From positions 2,086,028-2,150,027 of the forward strand of contig CBDBMD010000003.1 in NCBI GenBank assembly GCA_965207415.1: a stretch of DNA of 64,000 nucleotides. The letters are read 5' to 3'. This DNA comes from Dehalococcoidia bacterium. Its GTDB lineage: Bacteria; Chloroflexota; Dehalococcoidia; UBA2979. The position numbers and the translations under genes are program-made. This document shows positions 1 through 64,000 of this stretch, piece after piece (positions within the stretch are counted from its first letter, which is position 1; the number at the start of each line of letters is the position of its first letter). The notes beneath the pieces were generated by a model. The model was not told where the DNA came from, ran no database searches, and worked only from the letters and a program-made list of their open reading frames with translations.

Positions 1-1076
1 TTCTCCGGCGCCACGTAGGGCGCGCCGCTCTCCGCGTCCGAGCCGGGGTTCTGGTTGAACGCGAGGAAGGTGGTCCCGAAAGCGGGGCCACGCCGGTAGA
101 TGGTGAAGTTGCCCGCGCCCTCGAGCGGCTTGAGGCCCGCGTACTCCTCGCCTGTGACGCCGTGCACGTCCGTCTCGCCCGCCTCGAAGAGGGCGAGCTC
201 GGCCTCGATGTCGTCGACGAGCAGGTGCACGATGGTGTCGATGTAGGGGAGGCTGTTGCCCTCGGCGTCCTTCAGCCAGTAGCTCGGGTTGCGCCGCAGC
301 ACGACGCGCTCGCCGGGGGTGTAGCTCTCGATGGTGAATGGCCCCGTGCCGATCACCGTCGCCGGGTCCGCGTCGATGCCCCAGACGGAGTTGAAGGTGC
401 CGGCGTCGACGTGCGGCTCGAGGATGTGGCGCGGGTAGATCGCCGTGCCCATCGAGCGGATGAAGGGCGCGAACGACGTCGGCAGCACGAAGCGGACCGT
501 GTAGTCGTCCACCGCCGTCACGGTCATCGTGTCCTCGACCCACTCGCCGTCCTCGAGGAAGCGGAAGATGAAGGCCGCGCGGGTATTCGTCGGGATGTCC
601 TCGTTGTAGATGATGCGGTTGAAGGTGAAGTCCACGTCGTGCGCGGTGAACGGCTGGCCGTCGTGCCAGCTGACGTCGCGGCGCAGGGAGAAGGTCCAGG
701 TCAGCCCGTCCTCCGAGTGCTCCCAGGACTCGGCCAGCGAGGGCTCGACCTCGTCCGTCAGCCACGAGACCTCGGTCAGCCCGTCGAAGAGCAGGCTGAG
801 CAGGCCGGAGGAGTAGGCGTCGTTCGCCAGCGGGAGGTTGAAGGTCAGCGGCTCGCCGATGGTCGACGACGTAAACGTGCCGCCCGGCTCCCCGATCTCG
901 TACTCGAACGCCGCGGCGTTCTCCATGAGCGAGCCGACGATCGCCTCGGGCGTGTCGGTGGCGTCCCCGTCGCCCTCGTCGTCACCGTCGCCGTCGCCGC
1001 AGGCGGCGAGGGCTAGCGCGGCGGTGAGCAAGAGCAGCACGAGGAACCTCGAGCGCGTCATGAGCCACGTCGACAT
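1..1076 (-). CDS. ABC transporter substrate-binding lipoprotein, family 5 (Dpp/Opp/Nik-like); C-terminus runs off the window edge
   Basis: Minus-strand translation from ATG at 1076 with GGAGGA 5 nt upstream gives MSTWLMTRSRFLVLLLLTAALALAACG (lipobox). It continues with SBP family-5-like sequence (WHDGQPFTAHDVDFTF..., PGERVVLRRNPSYW). It is absent from the ORF track because it stays open to position 1. Plus-strand ORFs 162..1016 and 838..1170 are antisense artefacts. Confidence 0.8.
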   Translation of the reverse strand, partial: MSTWLMTRSRFLVLLLLTAALALAACGDGDGDDEGDGDATDTPEAIVGSLMENAAAFEYEIGEPGGTFTSSTIGEPLTFNLPLANDAYSSGLLSLLFDGLTEVSWLTDEVEPSLAESWEHSEDGLTWTFSLRRDVSWHDGQPFTAHDVDFTFNRIIYNEDIPTNTRAAFIFRFLEDGEWVEDTMTVTAVDDYTVRFVLPTSFAPFIRSMGTAIYPRHILEPHVDAGTFNSVWGIDADPATVIGTGPFTIESYTPGERVVLRRNPSYWLKDAEGNSLPYIDTIVHLLVDDIEAELALFEAGETDVHGVTGEEYAGLKPLEGAGNFTIYRRGPAFGTTFLAFNQNPGSDAESGAPYVAPE

Positions 1077-1222
1077 CGGTTCCTCCTTCAGCGTGCCCGC
1101 AGGTGAGACAGCATATCGCGGGTCCGGGTCAGGATCGTTCCGGCAGCCCGAAGGGTTTCGGGTAGGCTGAGGATGAGAGTTGCGCACTGCACGCACGGAC
1201 CCGGCGCAGCGAATGGGGGCGC

Positions 1223-4200
1223 GTGACCGCACGGCTGACGGCCCTGCTGGTGGCACTCGTGCTCGCCCTGCCGGGCGCCGCCACGGTCGACGCCCAAGGC
1301 GCGGGCGGCGAGACGGACGTCATCGAGGTGCGCGTCGCCGCGCGACGGCTGCTCAACGGCAACACGGAGTTCGCGACGCAGCAGCGCCAGGCGGACGGGT
1401 CGTGGGGCGAGCGCCTGCTGCCGCGGGCGCGCTTCTTCCCCGCGAGCACGAGGGTCGGACGCTGGCTTGCGAGCTCGCCGCTCACGGTGCGTCCCTCGGG
1501 CGGAAGCGGTGCGGCGGAGATCCGCGTTGCCGCGCGGCTGCTCGCCGATGGCCGCATGGAGTTCGCGGCGCAGCAGCGCCAGGCGGACGGGTCGTGGGGC
1601 GAGCGCCTGCTGCCGCGGGCGCGCTTCTTCCCCGCGAGCACGAGGGTCGGACGCTGGCTTGCGAGCACGCCGCTGACGGTGACGCTGCGGCTCCCGGGCT
1701 CGGTCGCCTCAGACCGCGCCGCCCTCGTGGCGTTCTATGAGGCGACGAACGGTTCGAACTGGGAGAGCAGCAGCAACTGGCTGAGCGACAGGCCGCTCGG
1801 CGAGTGGCACGGCGTCACCACCGATGACAGTGGGCGCGTGACGGAACTGAGACTACTCAATAGCAGGCTGGCTGGCTCGCTCCCGGCCGAGCTTGGAGGG
1901 CTCTCAAGCCTGGAGGTGCTGTGGATCTCCGACAGTCCCAGGGGCAGGCAGCTTGGCGGCCCCATCCCGGTTGAGTTGGGTCGGCTCACGAACCTCCGCG
2001 CGCTGATCATCAGCAACATCAGCTTGAGCGGGCCCATCCCGGCTGAGATTGGGCGCCTCACTAATCTGCGCACACTCGATCTTGGACATAACCAGTTGAG
2101 CGGGCCCATCCCGATTGCCGTTGGAAACCTCAGCAGTCTGGGCACGCTTGGCCTCGAGCAGAACAAATTGAGCGGGCCGCTCCCGGTTGAGCTCGGACGC
2201 CTCTCAGAGTTGCGTCAGCTTGAAGTGGGGTGGAACCAGTTGAGCGGTCCAATCCCGATCGAGCTGGGAACTCTCTCCAACCTGGAATGGCTCGACCTCG
2301 GCGGAACCAACCAGTTAAGCGGGCGAATCCCGGCTGAGTTCGGCAGCCTCACGAACCTGAAACACCTGGACCTCTCAGGGAACCGACTGACCGGGCCGAT
2401 CCTGGCAGAGTTGGCGAATCTCACCAATCTGCGTGAGCTGAACCTCTGGGGAAACCAGCTGACGGGCCCGATCCCGACTGAGTTCGGCAGCCTCACGAAC
2501 CTAGAGCGGCTGTACCTCGGGAGGAACCGCCTGACCGGGCCGATCTTGGCAGGGTTAGGGAATCTCACCAATCTGCGTGAGCTGAACCTGTCGTGGAACC
2601 AGCTGACGGGGCCGATCGCGCCTGAGTTAGGGGCCCTCAGGGGCCTGGAGTCGCTCTACCTCTCAGGGAACGCGCTGAGTGGATCGATCCCGCCTGAGTT
2701 GGGGGCCCTCAGGGGCCTGCGCTCGCTCAGCCTCACAGCGAACGCGCTGAGCGGACCGATCCCGCCTGAGTTGGGGGCCCTCAGGGGCTTGGAGTCGCTC
2801 TACCTCTCAGAGAACGTGCTGAGCGGGCCGATCCCGGCCGAGCTGGGCAGCCTCGGGAACTTGCGTAGGTTAGGCCTCGATGGCAACGAGCTTGGCGGGC
2901 CGATCCCGGCTGAATTGGGCAACCTCATCAAGTTGGACGGTTTGAACTTGCAGATGAACCGGTTGGGTGGGCCGATCCCGGCTGAGCTGGGCAACCTCAC
3001 GGCCGTTGCGACGTTGGAGCTCTCTGACAACGACTTGAGCGGCTCGATCCCGTCCGCGCTCGGCAGTCTCATCTCCCTCGAACGACTGACCCTCGGGGGC
3101 AACGAGTTGAGCGGGTGCGTACCCAACGCACTGGAGGACGTGCCGGAGAACGACCTCACCGATCTCGGCCTGCCCTTCTGCTCACCCGTGACGGTCACGC
3201 AGCCGGCGAAGGGGTCGGTGGCATCGGACCGGGCCGCCCTTGTCGCGCTCTACGAAGCGACAGGCGGGCCGGGCTGGACGAACAGTGCGAAGTGGTTGAG
3301 CCATGCGCCGATTGGCACGTGGTTCGGCGTCACCACGAACGAAGACGGCCGTGTGACGGCGCTGGCCCTCGACGACAACCGGCTGGCCGGTCCGATACCG
3401 CCCGAATTGGGCAGCCTCACTCAACTGAGGACGCTCGGTCTCTCAAGCAACGAGCTGAGCGGACCGATACCGGCTGCGTTGGGTCGACTCGCGAACCTGC
3501 TGTTACTCGATCTCTCAATCAACGAGCTGAGCGGACCGCTCCCGGTTGAGTTAGGCGACCTCACCAACCTGAGTACGCTTCATCTCCGGGACAACCAACT
3601 GAGCGGGCCGATCCCAGCCGAACTGGGACGTCTCTCCAATCTGCAATGGTTCAACCTCGGAGGAGGCAACCAGTTGAACGGGCTAATCCCGGTTCAGTTG
3701 GGCAACCTCACCAAGCTGGGATGGCTGAACCTCGCGGAGAATGAGCTGAGCGGGCCAATTCCCCTTGAGCTGGGCAACCTGACCAACCTGGTCGAGCTGA
3801 GGCTCTCGGGGAACCAGCTCAGCGGAACAATCCCGGTTCAGCTGGGCGGACTTGCCTTCCTGCAGGAGCTGTGGCTCGGTGGCAACAAGTTGAGCGGGGC
3901 GATCCCGGCTGAGCTGGGCGGCCTCACCAACCTCTGGTCGCTGCATCTCGGTGGCAACAAGTTGAGCTGGCCGATCCCGGCTGAGCTGGGCAACCTCACC
4001 CGCCTGCGAAACCTGCATCTCTTCCACAACCAGTTGAGCGGGCCGATCCCTACGGAGCTGGGCGACCTTGCCAATCTTTGGACGCTAGATCTCGCAGACA
4101 ATGCGCTGAGCGGGCCGATCCCGACCGAGTTGGGCCGACTCACCAACCTGCGGACGTTGCTGATCCAGCACAACGAGCTCAGTGGGCCGATCCCGCCGGA

Positions 4201-4402
4201 GTTGGGCAGCCTGCAAAAGCTGGGTCGGCTCGAACTCCATCACAATGAGCTGAGCGGCCCGATCCCGGTCGAGCTGGGGAGGCTTACGGATCTGATCATT
4301 CTGTACCTCAGAGACAACTTGCTTACCGGGTGCATCCCCGAGGAGCTGCGAGACATCTGGCGGAACGACCTCGGCGAGCTCGGCCTCTCCTTCTGCAACT
4401 AG
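1223..4402 (+). CDS. Secreted plant-type leucine-rich-repeat protein (1059 aa) with two LRRNT+LRR ectodomain-like arrays
   Basis: GTG start with signal peptide MTARLTALLVALVLALPGAATVDA. Two 64-aa N-terminal modules, with nt 1378..1476 identical to 1570..1668. Two copies of an LRRNT-like cap (GSVASDRAALVAxYEATxG..W..W.GVT.D..GRVT.L.L), each followed by about 17-20 24-residue repeats LxxLxxLxLxxNxLSGPIPxELGx. Each array ends with a Cys cap (LSGCVP...DLGLPFC and LTGCIP...LGLSFCN). Confidence 0.8.
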   Translation: MTARLTALLVALVLALPGAATVDAQGAGGETDVIEVRVAARRLLNGNTEFATQQRQADGSWGERLLPRARFFPASTRVGRWLASSPLTVRPSGGSGAAEIRVAARLLADGRMEFAAQQRQADGSWGERLLPRARFFPASTRVGRWLASTPLTVTLRLPGSVASDRAALVAFYEATNGSNWESSSNWLSDRPLGEWHGVTTDDSGRVTELRLLNSRLAGSLPAELGGLSSLEVLWISDSPRGRQLGGPIPVELGRLTNLRALIISNISLSGPIPAEIGRLTNLRTLDLGHNQLSGPIPIAVGNLSSLGTLGLEQNKLSGPLPVELGRLSELRQLEVGWNQLSGPIPIELGTLSNLEWLDLGGTNQLSGRIPAEFGSLTNLKHLDLSGNRLTGPILAELANLTNLRELNLWGNQLTGPIPTEFGSLTNLERLYLGRNRLTGPILAGLGNLTNLRELNLSWNQLTGPIAPELGALRGLESLYLSGNALSGSIPPELGALRGLRSLSLTANALSGPIPPELGALRGLESLYLSENVLSGPIPAELGSLGNLRRLGLDGNELGGPIPAELGNLIKLDGLNLQMNRLGGPIPAELGNLTAVATLELSDNDLSGSIPSALGSLISLERLTLGGNELSGCVPNALEDVPENDLTDLGLPFCSPVTVTQPAKGSVASDRAALVALYEATGGPGWTNSAKWLSHAPIGTWFGVTTNEDGRVTALALDDNRLAGPIPPELGSLTQLRTLGLSSNELSGPIPAALGRLANLLLLDLSINELSGPLPVELGDLTNLSTLHLRDNQLSGPIPAELGRLSNLQWFNLGGGNQLNGLIPVQLGNLTKLGWLNLAENELSGPIPLELGNLTNLVELRLSGNQLSGTIPVQLGGLAFLQELWLGGNKLSGAIPAELGGLTNLWSLHLGGNKLSWPIPAELGNLTRLRNLHLFHNQLSGPIPTELGDLANLWTLDLADNALSGPIPTELGRLTNLRTLLIQHNELSGPIPPELGSLQKLGRLELHHNELSGPIPVELGRLTDLIILYLRDNLLTGCIPEELRDIWRNDLGELGLSFCN
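1378..1668 (+). repeat. Intragenic tandem duplication (192-bp period, 99 bp perfectly identical) inside the secreted LRR gene
   Basis: 1378..1476 and 1570..1668 are identical and encode QQRQADGSWGERLLPRARFFPASTRVGRWLAS twice. Confidence 0.85.
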
Positions 4403-4411
4403 CCGTCCCGA

Positions 4412-5653
4412 CTACCCCCGAGGCAGGCCGAGGCCGCGGGTGGCGATGATGTTGCGCTGCACCTCGGAGGTGCCGCCGCGGATCGTCGCGGGGACGGCGC
4501 GCAGGTAGTTGTACGGCGGCGCGCCGCCCTGCGCGGCGTATGCGCTCTCCGGCCCGTCCTCCGTGCCCTGACCCCAGAGTTGCCCGTACAACCCGAACGT
4601 CTTGATGCTCGTCGCCGAGAGCCGCTGCAGCAGCTCCGAGTTGAACAGCTTCGAGGTCGAGGCCTCGTAGTTCGGCACCATTCCCGCCGCCTGGATCGAG
4701 ATCACGCGCGCCGAGAACTGGAACATCACGTCCGTCTCGATGTAGCGGTCGGCGACCTCGGTGCGCAGCGTCCCGCCGCGCCCGAGCAGCGACTTCGCCG
4801 CGCCCTCCTCGCTCGCGCAGTAGGCGAGCAGCTTCTCGATGCCACGCTGCATCGAGACGGCTCCCTCGATGTTGGAGCGCTCGAAGTCGAGCAGGTTCAT
4901 CGCGACGTACCAGCCGCGGTTCTCCTCGCCGACGATGTTGGAGACGGGCGTACGCACCTCCTCGTAGAAGGTCTCGTTGAAGTAGTGCACGTCGCTCATG
5001 TCGACCAGCGGCTGGACGCCGATACCCGGCGTCTTGCCGTCGACGAGCAGGAAGGAGATGCCGCGGTGCTTCGGCGCGGTCGGGTCGGTGCGGGTGAGCA
5101 GGAAGAACCAGTCGGCGGTGTGCGCCGCCGAGGTCCAGATCTTCTGCCCGTTGATCACGTAGTCGTCGCCGTCGCGGCGCGCGCTGGTGGAGAGCGAGGC
5201 GAGGTCCGAGCCGGCCCCCGGCTCCGAAAAGCCCTGCGCCCACGTCACCTCGCCGGAGAGGATGCGCGGCAGGTGCTCGCGCCGCTGCTCCTCGGTGCCG
5301 TTGATGATCAGCGTCGGCCCGAGCATGTTGGTGCCGGAGCCGCCGACCGCCGGGGCGCCGGAGCTCGCCAGCTCCTGCTTGAGGATGAACTGCTCCATCG
5401 AGCTGAGCCCGCCGCCGCCGTACTCTTCCGGCCAGTGCGGCGCGACCCAGTTGTGCTCGGCGAGGGCGTCCGACCAGGCGACGGCGGCCTCGCGGCGATC
5501 GGGGTCCTCGGACTTGCGGTCGAACTCCCAGGTGCGCTCGAGGCGATGCGCGTTGACGCCGCCGCTGCGGTAGCGCGCCGGGAGGCGCTCGGCGATCAGG
5601 CTGCGGACCTTCTCGCGAAAGTCCTGCTGCTCCTCGTTGTCGCTCCAGTCCAT
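4412..5653 (-). CDS. Acyl-CoA dehydrogenase
   Basis: The track ORF 4412..5848 is trimmed to the internal ATG (MDWSDNEEQQDF...) preceded by GGAGG. ACAD family motifs are present (GGGGLS..., WAQGFSEPGAGSDLAS, WTSAAHTADWFFLLTRTD, C-terminal GGTSEVQRNIIA). It lies 9 bp from the convergent LRR gene stop. Confidence 0.85.
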   Translation of the reverse strand: MDWSDNEEQQDFREKVRSLIAERLPARYRSGGVNAHRLERTWEFDRKSEDPDRREAAVAWSDALAEHNWVAPHWPEEYGGGGLSSMEQFILKQELASSGAPAVGGSGTNMLGPTLIINGTEEQRREHLPRILSGEVTWAQGFSEPGAGSDLASLSTSARRDGDDYVINGQKIWTSAAHTADWFFLLTRTDPTAPKHRGISFLLVDGKTPGIGVQPLVDMSDVHYFNETFYEEVRTPVSNIVGEENRGWYVAMNLLDFERSNIEGAVSMQRGIEKLLAYCASEEGAAKSLLGRGGTLRTEVADRYIETDVMFQFSARVISIQAAGMVPNYEASTSKLFNSELLQRLSATSIKTFGLYGQLWGQGTEDGPESAYAAQGGAPPYNYLRAVPATIRGGTSEVQRNIIATRGLGLPRG

Positions 5654-5693
5654 CGTTCGCCTCCGCCCTCCGGCGCTCTCCTGCGATTGCGTT

Positions 5694-6971
5694 CTATGCG
5701 ATGACGTCCGCCTCGCGCAGCGAGGCGAGTTCGTCGGCGCTGAAGCCGTGCTCCAGCAGCACCTCGTCGGTGTCGGCGGCGTAGGCCGGAGCCGGGCCGT
5801 GCACGGCCGTCGGCGTCTCCGACATCTGCACCACCGGCCCGGCGACACGCTGCGGCCCGGTGATCGGGTGCTCGAGGTCCCACATCAGGCCGAGCGCCCG
5901 CACCTGCTCGTCCTCCGGCAGATCCTCGGGAAAGCGCACCGGCGAGGCGGGGACGCCGCCCTCCTCGAAGCGCTCCATCCACTCCGCCACCGTGTGCTCG
6001 CGCATCAGGCGCTCGATCTGCGACTTCCACGCCTCGAAGCGCGGCTCGTTCTCCGGGTCCGTCGAGTCGTAGTCCGGGCTGTCGCCGTCGTCGTCGACGC
6101 CGAGCACGGCGCGGGCGGCGGCGCGCAGCGGTGGCGTGAGGCAGCCGAGGGCGATCGCGCCGTCCTTCGCCTGGTAGGAGCGGTAGTAGAGGCGCGGCGG
6201 GCCGGCCTCGGTGATGCGATGGCGGTCGCGGATCGCCATCTGGTCGCGGTAGGGCTTGCCGGCGGCGCGCGCCTCCTCGATCTCGGCGAGCATCGGGTCG
6301 CGCGTCACGGAGTCGCTGACCGGCTCGTCCATTACGTGGTAGTCGAGCAGCGAGAGCGCGGTGCGCAGCATCGAGGCCTGGATCAGCTGCCCCTTGCCCG
6401 TGCGTTCGCGGTGGTAGAGCGCGCTCGCGATCGCCATCGCCGAGGTGAGCCCCGTCGCGTAGTCGACGATCGGCGGGCGCGTGTACTGCGGGGTGCCCTC
6501 GTGGTCGACGCGGCCGATTACGGACATCAGGCCGCTGTAGGCGGTCATCGCGCCGTCGGTGGCCGGATCGAAGGCGCGAGGGCCCTCGCTGCCGTAGGCG
6601 CTGATCTCGCAGTAGATGAGGCCGGGGTGGAGCGCGGCGAGCTGCTCGTAGCCGACGCCGAGGCGTTCCGGGACGCCGGGCCGCATGTTGTGCATCAGTA
6701 CGTCGAAGCGCGGGACCAGGCGGTGCAGCACGGCCTGGCCGCGCGCGCTCTTGAGGTCGATCGCCACGGCGCGCTTGCCGCGGTTGAGGGACTGGAAGCG
6801 CTTGCCCTCCCGGGGGACGACAGCGCCGACGTTGCGGTAGTGCTCGCCCTCGCGCGGCTCGACCTTGACGACGTCGGCGCCGAGGTCGGAGAGATTGACG
6901 CCGCAGTAGGGACCCGCGGCGATCTGCGAGAACTCGAGCACGCGCACGCCATCGAGCGCACCGGGCGCCAT
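5694..6971 (-). CDS. CoA-transferase family III (CaiB/BaiF-type)
   Basis: Start reassigned to ATG (MAPGALDGVRVLEFSQIAAGPYCGVNLSDLGADVVKVEP...) with a GGAGGAG RBS. This is the typical family-III N-terminus. The upstream part of the track ORF is a frame extension. Confidence 0.85.
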   Translation of the reverse strand: MAPGALDGVRVLEFSQIAAGPYCGVNLSDLGADVVKVEPREGEHYRNVGAVVPREGKRFQSLNRGKRAVAIDLKSARGQAVLHRLVPRFDVLMHNMRPGVPERLGVGYEQLAALHPGLIYCEISAYGSEGPRAFDPATDGAMTAYSGLMSVIGRVDHEGTPQYTRPPIVDYATGLTSAMAIASALYHRERTGKGQLIQASMLRTALSLLDYHVMDEPVSDSVTRDPMLAEIEEARAAGKPYRDQMAIRDRHRITEAGPPRLYYRSYQAKDGAIALGCLTPPLRAAARAVLGVDDDGDSPDYDSTDPENEPRFEAWKSQIERLMREHTVAEWMERFEEGGVPASPVRFPEDLPEDEQVRALGLMWDLEHPITGPQRVAGPVVQMSETPTAVHGPAPAYAADTDEVLLEHGFSADELASLREADVIA

Positions 6972-7146
6972 CGTCGCTCCTCCGCTGCCGGTCCACCGGG
7001 TCCGGGGTCGTGTCGCCTCACTGGTCGCGAGACAGCCTACCGGAGGCGCGCCGCGCGAGGTAGGCGTGGAGCTACCGGAGGACGGCAAGGATCGCCCTGC
7101 TGGAGCAACGAACGAAGTAGCCCCGCGCCGAGGCTCGTCCGTCGAC

Positions 7147-9429
7147 TCAGTTGCAGAACGGCAGCCCAAGCGCGGCAAGGTCATTGTTCGGCCTGCCCCG
7201 CAACTCGACAGGTATGCAGCCGCTCAGCTCATTGCCCCTGAGAAGCAGCACTTGCAGGTTGCGAAGGGCGCCCAGTTCGGGCGGGATCGGCCCGCTCAAC
7301 TGGTTGTCGCGGAGATACAGCTCTCGCAGGTTGCTGAGGCCGCCTAACTCGGGCGGGATCGGCCCGCTCAACTGGTTGTCGCGGAGATCCAGGTCTAGCA
7401 GGTTGCTGAGGCCACCCAGCTCAGCCGGGATCGGCCCGCTCAACTCGTTGCCCCCGAGATCTAGGTCTTGCAGGTTGCTGAGGCCACCCAGCTCGGCCGG
7501 AATCGGCCCGCTCAACTGGTTGCCCCCGAGATCCAGGTCTTGCAGGTTGCTGAGTGCGCCCAACTTGGCCGGGATCGGCCCGCTCAACTCGTTGCCCCCG
7601 AGATCCAGGTCTTGCAGGTTGCTGAGGCCACCCAGCTCAGCCGGAATCGGCCCGCTCAGTTGGTTCTCGCCAAGATTCAGCAGGTCGAGGGTGGCGAGGC
7701 CGCCCAGCTCCGCCGGGATCGGCCCGCTCAGTTGGTTCTCGCCAAGATTCAGCAGGTCGAGGGTGGTGAGGCCGCCCAGCTCCGCCGGGATCGGCCCGCT
7801 CAGTTGGTTCTCGCCAAGATTCAGCAGGTCGAGGGTGGCGAGGCCGCCCAGCTCCGCCGGGATCGGCCCGCTCAGTTGGTTCTCGCCAAGATTCAGCAGG
7901 TCGAGGGTGGTGAGGCCGCCCAACTCGGCCGGAATCGGCCCGCTCAACTGGTTGGTCTCGAGCCGCAGCGTCACCAGCTTGGCAAGGTCGCCGAGCTCGG
8001 CCGGAATCGGCCCGCTCAACTGGTTGGTCTCGAGCCGCAGCGTCACCAGCTTGGCAAGGTTGCCGAGCTCGGGCGGGATCGGCCCGCTCAGCTGGTTGTT
8101 GTAGAGCTCCAACTCTGTCAGGTGGGGAAGGCCGCCGAGTTCAGGCGGGATCGGCCCACTCAACTGGTTGTTGTAGAGCTCCAACTCTGTCAGGTGGGGA
8201 AGGCCGCCGAGTTCAGGCGGGATCGGCCCACTCAACTGGTTGTCTTCGAGCCACAGGGCCACCAGATTGGCGAGGCCGCCCAGCTCGGCCGGGATCGGCC
8301 CGCTCAACTGGTTGCTCGCGAGATGCAGCTGTTCCAGATTGCCGAGGTCTCCCAGCTCGGCCGGGATCGGCCCACTCAACTGGTTCTTGTTGAGATACAG
8401 CAGTTCAAGGCGGATGAGGCCGCCCAGCTCACCCGGAATCCGTCCGCTCAACTGGTTGCTGTTGAGATCCAGTATTTCCAGATCGCTGAGGCCGCCCAGC
8501 TCGGCCGGGATCGGCCCACTCAGCTGGTTGTGGGAGAGGTCCAGCCATTCCAACTGGATGAGTCTAATCAACTCAGCAGGGATCGGCCCGCTCAGCTGGT
8601 TGTGGGAGAAGTCCAGCCATTCCAACTGGATGAGTCTAGTCAACTCAGCAGGGATCGGCCCGCTCAACTCGTTGAAGTGGAGAGCCAGCCATCGCAGGTT
8701 CGTGAGGCCGCCGAGTTCAGCCGGAATCGGTCCGCGCAAATGGTTCCCGATCAGAATCAGCTCTATGACCCGACCGCCGTCAGCGGTGACACCGTGCCAC
8801 TCGCCGATCGGTCGGTCGGTCAGCCAGTTCGTGGTGTTCGCCCAGTCCGGTCCACCCGTCGCCTCGTAGAGCGCGACAAGGGCGGCTCGGTCCGAGGCGA
8901 CCGAGCCCGGTGCAGGTGTCACGTCTGGGGTCGACGTCGACGTTGGTGTGGCCGTCGGCGTGGGCGTAGCTATCGAAGTCGGGGACGGCGTCGGGGTGGC
9001 CGTCGGAGTCGGAGTAGGCGCGGCTGTGGCTGTCGCCGGCGGCGCCTGCGCGAGCTGCTGCTCGCTGCCATCGAGGTCAGCGAGGACGATGAGCACGACC
9101 GCCACCGCGGCCACCGCCGCCGTGCCGGCCGCCGCCACGCCCGCCCACACGAGCACGCGCCCGAGGGGTTCGAGCGCCCCGGGCAGCGCGAGCAGCCCGA
9201 ACAGCCGCCGCCGCGGCTCGGGACGCCAGGCGGCGAGCTGCCCGCGGTTCTCGAGTCCCAGCTTCCCGAGCATGTTCGAGATGTGGAACTTGACCGCGTC
9301 GAGGGTGACGCCGAGCCGCACCGCGATCTCGGCGTTCGTGCCGCCTCGGCGCAGCTCTTCGAGCACGCGCAGCTCGGCCGGGGTGAGGATGCCGGGATGT
9401 GGCGGGCGGCCCCGCCCTCGCTGCGTCAT
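7147..9429 (-). CDS. Membrane-anchored one-component regulator: N-terminal LuxR-type HTH, single TM helix, extracellular plant-type LRR domain (about 22 repeats)
   Basis: N-terminus LTPAELRVLEELRRGGTNAEIAVRLGVTLDAVKFHISNMLGKLGLENRGQLAAW matches the LuxR/FixJ HTH. The hydrophobic span VLVWAGVAAAGTAAVAAVAVVLIVLA follows, then a Thr/Pro linker. An LRRNT-like cap (GSVASDRAALVALYEATGGPDWANTTNWLTDRPIGEWHGVT) and LxxLxLxxNQLSGPIPxELGxL repeats come next. The C-terminal cap is LSGCIPVELRG..NDLAALGLPFCN. Confidence 0.8.
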   Translation of the reverse strand: MTQRGRGRPPHPGILTPAELRVLEELRRGGTNAEIAVRLGVTLDAVKFHISNMLGKLGLENRGQLAAWRPEPRRRLFGLLALPGALEPLGRVLVWAGVAAAGTAAVAAVAVVLIVLADLDGSEQQLAQAPPATATAAPTPTPTATPTPSPTSIATPTPTATPTSTSTPDVTPAPGSVASDRAALVALYEATGGPDWANTTNWLTDRPIGEWHGVTADGGRVIELILIGNHLRGPIPAELGGLTNLRWLALHFNELSGPIPAELTRLIQLEWLDFSHNQLSGPIPAELIRLIQLEWLDLSHNQLSGPIPAELGGLSDLEILDLNSNQLSGRIPGELGGLIRLELLYLNKNQLSGPIPAELGDLGNLEQLHLASNQLSGPIPAELGGLANLVALWLEDNQLSGPIPPELGGLPHLTELELYNNQLSGPIPPELGGLPHLTELELYNNQLSGPIPPELGNLAKLVTLRLETNQLSGPIPAELGDLAKLVTLRLETNQLSGPIPAELGGLTTLDLLNLGENQLSGPIPAELGGLATLDLLNLGENQLSGPIPAELGGLTTLDLLNLGENQLSGPIPAELGGLATLDLLNLGENQLSGPIPAELGGLSNLQDLDLGGNELSGPIPAKLGALSNLQDLDLGGNQLSGPIPAELGGLSNLQDLDLGGNELSGPIPAELGGLSNLLDLDLRDNQLSGPIPPELGGLSNLRELYLRDNQLSGPIPPELGALRNLQVLLLRGNELSGCIPVELRGRPNNDLAALGLPFCN
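7400..8700 (-). repeat. Near-identical 72/144-bp tandem repeats inside the LRR array (recent repeat expansion)
   Basis: Several consecutive LRR units are nearly identical at nucleotide level (for example ETNQLSGPIPAELGDLAKLVTLRL x2, GENQLSGPIPAELGGL(T/A)TLDLLNL x4, GGN(E/Q)LSGPIPA(E/K)LG(G/A)LSNLQDLDL x3). Confidence 0.75.
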
Positions 9430-9574
9430 GCATCGAGTCTAGGAGCCGCTACCGCCGAATTTCACTACCCGACGACCTTTCGGCTCTTGCCCCACCACCG
9501 CCCCCGGCCCCAACCCGAGCCGGTGGTAGCATGGAGCGCGCGCCGCGAGGGCGCGCGAGACGGCTGGGGGCGAG

Positions 9575-11059
9575 ATGCACGACGTGGTGGTCGTCGGCGC
9601 TGGAAACGCGGCGCTCTGCGCCGCGCTGGCGGCGCAGGAGGCGGGCGCGAGCGTGCTCGTCCTCGAGAAAGCCAGCGAGGACGAGCGCGGCGGCAATACC
9701 TTCTTCACCGGCGGCGGCTTCCGCTTCCCCTACAACGGCATCGACGACATCGTCACGCTCATCCCGGACCTCACCGAGAGCGAGCTCGACCGCATCGAGG
9801 TCGGCGAGTACACCGAGGCCGCGATGCGCGAGGACCTGATGCGCGTCAGCGAGGGTCTCGCCGACGAGCAACTGACCGACCACCTGGTGCGCAACTCCTT
9901 CGACACCATGCAGTGGATGCGCGAACGCCTCGACGTGCGCTGGGTGCTGATGTACGGCCGCCAGGCCTACGAGGTGGAGGGCAAGCTGCGCTTCTGGGGC
10001 GGCCTGATCGTCGAGGCCGTCGGCGCCGGCAAGGGCCTCTCCGACTCGCTCTTCGCCGCCGCCGACCACCACGGCGTCGACGTGCGCTACGGCACGAAGG
10101 CCGTCGGCCTCGTGATGGACGACGCCGGCAACGTGCACGGCGTGCAGGCACGCGGCCCCAACGGCCTCGAGACCATCGACGCGCGCGCCGTGGTGATGGC
10201 AGCAGGTGGCTTCGAGGCGAACACGGAGATGCGCACCCGCTACATGGGCCCCGGCTGGGAACTGGCGAAGGTGCGCGGCACCCGTCACAACACCGGCGAG
10301 GGCATCCGCATGGCTCTCGACGTCGGAGCGCAGTCGCACGGCCACTGGTCCTCGGGGCACGCGGTCGCCTGGGATCTGAACGCGCCGCCGACGGGCAACC
10401 GCATCGTCGGCGACCTCTACCAGAAGCACTCCTACCCGCTGGGCCTGATCGTCAACATCGAGGGCGAGCGCTTCGTCGACGAGGGCGCGGACATGCGCAA
10501 CTACACCTACGCCAAGTACGGGCGCGAGATCCTGCGCCAGCCCTACGGCGTCGCCTTCCAGCTCTTCGACCAGAAGACCGTGCCGATCCTGCGCGACGAG
10601 TACCGCATCCGCGAGATCACGAAGGGCGAGGGTCAGACCATCGGCGAGCTGGCCGACGACCTCGGCATCGATCGCGAGGGGCTGGAGCGCACGGTCGCCG
10701 AGTTCAACGCCGCCTGTCAGCCGGGCGAGTTCAACCCGGCCGCCCTCGACGGCGTCAGCACCGAGGGCATCGAGCCGCCGAAGTCGAACTGGGCGATCCC
10801 GCTCGACGAGCCGCCCTACTTCGGCGTCGCCGTGACCTGCGGCATCACGTTCACCTTCGGCGGCCTGCGCATCGACCACCGCAGCGCGCAGGTGCTCGAC
10901 ACGGAGCTCGAGGCGATTCCCGGGCTCTACGCCGCCGGCGAGCTGGTCGGCGGGCTCTTCTACCACAACTACGCCGGCGGGACGGGGCTGATGTCCGGCG
11001 CGGTCTTCGGCCGCACGGCCGGGCGCGCCGCCGCCGAGGCGGTTCTCGGCGAGGGGTAG
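9575..11059 (+). CDS. FAD-dependent oxidoreductase, TcuA/fumarate-reductase-flavoprotein-like
   Basis: N-terminal dinucleotide-binding motif VVVVGAGNAALCAALAAQEAG and a C-terminal flavoprotein motif (GLYAAGELVGGLFYHNYAGGTGL). It is divergent from the LuxR-LRR gene. Confidence 0.75.
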   Translation: MHDVVVVGAGNAALCAALAAQEAGASVLVLEKASEDERGGNTFFTGGGFRFPYNGIDDIVTLIPDLTESELDRIEVGEYTEAAMREDLMRVSEGLADEQLTDHLVRNSFDTMQWMRERLDVRWVLMYGRQAYEVEGKLRFWGGLIVEAVGAGKGLSDSLFAAADHHGVDVRYGTKAVGLVMDDAGNVHGVQARGPNGLETIDARAVVMAAGGFEANTEMRTRYMGPGWELAKVRGTRHNTGEGIRMALDVGAQSHGHWSSGHAVAWDLNAPPTGNRIVGDLYQKHSYPLGLIVNIEGERFVDEGADMRNYTYAKYGREILRQPYGVAFQLFDQKTVPILRDEYRIREITKGEGQTIGELADDLGIDREGLERTVAEFNAACQPGEFNPAALDGVSTEGIEPPKSNWAIPLDEPPYFGVAVTCGITFTFGGLRIDHRSAQVLDTELEAIPGLYAAGELVGGLFYHNYAGGTGLMSGAVFGRTAGRAAAEAVLGEG

Positions 11060-11062
11060 CCG

Positions 11063-11248
11063 ATGCTCTACTTCCTCGCGATCATCGCGCCGCCGATCGC
11101 CGTGCTGGCAGTAGGGCGCCCCTGGCTGTCACTGCTGAACCTGATCCTGACGGTCGCCGGCTGGATTCCCGGCGTCATCCACGCGGTCCTCGTGATCAAC
11201 GAGCACAAGGCGGACCAGCGGGCCGCCCGCTACGGCCCGCAAGAGTAG
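11063..11248 (+). CDS. YqaE/Pmp3-family small membrane proteolipid
   Basis: 61 aa with two TM segments (MLYFLAIIAPPIAVLAVGRPWLSLLNLILTVAGWIPGVIHAV). It sits 4 bp after the preceding gene. Confidence 0.75.
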   Translation: MLYFLAIIAPPIAVLAVGRPWLSLLNLILTVAGWIPGVIHAVLVINEHKADQRAARYGPQE

Positions 11249-11291
11249 TCTCGGCGGCGATTCGCCGGGGCCCCGAGGAAGGACCACGGCG

Positions 11292-12308
11292 ATGCCCAAT
11301 GCCCCACGGCTCGGCGCGTTCGCGGCGCTCGCTCTGGCGGCGGCGCTCGCGACCTTCCCCGGCTGCTCCGGCGACGACGAGAGCGAGGCGCCAGCGACGC
11401 CCACCGCAACCGGCACCGCGACCCCGACCGCCTCACCTGTCGTGACGCCCTCGCCCTCGCCGACGCCAACGCTCGAGCCCGCAACCGCGACCCCGGTGGC
11501 GACCGCCGGGGCGGACCCGCCGTCCGGCGACGGCGAAGGCCTGCTGCCGCCGGAGCAACAGGCGCAGGTGGTGCGCCTGCTGCTCGACGCGATGAGCGAT
11601 CCAGATTCCGAGCTGTTCTCGGGCTCGATCGACGCGCTGCCGCCGGCGCTGCGGGCGCTGTTCGACGCACTCGGCGCCGACCTGCTGCTGGGCGTGATCA
11701 TCGCCGAGCTGGGAGGCTCGGGAACGGTCGTCGCCGTCCTCCCCGGCTCGCCCGCCGAGCGCGCGGGCCTTGTCGAGGGCGACCAGATCACCGCAGTCGA
11801 CGACACGCCCGTCGCGAGCGACGCGGAGCTGCGCGCCGCCATCGAGGCCGTCGCCGAGGGCGCGGCCTATGTGCTGACGGTCAGGCGCGGCGGTGCGCCC
11901 GGGCTGGTGGACCTCGAGCGCGAGGCGGCGTCCGAAGGCGACGCCTGGCGCGCGGAGCTGCTGCGCGCCGTGGCGCTCGCGCTGGTGCTGCAGGGCGCTC
12001 CGGGCGGCCCGGAAGTGCCGCCGTCGCTGCTCGGCGAGCTGGTCGAGGAGACGCCAGACGGGCTGCGCGTCTTCGCGGTCTTCCCCGGCTCACCCGCGGA
12101 CGCGGGCGGCATCCTCCCCGGCGACCAGCTGCTCTCGATCGATGGCCGCGCCCTCAGGACCATCGCCGACCTCGAGGAGTTGATGCGCTCGGGCGCGCCC
12201 CCGATCGGGCCGACCGAGGTCGTTGTGCTCCGCGACGGGGAGGAGCTGACGCTGGAGATCGACCTCGCCGCCGGCGGCATGCTCGGCGGCGGCGCGGCGA
12301 CACAGTAG
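11292..12308 (+). CDS. Lipoprotein with two PDZ domains
   Basis: Lipobox LATFPGCSG and a Pro/Thr/Ala linker. Two PDZ-like segments (GTVVAVLPGSPAERAGLVEGDQITAVDDTPV and GLRVFAVFPGSPADAGGILPGDQLLSIDGRAL). Confidence 0.7.
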   Translation: MPNAPRLGAFAALALAAALATFPGCSGDDESEAPATPTATGTATPTASPVVTPSPSPTPTLEPATATPVATAGADPPSGDGEGLLPPEQQAQVVRLLLDAMSDPDSELFSGSIDALPPALRALFDALGADLLLGVIIAELGGSGTVVAVLPGSPAERAGLVEGDQITAVDDTPVASDAELRAAIEAVAEGAAYVLTVRRGGAPGLVDLEREAASEGDAWRAELLRAVALALVLQGAPGGPEVPPSLLGELVEETPDGLRVFAVFPGSPADAGGILPGDQLLSIDGRALRTIADLEELMRSGAPPIGPTEVVVLRDGEELTLEIDLAAGGMLGGGAATQ

Positions 12309-12341
12309 GCGACTGCGAGGCACGGCGAGCGCCTGTCGCTC

Positions 12342-13499
12342 TCAGGCGAGGGTTTCGTTCACGATCGAGAGGCCCTGCCGGAGCTGGGCGCGCCAGTCTT
12401 GCCGGGGATGGCGGATCGCGTTCGTGCAGACGCGGAAGAGGCACACGCCCTCGCGCAGGGCGAGATCGCGTTCGCTCCACTCGAATCGATCGAGCGCAGC
12501 CTGCCGGAAGTCCGCGTGGTACGCACCGGCCGCCGGTGCGTCACGCCTGCGCCCGAAGTGCGAGGCCCAGCGCAGGTGCCCGAGGAAGTTGCCCACGTCG
12601 AGCAGTGGATCGCCCGGTCCCGCCTCCTCGAAATCGACCAGCGCAATCCGGCCGTCGGGCAGGACCAGCATCTGGTCGTCGTAGAAGTCGTTGTGCGCGA
12701 TGCCCGACGGCTCCCATGACTCGACGAACGGATCGAGCACCCCCATGGCCGCCTTGAGCTCGCGCAGCGCCGCGTCGTCGGTGGCGGCCTTGTGCCGGAA
12801 GCTCCGCTTCGCCCGGCGGTACGCGCCGGCGAGGTTGAACGGGCGCCCGCCCTCGGACTCGCGGGGCGCAGCCCAGAGGCTCTCAAGCGCGTCGAGGAGC
12901 ACGCCGGGGTCCGGGCCCCTTCCCGCCCGAATGCGCTGTCGCAGGTTCCTGCCCGGAATCTCCGACATCCACAGCACGGCGCCGTCCCGCCAGTGCCCGG
13001 CCAGCCTCGGTACGACGAACCTCGAGCGCCCGGCGAGGTTCCTGGCCGCGAGCAGCGGCTCTACTGCGTCGGGGCGCATCGCTCGCGCGTAGAAGCGCGC
13101 CTTGCCCACGCGGTGGCGCAGCACGGCGCGGCTCGCCGGGCGGTAGCGAACCAGCTCCACGCGCACGCGCCGCGCCGGGATCGCCAGCACGTGCTGGTTG
13201 AGCAGCCGCAGCGCACCGTCGGGGTGAGCGGCCTCGGCCAGGCCGGGCAGGGTGCGGTCCTCGGGGTACTGGAACAGCTCGGCCGGCTGGCCGCGCTCGA
13301 TCCTGATCGTGAAGACCTGCGAGGGCAGGTAGTCGTCCTCGTGCCACTGCGCCTCGTAGCTGACCTGGGCGGTTCGGCCGGGGCTGTGGCTCAGTTCGCG
13401 CACGCGAATCCGCTGAGGACTGACCTCCTGCCTGCCGTTCCGCTGCTCGTAGGCGCCCCAGATCCACTCGGGGTCGTAGAGCCCGGGCAGCTCCGGCAA
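12342..13499 (-). CDS. Phosphotransferase (APH/choline-kinase-like) family protein; start codon uncertain
   Basis: The C-terminal half carries kinase-like catalytic motifs (GIAHNDFYDDQMLVLPDGRIALVDFEEAGPGDPLLDVGNFLGHL). There is no ATG upstream of the domain; a TTG near 13499 is a candidate. The T/R-rich 5-prime part of the track ORF 12342..14609 is an off-frame read of the repeat gene. Confidence 0.55.
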   Translation of the reverse strand: MPELPGLYDPEWIWGAYEQRNGRQEVSPQRIRVRELSHSPGRTAQVSYEAQWHEDDYLPSQVFTIRIERGQPAELFQYPEDRTLPGLAEAAHPDGALRLLNQHVLAIPARRVRVELVRYRPASRAVLRHRVGKARFYARAMRPDAVEPLLAARNLAGRSRFVVPRLAGHWRDGAVLWMSEIPGRNLRQRIRAGRGPDPGVLLDALESLWAAPRESEGGRPFNLAGAYRRAKRSFRHKAATDDAALRELKAAMGVLDPFVESWEPSGIAHNDFYDDQMLVLPDGRIALVDFEEAGPGDPLLDVGNFLGHLRWASHFGRRRDAPAAGAYHADFRQAALDRFEWSERDLALREGVCLFRVCTNAIRHPRQDWRAQLRQGLSIVNETLA

Positions 13500-13572
13500 C
13501 GCGGGGTCGTTGGGGAACTCGACCGGCGGGTAGAGCGGAGCGACCGCTGGCGAGGCGGCCGACGCCCCCCGC

Positions 13573-15189
13573 TCAGCTGCTGACGTCGTCACTGTCGTCA
13601 CTGTCCTCGTCGCTTCCGGTCTCCGGCGTGGGCGTGTCGATGCCGTCCGAGTCCGTGCCGTCGTTGTCCGTCGGCGTCGGCGTGTCGATGCCGTCTGAGT
13701 CGGTACCGTCGTTGTCTGTCGGCGTCGGCGTGTCGATGCCGTCCGAGTCCGTGCCGTCGTTGTCCGTCGGCGTTGGCGTATCGATGCCGTCCGAGTCCGT
13801 GCCGTCGTTGTCCGTCGGCGTCGGCGTGTCGATGCCGTCGTGGTCGGTGTTGGCCTCGGTGTCGAAGCCGTCGCCATCCGTCGTCGGCGTGTCGAACCCG
13901 TCGTTGTCCGTCGTCGTCGGCGTCGGCGTGTCGATGCCGTCGTGGTCGGTGTTGGCCTCGGTGTCGAAGCCGTCGCCATCCGTCGTCGGCGTGTCGAACC
14001 CGTCGTTGTCCGTCGTCGTCGGCGTCGGCGTGTCGATGCCGTCGTGGTCGCTGTTGGCCTCGGTGTCGAAGCCATCACCATCCGTCGTCGGCGTATCGAA
14101 CCCGTCGTTGTCCGTCGTCGTCGGCGTCGGCGTGTCGATGCCGTCGTGGTCGGTGTTGGCCTCGGTGTCGAAGCCATCGCCATCCGTCGTCGGCGTGTCG
14201 AACCCGTCGTTGTCCGTCGTCGTCGGCGTCGGCGTGTCGATGCCGTCGTGGTCGGTGTTGGCCTCGGTGTCGAAGCCATCGCCATCCGTCGTCGGCGTGT
14301 CGAACCCGTCGTTGTCCGTCGTCGTCGGCGTTGGCGTGTCGATGCCGTCGTGGTCGGTGTTGGCCTCGGTGTCGAAGCCGTCGCCATCCGTCGTCGGCGT
14401 GTCGAACCCGTCGTTGTCCGTCGCGTCCTGGAGTCCCTGTTGCAGGCGCACGACCGGCTCGGGCGTGTCGATGCCGTCCGAGTCCGTGCCGTCGTTGTCC
14501 GTCGGCGTGGGTGTGTCGATGCCATCCGAGTCCGTGCCGTCGTTGTCCGTCGGGGTCGGGGTGTCGATGCCGTCGTAGTCGGTGTACGGGGTGTTGACGC
14601 CGTCGCCATCGGTCGAGGGGGTATCGACGCCGTCGTAGTCCGTGTAGGCGGTGGCGACGCCGTCGTCGTCGGTCAGCGGTGTATCGACGCCGTCGTAGTC
14701 CGTGTACGGCGTCGCGAACCCGTCGTTGTCGGTGTACGGCGTGTCGATCCCATCCTCGTCGGTGTAAGGGGTGTCGATGCCATCGCGGTCCGTGTCGGGC
14801 GTGTCGATGCCGTCGTCATCGGTTGGAGTCGGGGTGTCGACGCCCTCTGCGTCGGTCGGAGGAGTGCTGAAGCCGTCGTAGTCGGTGTACGGAGTATCGA
14901 CGCCATCGTCGTCGGTGTCGGGCGTGTCGATCCCGTCGTAGTCGGTCTCGGGCGTGTCGTAGCCATCGTCGTCGGTGGGCGTCGGCGTGTCGTCATCATC
15001 GTCGTCGTCGTCACCACTGTCGTCATCGTCACCAGCAAGCATCACGGCGATACGCGATAGCAGGGCAGCGTAGTCCGTGGTGTCGTTCACGTCGCCCGGC
15101 ACGCCGGCTCCCACGCCGCGCGACACCATGGCGAGCGCCAGCACGAGCGAGAGCGTGAGCGACAGCAGCTTGAGGGCACGAGACCGCAT
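13573..15189 (-). CDS. Secreted, highly acidic tandem-repeat protein with Ca-binding-like D-x-D-G-x-D motifs (TSP type-3-like)
   Basis: ATG at 15189 with a GGGAGG RBS 8 nt upstream. Signal peptide MRSRALKLLSLTLSLVLALAMVS. Then poly-Asp and dozens of DTPxTDxDGxDTP repeats (34-aa and 16-aa units). The stop lies about 70 bp before the kinase-like gene. Confidence 0.7.
   Translation of the reverse strand: MRSRALKLLSLTLSLVLALAMVSRGVGAGVPGDVNDTTDYAALLSRIAVMLAGDDDDSGDDDDDDDDTPTPTDDDGYDTPETDYDGIDTPDTDDDGVDTPYTDYDGFSTPPTDAEGVDTPTPTDDDGIDTPDTDRDGIDTPYTDEDGIDTPYTDNDGFATPYTDYDGVDTPLTDDDGVATAYTDYDGVDTPSTDGDGVNTPYTDYDGIDTPTPTDNDGTDSDGIDTPTPTDNDGTDSDGIDTPEPVVRLQQGLQDATDNDGFDTPTTDGDGFDTEANTDHDGIDTPTPTTTDNDGFDTPTTDGDGFDTEANTDHDGIDTPTPTTTDNDGFDTPTTDGDGFDTEANTDHDGIDTPTPTTTDNDGFDTPTTDGDGFDTEANSDHDGIDTPTPTTTDNDGFDTPTTDGDGFDTEANTDHDGIDTPTPTTTDNDGFDTPTTDGDGFDTEANTDHDGIDTPTPTDNDGTDSDGIDTPTPTDNDGTDSDGIDTPTPTDNDGTDSDGIDTPTPTDNDGTDSDGIDTPTPETGSDEDSDDSDDVSS
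13600..14600 (-). repeat. Coding tandem repeats (102-bp and 48-bp units)
   Basis: Repeated GTCGATGCCGTC... blocks are visible by eye. They generate the spurious plus-strand ORFs 13628..14578, 13773..14597 and 13840..15060. Confidence 0.85.
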
Positions 15190-15436
15190 CGGAACGACCT
15201 CCCGCAGGACCGGTTCGCCGGGCCGTAGCGCCGACTGGGCTCTGATGGCCCGCCTCCGGAAGTTGGTCGGAGCACAATAGCACCGGGAACATAACAAATC
15301 TATTGGATACGGCAGATCTCGCCATCACGTTCTCGTGACAGAGGTGATTGCATGCCCCACCGCAGGGGCTCCCGGAGCAGCGCGTTGTTCGCGCCCCAAT
15401 CGGAGGGGAGCCTGCGACAGCCGGAGGCAAAGAAGG

Positions 15437-15468
15437 GGGAGGGGGCGGCGAGGATGCCGCCCCCTCCC
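15437..15468. promoter_or_regulatory. Perfect 13-bp inverted repeat (GGGAGGGGGCGGC-gaggat-GCCGCCCCCTCCC) in a 670-bp divergent intergenic region
   Basis: Read directly from the sequence. No T-run follows on either strand, so it is not a canonical terminator. It lies upstream of the CoA-transferase pair and 5-prime of the acidic repeat gene. Confidence 0.4.
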
Positions 15469-15860
15469 TTCGAGGTCCCGGGAGCGGGGAGCCCGGGGTT
15501 GAAGATTGCTTCGTGTCAGAAGCCGGTAGGGCCGCCTCCCGTCCCGTCACCCACGACGGCGCGGCGGCGGCGCCGGGGAGGAGGGGGAGCAGGCTGCTTC
15601 GTGGCTGGGTCGAAGCGACTCGCACTGGCGTTCCTCCCCTGGCGGCTGCGCGGGCCCCCGCCGCGTTCGAACAGGGAAGAGTGTGCGAGCGCTTCGTTAA
15701 GGCGATGTTCAGATTAGATTAGCAACGCGTTTAAGCATTTTCGGATTGGGATCGCAGCCTTCGAGGGCGCCCCACGCCCCCGGCCGCTTGACAGCCTCAC
15801 GCCGCTTGCCGAGGCTCACGCGAGAGCGGAGCGCACGGGCGGCCCGGACGGAGAGCGCGG

Positions 15861-17111
15861 ATGGCGAAGAGCGACGCGAACAGCGACCGCGCCTACGACG
15901 AGCGACCGCGGCCCCTGGCCGGGGTGCGCGTGGTGGACTTCACCTGGATCGTCGCCGGGCCGCAGGCGACGCGCATCATCGCCGACCTCGGGGCGGACGT
16001 GATCCGCGTCGAGAACGAGGGGCACATGGACTCGCTGCGCGGGGGGCTGCCGGCGGAGGGGGACCCCCACCCGGACCACTCGGGGATCTTCAACAACTTC
16101 AACCGCAACAAGCGCGGCATCACCGCCAACATCTACCACCCGCGCACCCGCGAGTTGATCGAGCAGCTGATCGCCGGGGCGGACGCGGTGACCGAGAACT
16201 TCAGCCCCGGCGCGTTCGCCCGCATGGGCTTCAGCTTCGAGCGCCTGCGCGAGCTCAACCCGAACATCATCTACCTCTCGCTCTCCGGCTACGGGCACTA
16301 CGGCCGCGACAGCTCCTACGTGACGTGGGGCCCCACGGCGCAGGCCGTCTCCGGGCTGACCTACATCTCCGGCCTGCCCGACCAGGATCCGGCCGGCTGG
16401 GGCTACTCCTACCTCGATCACTCGGCCGGCTACTACGGCGCGATCGCGATGCTGCTCGCCCTGCGGCGGCGCGAGCGCATCGAGGGCGCGCAGCGCATCG
16501 ACATCTCGCAGGTGGAGACCGGCATGGTGATGACCGGCGTGACCATGCTCGACTGGCAGATCAACGGCCGCCAGTCGGAGCGCCTCGGCAACCGCTCGCG
16601 GCACCCGGCGCTGGCGCCCCACGGTGCCTACCGCTGCGCCGGAGACGACCGCTGGATCACGGTAGCCGTCGAGACAGAGGAGCACTGGCGCGAACTCTGC
16701 GAGGAACTCGGCGCGCCCGGACTCGCCGGCGACGAGCGCTTCGCCAGCCTCGAGGCGCGCCTCGCCGCGCAGGACGAGCTGGACGCTGCGATCACGGAGT
16801 GCACGCTCCAGCGCGATGCTCGCAAGCTGATGTTCGCCCTGCAGGCGCGCGGCGTGCCCGCCGGCCTGGCGCAGAACATGCCGGACAAGATGCAGGACGA
16901 GCAGCTGGCCGCGCGCGGCTTCTACCGCGCCGCCCCCAGCCCGTTCGTCGGCGATCGCTTCTACGAGGGCCTGCCCTTCCTCTTCCGCCAGCTTGGCTGG
17001 GACGTGCAGCGCGGCGCGCCCGGCCTCGGCGAGCACATCGACGAGGTGCTGACGGAGCTGGGCTGCACACCCGAGGAGATCGCGCAGCTGCGAGCGGAGG
17101 CCGCCGTATGA
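15861..17111 (+). CDS. CoA-transferase family III (CaiB/BaiF-type)
   Basis: VRVVDFTWIVAGPQATRIIADLGADVIRVE... Frame 0. The 887-aa track ORF 15746..18409 is an off-frame composite. Confidence 0.85.
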   Translation: MAKSDANSDRAYDERPRPLAGVRVVDFTWIVAGPQATRIIADLGADVIRVENEGHMDSLRGGLPAEGDPHPDHSGIFNNFNRNKRGITANIYHPRTRELIEQLIAGADAVTENFSPGAFARMGFSFERLRELNPNIIYLSLSGYGHYGRDSSYVTWGPTAQAVSGLTYISGLPDQDPAGWGYSYLDHSAGYYGAIAMLLALRRRERIEGAQRIDISQVETGMVMTGVTMLDWQINGRQSERLGNRSRHPALAPHGAYRCAGDDRWITVAVETEEHWRELCEELGAPGLAGDERFASLEARLAAQDELDAAITECTLQRDARKLMFALQARGVPAGLAQNMPDKMQDEQLAARGFYRAAPSPFVGDRFYEGLPFLFRQLGWDVQRGAPGLGEHIDEVLTELGCTPEEIAQLRAEAAV

Positions 17112-18409
17112 GCGACGCACCTCCGCTGCCGGACTTCGCGGCGAGCCTGGACGGCGCGCCGATCCTCGATCGCGTGCGCATCGTCGAGGTCGGCGACCTC
17201 GGCGAGGTCGCCGGGCGGCTGCTGGCCGACGTGGGCGCGGACGTGATCCGCGTCGAGCCGCCCTCGGGCGCGACCTCCCGCCACATCGGGCCCTACCCCG
17301 GCGACGAGCCGGGCGTCGAGACGTCGCTGCGCTTCGCCGCGCACAACGCGAACAAGCGCGGCGTCACGCTGGACCTCGAGCACGCCGAGGGCCGCGAGCT
17401 GTGGCGGCGGCTCTGCGAGAGCGCCGACGTGGTGATCGACGGCTCCGGCCACGGGGTCCTCGACGGCCTCGGCGCGGGCTGGGAGGCGCGGTTGGCGGAC
17501 GGCTGGGCGGGCCCGCGCGTGTGGTGCTCGATCACGCCGTTCGGCCGCGAGGGGCCGTGGGCCGGCTGGGCCTCGAGCGACCTCGTCCAGCTCGCGCTCG
17601 GCGGGCCGATGATGAGCACGGGCTACACGGACCACGAGTTGCCGCCGATCCGCGGGGGCTTCGACCACTCCTACTGGATGGGCGGCGAGTACGCGGTGGT
17701 CGGCATCCTCGGCGCGCTGTTCGGGCTGGACGCGGGAGCGGCCGAGGGGCCGGAGCTGGTCGACCTCGCGATCCACGACGCGGTGAGCGCGACGACCGAG
17801 GGCGCGTTCCCGAGCTGGGAGTACCGCCGCGAGATCAACCAGCGCGCCACGGGCCGCCACTCGGCGCCCGGCCCGACGCCGGAGATCCAGTTCCCGACCA
17901 TCGACGGACGCCACATGAACGTGATCGGCGGTGGGCAGCCGCGCTCCGCGCGCTACCTCGACGACATGCTCGACTGGATGGACAAGTACGACGCCGCCGA
18001 GGACCTGCGCGAGCCGCGCTACCGCGCGGCGATCTTCGCGGCGCGCAACGAGGCCGAGGAGGAGCGCAAGCGCTTCTCCGAGGTGACCAAGCGCTTCGTC
18101 GCGATGCTGACGACGGAGGAGGCCTACCGCGGCGGGCAGGGGATGCACTTGCCATGGGGCATCGTGCGCCGGCCCGAGGAGAACCTCGACGACCCGCACT
18201 GGACGGACCGCGAGAGCTTCGCGCCGATCGAGCTGCCCGACGGGCAACAGGCACGCCTCCCCGTCGGGCCGTACCGCTTCGAGGGCGTCCCGCGCGGGCT
18301 GCCGTGCCGCGCGCCGCTGCTCGGCGAGCACAACCACGCCGTCTACCACGGCGAACTTGGCGTCCCCGCCGAGGACCTGCCGGGGCTCTCGGAGCGCGGC
18401 GCGATCTAG
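17108..18409 (+). CDS. CoA-transferase family III paralogue, translationally coupled to the upstream paralogue
   Basis: The ATG overlaps the upstream stop (ATGA) and follows GGAGG. Sequence VRIVEVGDLGEVAGRLLADVGADVIRVEPP... Confidence 0.8.
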   Translation: MSDAPPLPDFAASLDGAPILDRVRIVEVGDLGEVAGRLLADVGADVIRVEPPSGATSRHIGPYPGDEPGVETSLRFAAHNANKRGVTLDLEHAEGRELWRRLCESADVVIDGSGHGVLDGLGAGWEARLADGWAGPRVWCSITPFGREGPWAGWASSDLVQLALGGPMMSTGYTDHELPPIRGGFDHSYWMGGEYAVVGILGALFGLDAGAAEGPELVDLAIHDAVSATTEGAFPSWEYRREINQRATGRHSAPGPTPEIQFPTIDGRHMNVIGGGQPRSARYLDDMLDWMDKYDAAEDLREPRYRAAIFAARNEAEEERKRFSEVTKRFVAMLTTEEAYRGGQGMHLPWGIVRRPEENLDDPHWTDRESFAPIELPDGQQARLPVGPYRFEGVPRGLPCRAPLLGEHNHAVYHGELGVPAEDLPGLSERGAI

Positions 18410-19188
18410 CCTCTTCGATTCTTCGGAGCCAGGCGCGCGTCCTTCGTGGGGGGCGCTGTCTCGATCGGGCGCGAGGATGCCTCGCAGGCCCCCACACCCC
18501 CATCCCGGACGAGCACGCGCTGCGCGCGGCTCGGACCCACCCACCCGCCCCGGATTTTCTTTCTCTGTGGGGGCTGCGCCCCCACGCCCCCTCGGCTCCG
18601 CCGCCAGCCCGCTTCGTGGCTGCGCCCCCACGCCCCCTCGGCTCCGCCGCCCCGCTTCGTGGCTGCGCCCCCACACCCCCTCGGCTCCGCCGCCGGCCCG
18701 CTTCGCGGCTGCGCCCCACACCCCCTCGGTCCGCCGCTCCGTGTTTCCGCCCTCCGTCCCTTCCGTCGCTCCGCCCCTACCCCCTTTCCGTCATTCCGGC
18801 GAAAGCCGGAATCCAGGCGGGACAGCGGCGGGGCGCGCGCCTTCCCCCGGCGAGGGTGAGGGCGCCCACGCCCCGCCGGGAACGTCCGACGGCGCAACAA
18901 CCCTTCGAGTCAGCAGCCAGGCCGGCGAGCCCCCTCACCCCAACCCTCTCCCCCATGAGAGGGGGCCGGAATCGAGGGCGCACCGAACCCCCGGAAGCCC
19001 CCCTCACCCCCGCCCTCTCCCCTGGCGGGAGAGGGCGGGGGTGAGGGGGACCGGGCGCAGCCCGTCCGAGGAGGCAACGGACCGACGAGGGCGCGGCGGC
19101 GGCTGGATAACCAAACATTAACGCGCCATCAGCACCGGAAACGCCCCGCGCGCTTGCGGGGCCGGGAGGCGGCGGCGAGACTGGGGGT
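18410..19188. repeat. Intergenic island of GC-rich REP-like palindromic elements, including a 4x tandem array of about 45 bp (18568..18742) and a 21-bp perfect hairpin (about 18999..19049)
   Basis: Shared modules CCCCCACACCCCCATCCCGGACGAGCACGCGCTGCGCG..., GTGGGGGCTGCGCCCCCACGCCCCCTCGG, and CCCTCACCCCCGCCCTCTCCCCTGGCGGGAGAGGGCGGGGGTGAGGG. These recur at 25081..25727, 31061..31546 (inverted) and 36644..37030. Confidence 0.75.
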
Positions 19189-19881
19189 ATGGCTCGCGTG
19201 CTGGTAGTCGAAGACGACGCCGCGATCCTCGAGACGGTCGCCTATAACCTCGGACGCGAGGGCTACGATGTGGTCACCGCCGCCGACGGCGTCTCGGGAT
19301 TGCAACTCTCGCGCGAGACCGAGCCGGACCTGATCGTGCTCGACCTGATGCTGCCGCGCATGTCCGGCCTCGATGTTTGCCGCGTGGTGCGCGAGGAGCG
19401 GCCCGTGCCGATCCTGGTGCTGACCGCGCGCAGCGCCGAGGGCGACAAGATCGCCGGGCTGGACCTCGGCGCCGACGACTACGTCACCAAGCCGTTCTCG
19501 ATGCAGGAGCTGATCGCGCGGGTGAGCGCGATGCTGCGTCGTGACCGCATCTCGCGCGAGGCTGCCGGCGGGGTCAACGGCGGGACGCTACGCGGCGGCG
19601 GAATCGAGCTCAGGCCCGACGCGCGCGAGGTACGGCGCAACGGCGAGGTCGTGCGGCTGCGTCCCAAGGAGTTCGACCTGCTGGAGTGCCTGATGCGCCA
19701 CCCGCGCCAGGTGCTGGCGCGCGATCGCATCCTGGAGCAGGTCTGGGGCTACGAGTTCGGCGGCGGCACGCGCACCGTGGACGTGCACATGCGCTGGCTG
19801 CGCCAGAAGCTCGAAGCTGCGCCCTCGAAGCCGCAACACCTCGTGACGGTGCGGACCGTGGGCTACAAGTTCGAGCCCTGA
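19189..19881 (+). CDS. Response regulator, OmpR/PhoB family
   Basis: Receiver domain (VLVVEDD...LIVLDLMLP...DDYVTKPF) plus a winged-helix C-terminus (VDVHMRWLRQKL...VRTVGYKF). Confidence 0.9.
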   Translation: MARVLVVEDDAAILETVAYNLGREGYDVVTAADGVSGLQLSRETEPDLIVLDLMLPRMSGLDVCRVVREERPVPILVLTARSAEGDKIAGLDLGADDYVTKPFSMQELIARVSAMLRRDRISREAAGGVNGGTLRGGGIELRPDAREVRRNGEVVRLRPKEFDLLECLMRHPRQVLARDRILEQVWGYEFGGGTRTVDVHMRWLRQKLEAAPSKPQHLVTVRTVGYKFEP

Positions 19882-19916
19882 CCCGTGCCCATACAGCCCT
19901 CTCCGAGCCGCGAGCG

Positions 19917-21170
19917 ATGACCCCCGGCTGGCACTGGATTGCGCTGGCCGGTCTGGCGGCCCTCGTCGCCGCCGCGGTGCTGCTGCTGCCGGGCCCCGCG
20001 GCCGCGCCGATCGCGCTCGCCGCCTTGCTCGCCACCGCGTTCCTCGTGCGGGCCGCCGATCCCGATGCAGCCGGACCGGCGCCCGAGCCATCACCGGCCC
20101 CGGACGCCTCGCCGGAGGCGGAGCCGCCGCCCGATGCCACGCCGCTACTCGCGCCGCTGCCCTGCGGCGTGCTGCTGCTGGACGACGAACTCAACGTGCT
20201 CGCCGCGAACGACACGCTCGCGCGCATCGTCGAGCACCCGCTCGAGACGATGGTCGGTGTCTCGCTGATCCGAGCGATCCGTGAGATCGAGCTGGTCGAG
20301 TTCGCGCGTGAACGTCTCCACGGTTCGCGCGAGGCGCACCTCACGAACGGCGTCGAGGCGCGGCTCAGCGCGGCGCCGATCGACCTGCCGCTGGCCGGCG
20401 GGCGGGCGACGCAGCTGATCGCCGTCGAGGACGTGACCGCGCTGCGCGCTGCGCAGCGGGCGCGCTCCGACCTCGTCGCGAACCTCGCGCACGAGCTGCG
20501 CACCCCGCTGGCGGGGGCGCGCGCGATCGCCGAGACATTCCAGGCCGCCGCCGGGGAGCCGGCCGAGCGCGACCGCTTCCTGCGACTGCTCGGCGACGAG
20601 ATCGAGCGGATGAGCAGGCTCGTCGAGCGGATGCTGCTCCTCGCGCAGCTCGAGTCCGGCGACGAGCCGATCGAACTCGAGCCGCTGTCGCCTGAGGAGT
20701 TGCTGGGCGGAGCAGCCGCACGCGTCGCGCCCGTCGCCGCGCAGCGACGGATCCGCGTGGTCGTCGAGGAGGCCACCGGCACGCTCGTCGCGGGACACCG
20801 CGAGTACGTCGGCGAGGTGCTCGCGAACCTGCTGGACAACGCCTTGCGCCACAGCCCCGACGACAGCCGCATCGCCCTTGCCGCGCTGGCCGGCAGCGGC
20901 GAGGTGCGCTTCGAGGTTCGCGACGAGGGCTCGGGCATCCTGCCCAGCGAGCGCGAGCGCGTCTTCGAGCGCTTCTACACGGGAGACGACTCGCGCGGGA
21001 CGGGCGGCGGGGCCGGCCTCGGCCTGGCGATCACGCGCCAGCTCGTGCATCGGCTGAGGGGGCGCATCTGGGTCGCCGACCGCACGCCCGGCGCGACTGT
21101 GTGCTTCACGCTCGCACAGGACGCCGAGGCGTCCTCGGACGGATCCGGCGAGGCGGCGGGCGAAGTGTAG
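19917..21170 (+). CDS. Sensor histidine kinase (two TM segments, HisKA H-box HELRTPL, HATPase_c)
   Basis: Start moved to ATG (MTPGWHWIALAGL...) 36 bp after the RR stop. It contains the G-box GGGAGLGLAI. Confidence 0.85.
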   Translation: MTPGWHWIALAGLAALVAAAVLLLPGPAAAPIALAALLATAFLVRAADPDAAGPAPEPSPAPDASPEAEPPPDATPLLAPLPCGVLLLDDELNVLAANDTLARIVEHPLETMVGVSLIRAIREIELVEFARERLHGSREAHLTNGVEARLSAAPIDLPLAGGRATQLIAVEDVTALRAAQRARSDLVANLAHELRTPLAGARAIAETFQAAAGEPAERDRFLRLLGDEIERMSRLVERMLLLAQLESGDEPIELEPLSPEELLGGAAARVAPVAAQRRIRVVVEEATGTLVAGHREYVGEVLANLLDNALRHSPDDSRIALAALAGSGEVRFEVRDEGSGILPSERERVFERFYTGDDSRGTGGGAGLGLAITRQLVHRLRGRIWVADRTPGATVCFTLAQDAEASSDGSGEAAGEV

Positions 21171-21177
21171 CCGCGGA

Positions 21178-22470
21178 CTACGGCTCGACGCCCACGGCCG
21201 CGGGCCGCGGGCGGAACGTTCCCCTGCGCACCAGCGATCGCACCTCGGGCAGCAGCAACGCCGCCGTGAGGAAGGACAGCGTCCAGATCATCGCGGGCGT
21301 GATCAGCAACACGCGCACGCCGAGCTCGTTGGAGAGCCAGCCATAGCCGAAGTTCGCGAAGGCCATGTGGCCCGCCGCGAGCATCAGGTAGATCGACATC
21401 ACGCGCCCGCGATACTCGTCCGGCACGGTGCGCTGCACGAACGTCGCCGAGAGCGCCATGTAGCTGGCCTGCGTCAGGCCGGTCGCAACCCCGCCGAGGA
21501 CCGCCATCCAGGCGGTGGCTGCGAACCCGATCACCAGCATCGCGGCCCCGCTCCCGAAGCCGACGATCAGCAGCGCGCGGCCTTGCGCCACGTCCGTCCG
21601 CAGCATCGAGATCACGAGCGTGCCGCAGATCGCACCCACGCCGACGCCGACGATGATCGCGCTGTACGTGCGGTCCGCCCCGCCGACCTGCGTCGCCAGG
21701 GTCGGCATCATCGAATCGAACGCCATCGTCAGGCCGCAGTGCAGCCCGACGAGCGCCATGACGAACGCCACGCGTGCGTCGCGCTCGAGGTAGGCGAAGC
21801 CCGCGCCGATGTCGCTCATGATGCGGCGTGCATCGAAGAGCGGGCCGTCGGTTTCCCCCGCCGCCGGCGGCGCGCGGTACTCCAGCTTGAAGATCTGATA
21901 GAGGGCGAGCATGACGAAACAGCCCGAGAGGATGAACACGGAGCCCGACCCCAGCCAGGAGAGCATCGCGCCGCCGATCGTCGGGCCCAGTACGCGCGAG
22001 CCGTGGCGCGTGATCCCGGCGAGCGCGATCGCGTTGAGCAGGTGCTCCTTGGGGACGACGTTCGCGACCAGGGCCTGCTCGGCCGGGGTCCCGAAGGCTC
22101 GCGCCGTGCCTCCCAGGGCCGCGAACGCGATCACGTGCCACGGCTCGACGAGGCCCGGCAGCGTGATTGCCGCGAGGCCCAACGCCGAGACGATGCTGAC
22201 CATGTCGGCCGCGATCGCCATGCGCCGCCGGTCCGCGCGGTCGGCCAGCGCGCCACCGATCGGGCCGGCCAGCAGCAGCGGGATCATGCCCGCGAAGGTG
22301 GCCGCGCCGACCCACCCGGCGTGACCGGTCAGTTCGAAGATCAGCCAGCCGCGCGCCAGCAGCATCGTCCAGTGCGACGCGGAGGCGAAGAAGGCATTGG
22401 CGAAGATGCGGCGGAAGTCCCGCGACTGCAGCGCGGGGTGCCGCCGACCGATCGACTCGAGGGTGATCAT
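21178..22470 (-). CDS. MFS transporter
   Basis: About 12 predicted TM segments with MFS-like motifs (GALADRADRRR). Confidence 0.8.
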   Translation of the reverse strand: MITLESIGRRHPALQSRDFRRIFANAFFASASHWTMLLARGWLIFELTGHAGWVGAATFAGMIPLLLAGPIGGALADRADRRRMAIAADMVSIVSALGLAAITLPGLVEPWHVIAFAALGGTARAFGTPAEQALVANVVPKEHLLNAIALAGITRHGSRVLGPTIGGAMLSWLGSGSVFILSGCFVMLALYQIFKLEYRAPPAAGETDGPLFDARRIMSDIGAGFAYLERDARVAFVMALVGLHCGLTMAFDSMMPTLATQVGGADRTYSAIIVGVGVGAICGTLVISMLRTDVAQGRALLIVGFGSGAAMLVIGFAATAWMAVLGGVATGLTQASYMALSATFVQRTVPDEYRGRVMSIYLMLAAGHMAFANFGYGWLSNELGVRVLLITPAMIWTLSFLTAALLLPEVRSLVRRGTFRPRPAAVGVEP

Positions 22471-22522
22471 CAGCCGAGTCTACAGGACGGCGGTCGCGGC
22501 CACCCTCGGGCGCTTCCGGCCG

Positions 22523-23149
22523 CTACGCCTCCGCGTCCTCGAGCGCGCGTGCGACGATTACGCGGCCGCGCTCGCTGAGCTCGAGGCCGAGCGCCGCCTC
22601 GCGGCCCCGATCGCTCATCTTGCGCCAGGTGCGGCGCACGATTCCCACTAGCCTGTCGTCGTCGCCGAGGCGTTCGCGGAACTCATCGAACTGCGTCTGC
22701 AGGAAGACGAGGTTGAGGCCGTCCTCCAGCGTCTGCACCTCGGGGTCGCTGAACAGCTCCTCCTTGCGCACGATCTGCTGGACACGCTCGATCAGCGGTT
22801 CGTCGTAGCCCTCGGCGCGGAGGATGCGCGCGGCCTCGTCGGCGTGGAAGCGGCGCAGCTCGCGGCGCCAGCGCAGGTAGGCGGCGCGGCCCGGCGGATA
22901 GCTGGAGCGCGGCACGGTCCAGCGCCGGATGTGGTGCGCCCGCGCCGCCAGCAGCAGCGCCTCGCCCGGCGCGGGGACGAGGCGCGCGACCCACTCGCAG
23001 AGCAGCGCGGCGTGCGTCAGTTCCTTCGGGCGCGGTTCGCCCTCGACCATGATCGTCGCCGGGTCGGCGGCGTTGGCGGCGTCGATCGCGGCGATGGCGC
23101 GCGCGAAACGCTCCGCGTCGACACAGTCGCGAGGGGTAGCGAGCGTCAT
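22523..23149 (-). CDS. Hypothetical protein, DUF4202-like
   Basis: 208-aa ORF with balanced composition. The family assignment is from memory only. Confidence 0.45.
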   Translation of the reverse strand: MTLATPRDCVDAERFARAIAAIDAANAADPATIMVEGEPRPKELTHAALLCEWVARLVPAPGEALLLAARAHHIRRWTVPRSSYPPGRAAYLRWRRELRRFHADEAARILRAEGYDEPLIERVQQIVRKEELFSDPEVQTLEDGLNLVFLQTQFDEFRERLGDDDRLVGIVRRTWRKMSDRGREAALGLELSERGRVIVARALEDAEA

Positions 23150-23198
23150 CGCGAAGCCTCGGGGCCGGGCCGGGCGCGTTCGCGCCGGAGGTTTTGCG

Positions 23199-23271
23199 TT
23201 GACACTGCTCCCCCGGCTGTTACGATTGGCCCGACAGAATTGTCTGTGTTGTTTACCGGATTTGTCGACAA
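23199..23271 (+). promoter_or_regulatory. Sigma70-like promoter (TTGACA-16-TACGAT) with a downstream perfect palindrome TTGTCGACAA (23262..23271) ahead of the sulfite reductase gene
   Basis: Hexamers read directly from the sequence, followed by an AGGAG RBS before the ATG at 23296. Confidence 0.5.
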
Positions 23272-23295
23272 TAGCAAATCCCTCCCCAGGAGCAG

Positions 23296-25080
23296 TTGAT
23301 GACCACCACCGTCCGTGCCGACACCCCCGGCTTCGTGATTCCGATCCTCGAGGACGAACTCGCAGACTTCACCACCGAGGCGACGGAGTTCCTCGACGGT
23401 AACCGCGACATGCTGGACTTCACCAAGTTCCGGCTGCGCCAGGGTGTCTACGGTCAGCGTCAGGCCGACCGCCAGATGATCCGCGTCAAGCTGCCCTTCG
23501 GCGGGGTCACCTCGGACCAGCTCGACGCCTTCGGCGAGGTCGCCGAGCGCTTCACGCCGCTGCGCAAGGGCCACCTCACCACGCGCGAGAACGTGCAGTA
23601 CCACCACGTCCCCCTCGACGAGACGCTCGAGCTGCTGCAGGTGCTCGGCCGCGCCGGCCTCTCCACGCGCGAGGCCTGCGGCAACACCGTGCGCAACGTC
23701 ACCGGCGACCCCTGGGCCGGCATCCGCGACGACGAGCCGTTCGACGTCACCCCCTACGCGGGCGCCTTCGTGCGCTACTTCGTGCGCAGCGAGCTGACGC
23801 AGCTGCTGCCTCGCAAGTTCAAGGTCGCCTTCTCCGGCAGCGACGAGGATTCCGCGCTGACGCAGATCCACGACCTCGGCTTCATCCCCGAGATCCGCGA
23901 GGTCGACGGCGTGCCCACCAAGGGCTTCCGCATCGTCGCCGGCGGCGGGCTCTCGATCATGGCGAAGCACGCCGTGGTTCTGCGCGAGTGGGTCTCCGTC
24001 GACGAGTACCTCAGGCACTCGCACGCCGTGCTGCGCGTCTTCAACGACGCCGACGAGCTGCGCAAGAACCTCGCCAAGGCGCGCATCAAGTTCCTCGTCC
24101 ACCGCGTGGGCGAGGAGGCGTTCCGCGCGATGGTCGACGCGGAGCTCGAGGGCGAGTGGGCGCAGGCCGACGCCCTGCCCGACCCGCTGCTCTTCCTCGA
24201 CGACGAGGAGGCCGACGCCCCGGCCCCGCCCGGCGACGCGCCGCAGCCCACCGACGCCGACCGCGCCACCTTCGAGGAGTGGGCGCGCACCGCCGTGAAG
24301 GCGCAGCGGCAGGCGGGCTACGCCGCCATCGAGGTGCAGGTGCCGCAGGGCGACCTCTCGCCGGAGCAGTTCCACGGCCTGGCCACGATCATGCGCGAGT
24401 ACGGCTCGGGCCGCGCCCGCACCACGCCCTGGCAGAACATCGTGCTGCGCTGGATCCCGAACGAGTCGATCTACGCCGTCTGGCTGGCGCTCGGCAAGCT
24501 CGGCCTGAACGGCGGCGGCATCCTCGAGATCGAGGACGTGGTGAGCTGCCCGGGCACGGACAGCTGCAAGCTGGGCATCACCAGCTCGATGGGCCTCAAC
24601 CGCGCGGTCTCCGAGCACATCCGCTCGCTGCAGATCACGGACCCGCTGACGCGGCGGATCCTGATCAACGCCAGCGGTTGCCCCAACTCGTGCGGCCAGC
24701 ACCACATCGCGAACATCGGCTTCCACGGCGCCGCCATCAAGTCCGGCGATCGCCAGGCCCCGGCCTACCACGTGTTCATCGCCGGCAACCGCCGCACCGG
24801 GCAAGACCTGCGCCTCGGCACGCTGATCAAGGCGCGCCTGCCCGCCAAGCGCGTGCCGGACGCCGTCGAGCGCTTCATCCGCCTCTACGAGGCGGAGCGC
24901 AGCGACGGCGAGGAGTTCAACGACTACTTCGACCGCGTCGGCAAGGCCCCGTTCGAGGAGGCCGTGAAGGACCTGACGCTGCCGCCGGAGTTCTCGGTCA
25001 AGACGATGGACGAGTTCATCGACTGGGAGCGCGAGGGCCTCTACGTCCTCGAGCGCGGCGAAGGCGAGTGCGCCGTCTAG
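23296..25080 (+). CDS. sir: Ferredoxin-dependent sulfite (or nitrite) reductase hemoprotein
   Basis: Nitrite/sulfite reductase ferredoxin-like and 4Fe-4S/siroheme domains with Cys motifs SCPGTDSCKLG and CPNSCGQHH. Confidence 0.8.
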   Translation: MMTTTVRADTPGFVIPILEDELADFTTEATEFLDGNRDMLDFTKFRLRQGVYGQRQADRQMIRVKLPFGGVTSDQLDAFGEVAERFTPLRKGHLTTRENVQYHHVPLDETLELLQVLGRAGLSTREACGNTVRNVTGDPWAGIRDDEPFDVTPYAGAFVRYFVRSELTQLLPRKFKVAFSGSDEDSALTQIHDLGFIPEIREVDGVPTKGFRIVAGGGLSIMAKHAVVLREWVSVDEYLRHSHAVLRVFNDADELRKNLAKARIKFLVHRVGEEAFRAMVDAELEGEWAQADALPDPLLFLDDEEADAPAPPGDAPQPTDADRATFEEWARTAVKAQRQAGYAAIEVQVPQGDLSPEQFHGLATIMREYGSGRARTTPWQNIVLRWIPNESIYAVWLALGKLGLNGGGILEIEDVVSCPGTDSCKLGITSSMGLNRAVSEHIRSLQITDPLTRRILINASGCPNSCGQHHIANIGFHGAAIKSGDRQAPAYHVFIAGNRRTGQDLRLGTLIKARLPAKRVPDAVERFIRLYEAERSDGEEFNDYFDRVGKAPFEEAVKDLTLPPEFSVKTMDEFIDWEREGLYVLERGEGECAV

Positions 25081-25727
25081 ACCCTCCGGCCCCCTCTCCC
25101 CTGGCGGGAGAGGGCGGGGGTGAGGGGGTCGGCGCGCCAGCGCCGCTCCGAACGCACAACCGACTGACCGAAGCCAGACGCGCGTCTGCTGCGGGGGCGC
25201 AGTTCCGATCTGACGCGAGGATACCTCGCAGGCCCCCACACCCCCATCCCGGACGAGCACGCTGCGCGGCTCCGGCCCACCCACCCGCCCTCGGAGTTTC
25301 CTTCTGTGGGGGCTTCGCCCCCACGCCCCCCTCGGAACTTTCGAGGGCGCACCGTCCGGCCCCCTCTCCCCTGGCGGGAGAGGGCGGGGGTGAGGGGGTC
25401 GGCGCGCCAGCGCCGCTCCGAGCGCACAACCGACTGACCGAAGCCAGGCGCGCGTCCTTTGTGGGGGGCTACGCCCCCACGCCCCCATCCCGGACGAGCA
25501 CGCGCTGCGCGCCGCTCTGGCCCACCCACCCGCCCTCGGAGTTTCTTTCTGTGGGGGCTTCGCCCCCACGCCCCCCTCGGAACTTTCGAGGGTGCACCGA
25601 TCCGGCCCCCTCTCCCCTGGCGGGAGAGGGCGGAGGGTGAGGGGGTCGGCGCGCGAGCGCCGCTCCGGGCGCACAACGGTCCTCCTAAGCCGGGATGAGG
25701 GCGCCCCGCCCCGTGTAGGCTTGAGGC
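25081..25727. repeat. Intergenic REP-like island; about 260-bp composite unit present twice in tandem
   Basis: 25085..25345 and 25345..25660 are near-identical and include the hairpin CCCTCTCCCCTGGCGGGAGAGGG. Confidence 0.75.
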
Positions 25728-26717
25728 GTGACCGCGCCGCTGCTCCTCGGGACCGCCTCGTGGACCGACAAGCCGCTGATCGACAGTGGGCGCTTCTACC
25801 CGCCGCAGGCGAAGAACGCCGAGGCGCGGCTGCGCCACTACACGACGCGCTACCCGCTGGTTGAGATCGACGCGCCCTACTACGGACTCCCGACGCCGGA
25901 GCAGGCGGCGCGCTGGATCGAGCGCACGCCGCAGGGCTTCTCCTTCGACGTGAAGGCATACTCGCTGTTCACCGAGCACCCGACGCCCGTCGCGCGGCTA
26001 CCGAAGGCGATCCGCGCCGTGCTCCCTCCCGACCTCGAGGCGAAGGGCCGCTTCTACCGTCGCGACACGCCGGACGAGATCCTGGACCTCTGCTGGGCCA
26101 GCTACACGGACGCGCTGCTGCCGCTGCACGACGCGGGGCGCCTCGGCGCGGTCGTGCTGCAGTTCCCGAAATGGTTCGTGCCCGGCCCGCGCGCCTTCGC
26201 GACGCTCGAGGAGACCCGCGACCGGCTGGGGCCGTTCCGCGGCGCGGTCGAGTTCCGCCAGCGGCGCTGGCTTGAGCCCGAGCAGCGCGAGGAGACGCTG
26301 GCGCTGCTCGGCGACCTCGATCTCTCGCTGATCTGCGTCGACGCGCCGCAGGGCTTCGACTCCTCGCTGCCGCCGTTCGCCGCCGCGACGAACGCGCTGG
26401 CGTTCGTGCGCTTCCACGGCCGCAACACGGAGACCTGGGAGCGCCGCACGCGCACCTCGTCGGAGCGCTTCGACTACTGGTACGACGCCGCGGAGCTGGA
26501 CGAGTGGGTCCCGCGCATCGAGGCGCTCGCGCGCGAGGCCGAGGCGGTGCACCTGATCGTCAACACCAACAACCACGACCAGGGCCCGGTCAACGCGGAC
26601 CTGCTGCAGCAGCGCCTCCAGGAGCACGGCCTCCCCGTCGAACCCGGCTTCGAGGTGGCCGCGGCTGCTTCGTCCGGGACGCGGGGCACGGCGGAGCAGC
26701 AGGGCTCGTTGCTCTAG
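25728..26717 (+). CDS. DUF72 family protein
   Basis: GTG start. GTASWTDKPL...FYP near the N-terminus is typical of DUF72/YecE. Confidence 0.75.
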   Translation: MTAPLLLGTASWTDKPLIDSGRFYPPQAKNAEARLRHYTTRYPLVEIDAPYYGLPTPEQAARWIERTPQGFSFDVKAYSLFTEHPTPVARLPKAIRAVLPPDLEAKGRFYRRDTPDEILDLCWASYTDALLPLHDAGRLGAVVLQFPKWFVPGPRAFATLEETRDRLGPFRGAVEFRQRRWLEPEQREETLALLGDLDLSLICVDAPQGFDSSLPPFAAATNALAFVRFHGRNTETWERRTRTSSERFDYWYDAAELDEWVPRIEALAREAEAVHLIVNTNNHDQGPVNADLLQQRLQEHGLPVEPGFEVAAAASSGTRGTAEQQGSLL

Positions 26718-26773
26718 GTTGGAGCAGCGCGGATTTAGGCTGAGGTGACATACTCTCGGGCAGGATTGCCGCC

Positions 26774-27844
26774 ATGAACCGGTCACCGGGCAGATCGCAG
26801 AGCCGCCGCCGCTTCCTCCAGCTCGCCGCGACGAGCGGCCTCGGCGGGCTGTTGCTCGCCTGCGGCGCGGGCGATGACACGGCCGAGCGGACCGCCGTCG
26901 CACCCACGCGGAGTCCGGCGCCGACGGCGACGCCCACCGCCGTCGCGACGCCGGCGCCCACGCCCACCGCCACTCCGACGCCCACGCCCTCCCCCACTCC
27001 CGCTGCGACCTCGACGCCAACGCCGACTGCGACTCCCACACCCGTGCCGACGCCGGAGCCGACTCCCGAGCCAACGCCGTGGCCGGCCGGCCGCGAGGAG
27101 ATCGCGCTGCTGGAGGGCACGGAGTGGGAGAACCCGCTGGTCGCCCACCACAGCGGCGAGGAGGGGCCGGCCGTGCTCGTCCTCGGCGGGGTGCACGGCA
27201 ACGAGCCGGGGAGCTGGCTCGCGACCGAGGAGATCGTGGAGTGGCAGCCCGTGCGCGGCAGCCTGATCGTGATCCCGCGCGCCAACATCGTCGCCACCCG
27301 CGTCGGCGAACGCACGCTGCCCGAGCTCGGCGACCTCAACCGGCTCTACCCCGGCTCCGACGACGCCGAGCTGCCGATGTCGCGCATGGCGGCGCAGATC
27401 GTCGAGGTCGCGCGCCGCTACCGCGTCTCGCTCGTCCTCGATCTGCACGAGTCGTGGGGGTTCTACGTCGAGCGCGGGTCGAACAGCGGCACGGCGTTCA
27501 TCGGCCAGACGATCACGGGCGGACCCGGAACGGACAGCGAGGCCGCCACGCGCATCGCCGAGGACTTCAACGCGCAGGTGGAGATCGAACGCGATCAGCT
27601 GGTCGCGCGGGACCGGAGGAGCTGGGGCTCCTCGACTTCTCCGGACGGGCCATCATTCGATGACACCAGTGGCTGGAGCTGGCGGCCGGGGCGCGGCGGC
27701 AGCTCGCTCTCGCTGGGCAACTACGTGGAGGGCCTGACGCCGATCCTCGTGGAGATGGGGCAGCAGAACCAGGCCCTCGAGCGTCGCGCCGGGCTGCACC
27801 AGCTCGTGACGCGCGTCGCCCTCATGCAGCGCGGGATGCTGTAG
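26774..27844 (+). CDS. Tat-signal lipoprotein, succinylglutamate desuccinylase/aspartoacylase (AstE/AspA) family zinc deacylase-like
   Basis: [21 protein letters not shown], a Pro/Thr linker, and [13 protein letters not shown]. Confidence 0.65.
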
Positions 27845-27868
27845 GCGCCCGCGCGGGCCCGCCGCGCG

Positions 27869-29182
27869 TCAGCAGACGACGCGGCGCACGATCTCGTACA
27901 TCAGCTCGCAGCCGCTGTTGAGGTTCTCCACCGTCAGGAACTCGTTGTGGGCGTGGAAGCCGGCGCGCTCCTCGGCGCTGAACATGCAGGGGATGAAGCC
28001 GTAGGACGGCATCCCGATCTCGCGCAGGAAGCGGTTGTCGGTCGCGAACGAGGCCACCGAGGGCGCGACCACGGCGCCCTCGAACGCCTCCTCGACCACC
28101 TCGCGGATCGCCGTGAACAGCTCCGTGTCGAAGTCCGACGAGGCCGTCGAGGTGAAGTCGTCGAGTTCCGGCCGGACCGAGACGAGCGGATCGTCGATGC
28201 GCGCGCGCACCTGCTCGATCCAGTCCTCGAGGGTCTGCCCGGGCAGCAGCCGGCAGTCGATCACCGCCTCGCTGCGCGGGGGGATGACGTTCGCCTTGAA
28301 GCCGCTGTCGATGACGGTGACGTTGAGCGTGTTGATGAACATCGCCAGCGCCGCGGGGTCGCTGCGCAGCGCCTGCTCGAACGCCTCGACGTCATCGGGG
28401 GACGGTAGCAGCCCGGCGCGCGAGAGCTGGTCGACGAGGCGCGCGGTCCCCGGCTCGAATTGCAGGCCGCGATCCCAGTCGGCGAGCCGCAGCAGCGCGC
28501 GGATCAGGCGCAGCGCCGAGTTGTCCTCGGTCGGCAGGCTGCCGTGCCCCGTCGTGCCCTCGACCCGCAGCCGCAACCAGCCGACCGACTTCTCGTTGAC
28601 GCTGGCGAGGAAGATGCGTCGGTCCTCGCGGCCCGCGAAGTCGCTGAGGCCGCCGCCGCCCTCGTTGAGTGCGAACTCGGCATCGAACAGGTCGCGGCGG
28701 TGCTCGACGAGCCAGCGCATGCCGTAGGTGCTGCCGATCTCCTCGTCGGGCGTGGCGAGGAAGACCACGTCGCGGCGCAGTGGCTCGCGGCGGCGCTGGA
28801 GCAGCAGCATGGCCACGAGCTGCATCACGCCCGCGCCCTTCATGTCCATCGCGCCGCGTCCGTAGATGCGACCGTCGCGCACGCCGCCGCCGAAGGGCGG
28901 CACGTCCCAGAACTCCTCCTCGACCGGCACCACGTCGAGGTGGTTGCCGAGCAGCAGCGGGCGGCGGCTGCCGTCGCCGTGCAGCCGCGCGACCAGCGCC
29001 TCGCGGCCGGGGGCGGTCTCGATGTACTCGCAAGGGACGCCCTCCGCCTCCAGCAGCGAGCCGAGGAAGCGCGCGGCCGGGGCCTCGTTGCCCGGCGGGT
29101 TCGAGGTGTCGATGCGCAGGTAGCGCTGGAGGATGTCGAGCGCCTCGGCGTGGACGGCGGGCCAGTCGATCGCTTCTGCCAT
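27869..29182 (-). CDS. M20/M25/M40 family metallopeptidase/deacylase
   Basis: GNHLDVVP, GRGAMDMKG, ATPDEEIGS. Confidence 0.8.
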   Translation of the reverse strand: MAEAIDWPAVHAEALDILQRYLRIDTSNPPGNEAPAARFLGSLLEAEGVPCEYIETAPGREALVARLHGDGSRRPLLLGNHLDVVPVEEEFWDVPPFGGGVRDGRIYGRGAMDMKGAGVMQLVAMLLLQRRREPLRRDVVFLATPDEEIGSTYGMRWLVEHRRDLFDAEFALNEGGGGLSDFAGREDRRIFLASVNEKSVGWLRLRVEGTTGHGSLPTEDNSALRLIRALLRLADWDRGLQFEPGTARLVDQLSRAGLLPSPDDVEAFEQALRSDPAALAMFINTLNVTVIDSGFKANVIPPRSEAVIDCRLLPGQTLEDWIEQVRARIDDPLVSVRPELDDFTSTASSDFDTELFTAIREVVEEAFEGAVVAPSVASFATDNRFLREIGMPSYGFIPCMFSAEERAGFHAHNEFLTVENLNSGCELMYEIVRRVVC

Positions 29183-29215
29183 CCCCTCCGCCTCTGTGAG
29201 TGCCCCGTCGCCTCG

Positions 29216-30061
29216 CTAGAAGATCACGTTCGTGAGGCGCTGGCGGTAGCCGCGCGTCAGCTCGTGCGCGTCGCCGAGCAGCACGAAGGCGTCGAGCATG
29301 CGCAACCGTCCACCATCGTCGGCGACGCCCCGATCGAGCCGCACCGTCGCCAGCAGGTGTTCGAGGGCGTCCCGCCACTCGCCCGCCGCCGCCAGCAGGC
29401 AGCCGAGCCGGTAGTGCGCCTCGGCGTCGTCCGGGTCCGCCTCCAGCCGCGCCTCGAGGGCCTCGCGCGGCTCGTCCCCGGCCTCGTCGCGGAACGCGAG
29501 TTGCGCGAGGACGCGCGCGGCGGCGGGATCGCCGGGGAAGCGCTCGGCCAACTCGCGCGCGCGGGCGACCTCTCCGTCGGCGAGCAGGATCGCGGCGAGC
29601 GCCGCCGAGGCGCCTCGATGGTCGGGATCCTGCTCGAGCGCCTGCTCCAGGTGGAGCCGCGCGGCGCCCGGCTGGTCGATGCGCAGCGCATGCTCGGCGG
29701 CCGCGACGGCCTGATCGGCGGCGGTCGGCACGAGCGAGTCGAAGAAGCCGCGGACCTGCGGCTCGGGCAGCGCGCCGACGAACTCGCTGACCACCTCGCC
29801 GTTGCGGAAGGCCTTGACCGCGGGGATGCCCTGGACCTGGTAGCTCGTGGCGACGCCGGGGTTCTCGTCGACGTTGATCTTGACGAGCTGCACCTCGCCC
29901 GCGCGTTCGTAGGCGATCGTTTCGAGGGTGGGGCCGAGCACGCGGCAGGGGCCGCACCACGGCGCCCAGAAGTCGACCACCACAGGCAGTTGGTGTGAGC
30001 GCTCGATCACATCCGTCGCGAACGTCGCATCGCTCGCGTCCAGCACCGCCCCCGCCGTCAT
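29216..30061 (-). CDS. Thioredoxin-domain protein with C-terminal TPR-like domain (YbbN/CnoX-like chaperedoxin)
   Basis: WAPWCGPC active site followed by a helical repeat region. Confidence 0.8.
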   Translation of the reverse strand: MTAGAVLDASDATFATDVIERSHQLPVVVDFWAPWCGPCRVLGPTLETIAYERAGEVQLVKINVDENPGVATSYQVQGIPAVKAFRNGEVVSEFVGALPEPQVRGFFDSLVPTAADQAVAAAEHALRIDQPGAARLHLEQALEQDPDHRGASAALAAILLADGEVARARELAERFPGDPAAARVLAQLAFRDEAGDEPREALEARLEADPDDAEAHYRLGCLLAAAGEWRDALEHLLATVRLDRGVADDGGRLRMLDAFVLLGDAHELTRGYRQRLTNVIF

Positions 30062-30208
30062 CGCCCTCGCTCCTTCCGCCGTGCGTTCCGTGCGCCAAGC
30101 CTACCGCGAGGCCGCGCGCCGGGCACGCCGTGAGCGCAAGCGAGCGCTCCGCTAGGATGCGGCGGAACGCGGGCATAGCCCGACACCGAGTGAGAGACGG
30201 AGGCCGAG

Positions 30209-31060
30209 ATGCGCTTCGGAGTGACGGTCGACTTCAACGAGCAGCCGGTGACCTCGCCCGAGTTCCTCGCCGGCTTCGCCCAGGCCGCCGAGGACTACGG
30301 CTTCGACACCCTCTGGACCAGCGACCACGTCGTGATCCCGCAGGGACACGACTCGGACTACCCCTACGCCGAGCGCATGCCCTACGAGGACGCGCCGATC
30401 CCGGACCCGATCGTCACGCTCACCTTCGTCGCCGCGAAGACGAAGACGCTGCGCCTGGGCACCTCGGTGCTCGTCCTGCCGCAGCGCAACCCGGTGGTGC
30501 TCGCCAAGCAGCTCGCCTCGCTCGACGTCTACTCGGAGGGCCGCATCGACCTCGGCATCGGCGTCGGCTGGCTGCGCGAGGAGTTCGAGGCGATCGGCGT
30601 GCCCTGGGAGCGCCGCGGCAAGCGCACGGACGAGTGCATCGAGGCGATGCGCGCCCTCTGGACGCAGCCCGTGGCGAGCTACGAGGGCGAACTGGTGCGC
30701 TTCTCCAACCTCGTCTGCGACCCGAAGCCGGTCCAGCCGGGCGGCGTGCCGTTCATCATCGGCGGGCACTCGATCCCCGCGGCGCGGCGCGCCGGAAAGT
30801 ACGGCGCCGGCTTCTTCCCGCACGTCTTCGGCCGCGCCTGGTACGAGCTGATCGCGGAGGCGCGACGCACCGCCGAGGCGCACGGCCGCGACCCCGATGA
30901 CGTCGAGATCAGCGCCGGCGTGCCGCCCGAGCTGGAGCTCGCGCAGCGCCTCGAGGAGCTGGGCGTCTCGCGCCTGAACATCCTGATCACCGACCCGGAC
31001 GTCCCGTCCTCGCGGCGCACGCTCGAGCGCATCTCGCGCGATCTGATCGCGCGTATGTAG
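30209..31060 (+). CDS. LLM-class (luciferase-like, F420-type) oxidoreductase
   Basis: MRFGVTVDF...GFDTLWTSDHVV. Confidence 0.8.
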   Translation: MRFGVTVDFNEQPVTSPEFLAGFAQAAEDYGFDTLWTSDHVVIPQGHDSDYPYAERMPYEDAPIPDPIVTLTFVAAKTKTLRLGTSVLVLPQRNPVVLAKQLASLDVYSEGRIDLGIGVGWLREEFEAIGVPWERRGKRTDECIEAMRALWTQPVASYEGELVRFSNLVCDPKPVQPGGVPFIIGGHSIPAARRAGKYGAGFFPHVFGRAWYELIAEARRTAEAHGRDPDDVEISAGVPPELELAQRLEELGVSRLNILITDPDVPSSRRTLERISRDLIARM

Positions 31061-31546
31061 CCGCCCAGGGGTCGCATTGACCGGGCTCGCTATCGCTGCG
31101 AGGAGCGTTCCGGGCTAGCACCCCCGCTGCGGGACGCCCTCGCCCCCACTCTCCCTGGGGGAGACCTGTGCGCAACTCCCTCAAGTAGCGCACGCAGGGA
31201 TCCGAATCGACGCAATCCAGGCTACCCACCACCCCTGGATTCCGGCTTTCGCCGGAATGACGGTTTTGGCAAAGGTCGTTGGGGCAAAGGGGGTGCTGAA
31301 CGCCATCGGGAGTTGGCGCCCCCAGCGAAGGCCACGCAGCATGCGCTGATCGGGCGGGGGCGTGGGGGCTCTGCCCCCACAGAAAGAAAGTCCGAGGGCG
31401 GGTGGGTGGGCCGAGCGGCGCGCAGCGCACGCTGCTCCGGGATGGGGGCGTGGGGGGCGCAGCCCCCCGCAGGCGAATGAGAGAGCGGCCCGCACGCGCG
31501 CCCTCGCACCGCCCCCCGCCGACGGCGGGGCTACGAGTGCTGTCAG
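31061..31546. repeat. Intergenic REP-like island (same family as the other islands, inverted orientation)
   Basis: 31365..31460 is the reverse complement of the 18480..18580 module. Confidence 0.65.
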
Positions 31547-31839
31547 GTCGGCTGGTGGCGGTGGTCCGCCGCGACCGTGAAGCGACGCCAGAAGAAGAGG
31601 AAGCGCTCCGCGTCGACGCGCACGGCGCTCGCCCACTGCAGCAGCGCCGGTGCGACGTGGACGGTCAGGTCGTGGTGCCGGACGCTCTCGTAGCGGGTGA
31701 GATTCTTGCCCTTGAGGTAGGTGTCGACCGGCACATCGAGGACGCCCCGTCAGCCGAGCGGGCGGATGAAGTCGAGCGCAAGCTCGCCGCCCCTGCGACG
31801 CGCCAACTCGGCCGCGGCGGCCGTGATCTCGATCTCCAT
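31543..31839 (-). pseudogene. Small ORF (98 codons) with an in-frame TGA at 31752..31750; pseudogene or possible selenoprotein/readthrough
   Basis: ATG 31839 begins MEIEITAAAAELARRRGGELALDFIRPLG, then TGA, then the same frame continues RGVLDVPVDTYLKGKNLTRYESVRHHDLTVHV... to a stop at 31543. It starts 27 bp after the LLM gene stop. Confidence 0.4.
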
Positions 31840-31865
31840 GAGCCCTCGCCGAGGCCTGTCCGAGC

Positions 31866-32765
31866 TCAGTCCGCCTTCGCCTCGGCGAGGTAGTCCTCAC
31901 CGAAGCGGCGCATCAGGTCGGGCGCGTCGAGCAACTCGGCGGGGTGCAGGCCGACGATCGCGTGATCGACGCCCGCCTCGCGCGCGCGCCCCAGGCGCTC
32001 CCGCACCTGCTCCAGGCGATCGCTCGCGAGGAGCGCGATGCCGGTCATCGCGATCTTGAGCGCGCTCGGGTCGCGACCGGCGCGCTCGGCCGCCTCGCGG
32101 GCGGGCTGCATCGCCTCCCCGGCATTGTCGAGGTAGTTGCCGTGCGTCAGCCAGCCGTCAGCGAGCTCGCCGATGCGGCGCATCTGCTGGGGGCTGTCGC
32201 CGCCAATCCAGATCGGCACGTGGCGCGGCGGGTGCGGCCGCGAGGTCCAGCCGTCGACCTCGTAGGTGTCGCCCTGGAAGCCGTCGACCCAGTCCTCGGT
32301 CCACAGTTTGCGCGTCAGCTCCAGGCTCTCCTCGAAACGTGCGCCGCGGCGGTCCGAGGGCATGCCCAGCACCTCGAACTCCTCCTTCGCCCAGCCCATG
32401 CCCGCGCCGAGGATGAAGCGCCCGCCGGCGAGGTGGTCGAGCGTGGCCATGATCTTCGCGTGCAGCACGGCCTGCCGCATGTTCAGCACCAGCACCGCCA
32501 CGCCGAGCTGCACGCGGCTCGTCGCCCCGGCGACAAACGCCAGCTCGGTCAGCGGCTCCAGCAGCGAGGCGTCGATGTGCACGCGTCCCGGCAGGTTGCC
32601 GTCCGCGCTGTACGGGTAGCGCGATCGGTACTCGCGAGGGAAGACGACGTGGTCGTTGGTCCAGAGCGAATCGAAGCCGGCCTCCTCGGCGGCGCGGGCG
32701 TGCCGCAGCACCACCTCGCGGGTGGCGCGATCGCCGGCCTGGGGGAGCAGGATGCCTACATCCAC
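31866..32765 (-). CDS. LLM-class (F420-type) oxidoreductase
   Basis: MDVGILLPQ...GFDSLWTNDHVVFP. Confidence 0.8.
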   Translation of the reverse strand: MDVGILLPQAGDRATREVVLRHARAAEEAGFDSLWTNDHVVFPREYRSRYPYSADGNLPGRVHIDASLLEPLTELAFVAGATSRVQLGVAVLVLNMRQAVLHAKIMATLDHLAGGRFILGAGMGWAKEEFEVLGMPSDRRGARFEESLELTRKLWTEDWVDGFQGDTYEVDGWTSRPHPPRHVPIWIGGDSPQQMRRIGELADGWLTHGNYLDNAGEAMQPAREAAERAGRDPSALKIAMTGIALLASDRLEQVRERLGRAREAGVDHAIVGLHPAELLDAPDLMRRFGEDYLAEAKAD

Positions 32766-32800
32766 GCGCTCAGCCTCCGTTCACATGCCGCCGTGCGACG

Positions 32801-33745
32801 CTAGCGAAGCAGCGCCGAGTCCGGTGGCACATGGTGTTCGATCTCGCCCTGATGGTCGAGCAGGATCACCCGCGAGCGGAAGCGCCAGACGCCGTCGACG
32901 CGCTCGAAGGCGTCGTGGTAGCGACCGACGGCGATGATCTGGAGCGGCAGATCGCGGGTCGCCTGCATGACGGTGAAGTAGGAGCGGGCGGTCGCCGTGC
33001 CCGCCTCCTCGTCCGGCTCGATCAGCACGTTGGTCGTGACGTGCTTCGTGCGCGGGCTGCCGTCGTGCATGCGGAAGCTGCTGCGCAGCGCCTCGGCCAG
33101 CGCCGCGCCGCCGAGCGGCGTCCCTTCCGGCCCGTGCTGCCGGCCGCCGTGCGCGAAGATCTCGCCGGCCCCCTCGAAGTCTCCGAGGTCGATCCGCTCC
33201 GCGTAGCTGAAGATCAGCGTCTCGACCGCCGCGTGCACCTCGTCGGGGACGGGCATCGGCGGAATCTCAGCGAGCGGCGGGCCAAGCACAGGCACGTCGT
33301 ACGGCAACTCGCCCGCCTGGTACCCGAGGATGTGCTGCGAGAGGTCTCCGCGGGTGTCGAGCATGCTCAGCCGGTCGGTGAAGCACCACTCGCCCTCGAT
33401 ACGCTCGAAGCGGTCGTAGTAGCGGCCGCTACCGACCAGCCGCAGCGGCATGGTCGGCGTCGCCTGGAAGAGCGAGAAGTAGGAGCGGGCCCGGGCCGCC
33501 CCGGCAGCGTCGTCGATGTCGATCATGATGTTGGTCGTCATGTGGCGCGTGCCGGGCGAACCGTCGTGCGTGAGGATCCGCCGCTTGCGGTTCGCCGCCA
33601 TCTCCGCGCCCGCGTGCGAGGATCCGAGGGACGAGCGAAACGGGCCGTGCGCGAAGATCTCGCCGACCGTGTCGTGCTCGGCAAGGTCCGTGAAGCGCGC
33701 GTAGCGCATCATCACATCGCGGATCGCGTCGCGGCTGTCCGTCAT
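32801..33745 (-). CDS. Tandem SnoaL-like (NTF2-fold) domain protein
   Basis: Two homologous halves, each with ...GEIFAHG...HDGSP.TKH.TTN..I......A...SYF... ATG with a GGAGGG RBS. Confidence 0.7.
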   Translation of the reverse strand: MTDSRDAIRDVMMRYARFTDLAEHDTVGEIFAHGPFRSSLGSSHAGAEMAANRKRRILTHDGSPGTRHMTTNIMIDIDDAAGAARARSYFSLFQATPTMPLRLVGSGRYYDRFERIEGEWCFTDRLSMLDTRGDLSQHILGYQAGELPYDVPVLGPPLAEIPPMPVPDEVHAAVETLIFSYAERIDLGDFEGAGEIFAHGGRQHGPEGTPLGGAALAEALRSSFRMHDGSPRTKHVTTNVLIEPDEEAGTATARSYFTVMQATRDLPLQIIAVGRYHDAFERVDGVWRFRSRVILLDHQGEIEHHVPPDSALLR

Positions 33746-33791
33746 GGGCCCTCCACCCCGGCGGGACCGTATGAGTGCGCCGCGAGGGCCG

Positions 33792-34757
33792 TCAAGCGCG
33801 CGAGCCGCCGCCCGCGCGGAGGTGCGCGCTGAGGTCGCCCTCCATGTCCGTCTGCACGCGCCGCTCCGCGAAGCGCCAGACGCCATCGACACGCTCGAAG
33901 CGATCGCGGTAGCGACCGCTGATGATCGGCTGGAGCGGCAGCTCCGGCGTCTGCTGCAGCACGACGAAGTAGGAGCGTGCGAGGCCGCTCCCGGCCTCCT
34001 CGTCGACCTCGACGGCGACGTTGGTGGTGACGTGCTTGGTGCGCGGGTTGCCCTCGTAGAGCCGGACCGCGCCGCGCAGGCCCTTCGCGAGCCCCTCGCC
34101 GCGCAGCTCGTAGCTCCCGCCGTCGGCCGTCTCCCCGACGAACGGCCCGTGCGCGAACAGTGCCCCGACGCCCTCGAAGTCCGCGAGGTCGATCCGCTCG
34201 GCGTAGGTGTAGATCAGCGCCTCGATCGCGTCCGCCGCGTCCGGAGGCGGAGGCAGCGGCCGCAGCTCGGCCGCGGACGGGCCGCGCAGCGCCAGCGAGG
34301 GCTGCCGCCGCGGGGCGGCGCGCAGGAAGCCGCCCACGTCGCCCGAGAGGTCGAAAATGCTGACGCGCTCCTCGAAGCGCCACTCGCCGTCCTTGCGCAC
34401 GAAGTCGTCGTAGTAGCGGCCCGCGCCGACGACGCTGAGCGGTTCGCCGGGGGGCTGCTTGAGCATCGCGTAGTAGGAGCGGGCGCGGGCCGTGCCGGCC
34501 GCGGCGTCGATGGCGATCAGCAGGTTGCTGGTGAGGATGCGCGTGCGCGGGGTGCCGTCGTCGTGCAGGCGGATGCCGCGCGCGCGGTCGGCCGCAAGCT
34601 CGGCGCCGCCCAGGGAGCGGCCCATCGTCGAGGAGAAGCGGCCCTTCGCGAACAGCTTCCCGATGCCCTCGAAGTCCGCGCCATCCTGCAGCCGCGGGTA
34701 GGCGTGGACGAGCGCGACGATGGCGGCGCGGTGTGCGGCAAGGCTCGCGGAGGACAT
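33792..34757 (-). CDS. Tandem SnoaL-like (NTF2-fold) domain protein, paralogue of the preceding gene
   Basis: Same two-half architecture (GALFAHG...EGNPRTKHVTTNV). Confidence 0.7.
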   Translation of the reverse strand: MSSASLAAHRAAIVALVHAYPRLQDGADFEGIGKLFAKGRFSSTMGRSLGGAELAADRARGIRLHDDGTPRTRILTSNLLIAIDAAAGTARARSYYAMLKQPPGEPLSVVGAGRYYDDFVRKDGEWRFEERVSIFDLSGDVGGFLRAAPRRQPSLALRGPSAAELRPLPPPPDAADAIEALIYTYAERIDLADFEGVGALFAHGPFVGETADGGSYELRGEGLAKGLRGAVRLYEGNPRTKHVTTNVAVEVDEEAGSGLARSYFVVLQQTPELPLQPIISGRYRDRFERVDGVWRFAERRVQTDMEGDLSAHLRAGGGSRA

Positions 34758-34886
34758 CGGCGGCACGCTAGGCAGCGCCGCGCGCGCTCGTCAACCTCGA
34801 GCGGGCCGCCGTGCGGCGGCGGTTGCGGGATTCGCGCGGTAGGATGAGCCTCGCGCGGAGCGCCGCGCGCCGGAGGGTGATCGACG

Positions 34887-35276
34887 ATGGCCGAGGCCAA
34901 TCCCGCCCCGATCGTGCTGACGCGGGGCGCCGAGGCGCCGTGGTCCGGGCACCGCTCCGGCATGAGCATCCAGTTCGGCGTCTCCGGCGAGCTGAGCGGT
35001 TCGTGCAACGTCTTCATGACGCACCAGCGCATCCCGCCGGGCATGGAGAGCACCCCCCACGTTCACACCAACTGCGAGACGGCGATGTTCGTCCTCGCGG
35101 GCCCCGTGCTGATGCGCCACGGCACGGCGCTCGAGCTGGAGCACCGCGCCGAGAGTGGCGACTTCTTCTACGTGCCCGCCAACGCGCCGCACCAGATCGT
35201 CAACCCGAGCACAACGGAGGACGCCGCGGTGGTGCTCTGCCGCGACGCCGCCGAGGAGATCGTCAGGGAGCTGTAG
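34887..35276 (+). CDS. Cupin domain protein
   Basis: The PHVHTNCETAMFVLAG...GDFFYVPANAPHQ two-motif cupin signature. Confidence 0.75.
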   Translation: MAEANPAPIVLTRGAEAPWSGHRSGMSIQFGVSGELSGSCNVFMTHQRIPPGMESTPHVHTNCETAMFVLAGPVLMRHGTALELEHRAESGDFFYVPANAPHQIVNPSTTEDAAVVLCRDAAEEIVREL

Positions 35277-35310
35277 CCCGCACGCCGGGCGCCAGGGATC
35301 GGAGAACGTC

Positions 35311-36147
35311 ATGGAGCAACTCGAAGGCCGCGTCGCAGTGATCACCGGAGGAGGCTCCGGCATCGGCGAGGGGTTCGCCCGCATCTGCCACGAGGCCGGG
35401 ATGCGCATCGTCGTCTCGGACATCGAGGAGGACCAGGCCGCCCGCGTCGCGAACGCGATTCGCGAGCTTGGCGGCGAGGCGATCGGCCTGCGCGCGGACG
35501 TCTCGGACGCCGCCTCGGTCCAGGAGCTGGCGGACCGCGCCTACGAGGAGTTCGGCGAGGTCAACCTGGTTTGCAGCAACGCCGGCGTGATGATGGTCGC
35601 CCCGCTGCTCGAGACGCCGATCGAGGACTGGCAGTGGACGCTCGGTGTGAACCTCTACGGCGCGATCCATTGCGCGAACGCGTTCGCGCCGCGGATGCGC
35701 GAGCAGGACGGCGAAGGGCACATCGTGTTCACCGCCTCGATCGCCGGGACGCGGCCGATCCACGAGACGCCGATCGGCGTCTACGTCTCCTCGAAGTACG
35801 CCGTCGTGGGCTTCGCGGAGACGCTGCGCAGCGAGCTGGAGCCGGACGGCATCGGCGTCTCGATCCTCTGCCCCGGCGGCGTCGACACGCAGATCTTCAC
35901 CGCCACGCGCAACCGCCCAGAGGAGCTGGGCGGCCCGGCCGAGCTGCCCCCGGCAGCGGAGGCGCGCGTCGCCGAGCGCGAGGAGCTCGTCGAGGTCGAT
36001 CCGGCGATGGACCCGGTCGAGGTCGCCCGCCGAACCATCGCCGGCGTGCGCGCGAACCGGCTGTTCATCTTCAGCCACCCGGACACACGCCCCGACTACG
36101 AGCAGCGCAACGCCCGCGTGATCGCGGACTACGACGCCGTCTCCTGA
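35311..36147 (+). CDS. Short-chain dehydrogenase/reductase (SDR)
   Basis: TGGGSGIG cofactor motif, NAG, and the YxxxK active site (YVSSKYAV). Start set at ATG 35311 with GGAG upstream. Confidence 0.85.
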   Translation: MEQLEGRVAVITGGGSGIGEGFARICHEAGMRIVVSDIEEDQAARVANAIRELGGEAIGLRADVSDAASVQELADRAYEEFGEVNLVCSNAGVMMVAPLLETPIEDWQWTLGVNLYGAIHCANAFAPRMREQDGEGHIVFTASIAGTRPIHETPIGVYVSSKYAVVGFAETLRSELEPDGIGVSILCPGGVDTQIFTATRNRPEELGGPAELPPAAEARVAEREELVEVDPAMDPVEVARRTIAGVRANRLFIFSHPDTRPDYEQRNARVIADYDAVS

Positions 36148-36169
36148 GCCGCCCGGCGGGCAGCCTCCC

Positions 36170-36643
36170 GTGAGCGGCAGCACCGAGGGCGAGGACCCTC
36201 GCGCGCTGCTGCGCCGCGCGATGCGCCTGCACAGCGACGACGAGATCGACGCCGCCCTCGCGGCTGCGGAGGGGGCTGTCGCGCTCGCCCCCGACTTCTG
36301 CGAGGCGCACGCCTACCTCGGCAACACGCTGGTCACCCGCAAGCGCCGCTTCGCCGACGGCCTGGCCGCGCTCGAGCGCGCCGTCGCGCTTTGCCCCGGC
36401 GACGCCGCGATCCTCTACACGCTCGGCTGGTGCCGCGAGTTCGTCGCGCACGCCCTCGAGCACCCGCGCCAGCGCCAACCGCACCAGCCCGTCGCGCAGG
36501 ACGCCCCCACCCTCTACACCGCCACCACCGACATCCTCCGCCGCGCCCTCACCCTCGACCCCGACTCCCAGCTGCGCGGCGACATCGAGGACATCCTCGA
36601 CGTCGTCGCCAACGCCACCGGCGTCCCCTGGGACGAGGAGTAG
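36170..36643 (+). CDS. TPR-repeat protein
   Basis: GTG start. EAHAYLGNTL...LYTLGW helix-repeat signature. Confidence 0.55.
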   Translation: MSGSTEGEDPRALLRRAMRLHSDDEIDAALAAAEGAVALAPDFCEAHAYLGNTLVTRKRRFADGLAALERAVALCPGDAAILYTLGWCREFVAHALEHPRQRQPHQPVAQDAPTLYTATTDILRRALTLDPDSQLRGDIEDILDVVANATGVPWDEE

Positions 36644-37030
36644 GCAGTCCGGCCCCCTCGCCCCTGGCGCGAGAGGGTGGGGGTCCCCCGGAGGCTGCTC
36701 CTCGAACCTCCGCGGCCAGATCCGGTCCCCTCTCCCCGAGGGAGAGGGCGGAGGGTGAGGGAGACGGCCAACGCCGCGAAGCGCATCGAACCCCGGGACT
36801 GGCCCCGCGGGCTGCGGCTCGAGCGCCGGACCGGAGGGGTGTGGGGGCTCTGCCCCCACAGGCAGGGGCGCGGGGCGAAGCCCCGCACCTTGAGGGCGGG
36901 TGGGTGGGTCCCCTCCCTTCCGAGCGCCGGACTCCCTCGACGAACCGATGCCTCGCGACAGCCCGTCGCCCCGAGCGCGGACAGCAACCCGCCTCGCCTG
37001 TACCGTGTGACCCGCACACGAGGACCAACC
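36644..37030. repeat. Intergenic REP-like island
   Basis: Hairpins CCCCTCGCCCCTGGCGCGAGAGGGTGGGGG and GGTCCCCTCTCCCCGAGGGAGAGGGCGGAGGGTGAGGG, plus an inverted copy of the GGGGGCTCTGCCCCCAC module. Confidence 0.65.
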
Positions 37031-37822
37031 GTGCCGCACCTCGAACTCGACGACGGCTTCCGCCTCTACTACGAGCGCCACGGCGAGGGCCCGCCCGTCG
37101 TCTTCGCGCACGGCGCCGGCGGCAACGCCATGTCCTGGTGGCGGCAGGTCCCCGCCTTCAGCGAGCGCTACTCCGTCGTCACCTTCGACCACCGCGCCTT
37201 CGGCCGCTCCCCGGACATCGAGGGCGGCCCCGGCCGCGCCGCCTTCGGCGACGACATCCATGCGCTCGTCGAGTCGCTGGACCTCGGACCGGTGCACTTC
37301 GTTGCGCACTCGATGGGCGCGCGCACGGCGATCGGGCTGATGCGGCACAGGCCGGACGGCTTCCGCTCCCTCACTATCTCCGGCTCCAACGCCGGCTGCG
37401 TCAGCGACGAGCTGCGCGAGCGCAAGGCGGAGCTGCAGGCCTCGGGCGCGCTCTCCGGCAGCCTGCTGCAGCGCGCGCTCGCCGAGGACTTCCGGGAGCG
37501 CGAGCCGGCCCTCGAGTGGCTCTACCGCCGCATCCGCTCGATCAACCCGCCGCGTCCTCGGGACTTCCTGGCGCCGCCGCCGGCGATGCGCAACTACCGG
37601 GGCTCGACGCGCGAGCGGCTGCTCGACAGCGGGGCGCCGCTGCTCTGGATCGCCGGCGCGGAGGAACGCGTCGTGCCCGCCGAACTGGTCCGTATCTCGC
37701 ATGAACTGACCCCCGGCTCCCGCTACGTCGAGGTCGAGGGCGCCGGCCACTCCGCCTACTTCGAGCGCCCGGAGGCCTGGAACGCCGCCGTGCTCGCGTT
37801 CATCGACGGGGTGGAGGCGTAA
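37031..37822 (+). CDS. Alpha/beta-hydrolase fold protein
   Basis: GTG start with a GAGGA RBS. HGAGGN...VAHSMGA nucleophile elbow (GxSxG). Confidence 0.8.
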   Translation: MPHLELDDGFRLYYERHGEGPPVVFAHGAGGNAMSWWRQVPAFSERYSVVTFDHRAFGRSPDIEGGPGRAAFGDDIHALVESLDLGPVHFVAHSMGARTAIGLMRHRPDGFRSLTISGSNAGCVSDELRERKAELQASGALSGSLLQRALAEDFREREPALEWLYRRIRSINPPRPRDFLAPPPAMRNYRGSTRERLLDSGAPLLWIAGAEERVVPAELVRISHELTPGSRYVEVEGAGHSAYFERPEAWNAAVLAFIDGVEA

Positions 37823-37898
37823 CTACAGGGCCGGCGCCGGCCTGGCTCGATTGTGCCGTGTTACCATCGCCATACGGAACGAGGGCCGGGGGCAGCCC

Positions 37899-38249
37899 AT
37901 GGTGTACGTGCGGAAGCAGCGGTCGCCACGCGCCGCGATCCCGGAAGGGAAAGAAGCAGAGGCGCTGCTCCAGAAGGTCATCGACGCGTTCGGCGGCGAG
38001 AAGGCGATGGCGTCTATCGATGCCGACCGCGATGCGGGCTGGGACTACCTCCAGGCGCACTACGAAGAACTGCTCGCCACATACCCCGGCGAGAGCATCG
38101 CGCTGCACTGCGATCGGGTCGTCGTGCACGCCACCAGCCAGGAGGACTTCAGCCGCCTGCTCGAGGATTACCTCGAACGGACGGGCACCCATCCCAGCGC
38201 GCTTGAGATGCACTACCTGGACACCGACCCGCCGCTGCTCGCGGTGTAA
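37899..38249 (+). CDS. Small hypothetical protein (116 aa) immediately upstream of the retropepsin-like gene
   Basis: ATG 37899 starts MVYVRKQRSPRAAIPEGKEAEALLQKVIDAFGGEKAMASIDADRD... with balanced composition. The overlapping frame-1 ORF 37858..38670 is R/S/T-rich junk until the protease domain. Confidence 0.5.
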   Translation: MVYVRKQRSPRAAIPEGKEAEALLQKVIDAFGGEKAMASIDADRDAGWDYLQAHYEELLATYPGESIALHCDRVVVHATSQEDFSRLLEDYLERTGTHPSALEMHYLDTDPPLLAV

Positions 38250-38257
38250 CCAAACGC

Positions 38258-38670
38258 GTGCCGAGAGTTCGTGGTTTCCGCGCCAACGGCCGTCCCTACG
38301 TACATGCACGGGTGTTCTCCCCCGCCTGCAGGCTGAGGCTCGCATCCGCTTCCTCCTCGACACTGGCGCCGACCGCTCACTGATTCACCTGAATGACCGT
38401 CGCGCATTCGATGCGGAGTCCGTCCGCACCGGCACCGGGTTGACGTCGGGCCTCAGCATGTCCGGCATCGGCGGCGGATCGAAGGACTACGGCATCGAAG
38501 AGGCCGTCTACGCGTTCCAGGACCAGGACGGTGCGCTTTGGGCACTCCCGGGCGCGGCGCAGATCGCCCTCGATCCGGCGGCGCCAGGCCTTCCCTCGCT
38601 GCTGGGTCGCGATATCCTCGACCTGATGCTGTTTTGCATCTCGGATCGTGAGATCACGCTCGATTGGTAG
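38258..38670 (+). pseudogene. Retropepsin-like (clan AA, DTGA) aspartic protease, reading frame interrupted by a 1-nt frameshift in a C5 run near 38317..38325
   Basis: Frame 2 from GTG 38258 gives VPRVRGFRANGRPYVHARVFSP. Frame 1 from about 38320 gives RLQAEARIRFLLDTGADRSLIHLNDRRAFD...LLGRDILDLMLFCISDREITLDW. Frame 1 has no start codon upstream of the catalytic DTGA. Confidence 0.55.
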
Positions 38671-38690
38671 CGGGACCGAGGACCAGCACA

Positions 38691-40043
38691 GTGACCATTC
38701 TCCAGACCTTCGAGGACACGCACCCCGGCTCGCGGGAGCTGGCGGAGCGCGCTGCCTCCGTCTTCCCTTCCGGCGTCACGCACGATGTGCGCGCCTTCGA
38801 GCCGTTCCCGATCTACGTCGAGCGTGCGCAGGGGCCGCGCAAGACGGACGTCGACGGGCACGAGTACGTCGACTACATCGGCGGGCACGGGGCGCTGCTG
38901 CTCGGGCACAACCACCCCGAGGTGCTGGCGGCGATCCGCGCGGCGCTCGAGGACGGTACGCACTTCGGCTCCTCGCAGGCGCGCGAGCTGGAGTGGGGCG
39001 AGCTGGTGCTGCGCATGGCGCCCTGCGCCGAACGCGTGCGCTTCACCTCGTCCGGCACCGAGGCGACGATGATGGCGCTGCGCCTCGCGCGTGCCTTCTC
39101 GGGCCGCAACCGCGTGATCAAGCTCGCCGACCACTTCCACGGCTGGCACGACCTCGCCGTCGGCCAGCTGCGCGAGAGCGAGACGCGGGCCAGCGCCGCC
39201 GGCGTGCCCCCCGGCTTCTACGACGACCTGACGATCGTGCCGTCCGGGGATGTCCCGGCGCTCGAGCAGGCGCTCGCGCCTCGCGACGTGGCGGCGGTGA
39301 TCCTCGAGCCGACGGGCGCGCACTGGGGCCTCCACCCGCTCAGGCCGGACTACCTGCGGGCGGCGCGCGAGCTGACCGAGCAGGCCGGGACGCTGCTGAT
39401 CATGGACGAGGTGATCACCGGCTTCCGCATGGCCCCCGGCGGCGCGCAGGAGCGCTTCGGCGTCACCGCCGACCTCGCGAGCTACGCGAAGATCCTCGCG
39501 GGCGGCCTGCCGGGCGGCTGCGTGGCCGGCCGCGAGGACGTGATCTCGATGCTCGAGTTCCGCGCGGGCGACGAGGTCTGGAACCGCCGCCTGCGCGTGC
39601 CGCACCAGGGCACCTACAACGCGCAGCCGCCCGCCGCCGCCGCCGGCATCGCCGCGCTGCGCATCATCGAGGCGGGCGGCCAGACGGAGCGGGCCGACGC
39701 AACCACGGCGGCGCTGGTGCGCGGCCTCAACGCGCTCTTCGCCGACCGCGCCGTGCCCGGCTCGGCCTTCGCGGTCTCCTCGATGTGGCATCTCAACCTC
39801 GGCTACGACGCGCCGCGGCCCTCCGATGTGGAGTGGGACGCCGCCGAGGAGGCTCGAGGCGTGGACGCGGCGCTAGCAGTCCCGCTGCGGCAGGCGCTGC
39901 TCAACCACGGCGTGGACCTGATGGGCACGGGCGGCATGGTTTCGGCGACGCACGGCGAGGCCGAGATCGAGGACACGCTCGCCGCCTTCGACGCCGCGAT
40001 GTCCGACCTCCGCGCCGAGGATTTGCTCGGCTCCCGCGGCTGA
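38691..40043 (+). CDS. Class-III aminotransferase (glutamate-1-semialdehyde aminomutase-like)
   Basis: GSSQARELEWGELV..., the LIMDEVITGFR motif, and the PLP-lysine region SYAKILAGG. Confidence 0.85.
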   Translation: MTILQTFEDTHPGSRELAERAASVFPSGVTHDVRAFEPFPIYVERAQGPRKTDVDGHEYVDYIGGHGALLLGHNHPEVLAAIRAALEDGTHFGSSQARELEWGELVLRMAPCAERVRFTSSGTEATMMALRLARAFSGRNRVIKLADHFHGWHDLAVGQLRESETRASAAGVPPGFYDDLTIVPSGDVPALEQALAPRDVAAVILEPTGAHWGLHPLRPDYLRAARELTEQAGTLLIMDEVITGFRMAPGGAQERFGVTADLASYAKILAGGLPGGCVAGREDVISMLEFRAGDEVWNRRLRVPHQGTYNAQPPAAAAGIAALRIIEAGGQTERADATTAALVRGLNALFADRAVPGSAFAVSSMWHLNLGYDAPRPSDVEWDAAEEARGVDAALAVPLRQALLNHGVDLMGTGGMVSATHGEAEIEDTLAAFDAAMSDLRAEDLLGSRG

Positions 40044-40194
40044 TTCTGGCTGTTCGCACGAGTGCGCCGCGGGCCCTTTGCTCCAAAGCCCATGGCTCGA
40101 TAATCTCTATTGTGCAAGTTTGAACAATCGCCGGGTTCGCGGGGGTCGATGGGCCCCCGGCAACGCGGCGGCAAGGGGAGGAGCGGGACCCGAA

Positions 40195-40545
40195 ATGCGA
40201 AAGTCAGGGAGCCTGGAACACCGGGCAAAGCTCGGCCATCAGCTGCGGACGCTGCGTCACCGGGCCGGCCGTTCCCAGACCGACGTCTCCAGAGGCGCCG
40301 GCATCACCCAGGCATCGCTCTCCAACTATGAGACCGGCAAGCGAGAGGTACCCCTCTCCACTGCCCTGAACATCGCCGCCGAGCTGGACGTGCCGTTCAG
40401 CGAGATCGTCGAGACCAACGACGTGATCGTCGTGCGCGACTCCCGCCTCGGGCGCGCCGTGGAGGCGCTGGTCGAGTCGCCGGACCTGATCGAGACCGTC
40501 GCGAACGGCAACGGCAAGACGAACGGCCACAGCGCCGCTTCCTGA
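40195..40545 (+). CDS. XRE-family (Cro/C1-type HTH) transcriptional regulator
   Basis: LGHQLRTLRHRAGRSQTDVSRGAGITQASLSNYETGKREVPLSTALNIAAELDV. Confidence 0.75.
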   Translation: MRKSGSLEHRAKLGHQLRTLRHRAGRSQTDVSRGAGITQASLSNYETGKREVPLSTALNIAAELDVPFSEIVETNDVIVVRDSRLGRAVEALVESPDLIETVANGNGKTNGHSAAS

Positions 40546-40563
40546 CGCTCCGCGAATCCCCTG

Positions 40564-40591
40564 ACAGCGGGCCGTTCCCGGCCCGCTGTTT
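40564..40591 (+). terminator. Stem-loop (11-bp perfect stem ACAGCGGGCCG/CGGCCCGCTGT, loop TTCC) followed by TTTGG
   Basis: Read from the sequence 19 bp after the XRE stop. Confidence 0.5.
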
Positions 40592-40803
40592 GGCGTGCCC
40601 GACAAGCCCGCAGCCACGCGGTCCGGCCACCTCGCCGCCGTGTATGACACTGCACGTATACTGAGCGCCGTACGAGGCGGGATACGGAGTTCCCATCCGG
40701 AGCGGCGAGACACGCACCGCACCGCGCGGTGCGGCCCTGCCCGGGAGCCTCGCGACGGATTCGGTCACGCCCGTCCCCGGGGGGCAGCGGCAAGGAGGAC
40801 CAG

Positions 40804-42204
40804 GTGGCGAGCAAGCGAGCGACGACCCTCGGCGCCCTGCGCCGCTCCGGCTACCAGGTGCGCAGCGTCCGCGAGGAGCTGCGCGAGAACCTGATCGCCG
40901 CGATCGAGAGCGGCGACGACCTCTTCCCCGAGATCCAGGGCTACGACCAGACCGTCATCCCGCAGCTCCAGAACGCGCTCCTCTCCGGCCACGACGTGAT
41001 CCTGCTCGGCGAGCGCGGGCAGGCGAAGTCCCGCCTGATTCGCAGCCTCACCGGGCTGCTCGACGAGTGGATCCCCACGCTCGCCGGCGCCGAGATCCCG
41101 GAGAACCCCTTCGACCCGATCAGCGAGCAGGGCCGCCAGATCATCGGGGAGCACGGCGACGACGCGCCGATCCACTGGATGCACCGCGACGAGCGCTACG
41201 GCGAGAAGCTCGCCACGCCAGACATCACCATCGCCGACCTGATCGGCGAGGTGGACCCGATCAAGGTCGCCGAGGGCCGCTACCTGAGCGACCAGCTGAC
41301 CATCCACTACGGCCTGATCCCGCGCACCAACCGCGGCATCTTCGCGATCAACGAGCTGCCGGACCTGGCCGAACGCATCCAGGTCGGCCTGCTCAATGTG
41401 ATGGAGGAGCGCGACATCCAGATCCGCGGCCACAAGGTGCGCCTGGACCTCGACGTCTTCATCGTGGCGACGGCCAACCCGGAGGACTACACCAACCGCG
41501 GCCGCATCATCACCCCGCTCAAGGACCGCTACGGCTCGCACATCCGCACGCACTACCCGCGCGACATCGACGAGGAACTGGACATCGTCGCCCAGGAGCG
41601 CGTCGAGGTCGGCTCGGCCGGGCGCGAGCTGCGGATCCCGCGCTACATGGAGGAGATCATCGCCGAGGTCACCCGCCTCGCGCGCCGCTCGCCGGACGTG
41701 AACCAGCGCTCCGGGGTTTCCGTGCGCGCCTCGATCTCCAACTACGAGTCGCTCGTCGCCAACGCGCTGCGGCGCGCCGTGCGGCTCGGCGAGCCGGAGG
41801 TCGCGCCGCGCATCTCCGACCTCGGCTTCATCCGCGCCTCGCTCGAAGGCAAGGTCGAGCTCGAGACCGTCGAGGAAGGCCGCGAGGATCAGATCATCGA
41901 GCGCCTGATCCAGGGCGCGGTCGTGGCCGTCTTCAACCGCCACTGCAGCATCAGCGACATGGAGCCGCTGATCGAGTCGTTCAAGACCGGCGTCACGGCC
42001 GAGGTCGGCGAGGGAATGCCCTCGGAGGGGTACCTGACGATGCTCGGCAGCGTGGACGGGCTCGCGGAGGCCGTCGCCGCCGTGGCCACGGGCGAGTCGG
42101 CGGCCGAGCAGGCCGCGGCGATCGAGTTCGTGCTCGAAGGGCTGCATCTCAACAAGCGGCTCAACAAGGACAGCATCGACGGCGAGGCCCATTACCGAGG
42201 CTGA
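40804..42204 (+). CDS. BchI/ChlI-like (Mg-chelatase-type) AAA+ ATPase with C-terminal extension
   Basis: GTG start 5 nt after AAGGAGGA. Deviant Walker A GERGQAKS, Walker B FAINELPD, and a sensor region GLLNVMEERDIQIRGHKVRLDLDVFIVATANPED paralleling BchI. Confidence 0.75.
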   Translation: MASKRATTLGALRRSGYQVRSVREELRENLIAAIESGDDLFPEIQGYDQTVIPQLQNALLSGHDVILLGERGQAKSRLIRSLTGLLDEWIPTLAGAEIPENPFDPISEQGRQIIGEHGDDAPIHWMHRDERYGEKLATPDITIADLIGEVDPIKVAEGRYLSDQLTIHYGLIPRTNRGIFAINELPDLAERIQVGLLNVMEERDIQIRGHKVRLDLDVFIVATANPEDYTNRGRIITPLKDRYGSHIRTHYPRDIDEELDIVAQERVEVGSAGRELRIPRYMEEIIAEVTRLARRSPDVNQRSGVSVRASISNYESLVANALRRAVRLGEPEVAPRISDLGFIRASLEGKVELETVEEGREDQIIERLIQGAVVAVFNRHCSISDMEPLIESFKTGVTAEVGEGMPSEGYLTMLGSVDGLAEAVAAVATGESAAEQAAAIEFVLEGLHLNKRLNKDSIDGEAHYRG

Positions 42205-42260
42205 GCGAACCCGGCCGGGCACGGACCCGGCGGAGCACGGAGGAGCGGGAGGCTCGAACG

Positions 42261-44486
42261 ATGACGCAGCTCGCGCGCTACTCCGCCTGGGACGGCAGCC
42301 AGGAGATCCCGGAACTCGAAGCCGGCGACATCCTCGAGGCATTGTCCGACGACCTGATGAACTTCGGCGACCTGCAGCACGCGCTGCGCAATCTGATGCA
42401 GCGCGGGATGCGCAGGCCGGACGGGGCGCGCGCCCCCGGCCTGCGCGACCTGCTTCACCAGCTGCGGCAGCAGCGCCGCCAGCGCCTCGACCAGTTCGAC
42501 CTCGGCGGCACGATGCAGCAGATCGAGGAGGCGCTGCGCGAGATCCTCGACCTCGAACAGAGCACGCTCGACCAGCGGCTCGCCGAGGCCGGCGGACCCT
42601 CGCAGCCGGAGCCGGACGCCGCCGATCAGGCGCCGGACGAGGACGGCGAGGCAGGCGCGGGCGCACAGGCCGACGGCCAGCAGGACGAGCAGGGCCCGCA
42701 GGGCGCCGAGGGCCAGCAGGGCGACGGCGGCGCCGCGCAGCAGCAGGCAGGCGCCCCCGGCGAGACGGCGGGCGGCGCGCCCGCGCAGGGGTCCGGCGGC
42801 GAGGGCGGCGCAGCCGAGGATGGCGACCTGTCCGACATGCTGCGCCGCATCGTCGAGCGCAAGCAGCAGTACCTCGAAGAGCTGCCGGACGAGCCCGCGG
42901 GCCAGGTCCAGTCGCTGCAGAACTACGAGTTCCTCAACCCGGACGCGCGCGACAAGTTCCAGGGACTGCTCGAGCAGCTCAAGCAGGCGATGACCGAGTC
43001 CTTCTTCAAGGACGTCTCGCAGATGGTCGACGAGATGTCCGAGGGCGACCTCGAGCGCATGAAGGAGATGCTGCGCGACCTCAACGACATGCTGATCCAG
43101 CGCATGCGCGGCGAGCAGCCGGACTTCGACTCCTTCATGGACAAGTACGGCGACATGTTCGGCGACAACCCGCCCGAGTCGCTCGACGAGCTGATCGCGC
43201 AAATGCAGGCGCAGACGCAGGCGATGCAGTCGCTGATGGAGTCGCTGCCCGGCGACCAGCGCCAGCAACTGCAGTCGCTGATGGCGGACAAGTTCGGCGA
43301 CCCGGAGCTCGAGGGCGAGCTCTCACAGCTCGCGGCCAACCTCGAGTACCTCAACCCCGGCGCCGAGCGCGCGCCCGCCTACCCCTTCCGCGGCGACGAG
43401 GAGATCGGCCTCGATGCGGCGATGCAACTGATGTCGGAGATGCAGGACATCGACGGTCTCGAGCGCCAGCTGGAGCGCGCCCAGTACGACGGCGACATCG
43501 ACGGCATCGACCTCGACCAGCTGCGCGAACTGCTCGGCGACGAGGCGTCCGAGGCAATCGACCAGCTCGGAGAGCTGCTCGAGATCCTGGAGCGCGAGGG
43601 CTACATCCGGCGCGAGGGCAACAACTGGGAGTTGACGCCTCGCGGCACGCGCATGATCGGCCAGCGCGCGCTCACCGAGATCTACGCGCAGCTCAAGCGC
43701 CAGGGCATCGGCAACCACCCAATCCCCGAGGCGGGACGCCACGGCGAACGCACCGAGGACACCAAGGAGTACGAGTTCGGCGACCCGTTCCACCTGCACA
43801 TGGGCCGCACGATCATGAACGCCGTCGAGCGCGAGGGGCCGCAAACGCCCGTGCGCCTCATGCCCGACGACTTCGAGGTACACCGCTCCGAGCAGCTGAC
43901 GGAGACGGCCACCGTGGTGATGGTCGACCTCTCCTGGTCGATGGCGCTGCGCGGCTCGTTCCAGTCCGCGAAGAAGGTCGCACTCGCCCTGCACAACCTG
44001 ATCAGCACGCAGTACCCGCGCGACGAGCTCTACGTCCTCGGCTTCTCCGCCTACGCGCGGGAGCTGCGCATCGCCGATCTGCCGTACGTGCGCTGGGACG
44101 AGTCCGTGCTCGGCACCAACATGCACCACGCGCTGATGATGGCCCGCAACAAGCTCGCCCGGCACAGCGGCGGCACGCGGCAGATCATCATGATCTCGGA
44201 CGGCGAACCGACCGCCCACCTGGAGCGCGGGCGCTCGCAGTTCTCCTACCCGCCGAGCCCGACGACGATCCGCGAGACGCTGAAGGAGGTCCGCCGCTGC
44301 ACGCAGGCGGACATCACGATCAACACCTTCATGCTGGACCGCAACTACTATCTCAAGGAGTTCGTGAACCAGCTCGCGAAGATCAACGGCGGCCGCGTCT
44401 TCTACACGACGCCGGACAAGCTCGGCGAGTACATCCTGGTCGACTATGTGCAGCGCAAGCGAAAGCGGATCGGCCGGAGCGCCTGA
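42261..44486 (+). CDS. VWA-domain protein with long acidic Q/E/D/G-rich linker (BchD-like without the AAA half)
   Basis: ATG 42261 with GGGAGG upstream. C-terminal VWA with MIDAS (VVMVDLSWSMA...IIMISDGEPT). The track ORF 41067..44486 has a spurious 5-prime half. Confidence 0.75.
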   Translation: MTQLARYSAWDGSQEIPELEAGDILEALSDDLMNFGDLQHALRNLMQRGMRRPDGARAPGLRDLLHQLRQQRRQRLDQFDLGGTMQQIEEALREILDLEQSTLDQRLAEAGGPSQPEPDAADQAPDEDGEAGAGAQADGQQDEQGPQGAEGQQGDGGAAQQQAGAPGETAGGAPAQGSGGEGGAAEDGDLSDMLRRIVERKQQYLEELPDEPAGQVQSLQNYEFLNPDARDKFQGLLEQLKQAMTESFFKDVSQMVDEMSEGDLERMKEMLRDLNDMLIQRMRGEQPDFDSFMDKYGDMFGDNPPESLDELIAQMQAQTQAMQSLMESLPGDQRQQLQSLMADKFGDPELEGELSQLAANLEYLNPGAERAPAYPFRGDEEIGLDAAMQLMSEMQDIDGLERQLERAQYDGDIDGIDLDQLRELLGDEASEAIDQLGELLEILEREGYIRREGNNWELTPRGTRMIGQRALTEIYAQLKRQGIGNHPIPEAGRHGERTEDTKEYEFGDPFHLHMGRTIMNAVEREGPQTPVRLMPDDFEVHRSEQLTETATVVMVDLSWSMALRGSFQSAKKVALALHNLISTQYPRDELYVLGFSAYARELRIADLPYVRWDESVLGTNMHHALMMARNKLARHSGGTRQIIMISDGEPTAHLERGRSQFSYPPSPTTIRETLKEVRRCTQADITINTFMLDRNYYLKEFVNQLAKINGGRVFYTTPDKLGEYILVDYVQRKRKRIGRSA

Positions 44487-44653
44487 CGCGGGGTTCCGGC
44501 CGTGTCCCGCCGCAGCCACCCGCCGAAGTCCTGACAGGGATTGGCGTCGCCTCTCAGGGTCTCGCCACGGCGACCCCGTGAGGGATCCGCATCGCGTCCT
44601 GCCTGGTCATCGCTGTGTTGATCGCTGGGCGCCGTGACGCAGGGGCTCGACGG

Positions 44654-45064
44654 CTACTCCGGGGTCAGCCCCAGAACCAGGTCGCGCAGCGTCACCAGGC
44701 CTCGGGGAGTCCCGGCGTCGTCGACCACGAGCGCCCGCGAGACGTGAAACTGCACCAGCAGCCGCACCGCGTAGCGCGCCAGCATCCCCGAGCGCACCGT
44801 CAGCGCCGGTTTCGCCATGACCTCGTAGACATTGACCCGCTCGGGCGCGCGGTCGCGCGCGACAACCTCACGCGCCAGATCGCTCACCGTGATCAGCCCC
44901 GGTTCGTCGTCGTCGTGACGGCGGTTGACCACCAGCGAGCTGATCTGCAGCCGCTTCATCATCGCCAGGGCCTCGGCCACCGTCGCCAGTCCGTCGATGG
45001 CGTGCACCTGGGCCCCCATGATGTCGGACACGCGGATCGCCGGGTGGTCGCCCTGATCGGTCAT
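44654..45064 (-). CDS. CBS-pair domain protein
   Basis: Two CBS motifs (ISSLVVNRRHD...GLITVSDL and LVVDDAGTPRGLVTLRDL). Confidence 0.8.
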   Translation of the reverse strand: MTDQGDHPAIRVSDIMGAQVHAIDGLATVAEALAMMKRLQISSLVVNRRHDDDEPGLITVSDLAREVVARDRAPERVNVYEVMAKPALTVRSGMLARYAVRLLVQFHVSRALVVDDAGTPRGLVTLRDLVLGLTPE

Positions 45065-45411
45065 ACGGCGTCTTCCAACTCCTCCATGAGCGTGGGCAAC
45101 TGCGTTGAGAGGCCGACGGCGTCCTCGATAGTGAGTTGAAAGGCGACGCCGGCGCCGTGCTCGCGGTCCATGCCCCCGGCCGCCGCGAGGCGCTCGAGGA
45201 TGTCCCGGGCCCGCGGTTCCGCGACGAGAAAGAGCACGACGTCCCCGCTCGCCGCCAGGTCCAGCCCGAGAAAGGTCTTTGCCGGCTTCAGTCCCTCGCC
45301 ACGCACGCCGCCGATGATGGTGGCGCCCGTCGCGCCGCCGGCCCGCGCCGCATCGATGATGTCGTTCGTCTTCTCGGTGTTCACCAGCGCGACGACCAGC
45401 GCCATCTTCAT
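45061..45411 (-). CDS. P-II-like (GlnB fold, DUF190-type) small protein
   Basis: MKMALVVALVNTEKTNDIIDAARAGGATGATIIGGVRGEG. It overlaps the CBS gene start by 4 nt. Confidence 0.6.
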   Translation of the reverse strand: MKMALVVALVNTEKTNDIIDAARAGGATGATIIGGVRGEGLKPAKTFLGLDLAASGDVVLFLVAEPRARDILERLAAAGGMDREHGAGVAFQLTIEDAVGLSTQLPTLMEELEDAV

Positions 45412-46196
45412 GACTCGACCCCCTGGCGTTCCCTCCGTGTGCGCCAGCGCCCTATCCGCTCCGCGACGATGGCGTAGCCTAGCACCGACATGATCGGAAA
45501 GACACTGGCGAAAGCGATGAGCCCGAAGCCGTCGAGGAGCGGGCTGCGCCCCGGGACGTTGGCGGCGAGGCCCAGCCCCAGCGCCGTCACCACCGGCACC
45601 GTGACGGTCGAGGTAGTGACGCCTCCGCTGTCGTAGGCCAGCGGCACGATGGTGCGCCTGCTCAGGAACGTCTGCACGATGACGACCACGTAGGCCACCA
45701 CGATGTACCACGGCAGCGGCGTGCCCGTCACGATGCGGAAGCACCCCAGCGACACCCCGGCGGCCACACCCACCGCCACGGCGATCCGGAGCCCCCAGGC
45801 GTTCACCGTGCGGCCCGAAACCTCCTCGGCCTTCAGCGCTACCGCGATCAGGGCCGGCTCGGCCACAGTCGTCGCAAAGCCGATCGCCGCCGCGAAGAGA
45901 TAGACGACCCAGTAGTCCTCCCAGCGCACAGCGCTCGCCAGCGACGACGGCCCGGCCGTCTCCGTGAGTTGCCGCGCCATCGTCTCGCCGATGGGGAACA
46001 GCGCCTGCTCCAGCCCGATCAGGAACAGCGCCAGGCCCAGCAGCACCATGACCGACCCGGTGACGATGCCCCGGATGTTGGGCAGGCTGCGGCGCAGCAC
46101 CCCCACCTGGAACACCACCAGGATCACGACGATGGGCGTCACGTCCCTCAGCGTGTACAGCAGGGTGTCGCCGAAGCGCGCCGCAAACTCCAGCAT
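45408..46196 (-). CDS. DUF1538-family membrane protein
   Basis: [10 protein letters not shown]..., the conserved [15 protein letters not shown], multiple TM segments. Confidence 0.7.
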   Translation of the reverse strand: MLEFAARFGDTLLYTLRDVTPIVVILVVFQVGVLRRSLPNIRGIVTGSVMVLLGLALFLIGLEQALFPIGETMARQLTETAGPSSLASAVRWEDYWVVYLFAAAIGFATTVAEPALIAVALKAEEVSGRTVNAWGLRIAVAVGVAAGVSLGCFRIVTGTPLPWYIVVAYVVVIVQTFLSRRTIVPLAYDSGGVTTSTVTVPVVTALGLGLAANVPGRSPLLDGFGLIAFASVFPIMSVLGYAIVAERIGRWRTRRERQGVES

Positions 46197-46936
46197 CACG
46201 CCACCATCCCGTAGCCCAGCACGCAGATCATGGGCGTGAGGCTGGCGAAGGCGATCAGCCCGAAGCCGTCGAGCATCGGGCTGCGCCCCCGGATGGTGGA
46301 GGCGAGGCCCACCCCCAGCGCGGTGATCAGGGGCACCGTGATCGTGCTGGTCGTCACGCCCCCGGAGTCGTACGCCACCCCCACGATCTCCTCGGGCGCG
46401 AACAGGGTCATCACCATGACCAACACGTAGCCGCTGATGATGAAGCGGTGAATGGGCCACCCCTTCAGGATGCGCAGGACCCCCAGCACGATCGCGAGGC
46501 CGACGGCGACGGCCACCACCACGCGCACCTCGAGGGCGTACTGGTCCTGGGCGGCCTGGCTGCCGCCGATGAAGTCCGCATCCGCCGCCACCTCGGCCGC
46601 CTCGGCCGCGACGGCGATCAGCGCCGGCTCCGCCACGGTGGTGCCGAAGCCGAGACAGAACGCCATCGCCAGCAGTGCGGTCGTGCTGCCCTTGCGCGCC
46701 ATCCCCTGCGCGAGCGCCTCGCCGAGCGGAAACAGCCCGCTCTCCAGCCCCTGGATGAACAGCGCCAGCCCCAGGACCACGCACACCAGACCGACAATCA
46801 CGTCGGCGATGTCCGGAAAGGGCTGTTGCAGGACGACAATCTGAAAGAACGCGACAACGGCGAAGATGGGGGCCAGGTCTCGGAGCGCGCCCAGGGTCTG
46901 CTTCCCCACGGCCAACGCGAAACGCCGCAAGACCAT
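46196..46936 (-). CDS. DUF1538-family membrane protein (paralogue, TGATG-coupled to the next)
   Basis: [12 protein letters not shown]..., [15 protein letters not shown]. Confidence 0.7.
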
Positions 46937-47142
46937 GCTCCTCGCGCGCGTGCTGCAGGGGGTTCAAAGGCCAGCGCGGGGCGGCTACACCGTACGGAGC
47001 GGGGCGGTGCCGGTCAATGACAGTCCGGCGGCTCTGCGCTGACCGGGCACACATCCGCAGACGCCGCGGACGTGCCTCTGTCACGCCGAGCTATGGGTCC
47101 GGCACCGGCGCGTGGACCACGCAGCGGTCGAACCGCACGAGG

Positions 47143-48567
47143 TCAGAGCGGCGGCTGGCGGAGGTGCCAGTCGGTGGACTGCTGGTAGGCGTGGGCGACG
47201 CGGTAGAGCAGCCCCTCCTCCAGCGAGCGGCCGTGCAGCATCAGCCCCACCGGCCAGCGGTCGTCGTTGCCGAAGCCGCACGGCACCGAGATCGCGGGGT
47301 GCCCGGAGACGCTGGCCGCGCCGTTGCGGTAGACCCCGCGCGATCGGGCCTGCACCTCGCGGCCGCGGATCACGACCGTCTCAGCGTCCCAGGCGTCGCC
47401 GTAGGTGCTGCCCGTCGGCAGCGCGATCACGTCCACCTCGCGCAGCACGGCGTTCGCCTCCTGCGTGATCCGCGCGCGGAACTGCTGCGTGTGCAGGTAC
47501 TGCTCGAAGCTCTGCGCCTCGCCAGCCTCGATCTGCGGGTGGATCTCCGTCCACGCCTCGATCTCTTCCTCGCTGAAGTGATCGCGGATGAAGACCGGAC
47601 GCTCCGAGGCCAGCGAGAGGCCCAGCGCGCGGTTGCGCGCGTGCTCCGCGAGCGGCAGCCGCACCTCCGAGAGCGCGGCGCCCAGCTCGCCGAGCCGTTC
47701 GATCGCCGCGCGCGCGATCTCCTCTTCCTCCTCGCTCAGCCAGTCGCGCCAGATCCAGTCGTCGACCGGCACGCCGATCCGCACCCCGGCGATGCCGTCG
47801 CCGAGGCCGGCGCGGTAGTCCGAGGGCGGTTCGTTGATGCTGAGCGGGTCGAGCGGGTCGTAGGCGCCGATCGCCTCGAGGGCGGTGGCGTTGTCCTCAA
47901 CGGTCTTGGTCAGCGGTCCGGCGGTGTCGTCACTCCACGAGGCGGCCCAGATGCCGTGGCGGGAGATGCGCCCGAACGTCGGCTTCATCGCCACGAGGTT
48001 GCTGTTGCTGCCAGGGTGGCGGACGGAGCCGCCCGTGTCCGTGCCGATCGAGAGCAGCCCCAGCGAGGCGGCAGTGGCGGAGCCGGAGCCGCTGCTCGAG
48101 GTGCCGGGGCTGCGCGAGGGGTCCCAGGCGTTGCGGCAGCCGACCGGCCCGCGCGTGTCGCGGCCGATCTCGGAGACCACCTTGCCGACGAGGATCGCGC
48201 CCGCCTCCTCCAGCAGCCGGTGCAGCGTCGCCTGCTCCGGCAGGCGGTAGTCCACGCCTCGAGGGTTGCCGAAGGTGGTGCGCACCCCGCGCGTGGCGAT
48301 CACGTCCTTCAGCGTGTAGGGGATGCCGTGCAGCGGTCCGCGATAGCGGTTCGCCGCGATCTCGCGCTCCGCCTGGCGCGCGCGTTCCAGCGCGTAGTCG
48401 CCGCAGTGCGTGACGAACGAGTGCAGCACGGGCTGCAGCTGCTCGATGCGCTCGTTCGTCGCCTCGATCACGTCGACGGGCGACAGCTCGCGGCGCCGGA
48501 TACGCTCGCCGAGGCCGGTGATCGTCGCCGCGCCGAGGTCGAGGTCCGGGGCCACGCCTAGATCCAC
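47143..48567 (-). CDS. Amidase (amidase-signature family)
   Basis: GGSSSGSGSATAA...GTDTGGSVR signature. Confidence 0.85.
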   Translation of the reverse strand: MDLGVAPDLDLGAATITGLGERIRRRELSPVDVIEATNERIEQLQPVLHSFVTHCGDYALERARQAEREIAANRYRGPLHGIPYTLKDVIATRGVRTTFGNPRGVDYRLPEQATLHRLLEEAGAILVGKVVSEIGRDTRGPVGCRNAWDPSRSPGTSSSGSGSATAASLGLLSIGTDTGGSVRHPGSNSNLVAMKPTFGRISRHGIWAASWSDDTAGPLTKTVEDNATALEAIGAYDPLDPLSINEPPSDYRAGLGDGIAGVRIGVPVDDWIWRDWLSEEEEEIARAAIERLGELGAALSEVRLPLAEHARNRALGLSLASERPVFIRDHFSEEEIEAWTEIHPQIEAGEAQSFEQYLHTQQFRARITQEANAVLREVDVIALPTGSTYGDAWDAETVVIRGREVQARSRGVYRNGAASVSGHPAISVPCGFGNDDRWPVGLMLHGRSLEEGLLYRVAHAYQQSTDWHLRQPPL

Positions 48568-49454
48568 ACGCCCGGGTGCTCTTCCCAGAAGAGCTGCACC
48601 AGCATGCCGCCGGCCTGGCGGGGATGGAGGAAGGTCTCGGCCCAGCCCCAGCCGTCCCTGACGCCCTCCGAGCCGCCGAAGGTGGTCACGTCGTAGGCCT
48701 CGCAGGCCGCGATCGCGCGCTCCCAGTCACCGACCTGGAAGGTGACGTGGTGGATGCCGGGGCCGCGGCGCTCGATGAAGCGCTGGATGAACGAGCGCTC
48801 GCCGACGGGCTGGATCACCTCCCAGTGCATCTGCCCGGTCGGAATGTCGAGCACCGTCGTCGCGAACGGCCGCTCGTCCTCCTGTCCGCGCCGCTGCAGC
48901 CGCATCCCGAAGACCCGCTCGTACCAGCCCGCGAGGACGTCGCGCTCGCCGTGGGCGTGCGAGAGATGGTCCAGCGCGACAATGCCAAGCGCGCCCTCGT
49001 GGTCCTCGGGCGGCGGCGGCCGCTCGCCCCCGGCCTCGAGGCCGCGCAGGCGGAAGAGGAATCCCTGCCCGCCGCGCGAGGGGTGGATGTAGACCTCCTT
49101 GCCCGGCTCGCTGCCGTCGCCGGGGTCGCCACGCCACGGCTCGATCTCGTGGCTTCGCAGCTCCTCGACGGCGGCGTCGAGGTCGGGCACCCGCAGCACG
49201 AGGTTGTGGATGCCCGGCCCGAGTGGGCTGTCGATGAACGCCTGCAACGGCGAGGACTTGAGCGTGGGTGCGGCCACCTCCCAGTCGACGTCGGAGCCGC
49301 CCGGCATCGAGAGCCGGACGCGGACCGCGCTGCCGTCGGCGTCGATGGTCGGTTGGCCGGCGCGGAAGCCGAACAGCTCCTCGAACAGCGCGACCTGCGG
49401 CGGCAACGCCGGCACGACGACGCCGACGCGGTCGATGCGGGTGATGTCGAGCAT
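48558..49454 (-). CDS. VOC-family (glyoxalase/dioxygenase fold) protein, two-domain
   Basis: Two repeats of the IDRVGVVV/LDHLSHA-type motif. Confidence 0.7.
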   Translation of the reverse strand: MLDITRIDRVGVVVPALPPQVALFEELFGFRAGQPTIDADGSAVRVRLSMPGGSDVDWEVAAPTLKSSPLQAFIDSPLGPGIHNLVLRVPDLDAAVEELRSHEIEPWRGDPGDGSEPGKEVYIHPSRGGQGFLFRLRGLEAGGERPPPPEDHEGALGIVALDHLSHAHGERDVLAGWYERVFGMRLQRRGQEDERPFATTVLDIPTGQMHWEVIQPVGERSFIQRFIERRGPGIHHVTFQVGDWERAIAACEAYDVTTFGGSEGVRDGWGWAETFLHPRQAGGMLVQLFWEEHPGVWI

Positions 49455-49558
49455 GCGCCCTCCGTCCGTCGGCCATCATACGAAACCGCTGCCCTGCGAC
49501 GAACGGGCGCGCCGCAGCGGCGACCCGGCGCGGCGAGGCGTCCTGCTAGCATCGAGGG

Positions 49559-50539
49559 GTGCTACCCGGCAGCTTGCTGATCGTCCGCAACCCGCGCGCC
49601 CGCCGCGCGCCCTCGGAGGCCGCGCTGCGCGAGGCTGTCGAGCCGTTGCGCGCACAAGGCGTGGCGATCGAGCTGCGCAGCACCTCGGCGCCCGGCCACG
49701 CACGCGAACTCGCCGCCGACGCCGCGCGCGAGCGCGTCGAGCTGCTCGTCGCGGCAGGCGGCGACGGGACCATCCACGAGGCGATGAACGGCCTCGCGGG
49801 CAGCGAGACCGCGCTCACCGCCATCCCGGCGGGCACCGGCAACGTCTGGGCGCGCGAGGCAGGCATCCCGCGCAGTGCCGGTCGCGCGCTTGCCTGGATC
49901 GAGGGCGCGCGCCGCGTCCGCATCGACCTCGGCCGCGCGGAGTTCGCGGATCCCGACGGCGTACGCTCGGAGCGCCTCTTCCTGCTGATGTGCAGCACCG
50001 GGCTGGACGCCGAGGTCGTGCGTCGCATCGGCGGGGGAGGACGGGCGAAGCGCTGGCTCGGCCCCGTCCCGTACGCCCTCCACGGTACGGAGCGCCTGCT
50101 GCGCGCGCCGGCGGCGCACACGCGCATCGCGATCGAGGGTTCCGAGGGGGCGGCGATCGAGCGCTCGCTGCTCTTCGCCATCGCCGGCAACACGCGGCTC
50201 TACGGCCTCGTCTCGCGGCTCACCGGCGACGCCCGCGCCGACGACGGCTTGCTCGACCTCGTGGCGTTCTGCGGCGGCAGTCTCGCCTCGCGCCTCTCGC
50301 TCGGTGCGCGGACCGTCCCGCGCGCCCTCGGCCGGGGCATCCGAGGCCCCCTCGCGCCGCTGCTCGGCGGCTCCGCCGACTACCTCCGAGGCTCCGCGAT
50401 CCGCGTCGAGCCGGAGCTGCCGCTGGCGGTGCAGGCGGACGGTGAGTACCTCGGCAAAACGCCGCTCACGCTGACGGTCGAGCCGAGGGCGCTCGACGTG
50501 CTGGTCGCGCCGCGGCCCCACGGGTTCCTCGGCGAGTAG
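49559..50539 (+). CDS. Diacylglycerol-kinase catalytic-domain lipid kinase (DagK/YegS-like)
   Basis: LLIVRNPRA...AAGGDGTIHEA...AIPAGTGNVWA. Confidence 0.8.
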   Translation: MLPGSLLIVRNPRARRAPSEAALREAVEPLRAQGVAIELRSTSAPGHARELAADAARERVELLVAAGGDGTIHEAMNGLAGSETALTAIPAGTGNVWAREAGIPRSAGRALAWIEGARRVRIDLGRAEFADPDGVRSERLFLLMCSTGLDAEVVRRIGGGGRAKRWLGPVPYALHGTERLLRAPAAHTRIAIEGSEGAAIERSLLFAIAGNTRLYGLVSRLTGDARADDGLLDLVAFCGGSLASRLSLGARTVPRALGRGIRGPLAPLLGGSADYLRGSAIRVEPELPLAVQADGEYLGKTPLTLTVEPRALDVLVAPRPHGFLGE

Positions 50540-50565
50540 TCAGGACGCCCCTCGAAACCTCGCGC

Positions 50566-51771
50566 TCAGTCGCCCGCTTGCAGCTCGCCGTCCTCGATGC
50601 GGTAGCGGCGCGCGTCGGGCAGCTCGTCGGCGCCGGGGCGGTCCGGGTCGGGCGTGGTGATAACGACCTGGTCGACGCCGTAGGCGGCGGCCAGCACGCG
50701 CTCGCGGCGCGCCGCGTCCAGCTCCGAGAGGATGTCGTCGAGCAGCAGCAGCGGTGGGTCGCCCGTGCGTTCGTGCGAGAGCGCGACCTCGGCCAGCCGC
50801 AGCGCGAGGGCGAGCGTGCGCTGCTCGCCGCGCGAGGCGAAGGCGCCCGCCTCGCCCTCGCCGATCGCGAAGTGCACATCGTCGCGGTGCGGCCCGCTGC
50901 GCGTCATGCCCGCGGCGATGTCGTCGCCACGGCGCGCCAGCAGCGTCTCGAGCAGCGCGGCCTGCGCGGCCCCCGTGGCGTCCTCCGGGCCGCCGGGCCC
51001 GGCGGCCGAGAGCGCCGCGGCCTGGTCCGGCGGCAGCCGTGGCTGGTAGCGCACCTCGAGCGGCGGCGAGAAGGGCGCGAGCTGCTCCCAGCGCTCGGCA
51101 GCGCCCGCGGCGAGCGCGGCCAGCGCCGAGGCGCGGCCGGCGAGGATCACGCCGCCCGCCATCGCCAGTTCGCCGTCCCAGAACTCGAGCTCGTCGGCGC
51201 CCCGGCCGCGCCGCTCCTGTAGCCGCCGCAACAGCCCGTTGCGCTGCGTCAGCACGCGCTGGTAGCGCTGCAGCGCGCGCACGTAGCGCACGTCCAGCTG
51301 CGAGATCGTGATGTCCAGGTAGCGGCGGCGCTGACCCGGCGACCCAGCGATGATCTGCAGGTCGTCGGCGGAGAAGGGCACGACGCGCAGCTGGCCGATC
51401 AGGTCCGAGGCGCGCCTCGCGACCCCGTTGACGCGGAAGCGCCGTCCCGTCGCCGCCGGGCGTCCCTCCGCCGTCGATCCTTCGCGCACCGTCACCGCAA
51501 GCTCGACGGCGACCGAACCTCTCGCCGTCGAAACCTCGGCGACCAGGCGTGCGGCGGGCAGCGGGTCGTCGCGCAACGACTCCCGCGAGATCAGCTCGAT
51601 GTCGGCGCGCGCCCGCGCGCTGCGCGCGGTCGCCAGCAGCGTGATCGCCTCCAGCAGGTTGCTCTTGCCGCTCGCATTCGGCCCGCTAACGACGTAGGCG
51701 CCGGGCTCCAGCGCCAGATCGAGGTCGCGGAAGGTGCGGACGTTGGCGAGCGTGAGGCGTTCGAGGTGCAT
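50566..51771 (-). CDS. recF: DNA replication/repair protein RecF
   Basis: MHLERLTLANVRTF..., Walker A GPNASGKSNLLEA, and an SMC-like signature and D-loop in the C-terminus. Confidence 0.9.
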   Translation of the reverse strand: MHLERLTLANVRTFRDLDLALEPGAYVVSGPNASGKSNLLEAITLLATARSARARADIELISRESLRDDPLPAARLVAEVSTARGSVAVELAVTVREGSTAEGRPAATGRRFRVNGVARRASDLIGQLRVVPFSADDLQIIAGSPGQRRRYLDITISQLDVRYVRALQRYQRVLTQRNGLLRRLQERRGRGADELEFWDGELAMAGGVILAGRASALAALAAGAAERWEQLAPFSPPLEVRYQPRLPPDQAAALSAAGPGGPEDATGAAQAALLETLLARRGDDIAAGMTRSGPHRDDVHFAIGEGEAGAFASRGEQRTLALALRLAEVALSHERTGDPPLLLLDDILSELDAARRERVLAAAYGVDQVVITTPDPDRPGADELPDARRYRIEDGELQAGD

Positions 51772-51790
51772 CGGGCGCCCTGCGGGCGGG

Positions 51791-52618
51791 CTACCGCAGT
51801 TCGAAGCGCAGGCTGCGCTCGGCCTCGGAGACGTCCGCCGCCTCCACGCGCACGCCGAGCCGTTCGCCGAGGGCCGCCCCGAGCGCCTCGGCGCCGACCG
51901 CTGCGTCGAACGTGAGCCGCAGCTGCGCCTCGCCCTCCGCGTAGCCCTCGACGAAGGCCTGGCGAACCTCGGCGAGCTGCGCGAGCGCCCCCTGCACGCG
52001 CAGCAGGCCCTGGAACCCCTCGACCGGCGTCACGCGCAGCAGCACCGAGCCGCCCTCCGGCTGGAACACGCCGCCCGCCTCGGCCCCGTCCTCGCTCCAC
52101 GCCACGGCCTCGACGCGCTCCGCGCCGGCATCCTCCACGGTCGCGGCTGGCGCCTCCGGCTCCTGCGAGGCGGCCGGCGGTACGTCCATCGCCGCCTCGG
52201 GTTCCGGCGCTTCGGGCTCGGGCGGGGCAGGCTCCTCGGACTGGGCCTGTTGCAGTGCGTCGATGTCGCCGAGCAGCTCCTGCAGGGAGCGGAGCTTCTC
52301 GCCCAGCGCTCCGGCCGGCTCCTCGGAGGGCGGCGGCTCCCCGGGCGTGGCGCCCGCAGCCGCGAGGGCCTCGATCTGCTCCCGCGCTTCGGCGAACGAC
52401 TCGTCGATCAGCTGCTGCGCGCGGGCGCGGGCGTCGGCGAGGATCTGCTCGATCTCCTCCAGCGGGGGCGCCGTCCGCGCCGGTGGCTCCGCCGGCGCGG
52501 CGGGCTGCGCGGCCGGGGCGGCCTCGTCGCCGGAGATGGCGACCAGCAACTGACCGACGGCGCGAAGCAGCGCCGTGACCTCGGCCTGGGGCTGCTCGCC
52601 GCCGTGTTGCAGCGTCAT
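51791..52618 (-). CDS. Hypothetical acidic Ala/Pro/Glu-rich protein upstream of recF
   Basis: Start set at the internal ATG (MTLQHGGEQPQ...). The C-terminal 100 aa are non-repetitive. There is no dnaN here. Confidence 0.45.
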   Translation of the reverse strand: MTLQHGGEQPQAEVTALLRAVGQLLVAISGDEAAPAAQPAAPAEPPARTAPPLEEIEQILADARARAQQLIDESFAEAREQIEALAAAGATPGEPPPSEEPAGALGEKLRSLQELLGDIDALQQAQSEEPAPPEPEAPEPEAAMDVPPAASQEPEAPAATVEDAGAERVEAVAWSEDGAEAGGVFQPEGGSVLLRVTPVEGFQGLLRVQGALAQLAEVRQAFVEGYAEGEAQLRLTFDAAVGAEALGAALGERLGVRVEAADVSEAERSLRFELR

Positions 52619-52743
52619 GCCGGGCTCCACCCTCGATGGCGAGCGGCGTGCTGCGTCTGGCGCGCTGCCGCTCGCACGCAGAGGATACGCTGGCCGCCGC
52701 CGCCCTGCCGCACGCAAGCGGGCGGTGGCCCGAGGAGGCGAGC

Positions 52744-53802
52744 ATGGCAACTGACACCGACCGCGAGACACTGCGCATCGGCTTCATCGGCGCGGGCGCG
52801 AACACCCGCTCCCGCCACATCCCCGGCTTCCAGGCGATCGCGGGCGTCGAGCTTGCGGCAGTCTGCAACCGCTCGCGCGAGAGCGGGCAGCGCGTCGCCG
52901 ACGAGTTCGGCATCGCCCGCGTGGACGAGGAGCCGGCGGCAATCTTCGACGACCCGGAGATCGACGCGATCTGCATCGGCACCTGGCCGTACCGCCACCG
53001 CGAGTACAGCGTGCGCGCGCTGGAGGCCGGCAAGCACGTGCTCTGCGAGGCGCGCATGGCGATGGACGCCGCCGAGGCGCGCGAGATGCTTGCCGCCGCC
53101 CGGGCGCGTCCAGACCGCGTCGCCCAGATCGTGCCCGCGCCGTTTGACCTCGCGAGCTGGCGCACGATCCGCCGCCTGCTCGCGGAGGGGGCGCTCGGCG
53201 CGCTGCGCGAGGCGCACGTCACGGTCCTCGGCGGCGGCGCGCTCGACCCCGCCACGCCGCTGCACTGGCGTGAGCGCAGCGAGTACTCCGGCCGCAACAC
53301 GATGATGCTCGGCATCTTCGCCGAGACCGTGCAACGCTGGCTCGGCCCCACCGAGCGCGTCGTCGCCGACGCCGCCACCTTCGTCACCTCGCGGCGCGAC
53401 CCCGAGAGCGGCGAGGACTACGCGATCGGGATTCCCGACAGCCTCGGCATCTTCGCGCGCATGGCCAATGGCGCGCGCGTCAGCTACCAGCTGAGCGCGC
53501 ACACGCACGCCCCCGCCGCCACCAACGGCATCTCGCTCTACGGCAGCGCCGCCACCCTGCACTGGACGCAGGCCGGCGACCACATGACGCTCGCCTCGCT
53601 CGGCGAGGAGCCGCAACCCCTCGATCCGGACCCCGGCACGGCAGGCGCCTGGAACGTCGAGGCCGACTTCGTCGCCTCGATCCGCGAGGGCGCGCCCGTC
53701 GAGCTGACCAGCTTCGAGGACGGCGTCCGCTACATGCAGTTCACCGAAGCCGTCTGGCGCAGCTGGTCCGAGGGCCGCGCGGTCGCCCTCGCCGAGCTGT
53801 AG
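52744..53802 (+). CDS. Gfo/Idh/MocA-family NAD(P)-dependent oxidoreductase
   Basis: LRIGFIGAGANTRSRHIPGF with a GAGGAGG RBS. Confidence 0.85.
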   Translation: MATDTDRETLRIGFIGAGANTRSRHIPGFQAIAGVELAAVCNRSRESGQRVADEFGIARVDEEPAAIFDDPEIDAICIGTWPYRHREYSVRALEAGKHVLCEARMAMDAAEAREMLAAARARPDRVAQIVPAPFDLASWRTIRRLLAEGALGALREAHVTVLGGGALDPATPLHWRERSEYSGRNTMMLGIFAETVQRWLGPTERVVADAATFVTSRRDPESGEDYAIGIPDSLGIFARMANGARVSYQLSAHTHAPAATNGISLYGSAATLHWTQAGDHMTLASLGEEPQPLDPDPGTAGAWNVEADFVASIREGAPVELTSFEDGVRYMQFTEAVWRSWSEGRAVALAEL

Positions 53803-53872
53803 CCGCAGGGCCGGGTGGGGCGTAGCGTGACCGCCTGATGGCAGCCCAACGCAACCGCGCCGCCCCGCGCCG

Positions 53873-55210
53873 ATGAGCGCGCAGCCTTCGGACGCCCAAT
53901 CCGGGAGCAGGTGGAGTCGCGGCGCCCTCTCGCCGCTCGCGAGCGGCGCCTACCGGCAGCTCTGGACGGCGACGCTGATCCAGTTCCTCGGGATGATGAC
54001 GGCGGGTGTCGTGCGCGCCTTCCTCGCCTTCGACCTCACCGGATCCAACACCGCCGTCGCCGCCCAGCTCTTCGCCTTCGGGCTCGCGTTGTTCCCCACG
54101 ATGATCGGGGCGGGCGTGATCACGGACCGCCTCTCGCGCAAGTCGGTGCTCTCGGCCGCCCAGGTGCTGCTGATGACGCAGGCGCTGCTGCTCGGGGTGA
54201 TCACGCTGAGCGGGCTGCTGGAGTACTGGATGCTCTTCTCCCAATCCCTGATCGAGGGCTTCTCCGTCGCCTTCCTCGTGCCCTCGCGGCAGGCGATGAC
54301 CGGGCAGTTGCTCGGCGCGCAGGGCGCGGGCCGCGGTGTGGTGCTGCAGCAGGGCGCGATGGGCGTGGGACGCATCCTCGGGCCGATCGGCGGCGGCTGG
54401 CTGGTCGGCACCCTGTTCGGCGCCGGCGGGGTCTTCCTGCTCGTCGCCCTCTGCTACGGCGTCGCCGCCTGGCTGACCTTCCGCGTGCCCGGCGAGTTCC
54501 GCAGCGAGGAGCAGTCGCGCGACTCCTTCTTCGGCACCCTCGCCGCGGGCCTGCGCTACGTGCGAGGGCGGCCCGCGCTGCTCGTCACCGTGATCACGGC
54601 GTACTGCGTGGCCCTGACCTCGATTCCCTACTTCGTCCTGCTGCCGGGGATGGTGATCGATGTCTTCGGGCGCGACGCCTTCGAACTGGGCGCCATCACC
54701 TCCGCCTCCTCCGTCGGTGCGATCGTCGTCACGGTCTGGGCGGCGTCGGTCGTGCATCGTCCCGTGGCCTGGCAACTCTTCCTCGGGATCTCGTTCCTGT
54801 TCGGGCTGGTCGTCATCGCTTTCGGCCTCGCTCCGAACTTCCCGATCGCGCTGGTGATCATCGTGCTGTTGGGCGCCGTCGAGATGGGCTATATCTCCTT
54901 CGTGCTGGGGCTCGGCATGGCCTACTCGCACCGCCGTTACGATGGGCGCGTGCAGGCGCTGATCGTCTCCAGCTTCAGCTTCCTCGGCTTCGTCTCGCTC
55001 CCCATCGGCGCGCTCGCCGACGCGATCGGCGTGCGCGGCGCGCTGATCGCCGAGGGCGCCGCGGAAGCCGTCCTGATCGCCATCGTCGTGCTCTACTCGC
55101 GCCGCATCGGGGCCGCCGAGGACGCGCGCGTCCCCGCCGACGAGGAGCGCATCCAGGCGCTGGCGACGGACCCCGGCACCGCCGACGAAGCGTGGAGGCA
55201 GACTCCGTGA
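53873..55210 (+). CDS. MFS transporter
   Basis: 12 TM segments with MFS motifs. Confidence 0.8.
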   Translation: MSAQPSDAQSGSRWSRGALSPLASGAYRQLWTATLIQFLGMMTAGVVRAFLAFDLTGSNTAVAAQLFAFGLALFPTMIGAGVITDRLSRKSVLSAAQVLLMTQALLLGVITLSGLLEYWMLFSQSLIEGFSVAFLVPSRQAMTGQLLGAQGAGRGVVLQQGAMGVGRILGPIGGGWLVGTLFGAGGVFLLVALCYGVAAWLTFRVPGEFRSEEQSRDSFFGTLAAGLRYVRGRPALLVTVITAYCVALTSIPYFVLLPGMVIDVFGRDAFELGAITSASSVGAIVVTVWAASVVHRPVAWQLFLGISFLFGLVVIAFGLAPNFPIALVIIVLLGAVEMGYISFVLGLGMAYSHRRYDGRVQALIVSSFSFLGFVSLPIGALADAIGVRGALIAEGAAEAVLIAIVVLYSRRIGAAEDARVPADEERIQALATDPGTADEAWRQTP

Positions 55211-55220
55211 GCCGAGCCAG

Positions 55221-55648
55221 ATGAGACGGGACATCCGCGTCAGGGTCTTCGACTTCGGCGACTCGGTGCCGAAGTCGCCGCGCGAGATCCTCGTGCGCTT
55301 CGTCGTGCACGCGGCGGGCCTCTGGCTCGCCGCCGGGCTCGTGCCCGGCATCCAGGTTGACGACGTGCCCTCGCTGGCAGCGGCGACGGCGATCTTCGGG
55401 CTGCTCAACGCCTTCGTCCGGCCGCTCGCCTACCTCGCCTCGGCCTGCCTGATCGTGCTGACGCTCGGGCTCTTCATCTTCGTGATCCACGCGGGCCTGC
55501 TGGCGGCCACGGCCTGGATCTGCGGGCAACTCGGCCTGGCCTTCAGCATCGAGGGCTTCTGGTCGGCGCTCTTCGGCTCGCTAATCGTCTCGCTCGTCTC
55601 GCTGCTCGCCCACGTCCTGCAGCGCGGCCGCCGCGGGAGCAGCGCCGC

Positions 55649-55652
<4 letters not shown>
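55221..55652 (+). CDS. DUF360 / phage-holin-4_2-family membrane protein
   Basis: 143 aa with 3-4 TM segments (VHAAGLWLAAGLVPGIQVDD...). Its 3-prime end overlaps the sbcC stop by 4 nt (convergent). Confidence 0.55.
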
Positions 55653-58710
<3,058 letters not shown>

Positions 58711-58714
<4 letters not shown>

Positions 58715-59921
58715 GGCACGACCGCCGCCGCGGCCGGAGCCTCGCCGGCCGCCTCCGCCGCCTCCACGTCGTCGACCTCGGCGAGCAGCTCCTCGAACAG
58801 CGCGAGCAGTTCCGGCACGGGCTCCGCGCCGTGCGTGGCCTGGTAGTAGCGGGTGAAGAGTTCGGTCGCGCTGAGGTGGCCGAGCGCCTCGACGGCGCCC
58901 TCGTCCTCCGGCAGCTCGTAGTCCAATTGCACGTCGACGGCGTTGGGCAGCGCATCGCGCACACGCTCGGCGATGCCGGGCTCCGGCCGCTCGACATCGA
59001 GGCGCACGCGCAGGTGCGCCTCACGATGGTCGTCCGCTTGCGCCAGCACCTCGTTGAGGCTGCCGCGCAGCTCGGCGAGGGGGCGGCCCTTGCTGAGCGG
59101 CACGGCCGTGTGCGTCACCGGCTGCCCGGGCACGGCGTCGATGATGCGCACGAACTTCTGCTGCCCGCGCTCGCCGAAGTCGAGCTGCAGCAGCGAGCCG
59201 CTGTAGGCCGTCGGCACGGGCGCCGCGAGGATCTCCTGCGGCTCGTGCACGTGGCCGAGCGCGATGTACTGGGGCGTGATCGGCAACTGTGGCGCGTTGA
59301 TCCCATAGGTCTGGCCGATGTGCAGCAGCCGCTCGGAGCCATCGACCCGTGCGACGCGTGAGCCGTCGACGAAGATGTGCGTCGCGAGGATGTTGACCGC
59401 GGGCTCGTCGCCGAAGCCGTCGCAGATCGCGCGCAGGATGCCGGCGACGCCGTCCGCGTAGGCGCCCCACCAGTCCTCCTGCAACCCCATCACCGCCGCG
59501 GCGTCCACGTAGCGGCCCTCGGTGATGAAGGGCACGGCGGCGATCCGGGCGACGTGCTCGCGGCCCTCGATCGTCAGCACGCCCCCGGCGTTGGGCCGCA
59601 GCACCTCGTGCTGCGTCTGCACGCCGAGCAGCTCGGAGAGCAAGCCCAGCGCCTCGAGCTTGCGCGGGTTGTCGTGGTTGCCCGCGAGCAGGACGGCCTG
59701 GATGCCGTGCCCCACGCACTCACGCAGCGCCTCGAAGACCAGCCGATCCGACTCCGGCGAGGGCGTCGCCTTGTCCCAGATGTCGCCGCAGACGAGCAGC
59801 GCCTCGACTTCCTGATCGCGCGCGATCTCAATCAGCTCGGCCAGCACGGCCTCGAACTCGGCCTTGCGGCTGCGGCCGCGCATCGTGCGGCCGACGTGCC
59901 AGTCGGCGGTGTGCAGCAGCC

Positions 59922-59925
<4 letters not shown>
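58711..59925 (-). CDS. sbcD: Exonuclease SbcD (Mre11-like metallophosphoesterase)
   Basis: MRLLHTADWHVGR...LLVCGDIWD...LLAGNHD. Confidence 0.9.
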
Positions 59926-61609
<1,684 letters not shown>

Positions 61610-61616
<7 letters not shown>

Positions 61617-62677
61617 CGCGCACCTCCGGCGCCGTTCGAGGAGAGCAGTGCGTCCCCGGGCGAGGCTGGCTCAAGCGGCTCGGGTGCGGCGCGCAGCGCG
61701 CTCGCGATCAGCCGCCGCACCCACTCGCGCTCGCCGAGCCGCCGCGTCAGCAGCGACTCGAGCGCTCCCACCGGCGTGAGGTTCTGCGGCGCGCGCGGGT
61801 CACGCACCGGCGAGGAGGCGAGTCGCGGCAGCGCCAACCCGCACTCGTCGGCCAGCCGCGCCGCATCGCCGGGCGGCAGCGCGCCGGGGGCCTCGAGGCG
61901 CACGATGCCGGAGAGGTGATGGTAGTGCGGTCCCATGTCGGCGATCCGCAGGTACCAGCCGTAGCGATCGGGCCGGCCGCGGCTGCCCGCCTCGCCGCCG
62001 CCGGGGATCCGGAACAGCGACGTGCGCTCGCCCACCGCAAGCTCGCCGAGGAGCGGGAACTCGTGCGCGGCGATGTACCAGGACTGGATCCGCTTGATGT
62101 AGCCCGCCACGCGCTGCTCGACGGAGCGCAGCCGCAGCGGCCCGTCCACGATCGTGAGTGCGCTCTCGTCCTCGGCGAGGGTCTCGGCAAGCCGCGCCTC
62201 CGCATCGAGCATCGAACGCTGGAGTACGTCGGCCAGTTGATTCGAGGTGCGCGCGCTGTTCTCGACGCGCGCGCGGAAGCGCAGCCGCAGCGAGCCCGCC
62301 GCGATCTCCTGGTCGCGCGGCTCGCCGCCGCCCTGCAGGTAGACGCGAGAGACGCGCAGCCGGTCGCCCTCCGGCGTGTCGCCGTCGAGCACCCAGGAGC
62401 GAGCGCCCTCGCAGCGCACCGCGCCGACGGCATAGGAGCCGAACAGCCCGAACGCCGTCTCTCCGTCCGGGAGGTCGTCGATGGCGTGTGCCTCCACGCG
62501 CCGTACGCCGTCGACGATCTGCACGGCAGCGGGTGGCTCGCCCGAGGGTCGCCGCGCGCGCCACTCGCCCTCGACAGACGTGTCGGCCCGCAGGCCTTCG
62601 TCCGTGCCGTCGAACGACTCGGGATCGGCCTGCATGGCGCTGCCGTACTCGGGAGACCAGGGAAGCAGGCGCAGCAT
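61610..62677 (-). CDS. nurA: Putative NurA-like nuclease (partner of the HerA-like ATPase)
   Basis: 355 aa from ATG 62677. Candidate acidic motifs QIVDGVRRV and LTIVDGPLRL. Its stop overlaps the herA-like start. The assignment rests mainly on conserved herA-nurA context. The 603-aa track ORF is extended 5-prime through the antisense of ubiE. Confidence 0.45.
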
Positions 62678-62797
62678 CGCGGAACCTCGCGCGGGCGCGG
62701 CCAAGTTGCAATCGGAACGTTGGGGAGTGAGCGCAGTATAGCCACAGCGGGAACGGCGGGGTTCCTGCTCGCCGCGCCCGCGTCGTAGGCTCGCCTC

Positions 62798-63544
62798 ATG
62801 CCGCCACAAGACAGCCGAGGCAAGACGACGCTGTTCGAGGACGACGCCGCGCGCGCCGGCTACGTCCGCTCCATGTTCGGCGAGATCTCCGGGCGCTACG
62901 ACCTGATGAACACCGTCATCACCGGCGGCCGTCACAGCGCCTGGCGGCGCGCCACGGCGCGCGCCCTCGTCCGGCCCGGCGACACCGTCCTCGATGTCGG
63001 CTGCGGCACCGGCGATCTCGCGTTCGACTGCGCGGCGCGCGGTGCGGGAGCCGTGCTCGGCGTCGACTTCGCCAAACCGATGCTCGCGATCGCGCGCGGC
63101 AAGGCCGGCGCGCGGCAGGCGGCGACCGTCTCTTTCGCCGCCGCCGACGCGACGCGGCTGCCGCTGGCCGACGCGAGCGTCGACGTCTGGTGCGCCGCCT
63201 TCGTGCTGCGCAACATCCCGGACCTCGACGCCGCACTCGCCGAGGCGCGGCGCGTGCTGCGCCCCGGCGGGCGGATCGGCGTGCTGGAGATCACGAGGAT
63301 CGAGCGCGGCTGGCTCCGCCCGCTCGCGCGCTTCCACTTCGAGCGCGTCGTGCCGCTGCTCGGGCGCATGATCACGCGCCACCCCTCGGCCTACCGCTAC
63401 CTGCCGGACTCCGTCGACCACTTCCCGGCGGCCTCGGAGCTGGCCGAGCGGATCGAGGCGGCAGGCTTCGAGGCCGCCTCGATCCGCCGCTTCGGCCTCG
63501 GCACGGTCGCGCTACACGTTGCTACGCGCCGGGGCGAGTCCTGA
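62798..63544 (+). CDS. ubiE: Class-I SAM-dependent methyltransferase, UbiE/MenG (demethylmenaquinone/ubiquinone C-methyltransferase) type
   Basis: VLDVGCGTGD, FVLRNIPDLDAALAEARRVLRPGGRIGVLE. Confidence 0.7.
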   Translation: MPPQDSRGKTTLFEDDAARAGYVRSMFGEISGRYDLMNTVITGGRHSAWRRATARALVRPGDTVLDVGCGTGDLAFDCAARGAGAVLGVDFAKPMLAIARGKAGARQAATVSFAAADATRLPLADASVDVWCAAFVLRNIPDLDAALAEARRVLRPGGRIGVLEITRIERGWLRPLARFHFERVVPLLGRMITRHPSAYRYLPDSVDHFPAASELAERIEAAGFEAASIRRFGLGTVALHVATRRGES

Positions 63545-63926
63545 CCTCGGTGGTGTTGACCATGCGCAGCGCCAGCGGGCGCAGCGCGTCCATGATCTCG
63601 CGGGCGAGCGCTTCCTCAACCTCGTGCGCCTCGAGCGCCGCGGCGAAGTGTTCGAGCCAGCGCTCGGCGCCGCGCTCCGTGATCGTAAACGCGCGATGGC
63701 GGCGGCGCAGCGCCGCCTCGCCGTAGAGCTGCGCGTAGCGCGCCTCGCCGCCGAACAGTTCCTCGAGGAACACCGCCTGCTTGTCGCGGCCCGGCCGCAG
63801 GTCCGGCGGGAAGACCGGCCGCAGCTCCGGATCGCCGTCGATGCGCTTGTAGAACGTATCGACGATCGCCTCGAGGGCGGCGCGCCCGCCGAGGCGCTCG
63901 AAGCGAGTACGTTGCTGCGCGGTCAT
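63522..63926 (-). CDS. Truncated haemoglobin (group II, GlbO-like)
   Basis: ATG at 63926. FERLGGRAALEAIVDTFYKRI...F...Q..F globin 2-on-2 signature. Confidence 0.7.
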   Translation of the reverse strand: MTAQQRTRFERLGGRAALEAIVDTFYKRIDGDPELRPVFPPDLRPGRDKQAVFLEELFGGEARYAQLYGEAALRRRHRAFTITERGAERWLEHFAAALEAHEVEEALAREIMDALRPLALRMVNTTEVRTRPGA

Positions 63927-64000
63927 GGTCCAAGTATCGACGATCCGCGCGCTGCGGTCGGCGCTAGACCATCGCGGGGCTATCATCGCCCTCGTGAACG

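What the first reader, a model, noticed from the sequence alone, without database searches (positions are those of the whole stretch)
1223..4402. Secreted paralogue with two plant-type LRR ectodomains and a perfectly duplicated N-terminal module; same caps as the LuxR-LRR receptor
The 1059-aa protein has a signal peptide and then two 64-aa modules whose core 99 nt are identical (1378..1476 = 1570..1668), indicating a very recent duplication. Two complete LRRNT-cap + LRR + Cys-cap units follow (GSVASDRAALVA(F/L)YEATxG...W and LSGC(V/I)P...LG.F/LPFC). These caps match the membrane regulator at 7147..9429, so the two genes form a local paralogous family. This suggests a soluble co-receptor, decoy or ligand-binding partner. 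The gene converges on the acd gene with only a 9-bp gap.
Basis: seen in the sequence. Interest (0 to 1): 0.7.

Follow-up and report, generated by a model that had tools for sequence, protein, structure and literature searches.

The report
Secreted LRR protein with unnamed handle domain
This is a real accessory gene, probably from a sponge-associated Dehalococcoidia bacterium, encoding an exported plant-type leucine-rich-repeat protein; its LRR part is an ordinary symbiont "eukaryotic-like" protein, but its N-terminal double module belongs to a large protein-domain family that no database names.

Summary
The ORF (1223-4402, 1059 aa) is real. It has a Sec-type signal, two about 55-aa modules 64 aa apart, and two capped 24-residue plant-type LRR solenoids (18 and 14 repeats). 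The exact repeat is 98 nt (1377-1474 = 1569-1666), not 99.

- The module pair is not a recent duplication. Orthologues in other MAGs keep distinct first and second modules, so the window shows a gene-conversion tract inside an old pair.
- The pair behaves as one basic (pI 11.8) all-beta domain (AF2 pLDDT 92). It has no Pfam, NCBIfam or convincing PDB relative.
- It occurs in about 1,600 protein clusters. It sits almost always just behind a signal peptide and in front of varied exoproteins: RCC1, LRR, trypsin-like proteases, alpha-2-macroglobulin, CAP, an amidase and a binding protein.
- The caps are family-wide. The window's three LRR units are no closer to each other than to units in other genomes.
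- A contig with about 95% identical flanking proteins keeps the LuxR-LRR gene but has 84 bp where this gene sits.

Best reading: an accessory, exported, probably surface-retained LRR protein. The retention role of the handle domain is inferred, not shown.

The parts
1125..4408 (.). 3,284-bp segment present in the window and replaced by 84 bp in the closely related contig L097 (an indel carrying the whole LRR gene plus 98 bp upstream)
   Evidence: L097 14201-14304 matches window 4409-4512 at 98% nt. L097 14389-14613 matches window 900-1124 at 78%. Flanking proteins are about 95% identical. No inverted repeats or target-site duplication at the edges.
1223..4402 (+). CDS, 1059 aa, GTG start: signal peptide, module pair, and two capped LRR units
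   Evidence: ORF list. Pfam finds LRR families only. The start position agrees with orthologue N-termini such as MAARLMALVAA....
1223..1294 (+). Sec-type (SPase I) signal peptide, aa 1-24, predicted cleavage VDA|QG; no lipobox Cys and no twin-Arg
   Evidence: Read from the sequence and a hydropathy scan. Homologues share it. No predictor was run.
1322..1489 (+). Module 1 (aa 34-89) of the undescribed basic beta domain
   Evidence: tblastn, family alignments A1 and A2, AF2 model.
1514..1681 (+). Module 2 (aa 98-153)
   Evidence: Its N-terminal signature LLADGRMEF is orthologous to module 2 of L046, L072, L001 and P0013.
1377..1474 (+). Gene-conversion tract, copy in module 1 (98 nt exact)
1569..1666 (+). 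Gene-conversion tract, copy in module 2 (98 nt exact)
1697..3181 (+). LRR unit 1 (aa 159-653): Cys-free N-cap GSVASDRAALVAFYEATNGSNW...WHGVT, 18 LRRs (sixteen of 24 residues, one of 28, one of 25), and C-cap LSGCVP...LGLPFC with C632 and C653
3212..4399 (+). LRR unit 2 (aa 664-1059): N-cap, 14 LRRs, and C-cap with C1037 and C1058
   Evidence: PDB matches are plant LRR-RLK ectodomains.
7147..9429 (-). Neighbouring gene, not part of this one: GerE/LuxR HTH (aa 14-67), a hydrophobic stretch read as one TM helix, a Pro/Thr-rich linker, and the same cap-LRR-cap cassette with 22 LRRs
   Evidence: Conserved in position in L097.

Best explanation
The gene encodes an accessory, Sec-exported LRR protein of the 'eukaryotic-like protein' kind. 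The host is an uncultured, high-GC member of the Dehalococcoidia (Chloroflexota), probably a sponge symbiont.

After signal-peptide cleavage, the mature N-terminus is one compact, strongly basic all-beta domain built from two about 55-aa modules. This domain belongs to a large family that no database names. The family is used as a 'handle', almost always directly behind the signal peptide, on many unrelated exoproteins of sponge-associated Dehalococcoidia and Acidimicrobiia.

I infer that the handle holds its passenger at the cell surface by non-covalent binding to an anionic envelope polymer, in the way SLH, LysM or CWB2 domains do. Binding an anionic host-matrix polymer is the close alternative. 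The two acidic, disulfide-capped plant-type LRR solenoids are the displayed binding surfaces for protein or peptide ligands from the host or the environment.

The 98-nt identity is a gene-conversion tract between the two old modules. The gene is an indel between close relatives and is not a fixed partner of the LuxR-LRR regulator.

Shown: the architecture, the existence and distribution of the family, the conversion signature, and the indel. Inferred: export, the retention role of the handle, and the ligand class.
For: Architecture and plant-type repeats.

Export: N-terminal leader, no other hydrophobic segment, and exactly two Cys per LRR unit, both in the C-cap.

Handle domain:
- No Pfam or NCBIfam hit, even at E <= 10 for Pfam.
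- AF2 on the pair gives pLDDT 92.4 and pTM 0.84, all-beta.
- The profile finds 1,636 50%-identity cluster representatives.
- In the top 143, there are 2 modules in 125 and 4 in 11. The domain is N-terminal in 131, and 127 of 128 with enough upstream sequence have a hydrophobic leader.
- pI is 11.8 for the handle against 4.7-4.9 for the LRR units.

Passengers behind the handle (64 proteins: the window's plus 63 from the loci): RCC1 in 29, LRR in 13, trypsin-like in 8, alpha-2-macroglobulin in 4, plus CAP, Amidase_3 and Peripla_BP_6. From established knowledge, alpha-2-macroglobulins and solute-binding proteins are normally lipid-anchored, and wall amidases normally carry wall-binding domains. 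Here all three have an SPase-I-type signal plus the module pair and no lipobox Cys.

Distribution: 43 GTDB species genomes, of which 28 are Chloroflexota/Dehalococcoidia, 12 Acidimicrobiia, 2 unclassified and 1 Gemmatimonadetes, with many loci per genome. APA and SB0661 bins are sponge MAGs (PMC11706023). LRR proteins are a recognised enriched class in sponge symbionts (PMC6306507; PMC11706023).

Gene conversion. Near-identical module pairs also occur in P0017, P0012, P0019 and L015.

Indel.
Against: - No experiment or predictor confirms export or surface retention.
- The family spans two phyla with different envelopes and one apparently diderm MAG. That fits a common host ligand at least as well as a self-envelope ligand.
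- The one binding-protein fusion I checked is not in an ABC-transporter operon, so it does not prove tethering.
- The sponge origin of the window itself is inferred only from relatives. The environment of the closest contig, L097, is unknown.
- No LRR ligand can be named.
- The conversion tract could in principle be an assembly artefact; reads are not available.
Confidence: 0.55

Rival explanations
1. Host-matrix targeting. The basic module pair binds an anionic polymer of the sponge mesohyl, such as sulfated glycans or matrix proteins, rather than the bacterium's own envelope. The LRR protein and the other passengers are then released and deposited on host matrix or host cells.
For: The family is shared across phyla with different cell envelopes, and every bin name I could place is from a sponge. 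The handle has pI 11.8. Many passengers are typical host-interaction proteins: LRR, RCC1, CAP, proteases and protease inhibitors.
Against: The Amidase_3, solute-binding-protein and alpha-2-macroglobulin fusions are easier to explain by retention at the producer's own surface. There is no direct evidence for any ligand. Sponge specificity was not tested statistically.
Confidence: 0.22
2. The protein is a soluble co-receptor, decoy or ligand-presenting partner of the membrane-bound LuxR-LRR regulator 2.7 kb away.
For: Both genes carry the same cap-LRR-cap cassette within 8 kb. In related MAGs the LuxR-TM cassette and the module pair carry the same kinds of ectodomain, LRR and RCC1, which would allow matched sensor and decoy pairs.
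Against: L097 keeps the LuxR-LRR gene with about 95% identical neighbours but lacks this gene. No LuxR HTH lies within any of the 94 module loci from the genome scan; those loci are 8 kb or less, so the test is weak. The LRR units of the two genes are no more similar to each other (56-60%) than to L046 from another genome (54-62%). The genes are not co-oriented and are separated by two metabolic genes.
Confidence: 0.08
3. Artefact or decaying gene. The 98-nt identity is an assembly collapse or chimera, or the gene is a non-functional remnant of repeat shuffling.
For: Repeat-rich genes are prone to misassembly. The orthologue in the 7x-coverage contig L001 is broken into five ORFs. Reads are not available.
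Against: The window has a 3,180-nt uninterrupted ORF with intact signal, both modules, and all four caps and Cys pairs. The identical tract is only 98 nt with unique flanks. Similar homogenised pairs occur in independent assemblies, some on multi-megabase contigs.
Confidence: 0.04

Closest known systems
Eukaryotic-like LRR proteins (ELPs) of marine sponge symbionts
   Same: Both are Pfam LRR_1/LRR_4/LRR_8-positive proteins encoded by uncultured sponge-associated bacteria. The class is enriched in symbionts, is thought to be spread by HGT, and is postulated to mediate host-microbe interaction (PMC6306507; PMC11706023). All relatives of this gene with a recognisable source are such MAGs.
   Different: That literature counts LRR Pfam hits. 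I found no description of this architecture (module pair plus multiple capped units) or of the N-terminal domain. The sponge origin of the window itself is inferred.
Plant LRR receptor kinase and receptor-like protein ectodomains (GSO1, FLS2, HSL1, MIK2, BRI1)
   Same: They share the 24-residue repeat LxxLxLxxNxLSGxIPxxLGxLxx. They are the best PDB matches (2e-180 to 1e-64), far ahead of bacterial LRR structures such as LIC11098 at 4e-57. Both have an N-cap with xxDxxALLxx...W.GV and a Cys-containing C-cap.
   Different: There is no transmembrane helix or kinase. The N-cap lacks the Cys pair and does not reach Pfam LRRNT_2. Two solenoids sit in tandem in one chain. The context is bacterial.
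SLH, LysM and CWB2-type cell-wall-binding modules of monoderm bacteria (functional analogy only)
   Same: These are short tandem modules of about 55 aa placed just after the signal peptide, less often at the C-terminus. They are attached to many unrelated exoproteins, including amidases and proteases. The module pair shows the same pattern.
   Different: No sequence or fold similarity was detected. The unit is two modules rather than three. The ligand is unknown. The function is not shown.
Xanthomonas T3SS LRR effectors (XopAE, XopAC, XopL) and Listeria internalins
   Same: They are bacterial LRR proteins aimed at eukaryotic hosts. They give partial NCBIfam matches through the repeats.
   Different: Scores are far below the family cut-offs: 260 against 600, 211 against 450, and 131 against 1600. 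This protein has a Sec signal rather than a T3SS signal, and has no LPXTG motif, GW domain or inter-repeat domain.

Membership tests
Plant-specific (PS) class of LRRs | 24-residue repeat with consensus LxxLxLxxNxL(S/T)GxIPxxLGxLxx | tested here: met
   29 of the 32 repeats match a 24-residue-register pattern; the other three are one extra 24-mer and three irregular repeats of 28, 25 and 25 residues found by inspection. The best 40 PDB matches are plant LRR-RLK ectodomains.
Plant LRR-RLK / RLP ectodomain | LRRNT_2 N-terminal cap (Pfam PF08263) with a conserved Cys pair | tested here: not met
   No PF08263 hit, even at E <= 10 on the isolated caps. There are only weak LRR_10 hits at 0.006-0.03. 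The N-caps contain no Cys.
Plant LRR-RLK / RLP ectodomain | Single-pass transmembrane helix (with or without a kinase) C-terminal to the LRRs | tested here: not met
   The protein ends at the C-cap (..LGLSFCN). The only hydrophobic segment is the N-terminal leader. No kinase Pfam hit.
Sponge-symbiont eukaryotic-like proteins, LRR class | Pfam LRR domains (PF00560, PF12799, PF13855), as used in PMC11706023 | tested here: met
   E-values of 5.5e-82, 7.1e-54 and 6.3e-60. The criteria were read.
Sponge-symbiont eukaryotic-like proteins, LRR class | Encoded by a sponge-associated symbiont genome | not testable with these tools
   The window has no source label, and exact-protein look-ups found nothing. 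Relatives are Dehalococcoidia and Acidimicrobiia MAGs, several from A. aerophoba or I. ramosa.
Sec (SPase I) secreted proteins | N-terminal n-h-c signal peptide with small residues at -3 and -1, and no lipobox | tested here: inconclusive
   MTARLTALLVALVLALPGAATVDA|QG fits by inspection and hydropathy, and the leader is conserved in homologues. No trained predictor was available.
Known cell-wall-binding domains (SLH, LysM, CWB2, SH3b, SPOR, choline-binding) | Sequence match to the family profile | tested here: not met
   The module pair has no Pfam-A or NCBIfam match and no PDB sequence or convincing fold match. The comparison is functional analogy only.
Xanthomonas XopAE / XopAC / XopL effectors; Listeria internalins | NCBIfam whole-protein score above the curated cut-off | tested here: not met
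   259.8 against 600, 210.7 against 450, 98.6 against 500, and 131.1 against 1600.
Anti-phage defence proteins (PADLOC) | Match to any PADLOC-DB model | tested here: not met
   No family at E <= 0.001 for either LRR gene.

The most novel reading that the evidence does not exclude
The basic double-beta module is a previously undescribed domain with no detectable fold relative. It acts as a cross-phylum surface-display or host-matrix-targeting handle specific to sponge symbionts. It would therefore mark the host-facing exoproteome of Dehalococcoidia and Acidimicrobiia symbionts: LRR, RCC1, proteases, alpha-2-macroglobulin and CAP proteins. The same ectodomain cassettes are shuffled between this handle and a membrane-bound LuxR-type HTH, so displayed binders and transcriptional sensors would draw on one shared pool of recognition modules.
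Probability: 0.3. Interest if true: 0.7.

Novelty: new variant of a known kind. Interest (0 to 1): 0.42.

Why it matters
The LRR part adds little, because plant-type LRR proteins are already a recognised and abundant class in sponge symbionts.

The useful result is the N-terminal domain. It is a confidently folded family of about 1,600 clusters with no name in Pfam or NCBIfam and no structural relative. It sits behind the signal peptide of many different exoproteins in at least two symbiont phyla. If it is a retention or targeting device, a single HMM would pick out the secreted, host-facing proteins of these uncultured symbionts. It would also give a tractable 137-aa protein for binding assays.

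The indel against a near-identical contig shows that such genes turn over between close strains. The conversion tract shows concerted evolution inside the domain pair.

Tried and rejected
- The search for related loci with the module alignments failed because no stretch was conserved enough. I replaced it with a degenerate DNA pattern scan.
- Exact-protein look-ups for the LRR protein and the FAD enzyme found no source contig.
- I checked whether the module-bearing solute-binding protein (L073) sits in an ABC-transporter operon, which would have argued for tethering. It does not; a transposase follows it.
- I looked for mobile-element hallmarks at the indel edges (inverted repeats, target duplications) and for sigma-70 promoters or terminators near the start. 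None were found.
- PADLOC defence models gave no hits. A PDB sequence search with the module profile gave nothing.
- A literature search for the L097 sample accessions found nothing. A search for prior work on bacterial plant-specific LRRs returned nothing directly usable.
- Rejected, 'recent duplication': orthologues already have differentiated module pairs.
- Rejected, 'variable-number module repeat': pairs are the unit.
- Rejected, membership of the internalin or Xop effector families: scores are far below the cut-offs.
Full report
**Observation.** The window has an uninterrupted ORF at 1223..4402 (+), with a GTG start and 1059 aa. Pfam finds only LRR families in it: LRR_1 at 5.5e-82, LRR_14 at 2.7e-65 and LRR_8 at 6.3e-60. 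Two modules lie 192 nt apart. The longest exact run between them is 98 nt, 1377-1474 = 1569-1666.

After the modules come two complete units:
- Unit 1 spans aa 159-653. It has the N-cap GSVASDRAALVAFYEATNGSNW...WHGVT, 18 LRRs, and the C-cap LSGCVP...LGLPFC.
- Unit 2 spans aa 664-1059 and has 14 LRRs.

Nearly all repeats are 24 residues and fit LxxLxLxxNxLSGxIPxxLGxLxx. Each unit has exactly two Cys, 21 residues apart, in its C-cap. The caps of the regulator at 7147..9429 are 66-73% (N-cap) and 49-61% (C-cap) identical to these. The stop codon lies 9 bp from the convergent acyl-CoA dehydrogenase ORF.

**Export.** The N-terminus MTARLTALLVALVLALPGAATVDA|QG has the n-h-c layout of an SPase-I signal. 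It has no lipobox Cys and no twin-Arg, and it is the only hydrophobic stretch in the protein. Orthologues start the same way. I could not run a trained predictor, so export is well supported but inferred.

**'Plant-type'.** LRR unit 2 searched against PDB sequences gives plant receptor ectodomains in all of the top 40 places: GSO1 at 2.2e-180, FLS2 at 3e-144, then HSL1, MIK2, ERL1, PEPR1 and BRI1. The first bacterial LRR structure, Leptospira LIC11098, appears only at 3.9e-57. The N-caps resemble plant LRRNT_2 in pattern, but they lack its Cys pair and do not reach the Pfam model. More than 7,500 bacterial proteins match the whole protein at E <= 1e-50, none above 56% local identity, and they carry many different partner domains. 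Bacterial proteins with this repeat type are therefore common. From my own knowledge, plant-specific LRRs in bacteria have been described before (Matsushima and colleagues).

**The N-terminal modules.** Residues 25-161 match no Pfam or NCBIfam model. A search with the two modules found 81 proteins from Acidimicrobiia and Chloroflexi MAGs. That tool appears to list only hits up to roughly 1.75 times the query length, and several of these are truncated calls of longer genes. For example, P0011 is the first piece of a frameshifted module-LRR gene on a 7x-coverage contig.

A profile of the pair scored against 1.84 billion cluster representatives finds 1,636 proteins at E <= 0.001 and 1,325 at E <= 1e-10. 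In the 143 best:
- 125 have two modules, 11 have four, 6 have three and 1 has five.
- The domain is N-terminal in 131, C-terminal in 9 and internal in 3.
- Of the N-terminal cases with at least 20 residues upstream, 127 of 128 have a hydrophobic leader.

**Distribution and passengers.** A degenerate DNA pattern for RFFPxxxxVGRWL found 94 loci in 43 GTDB species genomes: 28 Chloroflexota/Dehalococcoidia, 12 Acidimicrobiia, 2 unclassified and 1 Gemmatimonadetes. There are often many loci per genome. The APA and SB0661 bin names belong to Aplysina aerophoba and Ircinia ramosa MAGs (PMC11706023). The source of the other genomes is not stated in the records.

I scanned 64 proteins with Pfam: the window's own plus 63 module-bearing proteins from these loci. 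The parts behind the handle were RCC1 propellers (29), LRR (13), trypsin-like peptidases (8), alpha-2-macroglobulin (4) and Big_5 (4), plus CAP, Amidase_3 and a Peripla_BP_6 binding protein. Several have no Pfam match.

The module + LRR architecture recurs, including versions with two or three capped units and with four modules (L057, L072, L020).

**Recent duplication or conversion?** Orthologues in L046, L072 and L001 all have a first module of the type VRVAARRLADGRTEF...ASTRVGRWLASSPL and a second of the type (I/V)RVAA(Q/R)LLVDGRMEF...A(D/N/A)A(R/T)VGRWL. Their first and second modules are 79-83% identical at nucleotide level, with longest exact runs of 20-21 nt.

The window keeps the first-module signature (RRLLNGNTEF) and the second-module signature (RLLADGRMEF) in the first 17 codons, which are 73% identical. 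The remainder is 98% identical, with the 98-nt exact run. The shared core (QRQADG...ASTRVGRW) looks like the first-module type, so the first module was probably the donor.

The pair is thus older than the divergence of these genomes, and the identity is a conversion tract. Other family members show similar homogenisation: P0017, P0012 and P0019 at protein level, and L015 with a 45-nt run. An assembly artefact cannot be excluded without reads. However, the tract is short, has unique flanks, and the phenomenon recurs in independent assemblies.

**Relation to the LuxR-LRR gene.** The three LRR units in the window are 48-60% identical to one another. They are 54-62% identical to the unit in L046, which comes from a different genome. 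At nucleotide level the two genes are about 69-71% identical, the same as to other genomes. The caps occur throughout the family.

The LuxR(GerE)-TM N-terminal cassette is itself a widespread device. In related Dehalococcoidia it is fused to LRR, RCC1, fn3 or unannotated ectodomains, with up to 93% identity in the HTH-TM part. One genome, L096, has three such genes within 8 kb.

Contig L097 is decisive here. Its FAD enzyme, CoA-transferase, acyl-CoA dehydrogenase and other neighbours are about 95% identical in protein to the window's, and they lie in the same order. The GerE-LRR gene is in the same place. Between the acyl-CoA dehydrogenase stop and the SBP_bac_5 gene, however, L097 has 84 bp where the window has 3,284 bp (1125-4408), which is this gene plus 98 bp upstream. 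The edges are sharp: 98% nt identity resumes at 4409. No inverted repeats or target duplications mark the edges.

None of the 94 module loci from the genome scan has a LuxR HTH nearby. This is a weak test, because those loci are only up to 8 kb long. The gene is therefore an accessory that comes and goes independently of the regulator. A co-receptor or decoy role is not excluded but has no support.

**Composition.** The LRR cassettes of both genes have GC3 of 0.80-0.83. The module-pair part and the HTH-TM part both have 0.92, and the neighbouring genes have 0.95-0.96. This fits cassettes that are shuffled or imported as units, but repeat-specific codon use could also explain it.

**Mechanism.** Three things point to a retention or targeting handle rather than a ligand-specific receptor part:
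- its position directly behind the signal peptide;
- its use on many unrelated exoproteins;
- its strong positive charge.

Three kinds of passenger are usually cell-anchored in other bacteria. From established knowledge, alpha-2-macroglobulins and solute-binding proteins are anchored by an N-terminal lipid, and muramoyl-alanine amidases by wall-binding domains. Here all three carry an SPase-I-type signal plus the module pair and no lipobox. I therefore favour non-covalent retention on an anionic envelope polymer, in the way SLH, LysM or CWB2 modules work, with the two LRR solenoids displayed outward.

The main rival is binding to an anionic host-matrix polymer. The spread across two phyla with different envelopes, and the apparent restriction to sponge MAGs, fit that rival at least as well. 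I could not separate the two. The one binding-protein fusion I checked is not in a transporter operon.

The LRR ligand is unknown. By analogy with sponge-symbiont eukaryotic-like proteins, it is expected to be a host or environmental protein (PMC6306507; PMC11706023).

**Comparison and novelty.** As an LRR protein, this is a further member of a known and abundant class. It is not a member of the internalin or Xop effector families, because its scores fall far below their cut-offs. It is not a plant-type receptor, having no TM helix, no kinase and no LRRNT_2 cap. It is not a known defence protein.

What is new is the N-terminal domain family and its role as a shared handle. It is not in Pfam-A (2025 copy) or NCBIfam (2026), and I found no paper describing it. 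Overall this is a new variant of a known kind and is moderately interesting.

Noticed in passing
window 7147-9429 (-); related proteins P0082-P0201; L096 8473-16058: The GerE/LuxR HTH + single-TM N-terminal cassette of the neighbouring gene is a widespread device in Dehalococcoidia MAGs. It is fused to LRR, RCC1, fn3 or unannotated ectodomains, with up to 93% identity in the HTH-TM part. L096 has three such genes within 8 kb. It carries the same kinds of ectodomain as the module pair.
   Followed up: partly
window 7246-8745 (-) compared with L097 10001-11550: The LuxR-LRR gene's repeat array is much more homogeneous than that of the 1059-aa gene: 20.8 copies of 72 nt at 82% matches, with runs of near-identical 24-aa repeats such as four copies of LDLLNLGENQLSGPIPAELGGL(A/T)T. 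The orthologue in the about 95%-identical contig L097 is only 412 aa, followed by LRR-like sequence beyond its stop. LRR number therefore changes quickly between close strains, or that gene is broken in L097.
   Followed up: partly
window 1697-4402 and 7147-8907 compared with 1295-1705, 9040-9429 and neighbouring genes: The LRR cassettes of both genes have GC3 of 0.80-0.83. Their own N-terminal parts have 0.92, and flanking metabolic genes have 0.95-0.96. This suggests mosaic genes with imported or shuffled LRR cassettes, or repeat-specific codon use.
   Followed up: partly
window 1-1076 (-): A partial SBP_bac_5 solute-binding-protein gene runs off the left end of the window. It is 85-88% identical in protein to L097 14440-16269. 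Its ATG is at about 1076, preceded by a GGAGG ribosome-binding site, so it diverges from the LRR gene across about 146 bp.
   Followed up: partly
window 4412-5848 (-) and 5694-7184 (-): The longest ORFs for the acyl-CoA dehydrogenase (478 aa) and the CoA-transferase (496 aa) are probably over-extended at the 5' end. The L097 orthologues are 413 and 426 aa, which removes the apparent overlaps with each other and with the LuxR-LRR gene.
   Followed up: no
L001 8001-12395: The closest module-LRR orthologue by nucleotide identity (77% over the module region) is split into five ORFs by frame changes on a contig labelled 7x coverage. It could be a pseudogene or low-coverage assembly error. Several short 'proteins' in public databases (P0011, P0013, P0017, P0050) are such fragments.
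   Followed up: partly
L073 2732-3640 (-): A DDE transposase lies directly downstream of the module-bearing Peripla_BP_6 gene in an Acidimicrobiales MAG. This hints that module-bearing genes sit in mobile or variable regions.
   Followed up: no
window 9040-9429 region, LuxR-LRR aa 130-175; window 11292-12308: Long Pro/Thr/Ala-rich linkers ([14 protein letters not shown]...) occur in the LuxR-LRR protein between the TM helix and the N-cap. They also occur near the N-terminus of the ORF at 11292-12308, whose counterpart in L097 by position is a PDZ-domain protein. These are typical extended extracytoplasmic spacers.
   Followed up: no

What the first reader, a model, noticed from the sequence alone, without database searches (positions are those of the whole stretch)
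7147..9429. Transmembrane one-component regulator: LuxR-type HTH fused through a single TM helix to an extracellular plant-type LRR ectodomain
The N-terminal 60 aa are a clean LuxR/FixJ HTH. One 26-residue hydrophobic helix and a Thr/Pro stalk follow. Next comes an ectodomain built like a plant receptor-kinase extracellular domain: an LRRNT_2-like cap, about 22 24-residue LxxLxLxxNxLSGxIPxxLGxL repeats, and a C-terminal Cys cap. The kinase output of the plant receptors is replaced here by a DNA-binding domain. This predicts a ToxR/CadC-style direct signal-to-DNA receptor that uses an LRR sensor. I do not know of a characterised example. The gene is divergent from a TcuA-like flavoprotein and upstream of a CoA-transferase/acyl-CoA dehydrogenase pair, which are plausible regulatory targets.
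Basis: partly seen in the sequence, partly recalled or inferred. Interest (0 to 1): 0.85.

Follow-up and report, generated by a model that had tools for sequence, protein, structure and literature searches.

The report
Membrane-tethered LuxR regulator with LRR ectodomain
This is a real gene for a single-pass membrane protein that joins a DNA-binding domain inside the cell to a plant-receptor-like leucine-rich-repeat domain outside, and it belongs to a large, apparently undescribed family in (mostly sponge-associated) Dehalococcoidia whose outer domains are swapped like cassettes.

Summary
Window 7147..9429 (-) is one intact 760-aa ORF. It has a NarL/LuxR-type HTH (GerE, 44 bits), one 26-residue TM helix, a Thr/Pro stalk, an N-cap, exactly 22 in-register 24-residue plant-type LRRs, and a two-Cys C-cap.

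The gene is not a one-off. Its promoter, HTH, TM and stalk form a conserved module found in at least 1,250 protein clusters and 317 loci in species-representative genomes. The C-terminal domains fused to this module differ: RCC1 propellers, LRRs (about 4-11%), fn3, PD40, and many with no known family.

At the same syntenic locus in related genomes the module is 87-94% identical, but the ectodomain is replaced entirely. DNA homology breaks inside the stalk and resumes about 60 bp after the stop codon.

Every family gene carries a family-specific 15-nt box, a -10-like hexamer and a leaderless start. Lipoprotein-anchored versions of the same ectodomains share that box.

The most likely function is a ToxR-like surface-to-DNA sensor, possibly acting on its own promoter box. 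Signalling itself is inferred, not shown.

The parts
9457..9471 (-). Family-specific promoter box CGGGTAGTGAAATTC
   Evidence: The PWM score is 24 bits and this is the only such site in the 64-kb window. The same box lies upstream of almost all family genes in 78 loci. In 2.16 Mb scanned, 93 sites pass threshold. Of these, 69 are at the primary family genes and about 17 at further tandem copies.
9436..9441 (-). -10-like hexamer TAGACT, 15 nt after the box and 6 nt before the ATG (leaderless start)
   Evidence: TAnnnT lies 14-15 nt after the box in 60 of 75 family promoters, where about 0.3% is expected by chance. The start codon usually follows 6 nt later. There is no Shine-Dalgarno sequence, whereas the CoA-transferase gene has GGAGGAG.
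9391..9429 (-). N-terminal basic arm MTQRGRGRPPHPG (residues 1-13)
   Evidence: G7, R8 and P9 are invariant in 79 of 79 family members. The arm is disordered in the models. A role in minor-groove contact is my inference.
9229..9390 (-). NarL/LuxR (GerE)-type four-helix HTH, residues 14-67
   Evidence: Pfam GerE scores 44.4 bits. The MSA-based AF2 model has pLDDT 83-98 here. It superposes on the NarL C-terminal domain in its DNA complex (1JE8) at 0.9 A over 57 residues. Sequence matches include LiaR, NarL, VraR, DosR and GerE.
9157..9228 (-). Conserved juxtamembrane segment, residues 68-91 (W-RP..RRRL..LLA.P.AL..LGR)
   Evidence: It is conserved across the family; W68 is invariant. Its function is unknown.
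9079..9156 (-). Single transmembrane helix, residues 92-117
   Evidence: Kyte-Doolittle reaches 2.66. In 184 family members there is one TM helix (median 26 aa) at a fixed position. The N-flank averages 1.56 K+R against 0.66 on the C-flank, and the C-flank averages 2.69 D+E.
8920..9078 (-). Acidic exit and Thr/Pro/Ala stalk, residues 118-170; contains the 5' recombination breakpoint
   Evidence: DNA homology to all orthologous loci ends between window 8927 and 9023. GC3 falls from 0.92 to 0.76 here.
8773..8919 (-). LRR N-cap, residues 171-219 (GSVASDRAALVALYEATGG..W..NWL..P.GEWHGVT)
   Evidence: It is 71-73% identical to the two caps of gene 1223..4402. It also occurs in L006, L009, P0109 and P0108. 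Pfam LRRNT_2 does not match it.
7189..8772 (-). 22 plant-specific-type LRRs of 24 residues, residues 220-747
   Evidence: The repeats are in register. TRF reports a 72-bp period with 20.8 copies. AF2 gives a solenoid with pLDDT above 90, and the top 50 PDB matches are all plant LRR-RK ectodomains. Positions 1, 3, 4, 6, 8, 9 and 24 are hypervariable. Repeats 13-15 are 99-100% identical at the DNA level.
7147..7188 (-). C-terminal cap tail (NNDLAALGLPFCN) and stop codon; it pairs with Cys735 in the last repeat
   Evidence: The motif GC[IV]P..L......NDL..LGL.FC recurs in all three LRR modules of the window and in homologues.
7086..8930 (-). Exchangeable ectodomain cassette (region with no DNA homology to the orthologous loci)
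   Evidence: blastn shows the flanks at 84-95% identity and the cassette unrelated or only locally similar. Ectodomains at the same locus in L001-L006, L009, L079 and L080 are different folds or have different LRR numbers.
7037..7066 (-). Conserved GC-rich hairpin element CGCCTACCTCGCGCGGCGCGCCTCCGGTAG at the 3' edge of the unit
   Evidence: It follows the last family gene in all orthologous loci and lies between tandem copies (L002:6877, L004:912). There are 13 occurrences with at most 2 mismatches, all in the gene's orientation. The predicted fold is -19.5 kcal/mol.
1223..4402 (+). Related secreted protein with two LRR modules of the same type (same caps), anchored by a signal peptide instead of HTH-TM
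   Evidence: It shows that the LRR module comes from a local pool of surface-protein modules.

Best explanation
**Shown**
- The gene encodes a type-II (N-in/C-out) single-pass membrane protein of a monoderm Dehalococcoidia bacterium.
- Its parts are a cytoplasmic NarL/LuxR-type HTH with an invariant N-terminal G-R-P arm, one TM helix, a Thr/Pro stalk, and a surface-exposed plant-type LRR solenoid of 22 repeats whose concave-face residues are hypervariable.
- It belongs to a large lineage-specific family. In that family a near-constant unit (15-nt box, -10 hexamer, leaderless ATG, HTH, TM, stalk) is joined to interchangeable ectodomains. The unit duplicates in tandem, and its ectodomain is replaced between close relatives by recombination in the stalk and just past the stop codon.

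**Inferred**
- It works as a membrane-tethered one-component transducer of the ToxR/CadC logic.
- Ligand binding on the LRR surface (a host, particle or macromolecular ligand) changes the oligomeric state or availability of the HTH.
- The HTH then acts on promoters carrying the family box, at minimum its own. That would couple what the cell surface touches to expression of this surface-protein gene set.
For: - Architecture and fold.
- Topology: a single TM helix at a fixed position in 184 members. Positive charge lies on the N-side and acidic residues on the C-side. 165 of 184 ectodomains have an even Cys count, which fits disulfides outside the cell.
- The HTH is under strong constraint. It is 87-94% identical between species whose flanking metabolic genes are 91-98% identical, and 17 columns are invariant in 79 members, including recognition-helix H49 and K56 (K47 at least 90%).
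- Family size and modularity: 317 genomic loci and 1,250 clusters. GerE is present in 79 of 79 and 96 of 96 members scanned, with more than 10 ectodomain types.
- Cassette replacement at a syntenic locus with sharp breakpoints, a GC3 discontinuity and a 3' hairpin.
- A dedicated promoter box that is almost exclusive to family genes. It is also retained upstream of three lipoprotein genes carrying the same ectodomain type, so it is read in trans.
- Recognition-helix residue 48 tracks box position 5: Thr with G in 28 of 28, Phe with A in 13 of 13, with about 6-7 inferred changes of each.
- The LRR variability pattern is typical of a binding surface.
Against: - No experiment or expression data exist for any member. 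DNA binding, ligand binding and signalling are all inferred.
- The box is not palindromic, whereas characterised NarL/LuxR-type domains usually bind as dimers to inverted repeats.
- The box could instead be read by a dedicated sigma factor or a soluble regulator.
- Helix-box covariation is confounded because the promoter and coding sequence are co-inherited.
- The same ectodomains also occur on lipoprotein or signal-peptide anchors. The ectodomain therefore does not need an HTH to function, and the HTH-TM module could be mainly an anchor.
- Topology was judged from hydropathy and charge, not from a dedicated predictor.
- Three consecutive near-identical 72-bp repeats mean the exact repeat number depends on assembly quality.
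Confidence: 0.5

Rival explanations
1. The protein is a membrane-tethered transcription factor released by regulated proteolysis. Ligand binding or ectodomain shedding triggers intramembrane cleavage, and the freed 90-residue HTH then acts as a soluble regulator. This is the logic of anti-sigma RIP cascades rather than of ToxR.
For: - The TM helix is rich in Ala and Gly.
- A conserved juxtamembrane segment with Pro and Gly precedes it.
- A soluble HTH would more easily reach many box promoters scattered around the chromosome (one search shows 6-7 or more copies per genome).
- A two-PDZ lipoprotein gene lies two genes away at this locus.
Against: - No site-1 or site-2 protease or other partner recurs next to family genes across paralogous loci.
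- The PDZ protein has no protease domain and is conserved only in the syntenic set.
- Nothing in the sequence identifies a cleavage site.
Confidence: 0.22
2. The protein is primarily a surface adhesin or host-interaction protein (a 'eukaryotic-like' LRR protein of a sponge symbiont). The HTH-TM module serves mainly as a membrane anchor, and the HTH has at most a housekeeping feedback role that does not depend on ligand.
For: - The same ectodomain types occur with lipoprotein or signal-peptide anchors.
- LRR and other repeat proteins are a noted feature of sponge symbionts (PMC6306507).
- Several source MAGs come from sponges.
- Ectodomain turnover and repeat expansion resemble variable surface proteins.
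Against: - A plain anchor would not need a 70-residue HTH with invariant recognition-helix residues kept at 87-94% identity.
- It would also not need an invariant GRP arm.
- The dedicated box and its tracking of the recognition helix point to a DNA-related function.
Confidence: 0.18
3. This is the first reader's version: a local regulator whose targets are the divergent TcuA-like flavoprotein gene and the downstream CoA-transferase/acyl-CoA dehydrogenase pair.
For: - The box lies in the 146-bp intergenic region shared with tcuA.
- The PDZ-TcuA-[gene]-CoAT-ACAD order is conserved in 9 related loci.
Against: - The synteny reflects orthology, not function. About 70 paralogous loci have other neighbours, and no neighbour family recurs.
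- In L001, L002 and L005 a further family copy (a frameshifted pseudogene in L005) lies between TcuA and the downstream family gene that adjoins the CoA-transferase.
- The CoA-transferase has its own RBS and is separated from the gene by a conserved hairpin.
- An LRR surface is an odd sensor for small-acid catabolism.
Confidence: 0.08
4. The ORF is an artefact: an assembly chimera joining a small LuxR gene to an LRR gene, or a pseudogene.
For: - Many database homologues are short, frameshifted or truncated calls.
- The repeats are hard to assemble, and three units are 99-100% identical.
Against: - The ORF is uninterrupted.
- Full-length HTH-TM-ectodomain genes are the rule in 78 genomic loci, including complete chromosomes.
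- Independent metagenomes carry HTH-TM-LRR alleles at the same locus.
- The breakpoints fall in the stalk, exactly as in all other alleles.
Confidence: 0.02

Closest known systems
ToxR / CadC / TcpP-type membrane-integrated one-component regulators
   Same: The order of parts is the same: an N-terminal cytoplasmic DNA-binding domain, a single TM helix, and a C-terminal extracytoplasmic sensor domain. The presumed logic of sensing outside and binding DNA from the membrane is also the same.
   Different: - Those proteins use an OmpR-type winged helix, whereas this one has a NarL/LuxR four-helix HTH with an N-terminal GRP arm.
- Their periplasmic domains are small and specific. Here the ectodomain is a 590-residue LRR solenoid and is exchangeable.
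- This family has tens of paralogues per genome and a shared dedicated promoter.
RsgI anti-sigma-I factors of cellulolytic clostridia
   Same: Both are multi-paralogue sets of single-pass proteins with a constant cytoplasmic N-terminal module, variable extracellular binding modules, and conserved promoters.
   Different: The RsgI N-domain binds a sigma factor rather than DNA. No RsgI_N domain or adjacent sigma gene is present here.
Plant LRR receptor kinase / receptor-like protein ectodomains (FLS2, RGFR1, MIK2, HAESA, TDR, BRI1)
   Same: The 24-residue plant-specific repeat LxxLxLxxNxLSGxIPxxLGxL is shared. All top 50 PDB matches are of this class, with 28-42% identity and TM-score up to 0.88. 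Variability is concentrated on the concave face.
   Different: There is no kinase, no LRRNT_2 cap with a Cys pair and no island domain. The C-cap is bacterial (GCIP...NDL..LGLPFC). The output is an HTH on the N-terminal side, so membrane polarity is opposite (type II against type I).
NarL/FixJ-family response-regulator output domains and GerE
   Same: The fold and the recognition-helix motif (VK.H..ML.KL) are shared.
   Different: The domain is N-terminal rather than C-terminal. There is no receiver domain or ligand-binding domain. It is tethered to the membrane through its last helix. The associated DNA box is non-palindromic.
Bacterial plant-type LRR proteins (Xanthomonas XopAC/XopAE/XopL; secreted LRR surface proteins in metagenomes)
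   Same: The repeat class is the same (NCBIfam partial hits, all below cutoff). The closest ectodomain relatives are large bacterial LRR surface proteins at up to 56% identity.
   Different: Those are secreted or injected proteins without an HTH or TM anchor. None of the top 120 LRR relatives carries GerE.

Membership tests
LuxR/GerE (NarL/FixJ-type) HTH, Pfam PF00196 | Profile match above the curated gathering score | tested here: met
   44.4 bits against a 23.5-bit cutoff, residues 14-67. All 79 and all 96 relatives scanned also match.
LuxR/GerE (NarL/FixJ-type) HTH, Pfam PF00196 | Four-helix fold superposable on solved members | tested here: met
   The AF2 model with an MSA has pLDDT 83-98. 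It matches NarL-CTD/DNA 1JE8 at rmsd 0.9 A over 57 residues, and also LiaR, VraR, DosR and GerE.
LuxR/GerE (NarL/FixJ-type) HTH, Pfam PF00196 | Sequence-specific DNA binding | not testable with these tools
   Only indirect evidence exists: a conserved recognition helix, a family-specific box, and helix-box covariation.
ToxR/CadC-like membrane-integrated one-component regulators | N-terminal cytoplasmic DNA-binding domain, single TM helix, C-terminal extracytoplasmic domain | tested here: met
   Based on hydropathy, the positive-inside rule over 184 members, and even Cys counts in ectodomains. No dedicated topology predictor was available.
ToxR/CadC-like membrane-integrated one-component regulators | OmpR/PhoB-type winged-helix DNA-binding domain (Trans_reg_C) | tested here: not met
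   Pfam finds GerE and no Trans_reg_C. The protein works like this family but is not a member of it.
ToxR/CadC-like membrane-integrated one-component regulators | Signal-dependent promoter control while membrane-bound | not testable with these tools
   This needs reporter, ChIP or localisation experiments.
Plant-specific (PS) class LRR / LRR-RK ectodomain | 24-residue repeat with consensus LxxLxLxxNxLSGxIPxxLGxL | tested here: met
   22 in-register repeats; positions 10, 12, 14, 16, 17 and 20 are invariant.
Plant-specific (PS) class LRR / LRR-RK ectodomain | Solenoid fold matching solved plant ectodomains | tested here: met
   The Foldseek top 50 are all plant LRR-RKs, with E down to 4e-38.
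Plant-specific (PS) class LRR / LRR-RK ectodomain | LRRNT_2 N-terminal cap (PF08263) | tested here: not met
   No hit even at E <= 10 on the isolated cap.
Plant-specific (PS) class LRR / LRR-RK ectodomain | Cytoplasmic kinase output, type-I orientation | tested here: not met
   There is no kinase domain, and the orientation is type II with an N-terminal HTH.
RsgI-type anti-sigma factors | N-terminal anti-sigma-I domain and an adjacent sigI gene | tested here: not met
   No such Pfam hit, and no recurrent neighbouring gene family.
Sec-secreted LRR protein (hydrophobic segment as a cleaved signal peptide) | Hydrophobic core within the first ~35 residues, preceded only by a short basic n-region | tested here: not met
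   The hydrophobic segment spans residues 92-117 and follows a folded 55-residue HTH. By contrast, gene 1223..4402 has a true N-terminal signal sequence.
Known anti-phage defence proteins (PADLOC) / Rfam RNA elements | Profile or covariance-model match | tested here: not met
   No PADLOC family. No Rfam match in 6900-9700 at E <= 1.

The most novel reading that the evidence does not exclude
The family is a previously unrecognised, cassette-based sensory system of monoderm Chloroflexota. Dozens of surface receptors per genome share one promoter, HTH and TM chassis. Each HTH binds the family box as a non-palindromic operator, with the helix in the major groove at GGGTAG and the GRP arm in the AT-rich minor groove, in the manner of Hin. 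Ectodomains (LRR, RCC1 and others) are exchanged by recombination in the stalk to retune what the cell senses, for example sponge-host or particle surfaces. The 22-LRR allele would then be a bacterial, kinase-free counterpart of plant LRR receptors wired directly to DNA.
Probability: 0.3. Interest if true: 0.88.

Novelty: new variant of a known kind. Interest (0 to 1): 0.72.

Why it matters
If the inference holds, this gene extends membrane-integrated one-component signalling, known mainly from ToxR/CadC in Proteobacteria, in three ways:
- to a LuxR-type HTH;
- to a plant-receptor-like LRR sensor;
- to an expanded, modular family of more than 1,000 clusters in uncultured Dehalococcoidia, many from sponge microbiomes.

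It would give a concrete molecular role to some of the 'eukaryotic-like' repeat proteins long noted in sponge symbionts, as sensors rather than only decoys or adhesins.

It also offers a natural example of domain-swap receptor engineering, with defined recombination junctions and a compact, testable promoter-operator.

The box, the leaderless promoter and a 75-residue HTH form a small system that can be tested in vitro without culturing the organism.

Tried and rejected
- **Pfam LRRNT_2 on the N-cap:** no hit, so I dropped the 'plant cap' claim.
- **Sigma-70 promoter and intrinsic terminator scans over 6900-9650:** nothing found. The promoter is non-canonical.
- **Rfam over the locus:** nothing, so the box or hairpin is not a known RNA element.
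- **PADLOC:** nothing, so this is not a known defence protein.
- **Conserved partner gene (sigma factor, protease, kinase) next to family members in 78 loci:** none found. The top clusters were shadow ORFs or the syntenic CoAT/ACAD/TcuA set. The GC3 filter was crude, so small partners could have been missed.
- **Full-length protein search for other HTH+LRR architectures:** the top 120 hits were all LRR-only proteins. It was uninformative for architecture but showed that the ectodomain has no close relative (at most 56% identity).
- **Literature:** seven searches found no description of the architecture or the family. The library does not cover most subscription journals.
- **Integron attC or mobile-element explanation for the cassette:** rejected. 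The 3' hairpin has no attC-like core, and no integrase or transposase is evident at the locus.
- **Inverted-repeat reading of box plus -10 region (GTAGG...CCTAC):** not pursued, because it is probably a coincidence of the -10 consensus.
- **Metagenome-wide pattern scan for the box:** not run. With about 15 specified bases, chance matches would swamp the result.
Full report
**1. The observation**

Window 7147..9429 (minus strand) is one uninterrupted ORF of 760 aa. Its parts are as follows.
- Pfam GerE matches residues 14-67 at 44.4 bits, above the 23.5-bit cutoff. LRR_1, LRR_8, LRR_4 and LRR_14 all match strongly.
- There is a single strong hydrophobic segment, residues 92-117, with RRR before it and D/E after it.
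- A Thr/Pro/Ala stalk follows, then a 49-residue cap.
- Exactly 22 in-register 24-residue repeats span residues 220-747.
- The tail NNDLAALGLPFCN, together with Cys735, forms a two-Cys cap.

A TcuA-type flavoprotein gene is divergent (560 bits against a 369-bit cutoff). A family-III CoA-transferase and an acyl-CoA dehydrogenase lie downstream.

The only descriptive claim that fails is the 'LRRNT_2-like' cap. Pfam LRRNT_2 does not match it even at E <= 10.

**2. Structure**

A single-sequence AF2 model gives a confident LRR solenoid, with pLDDT above 90 for residues ~300-740. Its 50 best PDB matches are all plant LRR receptor-kinase ectodomains, including GSO1, RGFR1, FLS2, MIK2, ERL1, HAESA, PEPR1, TDR and BRI1. 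Identity is 28-42% and TM-score reaches 0.88.

An MSA-based model of residues 1-125 gives a four-helix HTH with pLDDT 83-98, followed by a long TM helix. The HTH superposes on the NarL C-terminal domain in its DNA complex (1JE8) at 0.9 A over 57 residues. By sequence it aligns with LiaR, NarL, VraR, DosR and GerE, including the recognition-helix motif VK.H..ML.KL.

**3. It is one member of a large family**

I searched with the N-terminal 125 residues only. The result was 105 relatives, all Chloroflexota/Dehalococcoidia, up to 91% identical. Many are short or frameshifted gene calls.

A scan of one genome per species found 317 loci, and I kept the best 78. There are often 6-7 or more per genome. 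In these assemblies the genes are full length, 300-1,250 aa, with one TM helix at a fixed position.

An exhaustive profile-free search of 1.84 billion cluster representatives gave 1,250 proteins at E <= 1e-10. Nearly all of the best 150 match through their extreme N-terminus.

Pfam scans of two independent samples gave these distributions:

| Domain | 79 genomic members (incl. the window protein) | 96 cluster representatives |
|---|---|---|
| GerE | 79 | 96 |
| RCC1 | 28 | 14 |
| LRR | 3 | 11 |
| fn3 | 1 | 5 |
| PD40 | 1 | 4 |
| CarboxypepD_reg | 5 | 3 |
| SH3_3 | 1 | 3 |

About half of the genomic members have no known ectodomain family. Cupin, NHL/teneurin-like and Peptidase_MA domains also occur once or twice.

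Ectodomain clustering gave 11 unrelated groups among 77 proteins. Other multi-LRR members exist, such as P0173 with about 13 repeats and P0115 with two modules. The window protein is the only one seen with 22.

**4. Topology**

Across 184 members there is one TM helix, median 26 residues, at a median of 79 residues after the LTPAE motif.
- The cytoplasmic flank averages 1.56 K+R. The outer flank averages 0.66 K+R and 2.69 D+E.
- 124 members have more positive charge on the N-side and 13 have less.
- 165 of 184 ectodomains have an even number of Cys.

The organism is a monoderm Chloroflexota (my own knowledge), so the ectodomain should be directly surface-exposed. The hydrophobic segment cannot be an N-terminal signal peptide, because it begins at residue 92 behind a folded domain.

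**5. Cassette behaviour at this locus**

L001-L006, L009 and the metagenome loci L079 and L080 share the gene order PDZ - (Pmp3) - TcuA <-> [family gene] -> CoA-transferase -> ACAD. Flanking proteins are 91-98% identical and the HTH-TM module is 87-94% identical. The ectodomains differ completely:
- Cys-containing repeats of about 70 aa in L001 and L005.
- An unknown globular domain in L002, L003 and L004.
- A cap, 2 LRRs, a C-cap and another domain in L006 and L009.
- About 6-7 LRRs in P0109 and at least 5 in P0108.
- 22 LRRs in the window.

DNA homology runs from the TcuA side through the promoter, HTH and TM and stops inside the stalk, at window 8927-9023. It resumes at window 7067-7085, about 60-80 bp after the stop codon.

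GC3 drops at the same place. It is 0.92 in the HTH-TM, 0.76-0.83 in the stalk, cap and LRRs, and 0.96 in TcuA and ACAD. The other LRR gene in the window is also at 0.83.

A 30-nt GC-rich hairpin (window 7037-7066) marks the 3' edge. It is repeated between tandem copies in L002 and L004. L001 and L002 carry two tandem family genes at this locus. L005 carries a frameshifted copy plus an intact one.

Within the LRR array, repeats 13-15 are 99-100% identical at the DNA level, and several neighbouring repeats are 90-94% identical. This indicates recent tandem expansion. Variability is confined to repeat positions 1, 3, 4, 6, 8, 9 and 24, on the concave face.

**6. A dedicated promoter**

All near-orthologous copies share TCGGGTAGTGA(A/T)AATC just upstream of the start. 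Across the paralogous family the pattern is CGGGT[AG][AG][GT]G[AT]AA[ACT][TC][CT], then 14-15 nt, then TAnnnT, then about 6 nt, then ATG or GTG, with no Shine-Dalgarno sequence. This geometry fits a promoter producing a leaderless mRNA.

A PWM scan of 2.16 Mb found 93 sites:
- 69 at the primary family genes.
- About 17 at further tandem family copies.
- 3 upstream of lipoprotein genes. These have a lipobox, a T/P linker and the same ectodomain type as L003/L004.

The window has exactly one site, at 9457-9471. No sigma-70 consensus promoter is present.

The box is kept on genes without an HTH, so it must be read in trans.

Two observations favour the family HTH.
- G7-R8-P9 are invariant in an N-terminal basic arm, and the box has an AT-rich core in a 70% GC genome. 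The analogy to Hin and AT-hooks comes from my own knowledge.
- Recognition-helix residue 48 tracks box position 5: Thr with G in 28 of 28 and Phe with A in 13 of 13. Mutual information is 0.61 bit, with about 6-7 inferred changes of each character.

This covariation is confounded by co-inheritance of the promoter and the gene, so I treat it as weak evidence.

**7.

No gene family recurs next to family members across non-syntenic loci. TcuA, CoAT and ACAD are neighbours only in the orthologous set. The CoA-transferase has its own RBS and true start at 6971, and a hairpin element separates it from the gene. Regulation of these genes is not excluded, since the box shares the 146-bp intergenic region with tcuA. 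It has no specific support.

**8. Ecology and literature**

The source MAGs include 'jk18x...' bins from Caribbean Ircinia sponges (PMC9531527). They also include 'SB066x_bin' MAGs, a naming series listed among sponge-symbiont Poribacteria bins (PMC7883664). A few are from non-sponge Chloroflexota, for example Ca. Amarobacter.

LRR and other 'eukaryotic-like' repeat proteins are a recognised feature of sponge-associated Chloroflexi (PMC6306507). I found no paper describing a LuxR-HTH/TM/LRR architecture or this family. Database names are automatic only, such as 'helix-turn-helix transcriptional regulator' or 'CsgD family'.

The closest ectodomain relatives are bacterial LRR surface proteins at up to 56% identity, plus some plant LRR-RKs. 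None of the top 120 has GerE. No PADLOC or Rfam match was found.

**9. Verdict**

The feature is real and correctly described. It is a type-II membrane protein that joins a NarL/LuxR HTH to a surface plant-type LRR solenoid.

The most likely mechanism is ToxR-like surface-to-DNA transduction acting on the family box. Proteolytic release and a role as a mere anchor are the main rivals.

It works like ToxR/CadC but is not a member of that family, because its DNA-binding fold is different. It resembles plant LRR receptors in the ectodomain only.

I rate it a new variant of a known kind. Its family-level features (chassis plus cassette organisation, dedicated leaderless promoter) appear to be undescribed.

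Noticed in passing
window 1223-4402 (+): A 1,059-aa secreted protein. It has a signal peptide, two ~55-aa repeats with no Pfam family, and two separate plant-type LRR modules. Each module has the same N-cap and Cys C-cap as the finding. P0173 carries the same N-terminal repeat type behind an HTH-TM anchor, so modules are shared between secreted and HTH-anchored proteins.
   Followed up: partly
L013:1741, L048:10361, L076:1903: Lipoprotein genes (lipobox LVAATVAGC, a T/P linker, and an L003/L004-type ectodomain) driven by the same family promoter box and leaderless geometry, but without an HTH. They are candidate members of a common surface-protein regulon.
   Followed up: partly
window 13573-15297 (-): A 574-aa predicted secreted protein made of highly acidic Asp/Thr/Pro repeats (DTPTPTDNDGTDSDGI and related units). 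It has no Pfam match, and the region has an extreme AT skew of about -0.5.
   Followed up: partly
window 12342-13640 (-): An APH-type phosphotransferase domain (PF01636, E 1.2e-10). The mechanical ORF extends upstream through an alternative frame of the acidic-repeat region, so the true start is unclear.
   Followed up: no
window 11292-12308 (+) and L079/L080: A lipoprotein with two PDZ domains and no protease domain, together with a small Pmp3-family gene seen in L079 and L080. Both are conserved beside TcuA in all orthologous loci. Any relation to the family gene is unknown.
   Followed up: no
L005:5080-5712; P0002, P0003, P0005: Frameshifted copies of the HTH-TM module. One is a pseudogene copy within the tandem array of L005. 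Several are frameshifted or truncated gene calls in public assemblies. This is why the first protein search returned only short proteins.
   Followed up: yes
P0156 (2,854 aa), P0182 (7,703 aa), P0200 (3,371 aa): Giant database 'proteins' with 9-15 separate matches to the HTH. They may be merged tandem arrays or true multi-HTH proteins.
   Followed up: no
P0067-P0099: More distant soluble relatives of about 210 aa in which the same N-terminal HTH is fused to a VOC/glyoxalase domain (PF00903) instead of a TM helix and ectodomain.
   Followed up: no
window 2000-4500 and 7100-9000: Both LRR-coding regions have lower GC (0.63-0.66) and lower GC3 (0.83) than the surrounding genes (GC about 0.70-0.72, GC3 about 0.96). 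This suggests the LRR modules have a separate evolutionary history or different mutational dynamics.
   Followed up: partly

What the first reader, a model, noticed from the sequence alone, without database searches (positions are those of the whole stretch)
12342..15189. Secreted hyper-acidic DxDGxD tandem-repeat (TSP3-like Ca-binding) protein followed by an APH-fold kinase-like gene
A signal-peptide protein of about 540 aa is made almost entirely of DTPxTDxDGxDTP units (poly-Asp, no Cys). It resembles thrombospondin type-3 / bacterial Ca-binding repeats. The next gene on the same strand encodes an aminoglycoside-phosphotransferase/choline-kinase-fold protein (HNDFYDDQ...IALVDFEEAG). That gene has no recognisable ATG start and a 100-aa N-terminal extension. 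This pairing is not a standard operon I recognise. It could be a mineral/cation-binding surface protein with a dedicated kinase. The repeat region also spawns several long spurious ORFs on both strands.
Basis: partly seen in the sequence, partly recalled or inferred. Interest (0 to 1): 0.55.

Follow-up and report, generated by a model that had tools for sequence, protein, structure and literature searches.

The report
Acidic repeat protein with dedicated kinase
Bacteria that live in marine sponges carry a conserved, undescribed gene pair: an exported, extremely acidic Asp/Thr/Pro repeat protein and, overlapping its end, its own kinase-like enzyme, which probably phosphorylates it to make a polyanionic surface coat.

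Summary
Both genes lie on the minus strand.

- **Partner gene (15189..13573):** a 538-aa protein with a signal peptide and no Cys (28% Asp, 22% Thr, net charge -154). It is built from about 40 decapeptides, TDxDG(I/V/F)DTPx.
- **Kinase gene (13592..12342):** starts at a GTG 20 nt inside the partner gene. It encodes a complete 416-aa APH-fold kinase. Its "N-terminal extension" is a conserved, confidently folded domain.

The thrombospondin type-3 (TSP3) label is not supported.

- The kinase family occurs in at least 259 species genomes, mostly Dehalococcoidia/SAR202, with some Caldilineaceae, Trueperaceae and others. Several are verified sponge symbionts.
- 80 of 81 informative loci have the acidic partner beside the kinase, in unrelated genomic contexts, and no third gene is conserved.
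- Natural partner-kinase fusions exist.
- One genome holds two diverged cassettes, each with its own kinase.
- The feature shared by all partners is acidic-(Ser/Thr)-Pro plus an SDDSDD tail, not DxDG.

Best reading: a dedicated kinase-substrate cassette that makes a secreted polyanionic phosphoprotein. The functional link is strongly supported. The catalytic target is inferred.

Puzzles remain. The substrate is exported but the kinase has no signal. The ATP-binding Lys is replaced by an invariant Arg. The pairing is strictly one kinase per partner.

The parts
13573..15189 (-). Partner gene: an exported, intrinsically disordered, hyper-acidic repeat protein (538 aa plus stop).
   Evidence: ORF and ATG. 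Composition and motifs. Conserved upstream of the kinase in 80 of 81 informative loci. The Asp/Thr frame is favoured by the synonymous/non-synonymous counts. AlphaFold2 (AF2) on the single sequence gives pLDDT 38 and no secondary structure after residue 48.
15198..15203 (-). Shine-Dalgarno-like GGGAGG, 8 nt upstream of the partner ATG.
   Evidence: Read directly from the sequence.
15115..15189 (-). Signal peptide or N-terminal hydrophobic segment (MRSRALKLLSLTLSLVLALAMVSRG).
   Evidence: Translation. AF2 helix at residues 2-25. An equivalent segment is present in 62 of 75 partners recovered; the rest are cut at contig ends or have a mis-set start.
15046..15078 (-). Conserved post-signal motif (TDYAALLSRIA). 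It holds a single Arg in ..A.(I/V/L)(S/P)R.., 5-12 residues before the first poly-acidic run.
   Evidence: An Arg lies within 20 aa upstream of the first acidic run in 55 of 63 partners. AF2 predicts a short helix at residues 38-48.
14989..15033 (-). Poly-Asp run (DDDDSGDDDDDDDD).
   Evidence: An equivalent acidic run is present in essentially all partners.
14419..14991 (-). Block of diverged 10-aa units TDxDG(I/V/F)DTPx, with two 16-aa units at its end.
   Evidence: Tandem Repeats Finder (TRF) reports a 30-nt period with 14.3 copies at 72% matches. Unit listing.
13813..14427 (-). Six near-identical 34-aa (102-nt) super-units (DNDGFDTPTT DGDGFDTEANT DHDGIDTPTPTTT). This is a recent expansion.
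   Evidence: TRF gives 98% matches and score 1174. The block is absent from the closest relative, L006, whose kinase is 92% identical and whose partner is 309 aa.
13624..13839 (-). 4.5 copies of a 16-aa (48-nt) unit, DNDGTDSDGIDTPTPT.
   Evidence: TRF gives 92% matches. The same unit recurs across many species.
13576..13620 (-). Acidic Ser/Asp C-terminal tail (TGSDEDSDDSDDVSS). Its codons contain the kinase start.
   Evidence: Pooled over 75 partners, the last 15 residues are 39% D and 29% S.
13573..13592 (-). 20-nt overlap between the partner's 3' end and stop codon and the kinase start. This implies translational coupling.
   Evidence: In most relatives the partner ORF ends about 16-39 nt past the estimated kinase start; Trueperaceae and one Caldilineaceae locus overlap by only about 3-5 nt, and L031/L034/L035/L037/L039/L067 do not overlap.
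12342..13592 (-). Kinase gene: a 416-aa APH/ELK-fold kinase of a distinct, partner-linked clade. It starts at GTG 13592; GTG 13601 is possible.
   Evidence: PF01636 at E = 1.1e-10. P0001 is 100% identical over 416 aa. AF2 gives pLDDT 89.7 and pTM 0.84. Foldseek matches APH-fold kinases with probability 1.0.
13188..13535 (-). Family-specific N-terminal beta-rich domain of the kinase (LYPPVEFPNDPALPELP ... PEDRTLPGL ...).
   Evidence: Conserved in all 26 aligned homologues and in the outgroup for the DPxLPGL motif. pLDDT is 86-98.
13083..13085 (-). Arg170 codon, at the position of the beta3 ATP-binding Lys (FYAR).
   Evidence: Invariant Arg in partner-linked kinases, Lys (Y[AVL]K) in the 10 more remote aligned homologues (only one, P0189, had its context checked: no partner).
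12672..12695 (-). Catalytic loop HNDFYDDQ (the Brenner-type HxDxxxxN motif with Gln in place of Asn).
   Evidence: H300, N301, D302 and Q307 are invariant. It aligns to HADFGSNN of APH(4)-Ia.
12624..12638 (-). Metal-binding VDFEE motif (the equivalent of DFG).
   Evidence: D320, E322 and E323 are invariant. It aligns to IDWSEA of APH(4)-Ia.
15437..15468 (-). Perfect 13-bp GC hairpin followed by a T-rich tail, in the 671-nt region upstream of the partner gene. Whether it belongs to the cassette is uncertain.
   Evidence: No Rfam family matches it.

Best explanation
The locus is a self-contained, translationally coupled two-gene cassette found in sponge-associated bacteria.

**Gene 1** encodes an exported, disordered polyanion. 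It has five parts:
- a Sec-type signal;
- a short motif with a single conserved Arg;
- a poly-Asp run;
- a variable number of acidic-(Ser/Thr)-Pro repeats, here elaborated into TDxDGxDTPx decapeptides;
- an SDDSDD tail.

Some relatives add LysM, fn3, an unknown globular domain or a sortase-type anchor. This marks the product as a cell-surface or matrix protein.

**Gene 2** starts inside the tail codons of gene 1. It encodes a cytoplasmic APH/ELK-fold kinase of a distinct clade.

**Proposed mechanism (inferred):** the kinase is made from the same mRNA immediately after its partner. It phosphorylates the partner's Ser/Thr residues, at [D/E]-[S/T]-P sites and/or the Ser-Asp tail, before or during export. 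The result is a densely phosphorylated, hyper-anionic surface or secreted protein. This protein would bind divalent cations and/or shape the symbiont-host interface, as a protein analogue of teichoic acid, phosphophoryn or mucin.

**Shown here:**
- the anatomy of both genes;
- the conservation and exclusivity of the pair;
- the overlap between the genes;
- the natural fusions;
- the kinase fold and its conserved catalytic Asp and metal ligands;
- the predicted disorder of the partner.

**Inferred, not shown:**
- that the kinase is active;
- that its substrate is the partner;
- the order of phosphorylation and export;
- cation binding;
- the role in symbiosis.
For: **The pair is conserved and exclusive.**
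- The kinase family has 588 or more close homologues and occurs in 259 species genomes.
- In 80 of 81 informative loci an acidic, signal-bearing partner of 110-940 aa lies directly upstream. It usually overlaps the kinase start by about 16-39 nt.
- Clustering all neighbouring ORFs of 82 loci finds no other conserved gene. The flanks differ between loci.

**The link holds in both directions.**
- Three repeat proteins found through the repeat search alone were looked up. Each is followed by an APH gene.
- One genome has two cassettes whose kinases are only 58% identical.
- A divergent kinase (P0123, about 41% identical in A3) still has a partner, built from ESPESP repeats with a poly-acidic run and an acidic tail. 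Another about 41%-identical kinase (P0131) has a poly-D, PTNTP-repeat, LPTAG-anchored protein just downstream.
- A remote homologue with the canonical Lys (P0189) has no partner.

**Fusions exist.** The partner and kinase occur in one ORF in P0315, P0345, P0308 and P0122. P0315 is identical on 11 contigs from several samples.

**The partners look like kinase substrates.**
- [ST]P is 3-fold over-represented and [DE][ST]P 6-fold.
- 76% of all prolines follow Ser or Thr.
- 71 of 74 partners have at least 5 [ST]P sites.

**The kinase looks functional.**
- The model is confident (pLDDT 89.7).
- Foldseek gives probability 1.0 to APH-fold kinases. The hits include TvaE bound to a leader peptide (8jsu) and a peptide-antibiotic kinase.
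- H300, D302, Q307 and D320 are invariant.

**The partner is extracytoplasmic.** The evidence is the signal peptides, LysM or fn3 domains in some members and an LPTAG-plus-TM anchor in L093.
Against: - **Compartment mismatch.** The partner is exported, while the kinase has no signal or TM segment. In the fusions the kinase sits C-terminal to the exported part with no second TM.
- **Unusual active site.** The beta3 ATP-binding Lys is replaced by an invariant Arg in exactly the partner-linked clade. In eukaryotic-type protein kinases this change usually kills activity (own knowledge).
- **Fold bias.** Most characterised APH-fold enzymes phosphorylate small molecules. All structural matches are at fold level only (TM 0.36-0.49, 10-18% identity).
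- **Strict 1:1 pairing.** This is not what a freely diffusing catalytic kinase would need.
- **No direct data.** There is no evidence for expression, phosphorylation or cation binding.
- **Kinase charge is not consistently complementary.** pI ranges from 6.0 to 10.0.
Confidence: 0.45

Rival explanations
1. The kinase-like protein works stoichiometrically rather than catalytically. It would bind the nascent polyanion, through its tail or its N-terminal Arg motif, as a chaperone, export pilot or co-secreted subunit. In this reading it is a pseudokinase or a single-turnover enzyme.
For: - Pairing is strictly 1:1, even when two or three cassettes share a genome.
- The overlapping genes imply translational coupling.
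- Covalent fusions exist.
- The beta3 Lys is replaced by Arg only in the partner-linked clade.
- An APH-fold protein that binds a leader peptide is among the structural matches (TvaE-TvaLP, 8jsu).
Against: - The catalytic Asp, the metal-binding Asp and the surrounding motifs (HNDxYDDQ, VDFEExGxGDP) are invariant over 40-100% sequence identity. This is atypical for pseudokinases.
- No export signal is visible on the kinase.
- A kinase-only duplicate exists (L043).
Confidence: 0.2
2. The kinase phosphorylates something other than the polypeptide itself. The target could be a glycan attached to the Thr/Ser-Pro repeats, as POMK does on O-mannose of alpha-dystroglycan or Fam20B on xylose (own knowledge). 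It could also be a small molecule needed to modify or use the partner.
For: - The best structural matches are sugar and small-molecule kinases: maltokinase 4u94, MTR kinase 2pun, choline kinase, homoserine kinase and PsiK.
- Gln replaces Asn in the catalytic loop, as in maltokinase (own knowledge).
- Thr/Pro-rich linkers of secreted bacterial proteins are often O-glycosylated (own knowledge).
Against: - No glycosyltransferase or any other gene is conserved next to the pair.
- Bacterial O-glycosylation of Sec substrates mostly occurs outside the cytoplasm, where this signal-less kinase would not be.
- The 1:1 linkage and the fusions point to direct protein-protein contact.
- NCBIfam gives no equivalog-level match to any small-molecule kinase.
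Confidence: 0.15
3. RiPP-like chemistry: the kinase phosphorylates Ser/Thr of a ribosomal precursor so that the phosphate is then eliminated to give dehydro-amino acids, as with the lanthipeptide class III/IV/V and thioamitide kinases.
For: - There is a weak NCBIfam hit to the class V lanthionine synthetase kinase LxmK (E = 6e-7, 28.9 bits) and to LanKC.
- TvaE-leader (8jsu) is among the Foldseek matches.
- The precursor-like gene lies immediately upstream.
Against: - The scores are far below the curated cut-offs (28.9 against 315 bits) and cover only the catalytic loop.
- No lyase, cyclase or transporter is conserved nearby.
- The partner has no Cys, is 110-940 aa long, and carries a Sec signal and folded domains such as LysM and fn3.
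Confidence: 0.03
4. The two genes are functionally unrelated neighbours. The repeat protein would be simply a TSP3-like calcium-binding surface protein, and the kinase a stand-alone antibiotic or metabolite phosphotransferase.
For: - The APH family annotation.
- The Asp-rich DxDG motifs.
Against: - The two genes are adjacent in 80 of 81 informative loci across phyla, in unrelated contexts.
- The genes overlap.
- Fusions exist.
- The reciprocal look-ups hold.
- The TSP3 tests are negative.
Confidence: 0.02

Closest known systems
[quoted passage not shown]
   Same: A dedicated bacterial kinase polyphosphorylates tandem Ser-rich repeats of structural surface-layer proteins, and the genes are genetically linked to it. 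The result is a phosphorylation module that patterns an outer layer.
   Different: - CotH has a different, atypical kinase fold, not the APH fold.
- Its substrates carry basic (Ser-Lys-Arg) repeats, not hyper-acidic ones.
- Everything happens in the mother-cell cytoplasm, so there is no export problem.
- One kinase serves several substrates.
- There is no gene overlap, and no fusions are known.
Fam20C (Golgi casein kinase) with secreted acidic phosphoproteins such as dentin phosphophoryn (DSS repeats) and osteopontin (own knowledge)
   Same: Secreted, disordered, Asp/Ser-rich polyanions gain cation-binding capacity through dense phosphorylation by a dedicated acidophilic kinase. The SDDSDD tail here looks like phosphophoryn.
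   Different: - That system is eukaryotic and works in the secretory-pathway lumen, where ATP is available.
- The kinase family is unrelated.
- Its target motif is S-x-E.
- Nothing here shows mineral or calcium binding.
APH/ELK-fold small-molecule kinases: mycobacterial maltokinase (4u94), 5-methylthioribose kinase (2pun), choline kinase, APH(4)/APH(9), homoserine kinase
   Same: - The bilobal fold is the same (Foldseek probability 1.0).
- The HxD catalytic loop and the downstream metal-binding Asp are shared.
- Like maltokinase, this kinase has an extra N-terminal domain and Gln instead of Asn in the loop (own knowledge for maltokinase).
   Different: - TM-scores are only 0.36-0.49, with 10-18% identity.
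- Sequence searches against solved structures are not significant (E >= 0.07).
- The beta3 Lys is replaced by Arg.
- The catalytic loop reads HND instead of HGD.
- This kinase is obligatorily paired with a protein partner.
RiPP-associated APH-fold proteins: class V lanthipeptide kinase LxmK and the thioamitide TvaE-leader complex (8jsu)
   Same: These are APH-fold proteins that recognise a ribosomal peptide encoded next door.
   Different: - The scores are far below the family cut-offs.
- No lyase or cyclase accompanies the pair.
- The partner is a large exported protein without Cys.
Thrombospondin type-3 and bacterial TSP3 or DxDxDG calcium-binding repeats
   Same: Tandem Asp-rich units contain a D-x-D-G core, so cation binding is plausible on charge grounds.
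   Different: - Neither a Pfam nor a PDB sequence match is found.
- The spacing differs: T-D-x-D-G-x-D-T-P against D-x-D-x-D-G-x-x-D-x-x-D.
- There is no Cys.
- The protein is predicted to be disordered.
- The DxDG motif is dispensable in part of the family.

Membership tests
Pfam PF01636 APH (phosphotransferase enzyme family; ELK/CAK fold) | A match to the family HMM above the gathering score. | tested here: met
   42.1 bits against a cut-off of 23.2, E = 1.1e-10, residues 152-368.
Pfam PF01636 APH (phosphotransferase enzyme family; ELK/CAK fold) | A bilobal kinase fold. | tested here: met
   AlphaFold2 (AF2) gives pLDDT 89.7 and pTM 0.84. Foldseek gives probability 1.0 to many APH-fold kinases, but TM is only 0.36-0.49.
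Pfam PF01636 APH (phosphotransferase enzyme family; ELK/CAK fold) | The catalytic loop HxDxxxxN and a downstream metal-binding Asp. | tested here: met
   H300, D302 and D320 are invariant. The Asn position is an invariant Gln307.
Pfam PF01636 APH (phosphotransferase enzyme family; ELK/CAK fold) | The beta3 ATP-binding Lys, with its partner Glu in helix C. | tested here: not met
   The Lys of the 10 more remote aligned homologues (Y[AVL]K) is an invariant Arg170 (FYAR) in the partner-linked clade. No invariant Glu is seen in the following helix. The consequence for activity is unknown.
Choline/ethanolamine kinase (PF01633) | A match to the family HMM above the gathering score. | tested here: not met
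   14 bits against a cut-off of 29.
Class V lanthionine synthetase kinase LxmK (NF038156) and class III LanKC (NF038151) | An equivalog-level HMM score, plus the accompanying lyase or cyclase and a Cys-containing core peptide. | tested here: not met
   28.9 against 315 bits, and 12 against 575 bits. No conserved neighbour other than the partner. No Cys in the partner.
Maltokinase (Mak/Pep2) | Close structural or sequence similarity, and the GlgE-pathway gene context. | tested here: not met
   It is the top Foldseek hit, but with TMq 0.42, rmsd 13 and 15% identity. There is no NCBIfam hit. The context contains no trehalose synthase or GlgE.
Thrombospondin type-3 repeat (PF02412) and bacterial TSP3 repeats | A match to the repeat HMM. 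| tested here: not met
   0 Pfam families at E <= 10 for the window protein. None appear among 37 family members.
Thrombospondin type-3 repeat (PF02412) and bacterial TSP3 repeats | The DxDxDGxxDxxD calcium-binding motif. In animal TSPs it is held by disulfides. | tested here: not met
   0 occurrences of the full motif, 2 of DxDxDG, and 39 of D.DG.D. No Cys. No match to any PDB chain, thrombospondins included, at E <= 10.
Thrombospondin type-3 repeat (PF02412) and bacterial TSP3 repeats | Calcium binding. | not testable with these tools
   This needs 45Ca overlay, ITC or CD on recombinant protein.
Dedicated protein kinase with a repeat substrate (functional class, such as CotH-CotB/CotG) | Conserved genetic linkage between the kinase and a repeat protein. 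| tested here: met
   80 of 81 informative loci, fusions, and reciprocal look-ups.
Dedicated protein kinase with a repeat substrate (functional class, such as CotH-CotB/CotG) | Demonstrated phosphotransfer to the repeat protein. | not testable with these tools
   This needs a kinase assay or phosphoproteomics.
Known anti-phage defence systems (PADLOC) | A match to any PADLOC model. | tested here: not met
   No hit for either protein.

The most novel reading that the evidence does not exclude
This may be a previously unrecognised bacterial system for post-translational modification and surface-coat formation, characteristic of sponge symbionts and shared between phyla. Each exported acidic [D/E]-[S/T]-P repeat protein would be made together with its own cis-encoded, Arg-for-Lys APH-fold kinase.

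The kinase would act in one of two ways. It could hyper-phosphorylate the nascent polyanion before export, which would make this the first dedicated bacterial pathway for a secreted phosphoprotein. Alternatively it could travel with the partner and act outside the cell, as the fusions suggest.

The product would be a phosphoprotein analogue of teichoic acid, mucin or phosphophoryn. It would mediate cation capture or host-matrix interaction and evasion in the sponge mesohyl.
Probability: 0.25. Interest if true: 0.85.

Novelty: new variant of a known kind. Interest (0 to 1): 0.7.

Why it matters
High-microbial-abundance sponges host dense, phylogenetically diverse symbiont communities. How these bacteria persist in the host matrix is largely unknown beyond the "eukaryote-like" repeat proteins.

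This cassette is a conserved, unannotated two-gene module. It is present in at least 259 species genomes, including Chloroflexota, Deinococcota and an Actinomycetota-labelled bin, and sometimes in two or three copies per genome. The partner has no Pfam family, and nothing on it turned up in the literature searched.

If the kinase does phosphorylate its partner, three things would follow:
- It would be a rare bacterial case of a dedicated kinase producing a secreted polyanionic phosphoprotein.
- It would give a concrete, testable candidate for cation handling or host-interface chemistry in sponge symbiosis.
- It would add a protein-directed, Arg-for-Lys branch to the APH kinase superfamily.

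Two features are mechanistically odd and worth explaining in their own right: the rule of one kinase per substrate, and the mismatch between an exported substrate and a signal-less kinase.

Tried and rejected
- **TSP3 / calcium-repeat family membership.** Pfam at E <= 10, NCBIfam, 37 family members, motif counts and a PDB sequence search were all negative.
- **Defence system.** PADLOC found nothing.
- **Structured RNA or riboswitch in the long 5' region.** Rfam gave only sub-threshold chance hits. The GC hairpin at 15437-15468 is unique in the window.
- **Promoters and terminators.** No sigma-70-like promoter was found, and the terminator-like sites were no more frequent than in shuffled sequence.
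- **Opposite-strand or alternative-frame coding of the repeat region.**
  - The substitution pattern rejects four of the five other frames.
  - The codon-aligned antisense frame cannot be separated by that test.
  - It is rejected instead because its ORF is partial (13628-14578).
  - The sense frame, by contrast, carries the conserved signal peptide, tail and kinase overlap in about 80 species.
- **Kinase as a fragment or pseudogene.** Rejected.
- **A third conserved gene** (phosphatase, lyase, transporter, glycosyltransferase). None was found.
- **Other acidic repeat genes in the window.** None was found. The AT-skew anomalies at 42-44 kb and 54-58 kb are other genes.
- **Structure of the partner.** The single-sequence model has low confidence (pLDDT 38). 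I used it only as an indication of disorder, not for a fold search. Alignment A2 was unsuitable as an MSA because many homologues carry an extra globular domain.
- **Tat "hitch-hiker" export of the kinase.** Partner signals lack a consistent twin-Arg motif.
- **Source-genome look-up.** The exact source protein, P0001, is not on record in the contig index.
- **Literature.** Three searches for this cassette found nothing relevant.
- **Kinase surface charge as a substrate clue.** Inconclusive; pI ranges from 6.0 to 10.0.

Full report
**1. What is at the coordinates**

Both genes lie on the minus strand.

*The repeat gene* runs from ATG 15189 to the TGA at 13575-13573 and encodes 538 aa. A GGGAGG lies 8 nt upstream of the ATG. 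The protein has, in order:
- a Sec-type N-terminus, MRSRALKLLSLTLSLVLALAMVS;
- a short segment, TDYAALLSRIA;
- a poly-Asp run;
- about 40 decapeptides of the form T-D-x-D-G-(I/V/F)-D-T-P-x;
- a tail, TGSDEDSDDSDDVSS.

Its composition is 27.7% Asp, 21.6% Thr, 11% Gly and 9% Pro, with no Cys. Net charge is -154.

At the DNA level there are several arrays:
- a diverged array with a 30-nt period;
- six 102-nt units at 98% identity (score 1174);
- 48-nt units.

One of these is a 755-aa ORF that is simply the kinase frame staying open upstream through the repeats.

*The kinase gene.* Its conserved sequence begins just after the repeat gene's stop. The only in-frame starts upstream of it are GTG 13601 and GTG 13592. 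A 100%-identical 416-aa database protein corresponds to GTG 13592. The two genes therefore overlap by 20 nt, and the start codon is embedded in the Ser/Asp tail codons.

**2. The kinase**

- *Family.* It passes the Pfam APH threshold. It is not choline kinase, and it hits no NCBIfam equivalog.
- *Homologues.* It belongs to a tight family of proteins about 406 aa long. There are 588 or more close hits at 55-90% identity, covering 95-100% of the query.
- *Structure.* AlphaFold2 (AF2), run with a 26-sequence alignment, gives pLDDT 89.7 and pTM 0.84. Only residues 1-14 are disordered.
- *Fold comparison.* Foldseek against the PDB gives fold-level matches only. They include maltokinase, MTR kinase, choline kinase, APH(9)/APH(4), homoserine kinase, PsiK, a corramycin kinase and TvaE bound to a leader peptide. 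TM-scores are 0.36-0.49 and identity is 10-18%. Sequence and profile searches against the PDB are not significant.
- *Invariant residues.* These include H300-N-D302-x-Y-x-D-Q307 and V-D320-x-E-E-x-G-x-G.
- *Arg for Lys.* Aligning more remote homologues shows that their beta3 Lys (Y[AVL]K) is an invariant Arg (FYAR, R170) in this clade. Gln307 is shared by both groups.
- *Location.* There is no signal peptide or TM segment.

**3. The repeat protein**

- *No family.* It has no Pfam or NCBIfam family even at E <= 10. None appears in 37 homologues, and there is no sequence match to any PDB chain.
- *No TSP3 motif.* The TSP3 motif DxDxDGxxDxxD occurs 0 times and DxDxDG twice.
- *Disorder.* Single-sequence AF2 predicts no secondary structure beyond the signal helix and a short helix at residues 38-48 (pLDDT 38). 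This fits an intrinsically disordered polyanion.
- *Reading frame.* Codon comparison with two relatives supports the Asp/Thr frame. The codon-aligned antisense frame cannot be excluded by that test alone. The conserved signal peptide, tail and gene overlap argue against it.

**4. Comparative genomics: the main result**

*Distribution.* A scan of one genome per species found 259 genomes with a relative of the kinase. The best 80 are mostly Dehalococcoidia/SAR202. The rest are:
- Caldilineaceae;
- Anaerolineales;
- Phototrophicaceae;
- a complete Trueperaceae chromosome (Deinococcota) with three copies;
- one Acidimicrobiaceae-labelled contig.

*Sponge origin.* Several source bins are documented sponge symbionts:
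- SB0661_bin_34, from Ircinia ramosa, and APA bins, from Aplysina aerophoba (PMC11706023);
- SAR202 bins 87, 90 and 16, from A. aerophoba (PMC5649159).

The window itself encodes two plant-type LRR "eukaryote-like" proteins.

*Conservation of the pair.* In 80 of 81 loci with enough upstream sequence, a partner lies next to the kinase. The partner has a signal peptide, is rich in Asp, Thr and Pro, and is essentially Cys-free (0-3 Cys). It usually ends about 16-39 nt inside the kinase ORF. The exceptions are:
- Caldilineaceae, where a LysM-type partner sits 320-860 nt upstream;
- one Trueperaceae kinase-only partial duplicate.

Clustering all neighbouring ORFs of 82 loci shows that only these two genes are conserved. 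The flanking genes differ between loci.

*The link holds from the partner side.* Three repeat proteins found only through the repeat search (309, 561 and 937 aa) were looked up. Each is followed by an APH-family gene of 406-413 aa. Two of them lie in one 3.57-Mb genome, 1.2 Mb apart. Their kinases are only 58% identical and their partners are quite different.

*Fusions.* Natural fusions of partner and kinase in one ORF exist in a clade (P0315, P0345, P0308, P0122). P0315 is identical on 11 contigs from several samples.

*Depth of the association.*
- A kinase about 41% identical (P0123) has an upstream partner with ESPESP repeats, a poly-acidic run and an acidic tail.
- Another about 41%-identical kinase (P0131) has a poly-D, PTNTP-repeat, LPTAG-anchored protein just downstream.
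- A still more remote homologue with the canonical Lys (P0189) has no partner.

**5. What the partners share**

The shared features are:
- a signal;
- a motif ..A.(I/V/L)(S/P)R.. with a lone Arg 5-12 residues before the first poly-acidic run (55 of 63 partners);
- acidic-(S/T)-P repeats;
- an Asp/Ser tail (39% D and 29% S in the last 15 residues).

For the repeats:
- [ST]P occurs 1744 times against 573 expected.
- [DE][ST]P occurs 900 times against 144 in shuffled sequence.
- 76% of prolines follow Ser or Thr.
- 71 of 74 partners have at least 5 such sites.

DxDG is common (65 of 74 partners) but absent or rare in Trueperaceae partners and the L088 and L093 partners, among others.

The middle of the protein is variable. 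It may be empty, or hold LysM, fn3 or an unannotated globular domain of about 300 aa.

Repeat number changes quickly. The window protein has 538 aa, against 309 aa in a relative whose kinase is 92% identical.

**6. Interpretation**

The functional coupling of the two genes is very well supported; I put it at about 0.9.

The most economical mechanism is a dedicated kinase-substrate pair. The APH-fold enzyme would be translated from the same mRNA directly after its partner. It would phosphorylate Ser/Thr in the [D/E]-[S/T]-P repeats and/or the Ser-Asp tail. The result would be a hyper-anionic phosphoprotein that is exported to the wall, surface or sponge matrix. LysM, fn3 and sortase-type anchors in relatives argue for that location.

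Cation binding follows plausibly from the charge density, but it was not tested.

I give this specific mechanism about 0.45, because of three unresolved points:
1. The partner is exported while the kinase has no signal, and in the fusions it follows the exported part without a second TM.
2. The ATP-binding Lys is an invariant Arg.
3. The pairing is strictly one kinase per partner. This would fit a stoichiometric or co-translational role as well as, or better than, a diffusible catalyst.

The rivals, with my estimates, are:
- a non-catalytic or single-turnover binder or export pilot (0.2);
- a kinase for a glycan or small molecule linked to the partner (0.15);
- RiPP-like dehydration (0.03);
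- coincidental neighbours (0.02).

**7. Comparison with what is known**

- *Closest functional analogies.* These are CotH with the repeat proteins CotB and CotG of the Bacillus spore coat (PMC7821199), and eukaryotic Fam20C with phosphophoryn-type acidic phosphoproteins (own knowledge).
- *Closest structural relatives.* These are generic APH-fold small-molecule kinases, none of them close.
- *TSP3.* Membership was tested and not met.

The kinase is a new, partner-linked clade of a known superfamily. The partner family is unannotated. I found no description of the cassette in three literature searches. I therefore rate it a new variant of a known kind (a dedicated kinase with a repeat substrate). 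There is a real chance that it is something more unusual.

**8. Verdict**

The pairing and the "dedicated kinase" idea hold. TSP3, the "extension" and the possible pseudogene do not.
- Interest is 0.7.

Noticed in passing
window 1223-4402 (+) and 7147-9429 (-): Two large plant-type leucine-rich-repeat proteins, with more than 20 units of LxxLxLxxNxLSGPIPxELGxL. The second has an N-terminal LuxR-type HTH, a TM segment and a Pro/Thr linker. These are typical "eukaryote-like proteins" of sponge symbionts. The antisense strand of the second LRR array gives a spurious 1325-aa ORF (7468-11445 +).
   Followed up: partly
window 15437-15468 (-), within the 671-nt intergenic region 15190-15860: A perfect 13-bp GC-rich hairpin (GGGAGGGGGCGGC...GCCGCCCCCTCCC) followed by CCTTCTTTGC lies upstream of the partner gene. 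It is unique in the window and matches no Rfam family. Its role is unknown; it could be a terminator for nothing obvious, an attenuator or a remnant.
   Followed up: partly
L042, L043, L044 (Trueperaceae chromosome OY764543.1): Three copies of the kinase in one genome are 99.5-100% identical at the protein level. L043 is a kinase-only duplicate whose duplicated DNA begins about 70 nt upstream of the kinase start. It is the only informative locus without a partner. An rve_3 transposase fragment lies near the related locus L003.
   Followed up: partly
L091 3501-5186 and many hits (for example P0271-P0274): An unannotated globular domain of about 300 aa (..SCDxSRxDYYxS..GHVHGPNT..YTVSDRTP..YLRxGW..YExRAY..) is inserted between the N-terminal acidic module and the C-terminal repeats of many partner proteins. 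It has no Pfam family.
   Followed up: no
L093 3824-4666: Next to a kinase about 41% identical (in A3), the acidic PTNTP-repeat protein lies downstream rather than upstream. It ends in LPTAG, a hydrophobic segment and RRSA, which is a sortase-type cell-wall sorting signal.
   Followed up: no
P0172, P0176, P0182, P0196 and others: The next tier of kinase relatives (E about 1e-40 to 1e-25) are proteins of about 750-1050 aa with two or three tandem APH domains. They have no other Pfam domain and no name.
   Followed up: partly
P0315, P0345, P0122, P0308 linkers: In the natural fusions, the linker between the acidic part and the kinase is a cluster of basic residues (RTKRRRRS, RTRRPRRA, RARRSKRA). 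In P0315, P0345 and P0122 it looks like the former acidic tail read in the kinase frame. It also fits RxK/RR (furin-like) cleavage motifs. The significance is unknown.
   Followed up: no
window 11292-12308 (+); L001 9249-10346; L006 6276-7277: A PDZ-domain lipoprotein-like gene converges on the kinase gene in the window and in its two closest relatives. In L002 a PDZ-containing M50 protease occupies the same position. It is not conserved across the family, so this is probably coincidence.
   Followed up: partly

Follow-up and report, generated by a model that had tools for sequence, protein, structure and literature searches.

A single missing base, rather than programmed frameshifting, divides a predicted retropepsin-like protease gene beside a DUF5678-type gene in a Dehalococcoidia bacterium

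Stand-alone retropepsin-like proteases of bacteria are, to our knowledge, little understood, and few of them (APRc, RimB and secreted enzymes of Pseudomonas) have been characterized. APRc is reportedly membrane-embedded and autoprocessed. This enzyme, also called ApRick, comes from Rickettsia conorii and has a bacterial version of the retropepsin-like fold (PDB 5c9b; PMC4140852). RimB of Pseudomonas is a small cytoplasmic retropepsin-like endopeptidase that, in the RimABK system, works with proteins encoded by neighboring genes (PMC11957791). Prokaryotes also carry single-domain clan AA peptidases (TIGR03698 clan_AA_DTGF, TIGR02281, COG5550/COG3577), which are non-viral ORFs of about 120-150 aa (Llorens et al. 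2009, PMC2642776).

The gene that we describe here lies in a 64-kb stretch of DNA (the window, meaning the whole of the DNA analyzed; 71.5% G+C) and is predicted, from its sequence and from the structural model of a close ortholog, to encode a retropepsin-like (clan AA) aspartic protease whose predicted fold is a confident one. As assembled, the gene is divided between two reading frames, and the product obtained by restoring one missing base is referred to below as the repaired protein. Relatives of the repaired protein were recovered at E = 4e-80 to 1e-35 and the family profile matched FIV retropepsin at E = 3e-8, in an alignment that spans DTGAD, the GIGG flap and LLGRD; because of these E-values and the match to FIV retropepsin, we do not regard the domain as a chance match. 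The preliminary description had placed a retropepsin-like domain in an open frame 1, and this holds: the frame (...LPRLQAEARIRFLLDTGADRSLIHL...GIGGG...LLGRDILDLMLFCISDREITLDW) continues from the DTGA domain to the TAG at 38668-38670, and the family and fold matches agree with it. The catalytic motif, F-L-L-D-T-G-A-D, is read in frame 1, and its D, T, G and A do not vary in alignments of 21, 38 and 77 relatives. Further downstream, S-G-I-G-G and L-L-G-R-D align with the flap and the LLGRD of FIV protease, and G70, G117 and R118 are invariant.

Searches with standard domain models gave a more mixed picture. Against Pfam, the repaired protein passed the cut-off for PF00077 (RVP) marginally, with 23.0 bits against 20.7 and E = 1e-4. 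Two of the models put forward for checking in the preliminary description, PF13650 and PF13975, stayed below threshold (15.5 against 24.3 and 13.7 against 28.2 bits, respectively), and the third, TIGR02281, was likewise not matched; an NCBIfam search of the window protein at E <= 1 returned nothing, TIGR03698 included. Several relatives do bear precomputed matches to PF13650, PF13975 or PF00077, and when the relatives were searched against NCBIfam at E <= 0.01, TIGR03698 was matched by 3 of 21 (best E = 1e-5) and TIGR02281 by 1 of 21, the close orthologs of the window protein matching neither.

An AlphaFold2 model of P0001, an ortholog 95% identical to the repaired window product, had a pLDDT of 89.9 and a pTM of 0.84. 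A Foldseek search of the PDB with this model returned retropepsins or ApRick for all of the top 20 matches; these included the proteases of FIV, EIAV, avian retroviruses, HTLV and M-PMV as well as Rickettsia ApRick, with E = 2e-5 to 2e-4 for FIV, EIAV and Rickettsia.

The window family thus has the same single-lobe fold, which must dimerize, as the retroviral retropepsins (MEROPS A2, e.g. FIV and EIAV; Foldseek E = 2e-5, probability 1.0), together with the same hydrophobic-hydrophobic-D-T-G-A-D, G-I-G-G flap and L-L-G-R-D. Unlike them, its members are stand-alone bacterial genes of 137 aa rather than part of a gag-pro-pol polyprotein, have an extra conserved N-terminal hairpin (GF..GRPYV..R), and are normally written in one frame with a start codon of their own and paired with a DUF5678 gene. 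The window protein is like the prokaryotic clan AA peptidases in its small size, although it lacks a match to TIGR03698 or TIGR02281. Compared with RimB, the partners differ (RimK and RimA for RimB, DUF5678 in the window, where no rimK-like gene lies nearby), and the two are, as far as seen, no more closely related in sequence than at the clan level. ApRick matched the P0001 model with a Foldseek E of 1.6e-4 and a TM of 0.58-0.62; in contrast to APRc, the window protein, by reading of its sequence, lacks a signal peptide and membrane segments, and it is paired with a small partner gene dedicated to it.

That partner gene lies upstream on the same (+) strand at 37899..38249 and is intact, with 116 codons and a TAA. 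The preliminary description had it ending 9 nt before the protease start; the ORF is as described, but 8 nt intervene between the TAA and the GTG at 38258. From this GTG, codons 1-19 of the protease (MPRVRGFRANGRPYVHARV) occupy 38258..38314 (+) in frame 2, and codons 21-137 with the TAG occupy 38317..38670 (+) in frame 1, where LPRL, FLLDTGAD with the catalytic Asp35, the GIGG flap and LLGRD are found. The assignment of the N-terminal part to frame 2 was also correct. The frame-2 ORF (MPRVRGFRANGRPYVHARVF..., also given as MPRVRGFRANGRPYVHARVFSPACRL...) runs to a TGA at 38381..38383 (+), and the 41-aa product that the sequence specifies consists of 19 native and 22 out-of-frame residues. The GTG start is backed by an ATG at the same place in three related loci (L003, L004 and L088). 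A codon-usage Viterbi analysis assigned coding on the + strand to 37959-38246 and 38323-38667, with long opposite-strand ORFs handled as shadows. Rfam and tRNA scans of the 64-kb window gave no matches, and a promoter and terminator scan around the two genes gave nothing useful.

DNA alignments to other loci define where the two protease frames meet. The closest contig, L001, is from the same species and is 96.5% identical to the window over 1579 nt, with one gap only, at 38315/38316; there L001 reads GTGTATCTCCCCC and the window GTGT-TCTCCCCC (in longer form, ACGGGTGTATCTCCCCC against ACGGGTGT-TCTCCCCC). The junction allele with the A is GTGTATCTC and that without it is GTGTTCTC. The same single coding gap appears against three more contigs of this species from other samples (L089, L090 and L091, at 91-96.8% identity), and in the 4.5-kb alignment to L089 (96.6% identity) it is the sole indel within any coding region. 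All four of these same-species contigs are short-read assemblies, carry the A and are 91-97% identical to the window at the nucleotide level. A single gap at the junction was also found against five more distant syntenic loci (L087, L003, L002, L004 and L088), all of which have a Tyr or Leu codon at the position of the lesion and a continuous frame.

These alignments disagree with the earlier proposal that the frames meet within a run of five C's. That run, at 38319..38323 (+), starts 3 nt downstream of the lesion and is not where the frame changes: L001 and L089, both intact, match the window in the run and its flanks (TCTCCCCCGCCTGC), the same is true of L090 and L091 across the junction, and the intact same-species orthologs read the run as CTC CCC CGC (Leu-Pro-Arg). 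Because intact orthologs share the run, the lesion is the loss of the A from the Tyr20 codon TAT, between the two T's at 38315..38316 (+), and not a change in homopolymer length. With this base gone, codons 1-19 are read in frame 2 and those from 21 to 137 in frame 1. When the A is put back, the product has V-Y-L-P-R-L, in agreement with the family consensus [IL]-P-R-L. Repair by a sixth C, for which a comparison of orthologs had been suggested, was considered and rejected; it yields F-S-P-R-L, with Ser at a position where the family has I, L or F (Ser in 0 of 77 relatives), and the intact orthologs have five C's as well. When JGI metagenome contigs were scanned for exact copies of the two junction alleles, 0 matches to either were returned, and the scan was thus uninformative.

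Continuity of the frame in relatives bears directly on whether the two-frame layout could have a function. A search with the repaired protein returned 41 relatives, the 12 closest of which are 61-95% identical and mostly continuous ORFs of 137-138 aa; proteins of that length were recovered at 63-95% identity. The frame is open across the junction at the DNA level in nine close orthologous loci (L001, L002, L003, L004, L087, L088, L089, L090 and L091) and at the ORF level in three (L005, L006 and L007), so that continuity, which the preliminary description had proposed to look for, was found in 12 of 12 and the two-frame layout in none. The wider family comprises 3,767 clusters (50% identity) at E <= 1e-3, 1,418 of them at E <= 1e-10, and the best 150 representatives of the 3,767 each give one unbroken match to the profile, which in nearly every case begins at profile position 1-4. 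Some public protein calls are short, namely P0004 (114 aa), P0011 (123 aa), P0284 and P0286 (119 aa), and we considered and rejected the idea that they are shared frameshifts: in the DNA of L087, L088 and L089 the upstream frame is open and a late called start alone explains the short calls, and the contigs of P0284 (L090 and L091) are intact at the junction.

The preliminary description had left three explanations for the interruption, a sequencing error, a recent pseudogene and programmed frameshifting of the gag-pro kind, and the first two of these survive. In the third, a programmed -1 shift of the ribosome, or slippage during transcription, in the C-rich stretch would yield full-length protease at a regulated low level. 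In its favor, the frame downstream lies at -1 with respect to the start, re-pairing of a P-site tRNA-Pro on C CCC is in principle conceivable, and the enzyme resembles the retropepsins that retroelements place in the -1 frame of an upstream start, although this is resemblance only. Against it, the following was found: (i) the two-frame layout recurs neither among the 12 close loci nor among the best 150 clusters; (ii) the intact orthologs carry the same five C's, and the run is therefore ordinary coding sequence; (iii) among the zero-frame codons, GTG TTC TCC CCC GCC, there is no heptamer of the type X XXY YYZ; (iv) the true junction is T|T at 38315/38316 and (v) the 100 nt downstream have no stable structure. 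For the last point, a stimulatory RNA structure was sought in 38322-38421, where the minimum free energy was -26.6 kcal/mol against a mean of -29.5 for shuffled sequences (z = +0.92), and 171 of 200 shuffles folded at least as well as the native sequence. A run of five C's is also, as far as is known, too short for efficient transcriptional slippage. In contrast to a gag-pro frameshift, then, the window has no slippery heptamer, stimulatory structure or conserved two-frame layout, and what it does have is a private 1-nt deletion. As the orthologs have a continuous frame, a test that had been named in advance, and heptamer and structure are lacking while family representatives match as one stretch, the programmed frameshift reading is refuted, and we give recoding of any kind a negligible chance. 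Whether the lesion is a mutation or an error, the protease gene is an ordinary single-frame gene. As a frameshift finding the locus hardly matters, since it comes down to one missing base in one assembly, with no recoding biology.

We lean toward the view that the deletion is a real and very recent loss-of-function allele, and we infer that the base is absent from the DNA of the organism itself. The locus is a two-gene cassette, in which a DUF5678-family gene is followed after 8 nt by the ortholog of a normal single-frame, 137-codon gene for a putative cytoplasmic clan AA protease (GTG 38258 to TAG 38670). A 1-nt deletion private to this assembly, and not a recoding signal, interrupts the second gene. 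If the allele is real, translation from GTG 38258 would end at TGA 38381 after 41 codons, no protease would be made, and the intact partner gene would be left as an orphan beside a broken one.

The other surviving explanation is a consensus error, in which the organism has an intact 137-codon gene and the A was lost in a long-read MAG consensus; we take this to be a serious possibility, if somewhat short of an even chance. The source is a single MAG contig of 3.37 Mb, probably from a long-read assembly, and the related records, too, are assemblies of a long-read style, their contig names being tagged with coverage. In one sibling, L003, at 2x coverage, indels break a housekeeping aminotransferase gene, and the gene is called as two parts. 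The A is present in all of the independent short-read contigs of the species. Beyond the one base, moreover, the window protease gene is perfectly preserved, without stops and with all motifs intact. An intact remainder is exactly what an error predicts, and a very recent mutation would look alike.

Other observations weigh against an error. Long-read consensus indels mostly fall in homopolymers, and this lesion lies outside any homopolymer. The codon-usage Viterbi analysis of all 64 kb showed no second mid-gene switch of frame; because all the remaining genes of the 64 kb keep their frame, we take the quality of the window consensus to be high. Two excursions of frame in the codon model, at 8909-9045 and 26888-27087, were rejected as frameshifts, as they are Pro/Thr-rich linkers inside continuous ORFs. 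In addition, the orthologous gene in another MAG (L007; CBDFIB010000004.1) has a different 1-nt deletion (CCCATCG to CCC-TCG), the sole isolated coding indel noticed in 12 kb compared with L004. If errors fell at random, an independent lesion of this kind would have a chance of only a few percent, and it suggests that the gene is prone to inactivation, although an assembly error could likewise account for the lesion in L007. Relative to L001, nonsynonymous to synonymous differences number 6:3 in the partner, 5:5 in the protease and 5:23 in the adjacent aminotransferase gene; the counts are small, and the high ratio in the cassette points to weak constraint on it.

A further explanation would be a truncated or alternative product made from frame 1 alone, starting at TTG 38203, the non-canonical CTG 38326 or ATG 38458. 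Frame 1 is open from 37858, and the preliminary description had stated that it has no start before the catalytic DTGA. This is true of the interval between 38204 and DTGA, where no ATG, GTG or TTG occurs in frame 1, but four starts precede it (GTG 37858, ATG 38020, ATG 38032 and TTG 38203), all of them within the partner gene. A start at TTG 38203, 47 nt inside the partner gene, would extend the product by 38 unrelated residues. ATG 38458 is the start of the publicly called fragment P0287 (MSGIGGG...ITLDW, 70 aa, 38458..38670, +), a version that lacks the catalytic Asp. All of the candidates would also be without the conserved N-terminal G-F...G-R-P-Y-V strands. In the P0001 model residues 1-21 form three well-predicted strands, and G6, F7, G11, R12, P13, Y14 and V15, which are invariant or nearly so in the family, lie in beta-strands with a pLDDT of 91-96. 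Because the lesion cuts off these near-invariant residues, no truncated product should be active, and we consider this explanation very unlikely. In practical terms the lesion serves to flag annotation and quality; the gene stands in the public record as a 70-aa fragment devoid of the catalytic Asp. P0287 belongs to the same cluster as P0001 and comes from the same NCBI/ENA contig (3,372,471 bp) as P0288, the public entry for the exact sequence of the partner.

From its sequence, the 116-aa partner appears to be a divergent member of the DUF5678 family (PF18929). It has three homologs of 116 aa at 74-94% identity. On its own it does not match PF18929 at E <= 1, and the assignment is based on 28 aligned members of the partner family, 21 of which match the Pfam model (best E = 1.6e-10). 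In an hhalign comparison, the close group of the window partner matched the DUF5678-positive partners with a probability of 98.3% and E = 2e-14 over 90 columns. The window partner has S in place of W in the Y-P-x-x-W-V-A motif. Its AlphaFold2 model (pLDDT 85) predicts N-terminal helices, a beta-beta-alpha-beta unit and a C-terminal tail of low confidence, and a PDB fold search with this model gave no significant match (best E = 0.58). The extreme C-terminus, ...[FY]-L-D-T-[DN]-P-P-x-L-I-L, is the most conserved part of the partner family. A Pfam scan of the family for DNA-binding domains (HTH, RHH, AbrB) found none, and full-text literature searches (DUF5678, TIGR03698, COG5550, retropepsin-like toxin-antitoxin) returned no functional study of DUF5678 or of the cassette, and no work on retropepsin-like toxins.

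The suggestion that this ORF is a co-expressed partner of the protease is well supported by the persistence of the pair. A same-strand DUF5678-type gene lies directly upstream of the protease in 71 of 80 related GTDB loci, and in 37 of these 71 pairs the two genes overlap by 4 nt, most of the others being 0-12 nt apart. The loci are mostly in Dehalococcoidia or other Chloroflexota, with a few in Latescibacterota, Alphaproteobacteria and Spirochaetia. Across a family whose clusters number at least 3,767 (50% identity), we see a protease gene whose coupling to a DUF5678 gene is tight and often translational, and this two-gene cassette is a widespread, uncharacterized and modestly interesting module. 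Two longer members, P0217 and P0223, were considered as fusions of partner and protease and rejected, their N-terminal extensions lacking, by eye, the DUF5678 Y-P..W-V-A motif.

In its anatomy the cassette resembles a type II toxin-antitoxin system or a pair of inhibitor and protease. The features shared with the toxin-antitoxin systems are two small co-directional genes (upstream about 90-116 aa, downstream about 140 aa), the frequent 4-nt overlap, the occurrence of several copies per contig in unrelated neighborhoods, and the occasional inactivation of the downstream gene, as in the window and L007. Unlike such systems, the upstream protein has no detected DNA-binding domain, PADLOC defense models gave no credible match to the cassette, and searches of the plasmid and phage collections found no copy of the cassette, while viral contigs were nearly devoid of it, with one weak match in 2.9 million (IMG/VR). 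It is possible, although we put it forward tentatively and think it rather doubtful, that the two genes form a self-contained cassette with a regulatory role, toxin-antitoxin or inhibitor-protease in type, which has expanded in Dehalococcoidia and in which the small protein would control the protease through its strongly conserved C-terminal tail. The tail (...L-D-T-D-P-P-x-L-I-L-COOH) could then either act as a pseudosubstrate or supply a strand that prevents dimerization. If this scenario is true, the broken proteases in the window and in L007 would be examples of toxin decay. Should the cassette be a protease-inhibitor or toxin-antitoxin pair, DUF5678 would gain a function and an aspartic protease would join the repertoire of these modules. 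In the source lineage, the cassette is flanked by an alpha/beta-hydrolase gene and a class-III aminotransferase gene.

A second, independent single-base lesion was found in the protease family. In L007 (CBDFIB010000004.1), a contig carrying an orthologous protease gene, an A in GTCCCATCG at about position 6342 is deleted relative to the related contig L004, and the deletion truncates the gene close to its 3' end. The base lost is the same as that missing from the window gene, in both cases a single A followed by TC. A third contig, L003, was assembled at 2x coverage, and its aminotransferase gene contains single-base indels opposite window positions 39636 and 39753 that split the conserved 450-aa aminotransferase into calls of 410 aa and 60 aa; frameshift errors evidently do occur in low-coverage assemblies of the L003 type.

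L003 also differs upstream of the protease, where a cassette encoding Vsr, a DNA-cytosine methylase and an HNH protein has been inserted (1652-3648 of that contig). The HNH ORF runs in frame directly into the DUF5678 partner sequence, giving rise to a 302-aa call; either the two genes are truly fused, or translation of the partner now begins at an internal codon. Public calls of the protease orthologues (P0004, P0011, P0284 and P0286) place the start 14-23 codons late. The loci concerned are L087 4001, L088 418, L089 1115, L090 834 and L091 1139; in the first three of these contigs, the frame from the conserved GTG or ATG farther upstream is uninterrupted. Under-calling of the N-terminus is systematic in this protease family.

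The most conserved segment of the DUF5678 partners is the extreme C-terminus, L-D-T-D/N-P-P-x-L-I-L (the last 11 residues, encoded at 38214-38246 in the window), with the final L present in 58 of 72 proteins and the preceding I in 55 of 72. This same segment is the lowest-confidence part of the partner structure model. Together these features suggest a binding function for the tail, with the protease as a plausible target.

Compared with the same-species contig L001, synonymous differences are fewer in the partner-protease cassette (37899-38670), and nonsynonymous ones relatively more frequent, than in the adjacent aminotransferase, although the numbers are small (8 synonymous and 11 nonsynonymous in 255 codons versus 23 and 5 in 237). 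This pattern is compatible with either weak constraint on the cassette or a different history.

The window also contains several repeat-rich genes. Two leucine-rich-repeat genes, 7147-9429 (-) and 1235-4393 (+), have about 20 tandem 72-nt units, each encoding a 24-aa repeat, NQLSGPIPAELGGL...; judged from sequence, the 760-aa product appears to have, ahead of its repeats, an HTH of the LuxR type together with a membrane segment and a linker rich in Pro/Thr. The gene at 13576-15177 (-) is dense in tandem repeats with periods of 102, 48 and 30 nt and identity between copies of up to 98%. At 32840-34787 (-), repeats recur about every 500 nt and have the appearance of four paralogous domains or genes in tandem; the syntenic L087 gene contains SnoaL_4 twice.

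A GC-rich, REP- or MITE-like hairpin repeat, CCCTCTCCCCTGGCGGGAGAGGGCGGGGGTGAGGGGG, is interspersed through the window, with copies at 19013-19058, 25092-25137, 25362-25407, 25608-25653, 36655-36700 and 36727-36768; longer shared units lie at 18449-18550, 25193-25294 and 25434-25535. Every copy falls within a segment that is non-coding by the codon-usage model (18407-19194, 25069-25724 or 36641-37027), and one of them sits upstream of the cassette, some 1.1 kb away.
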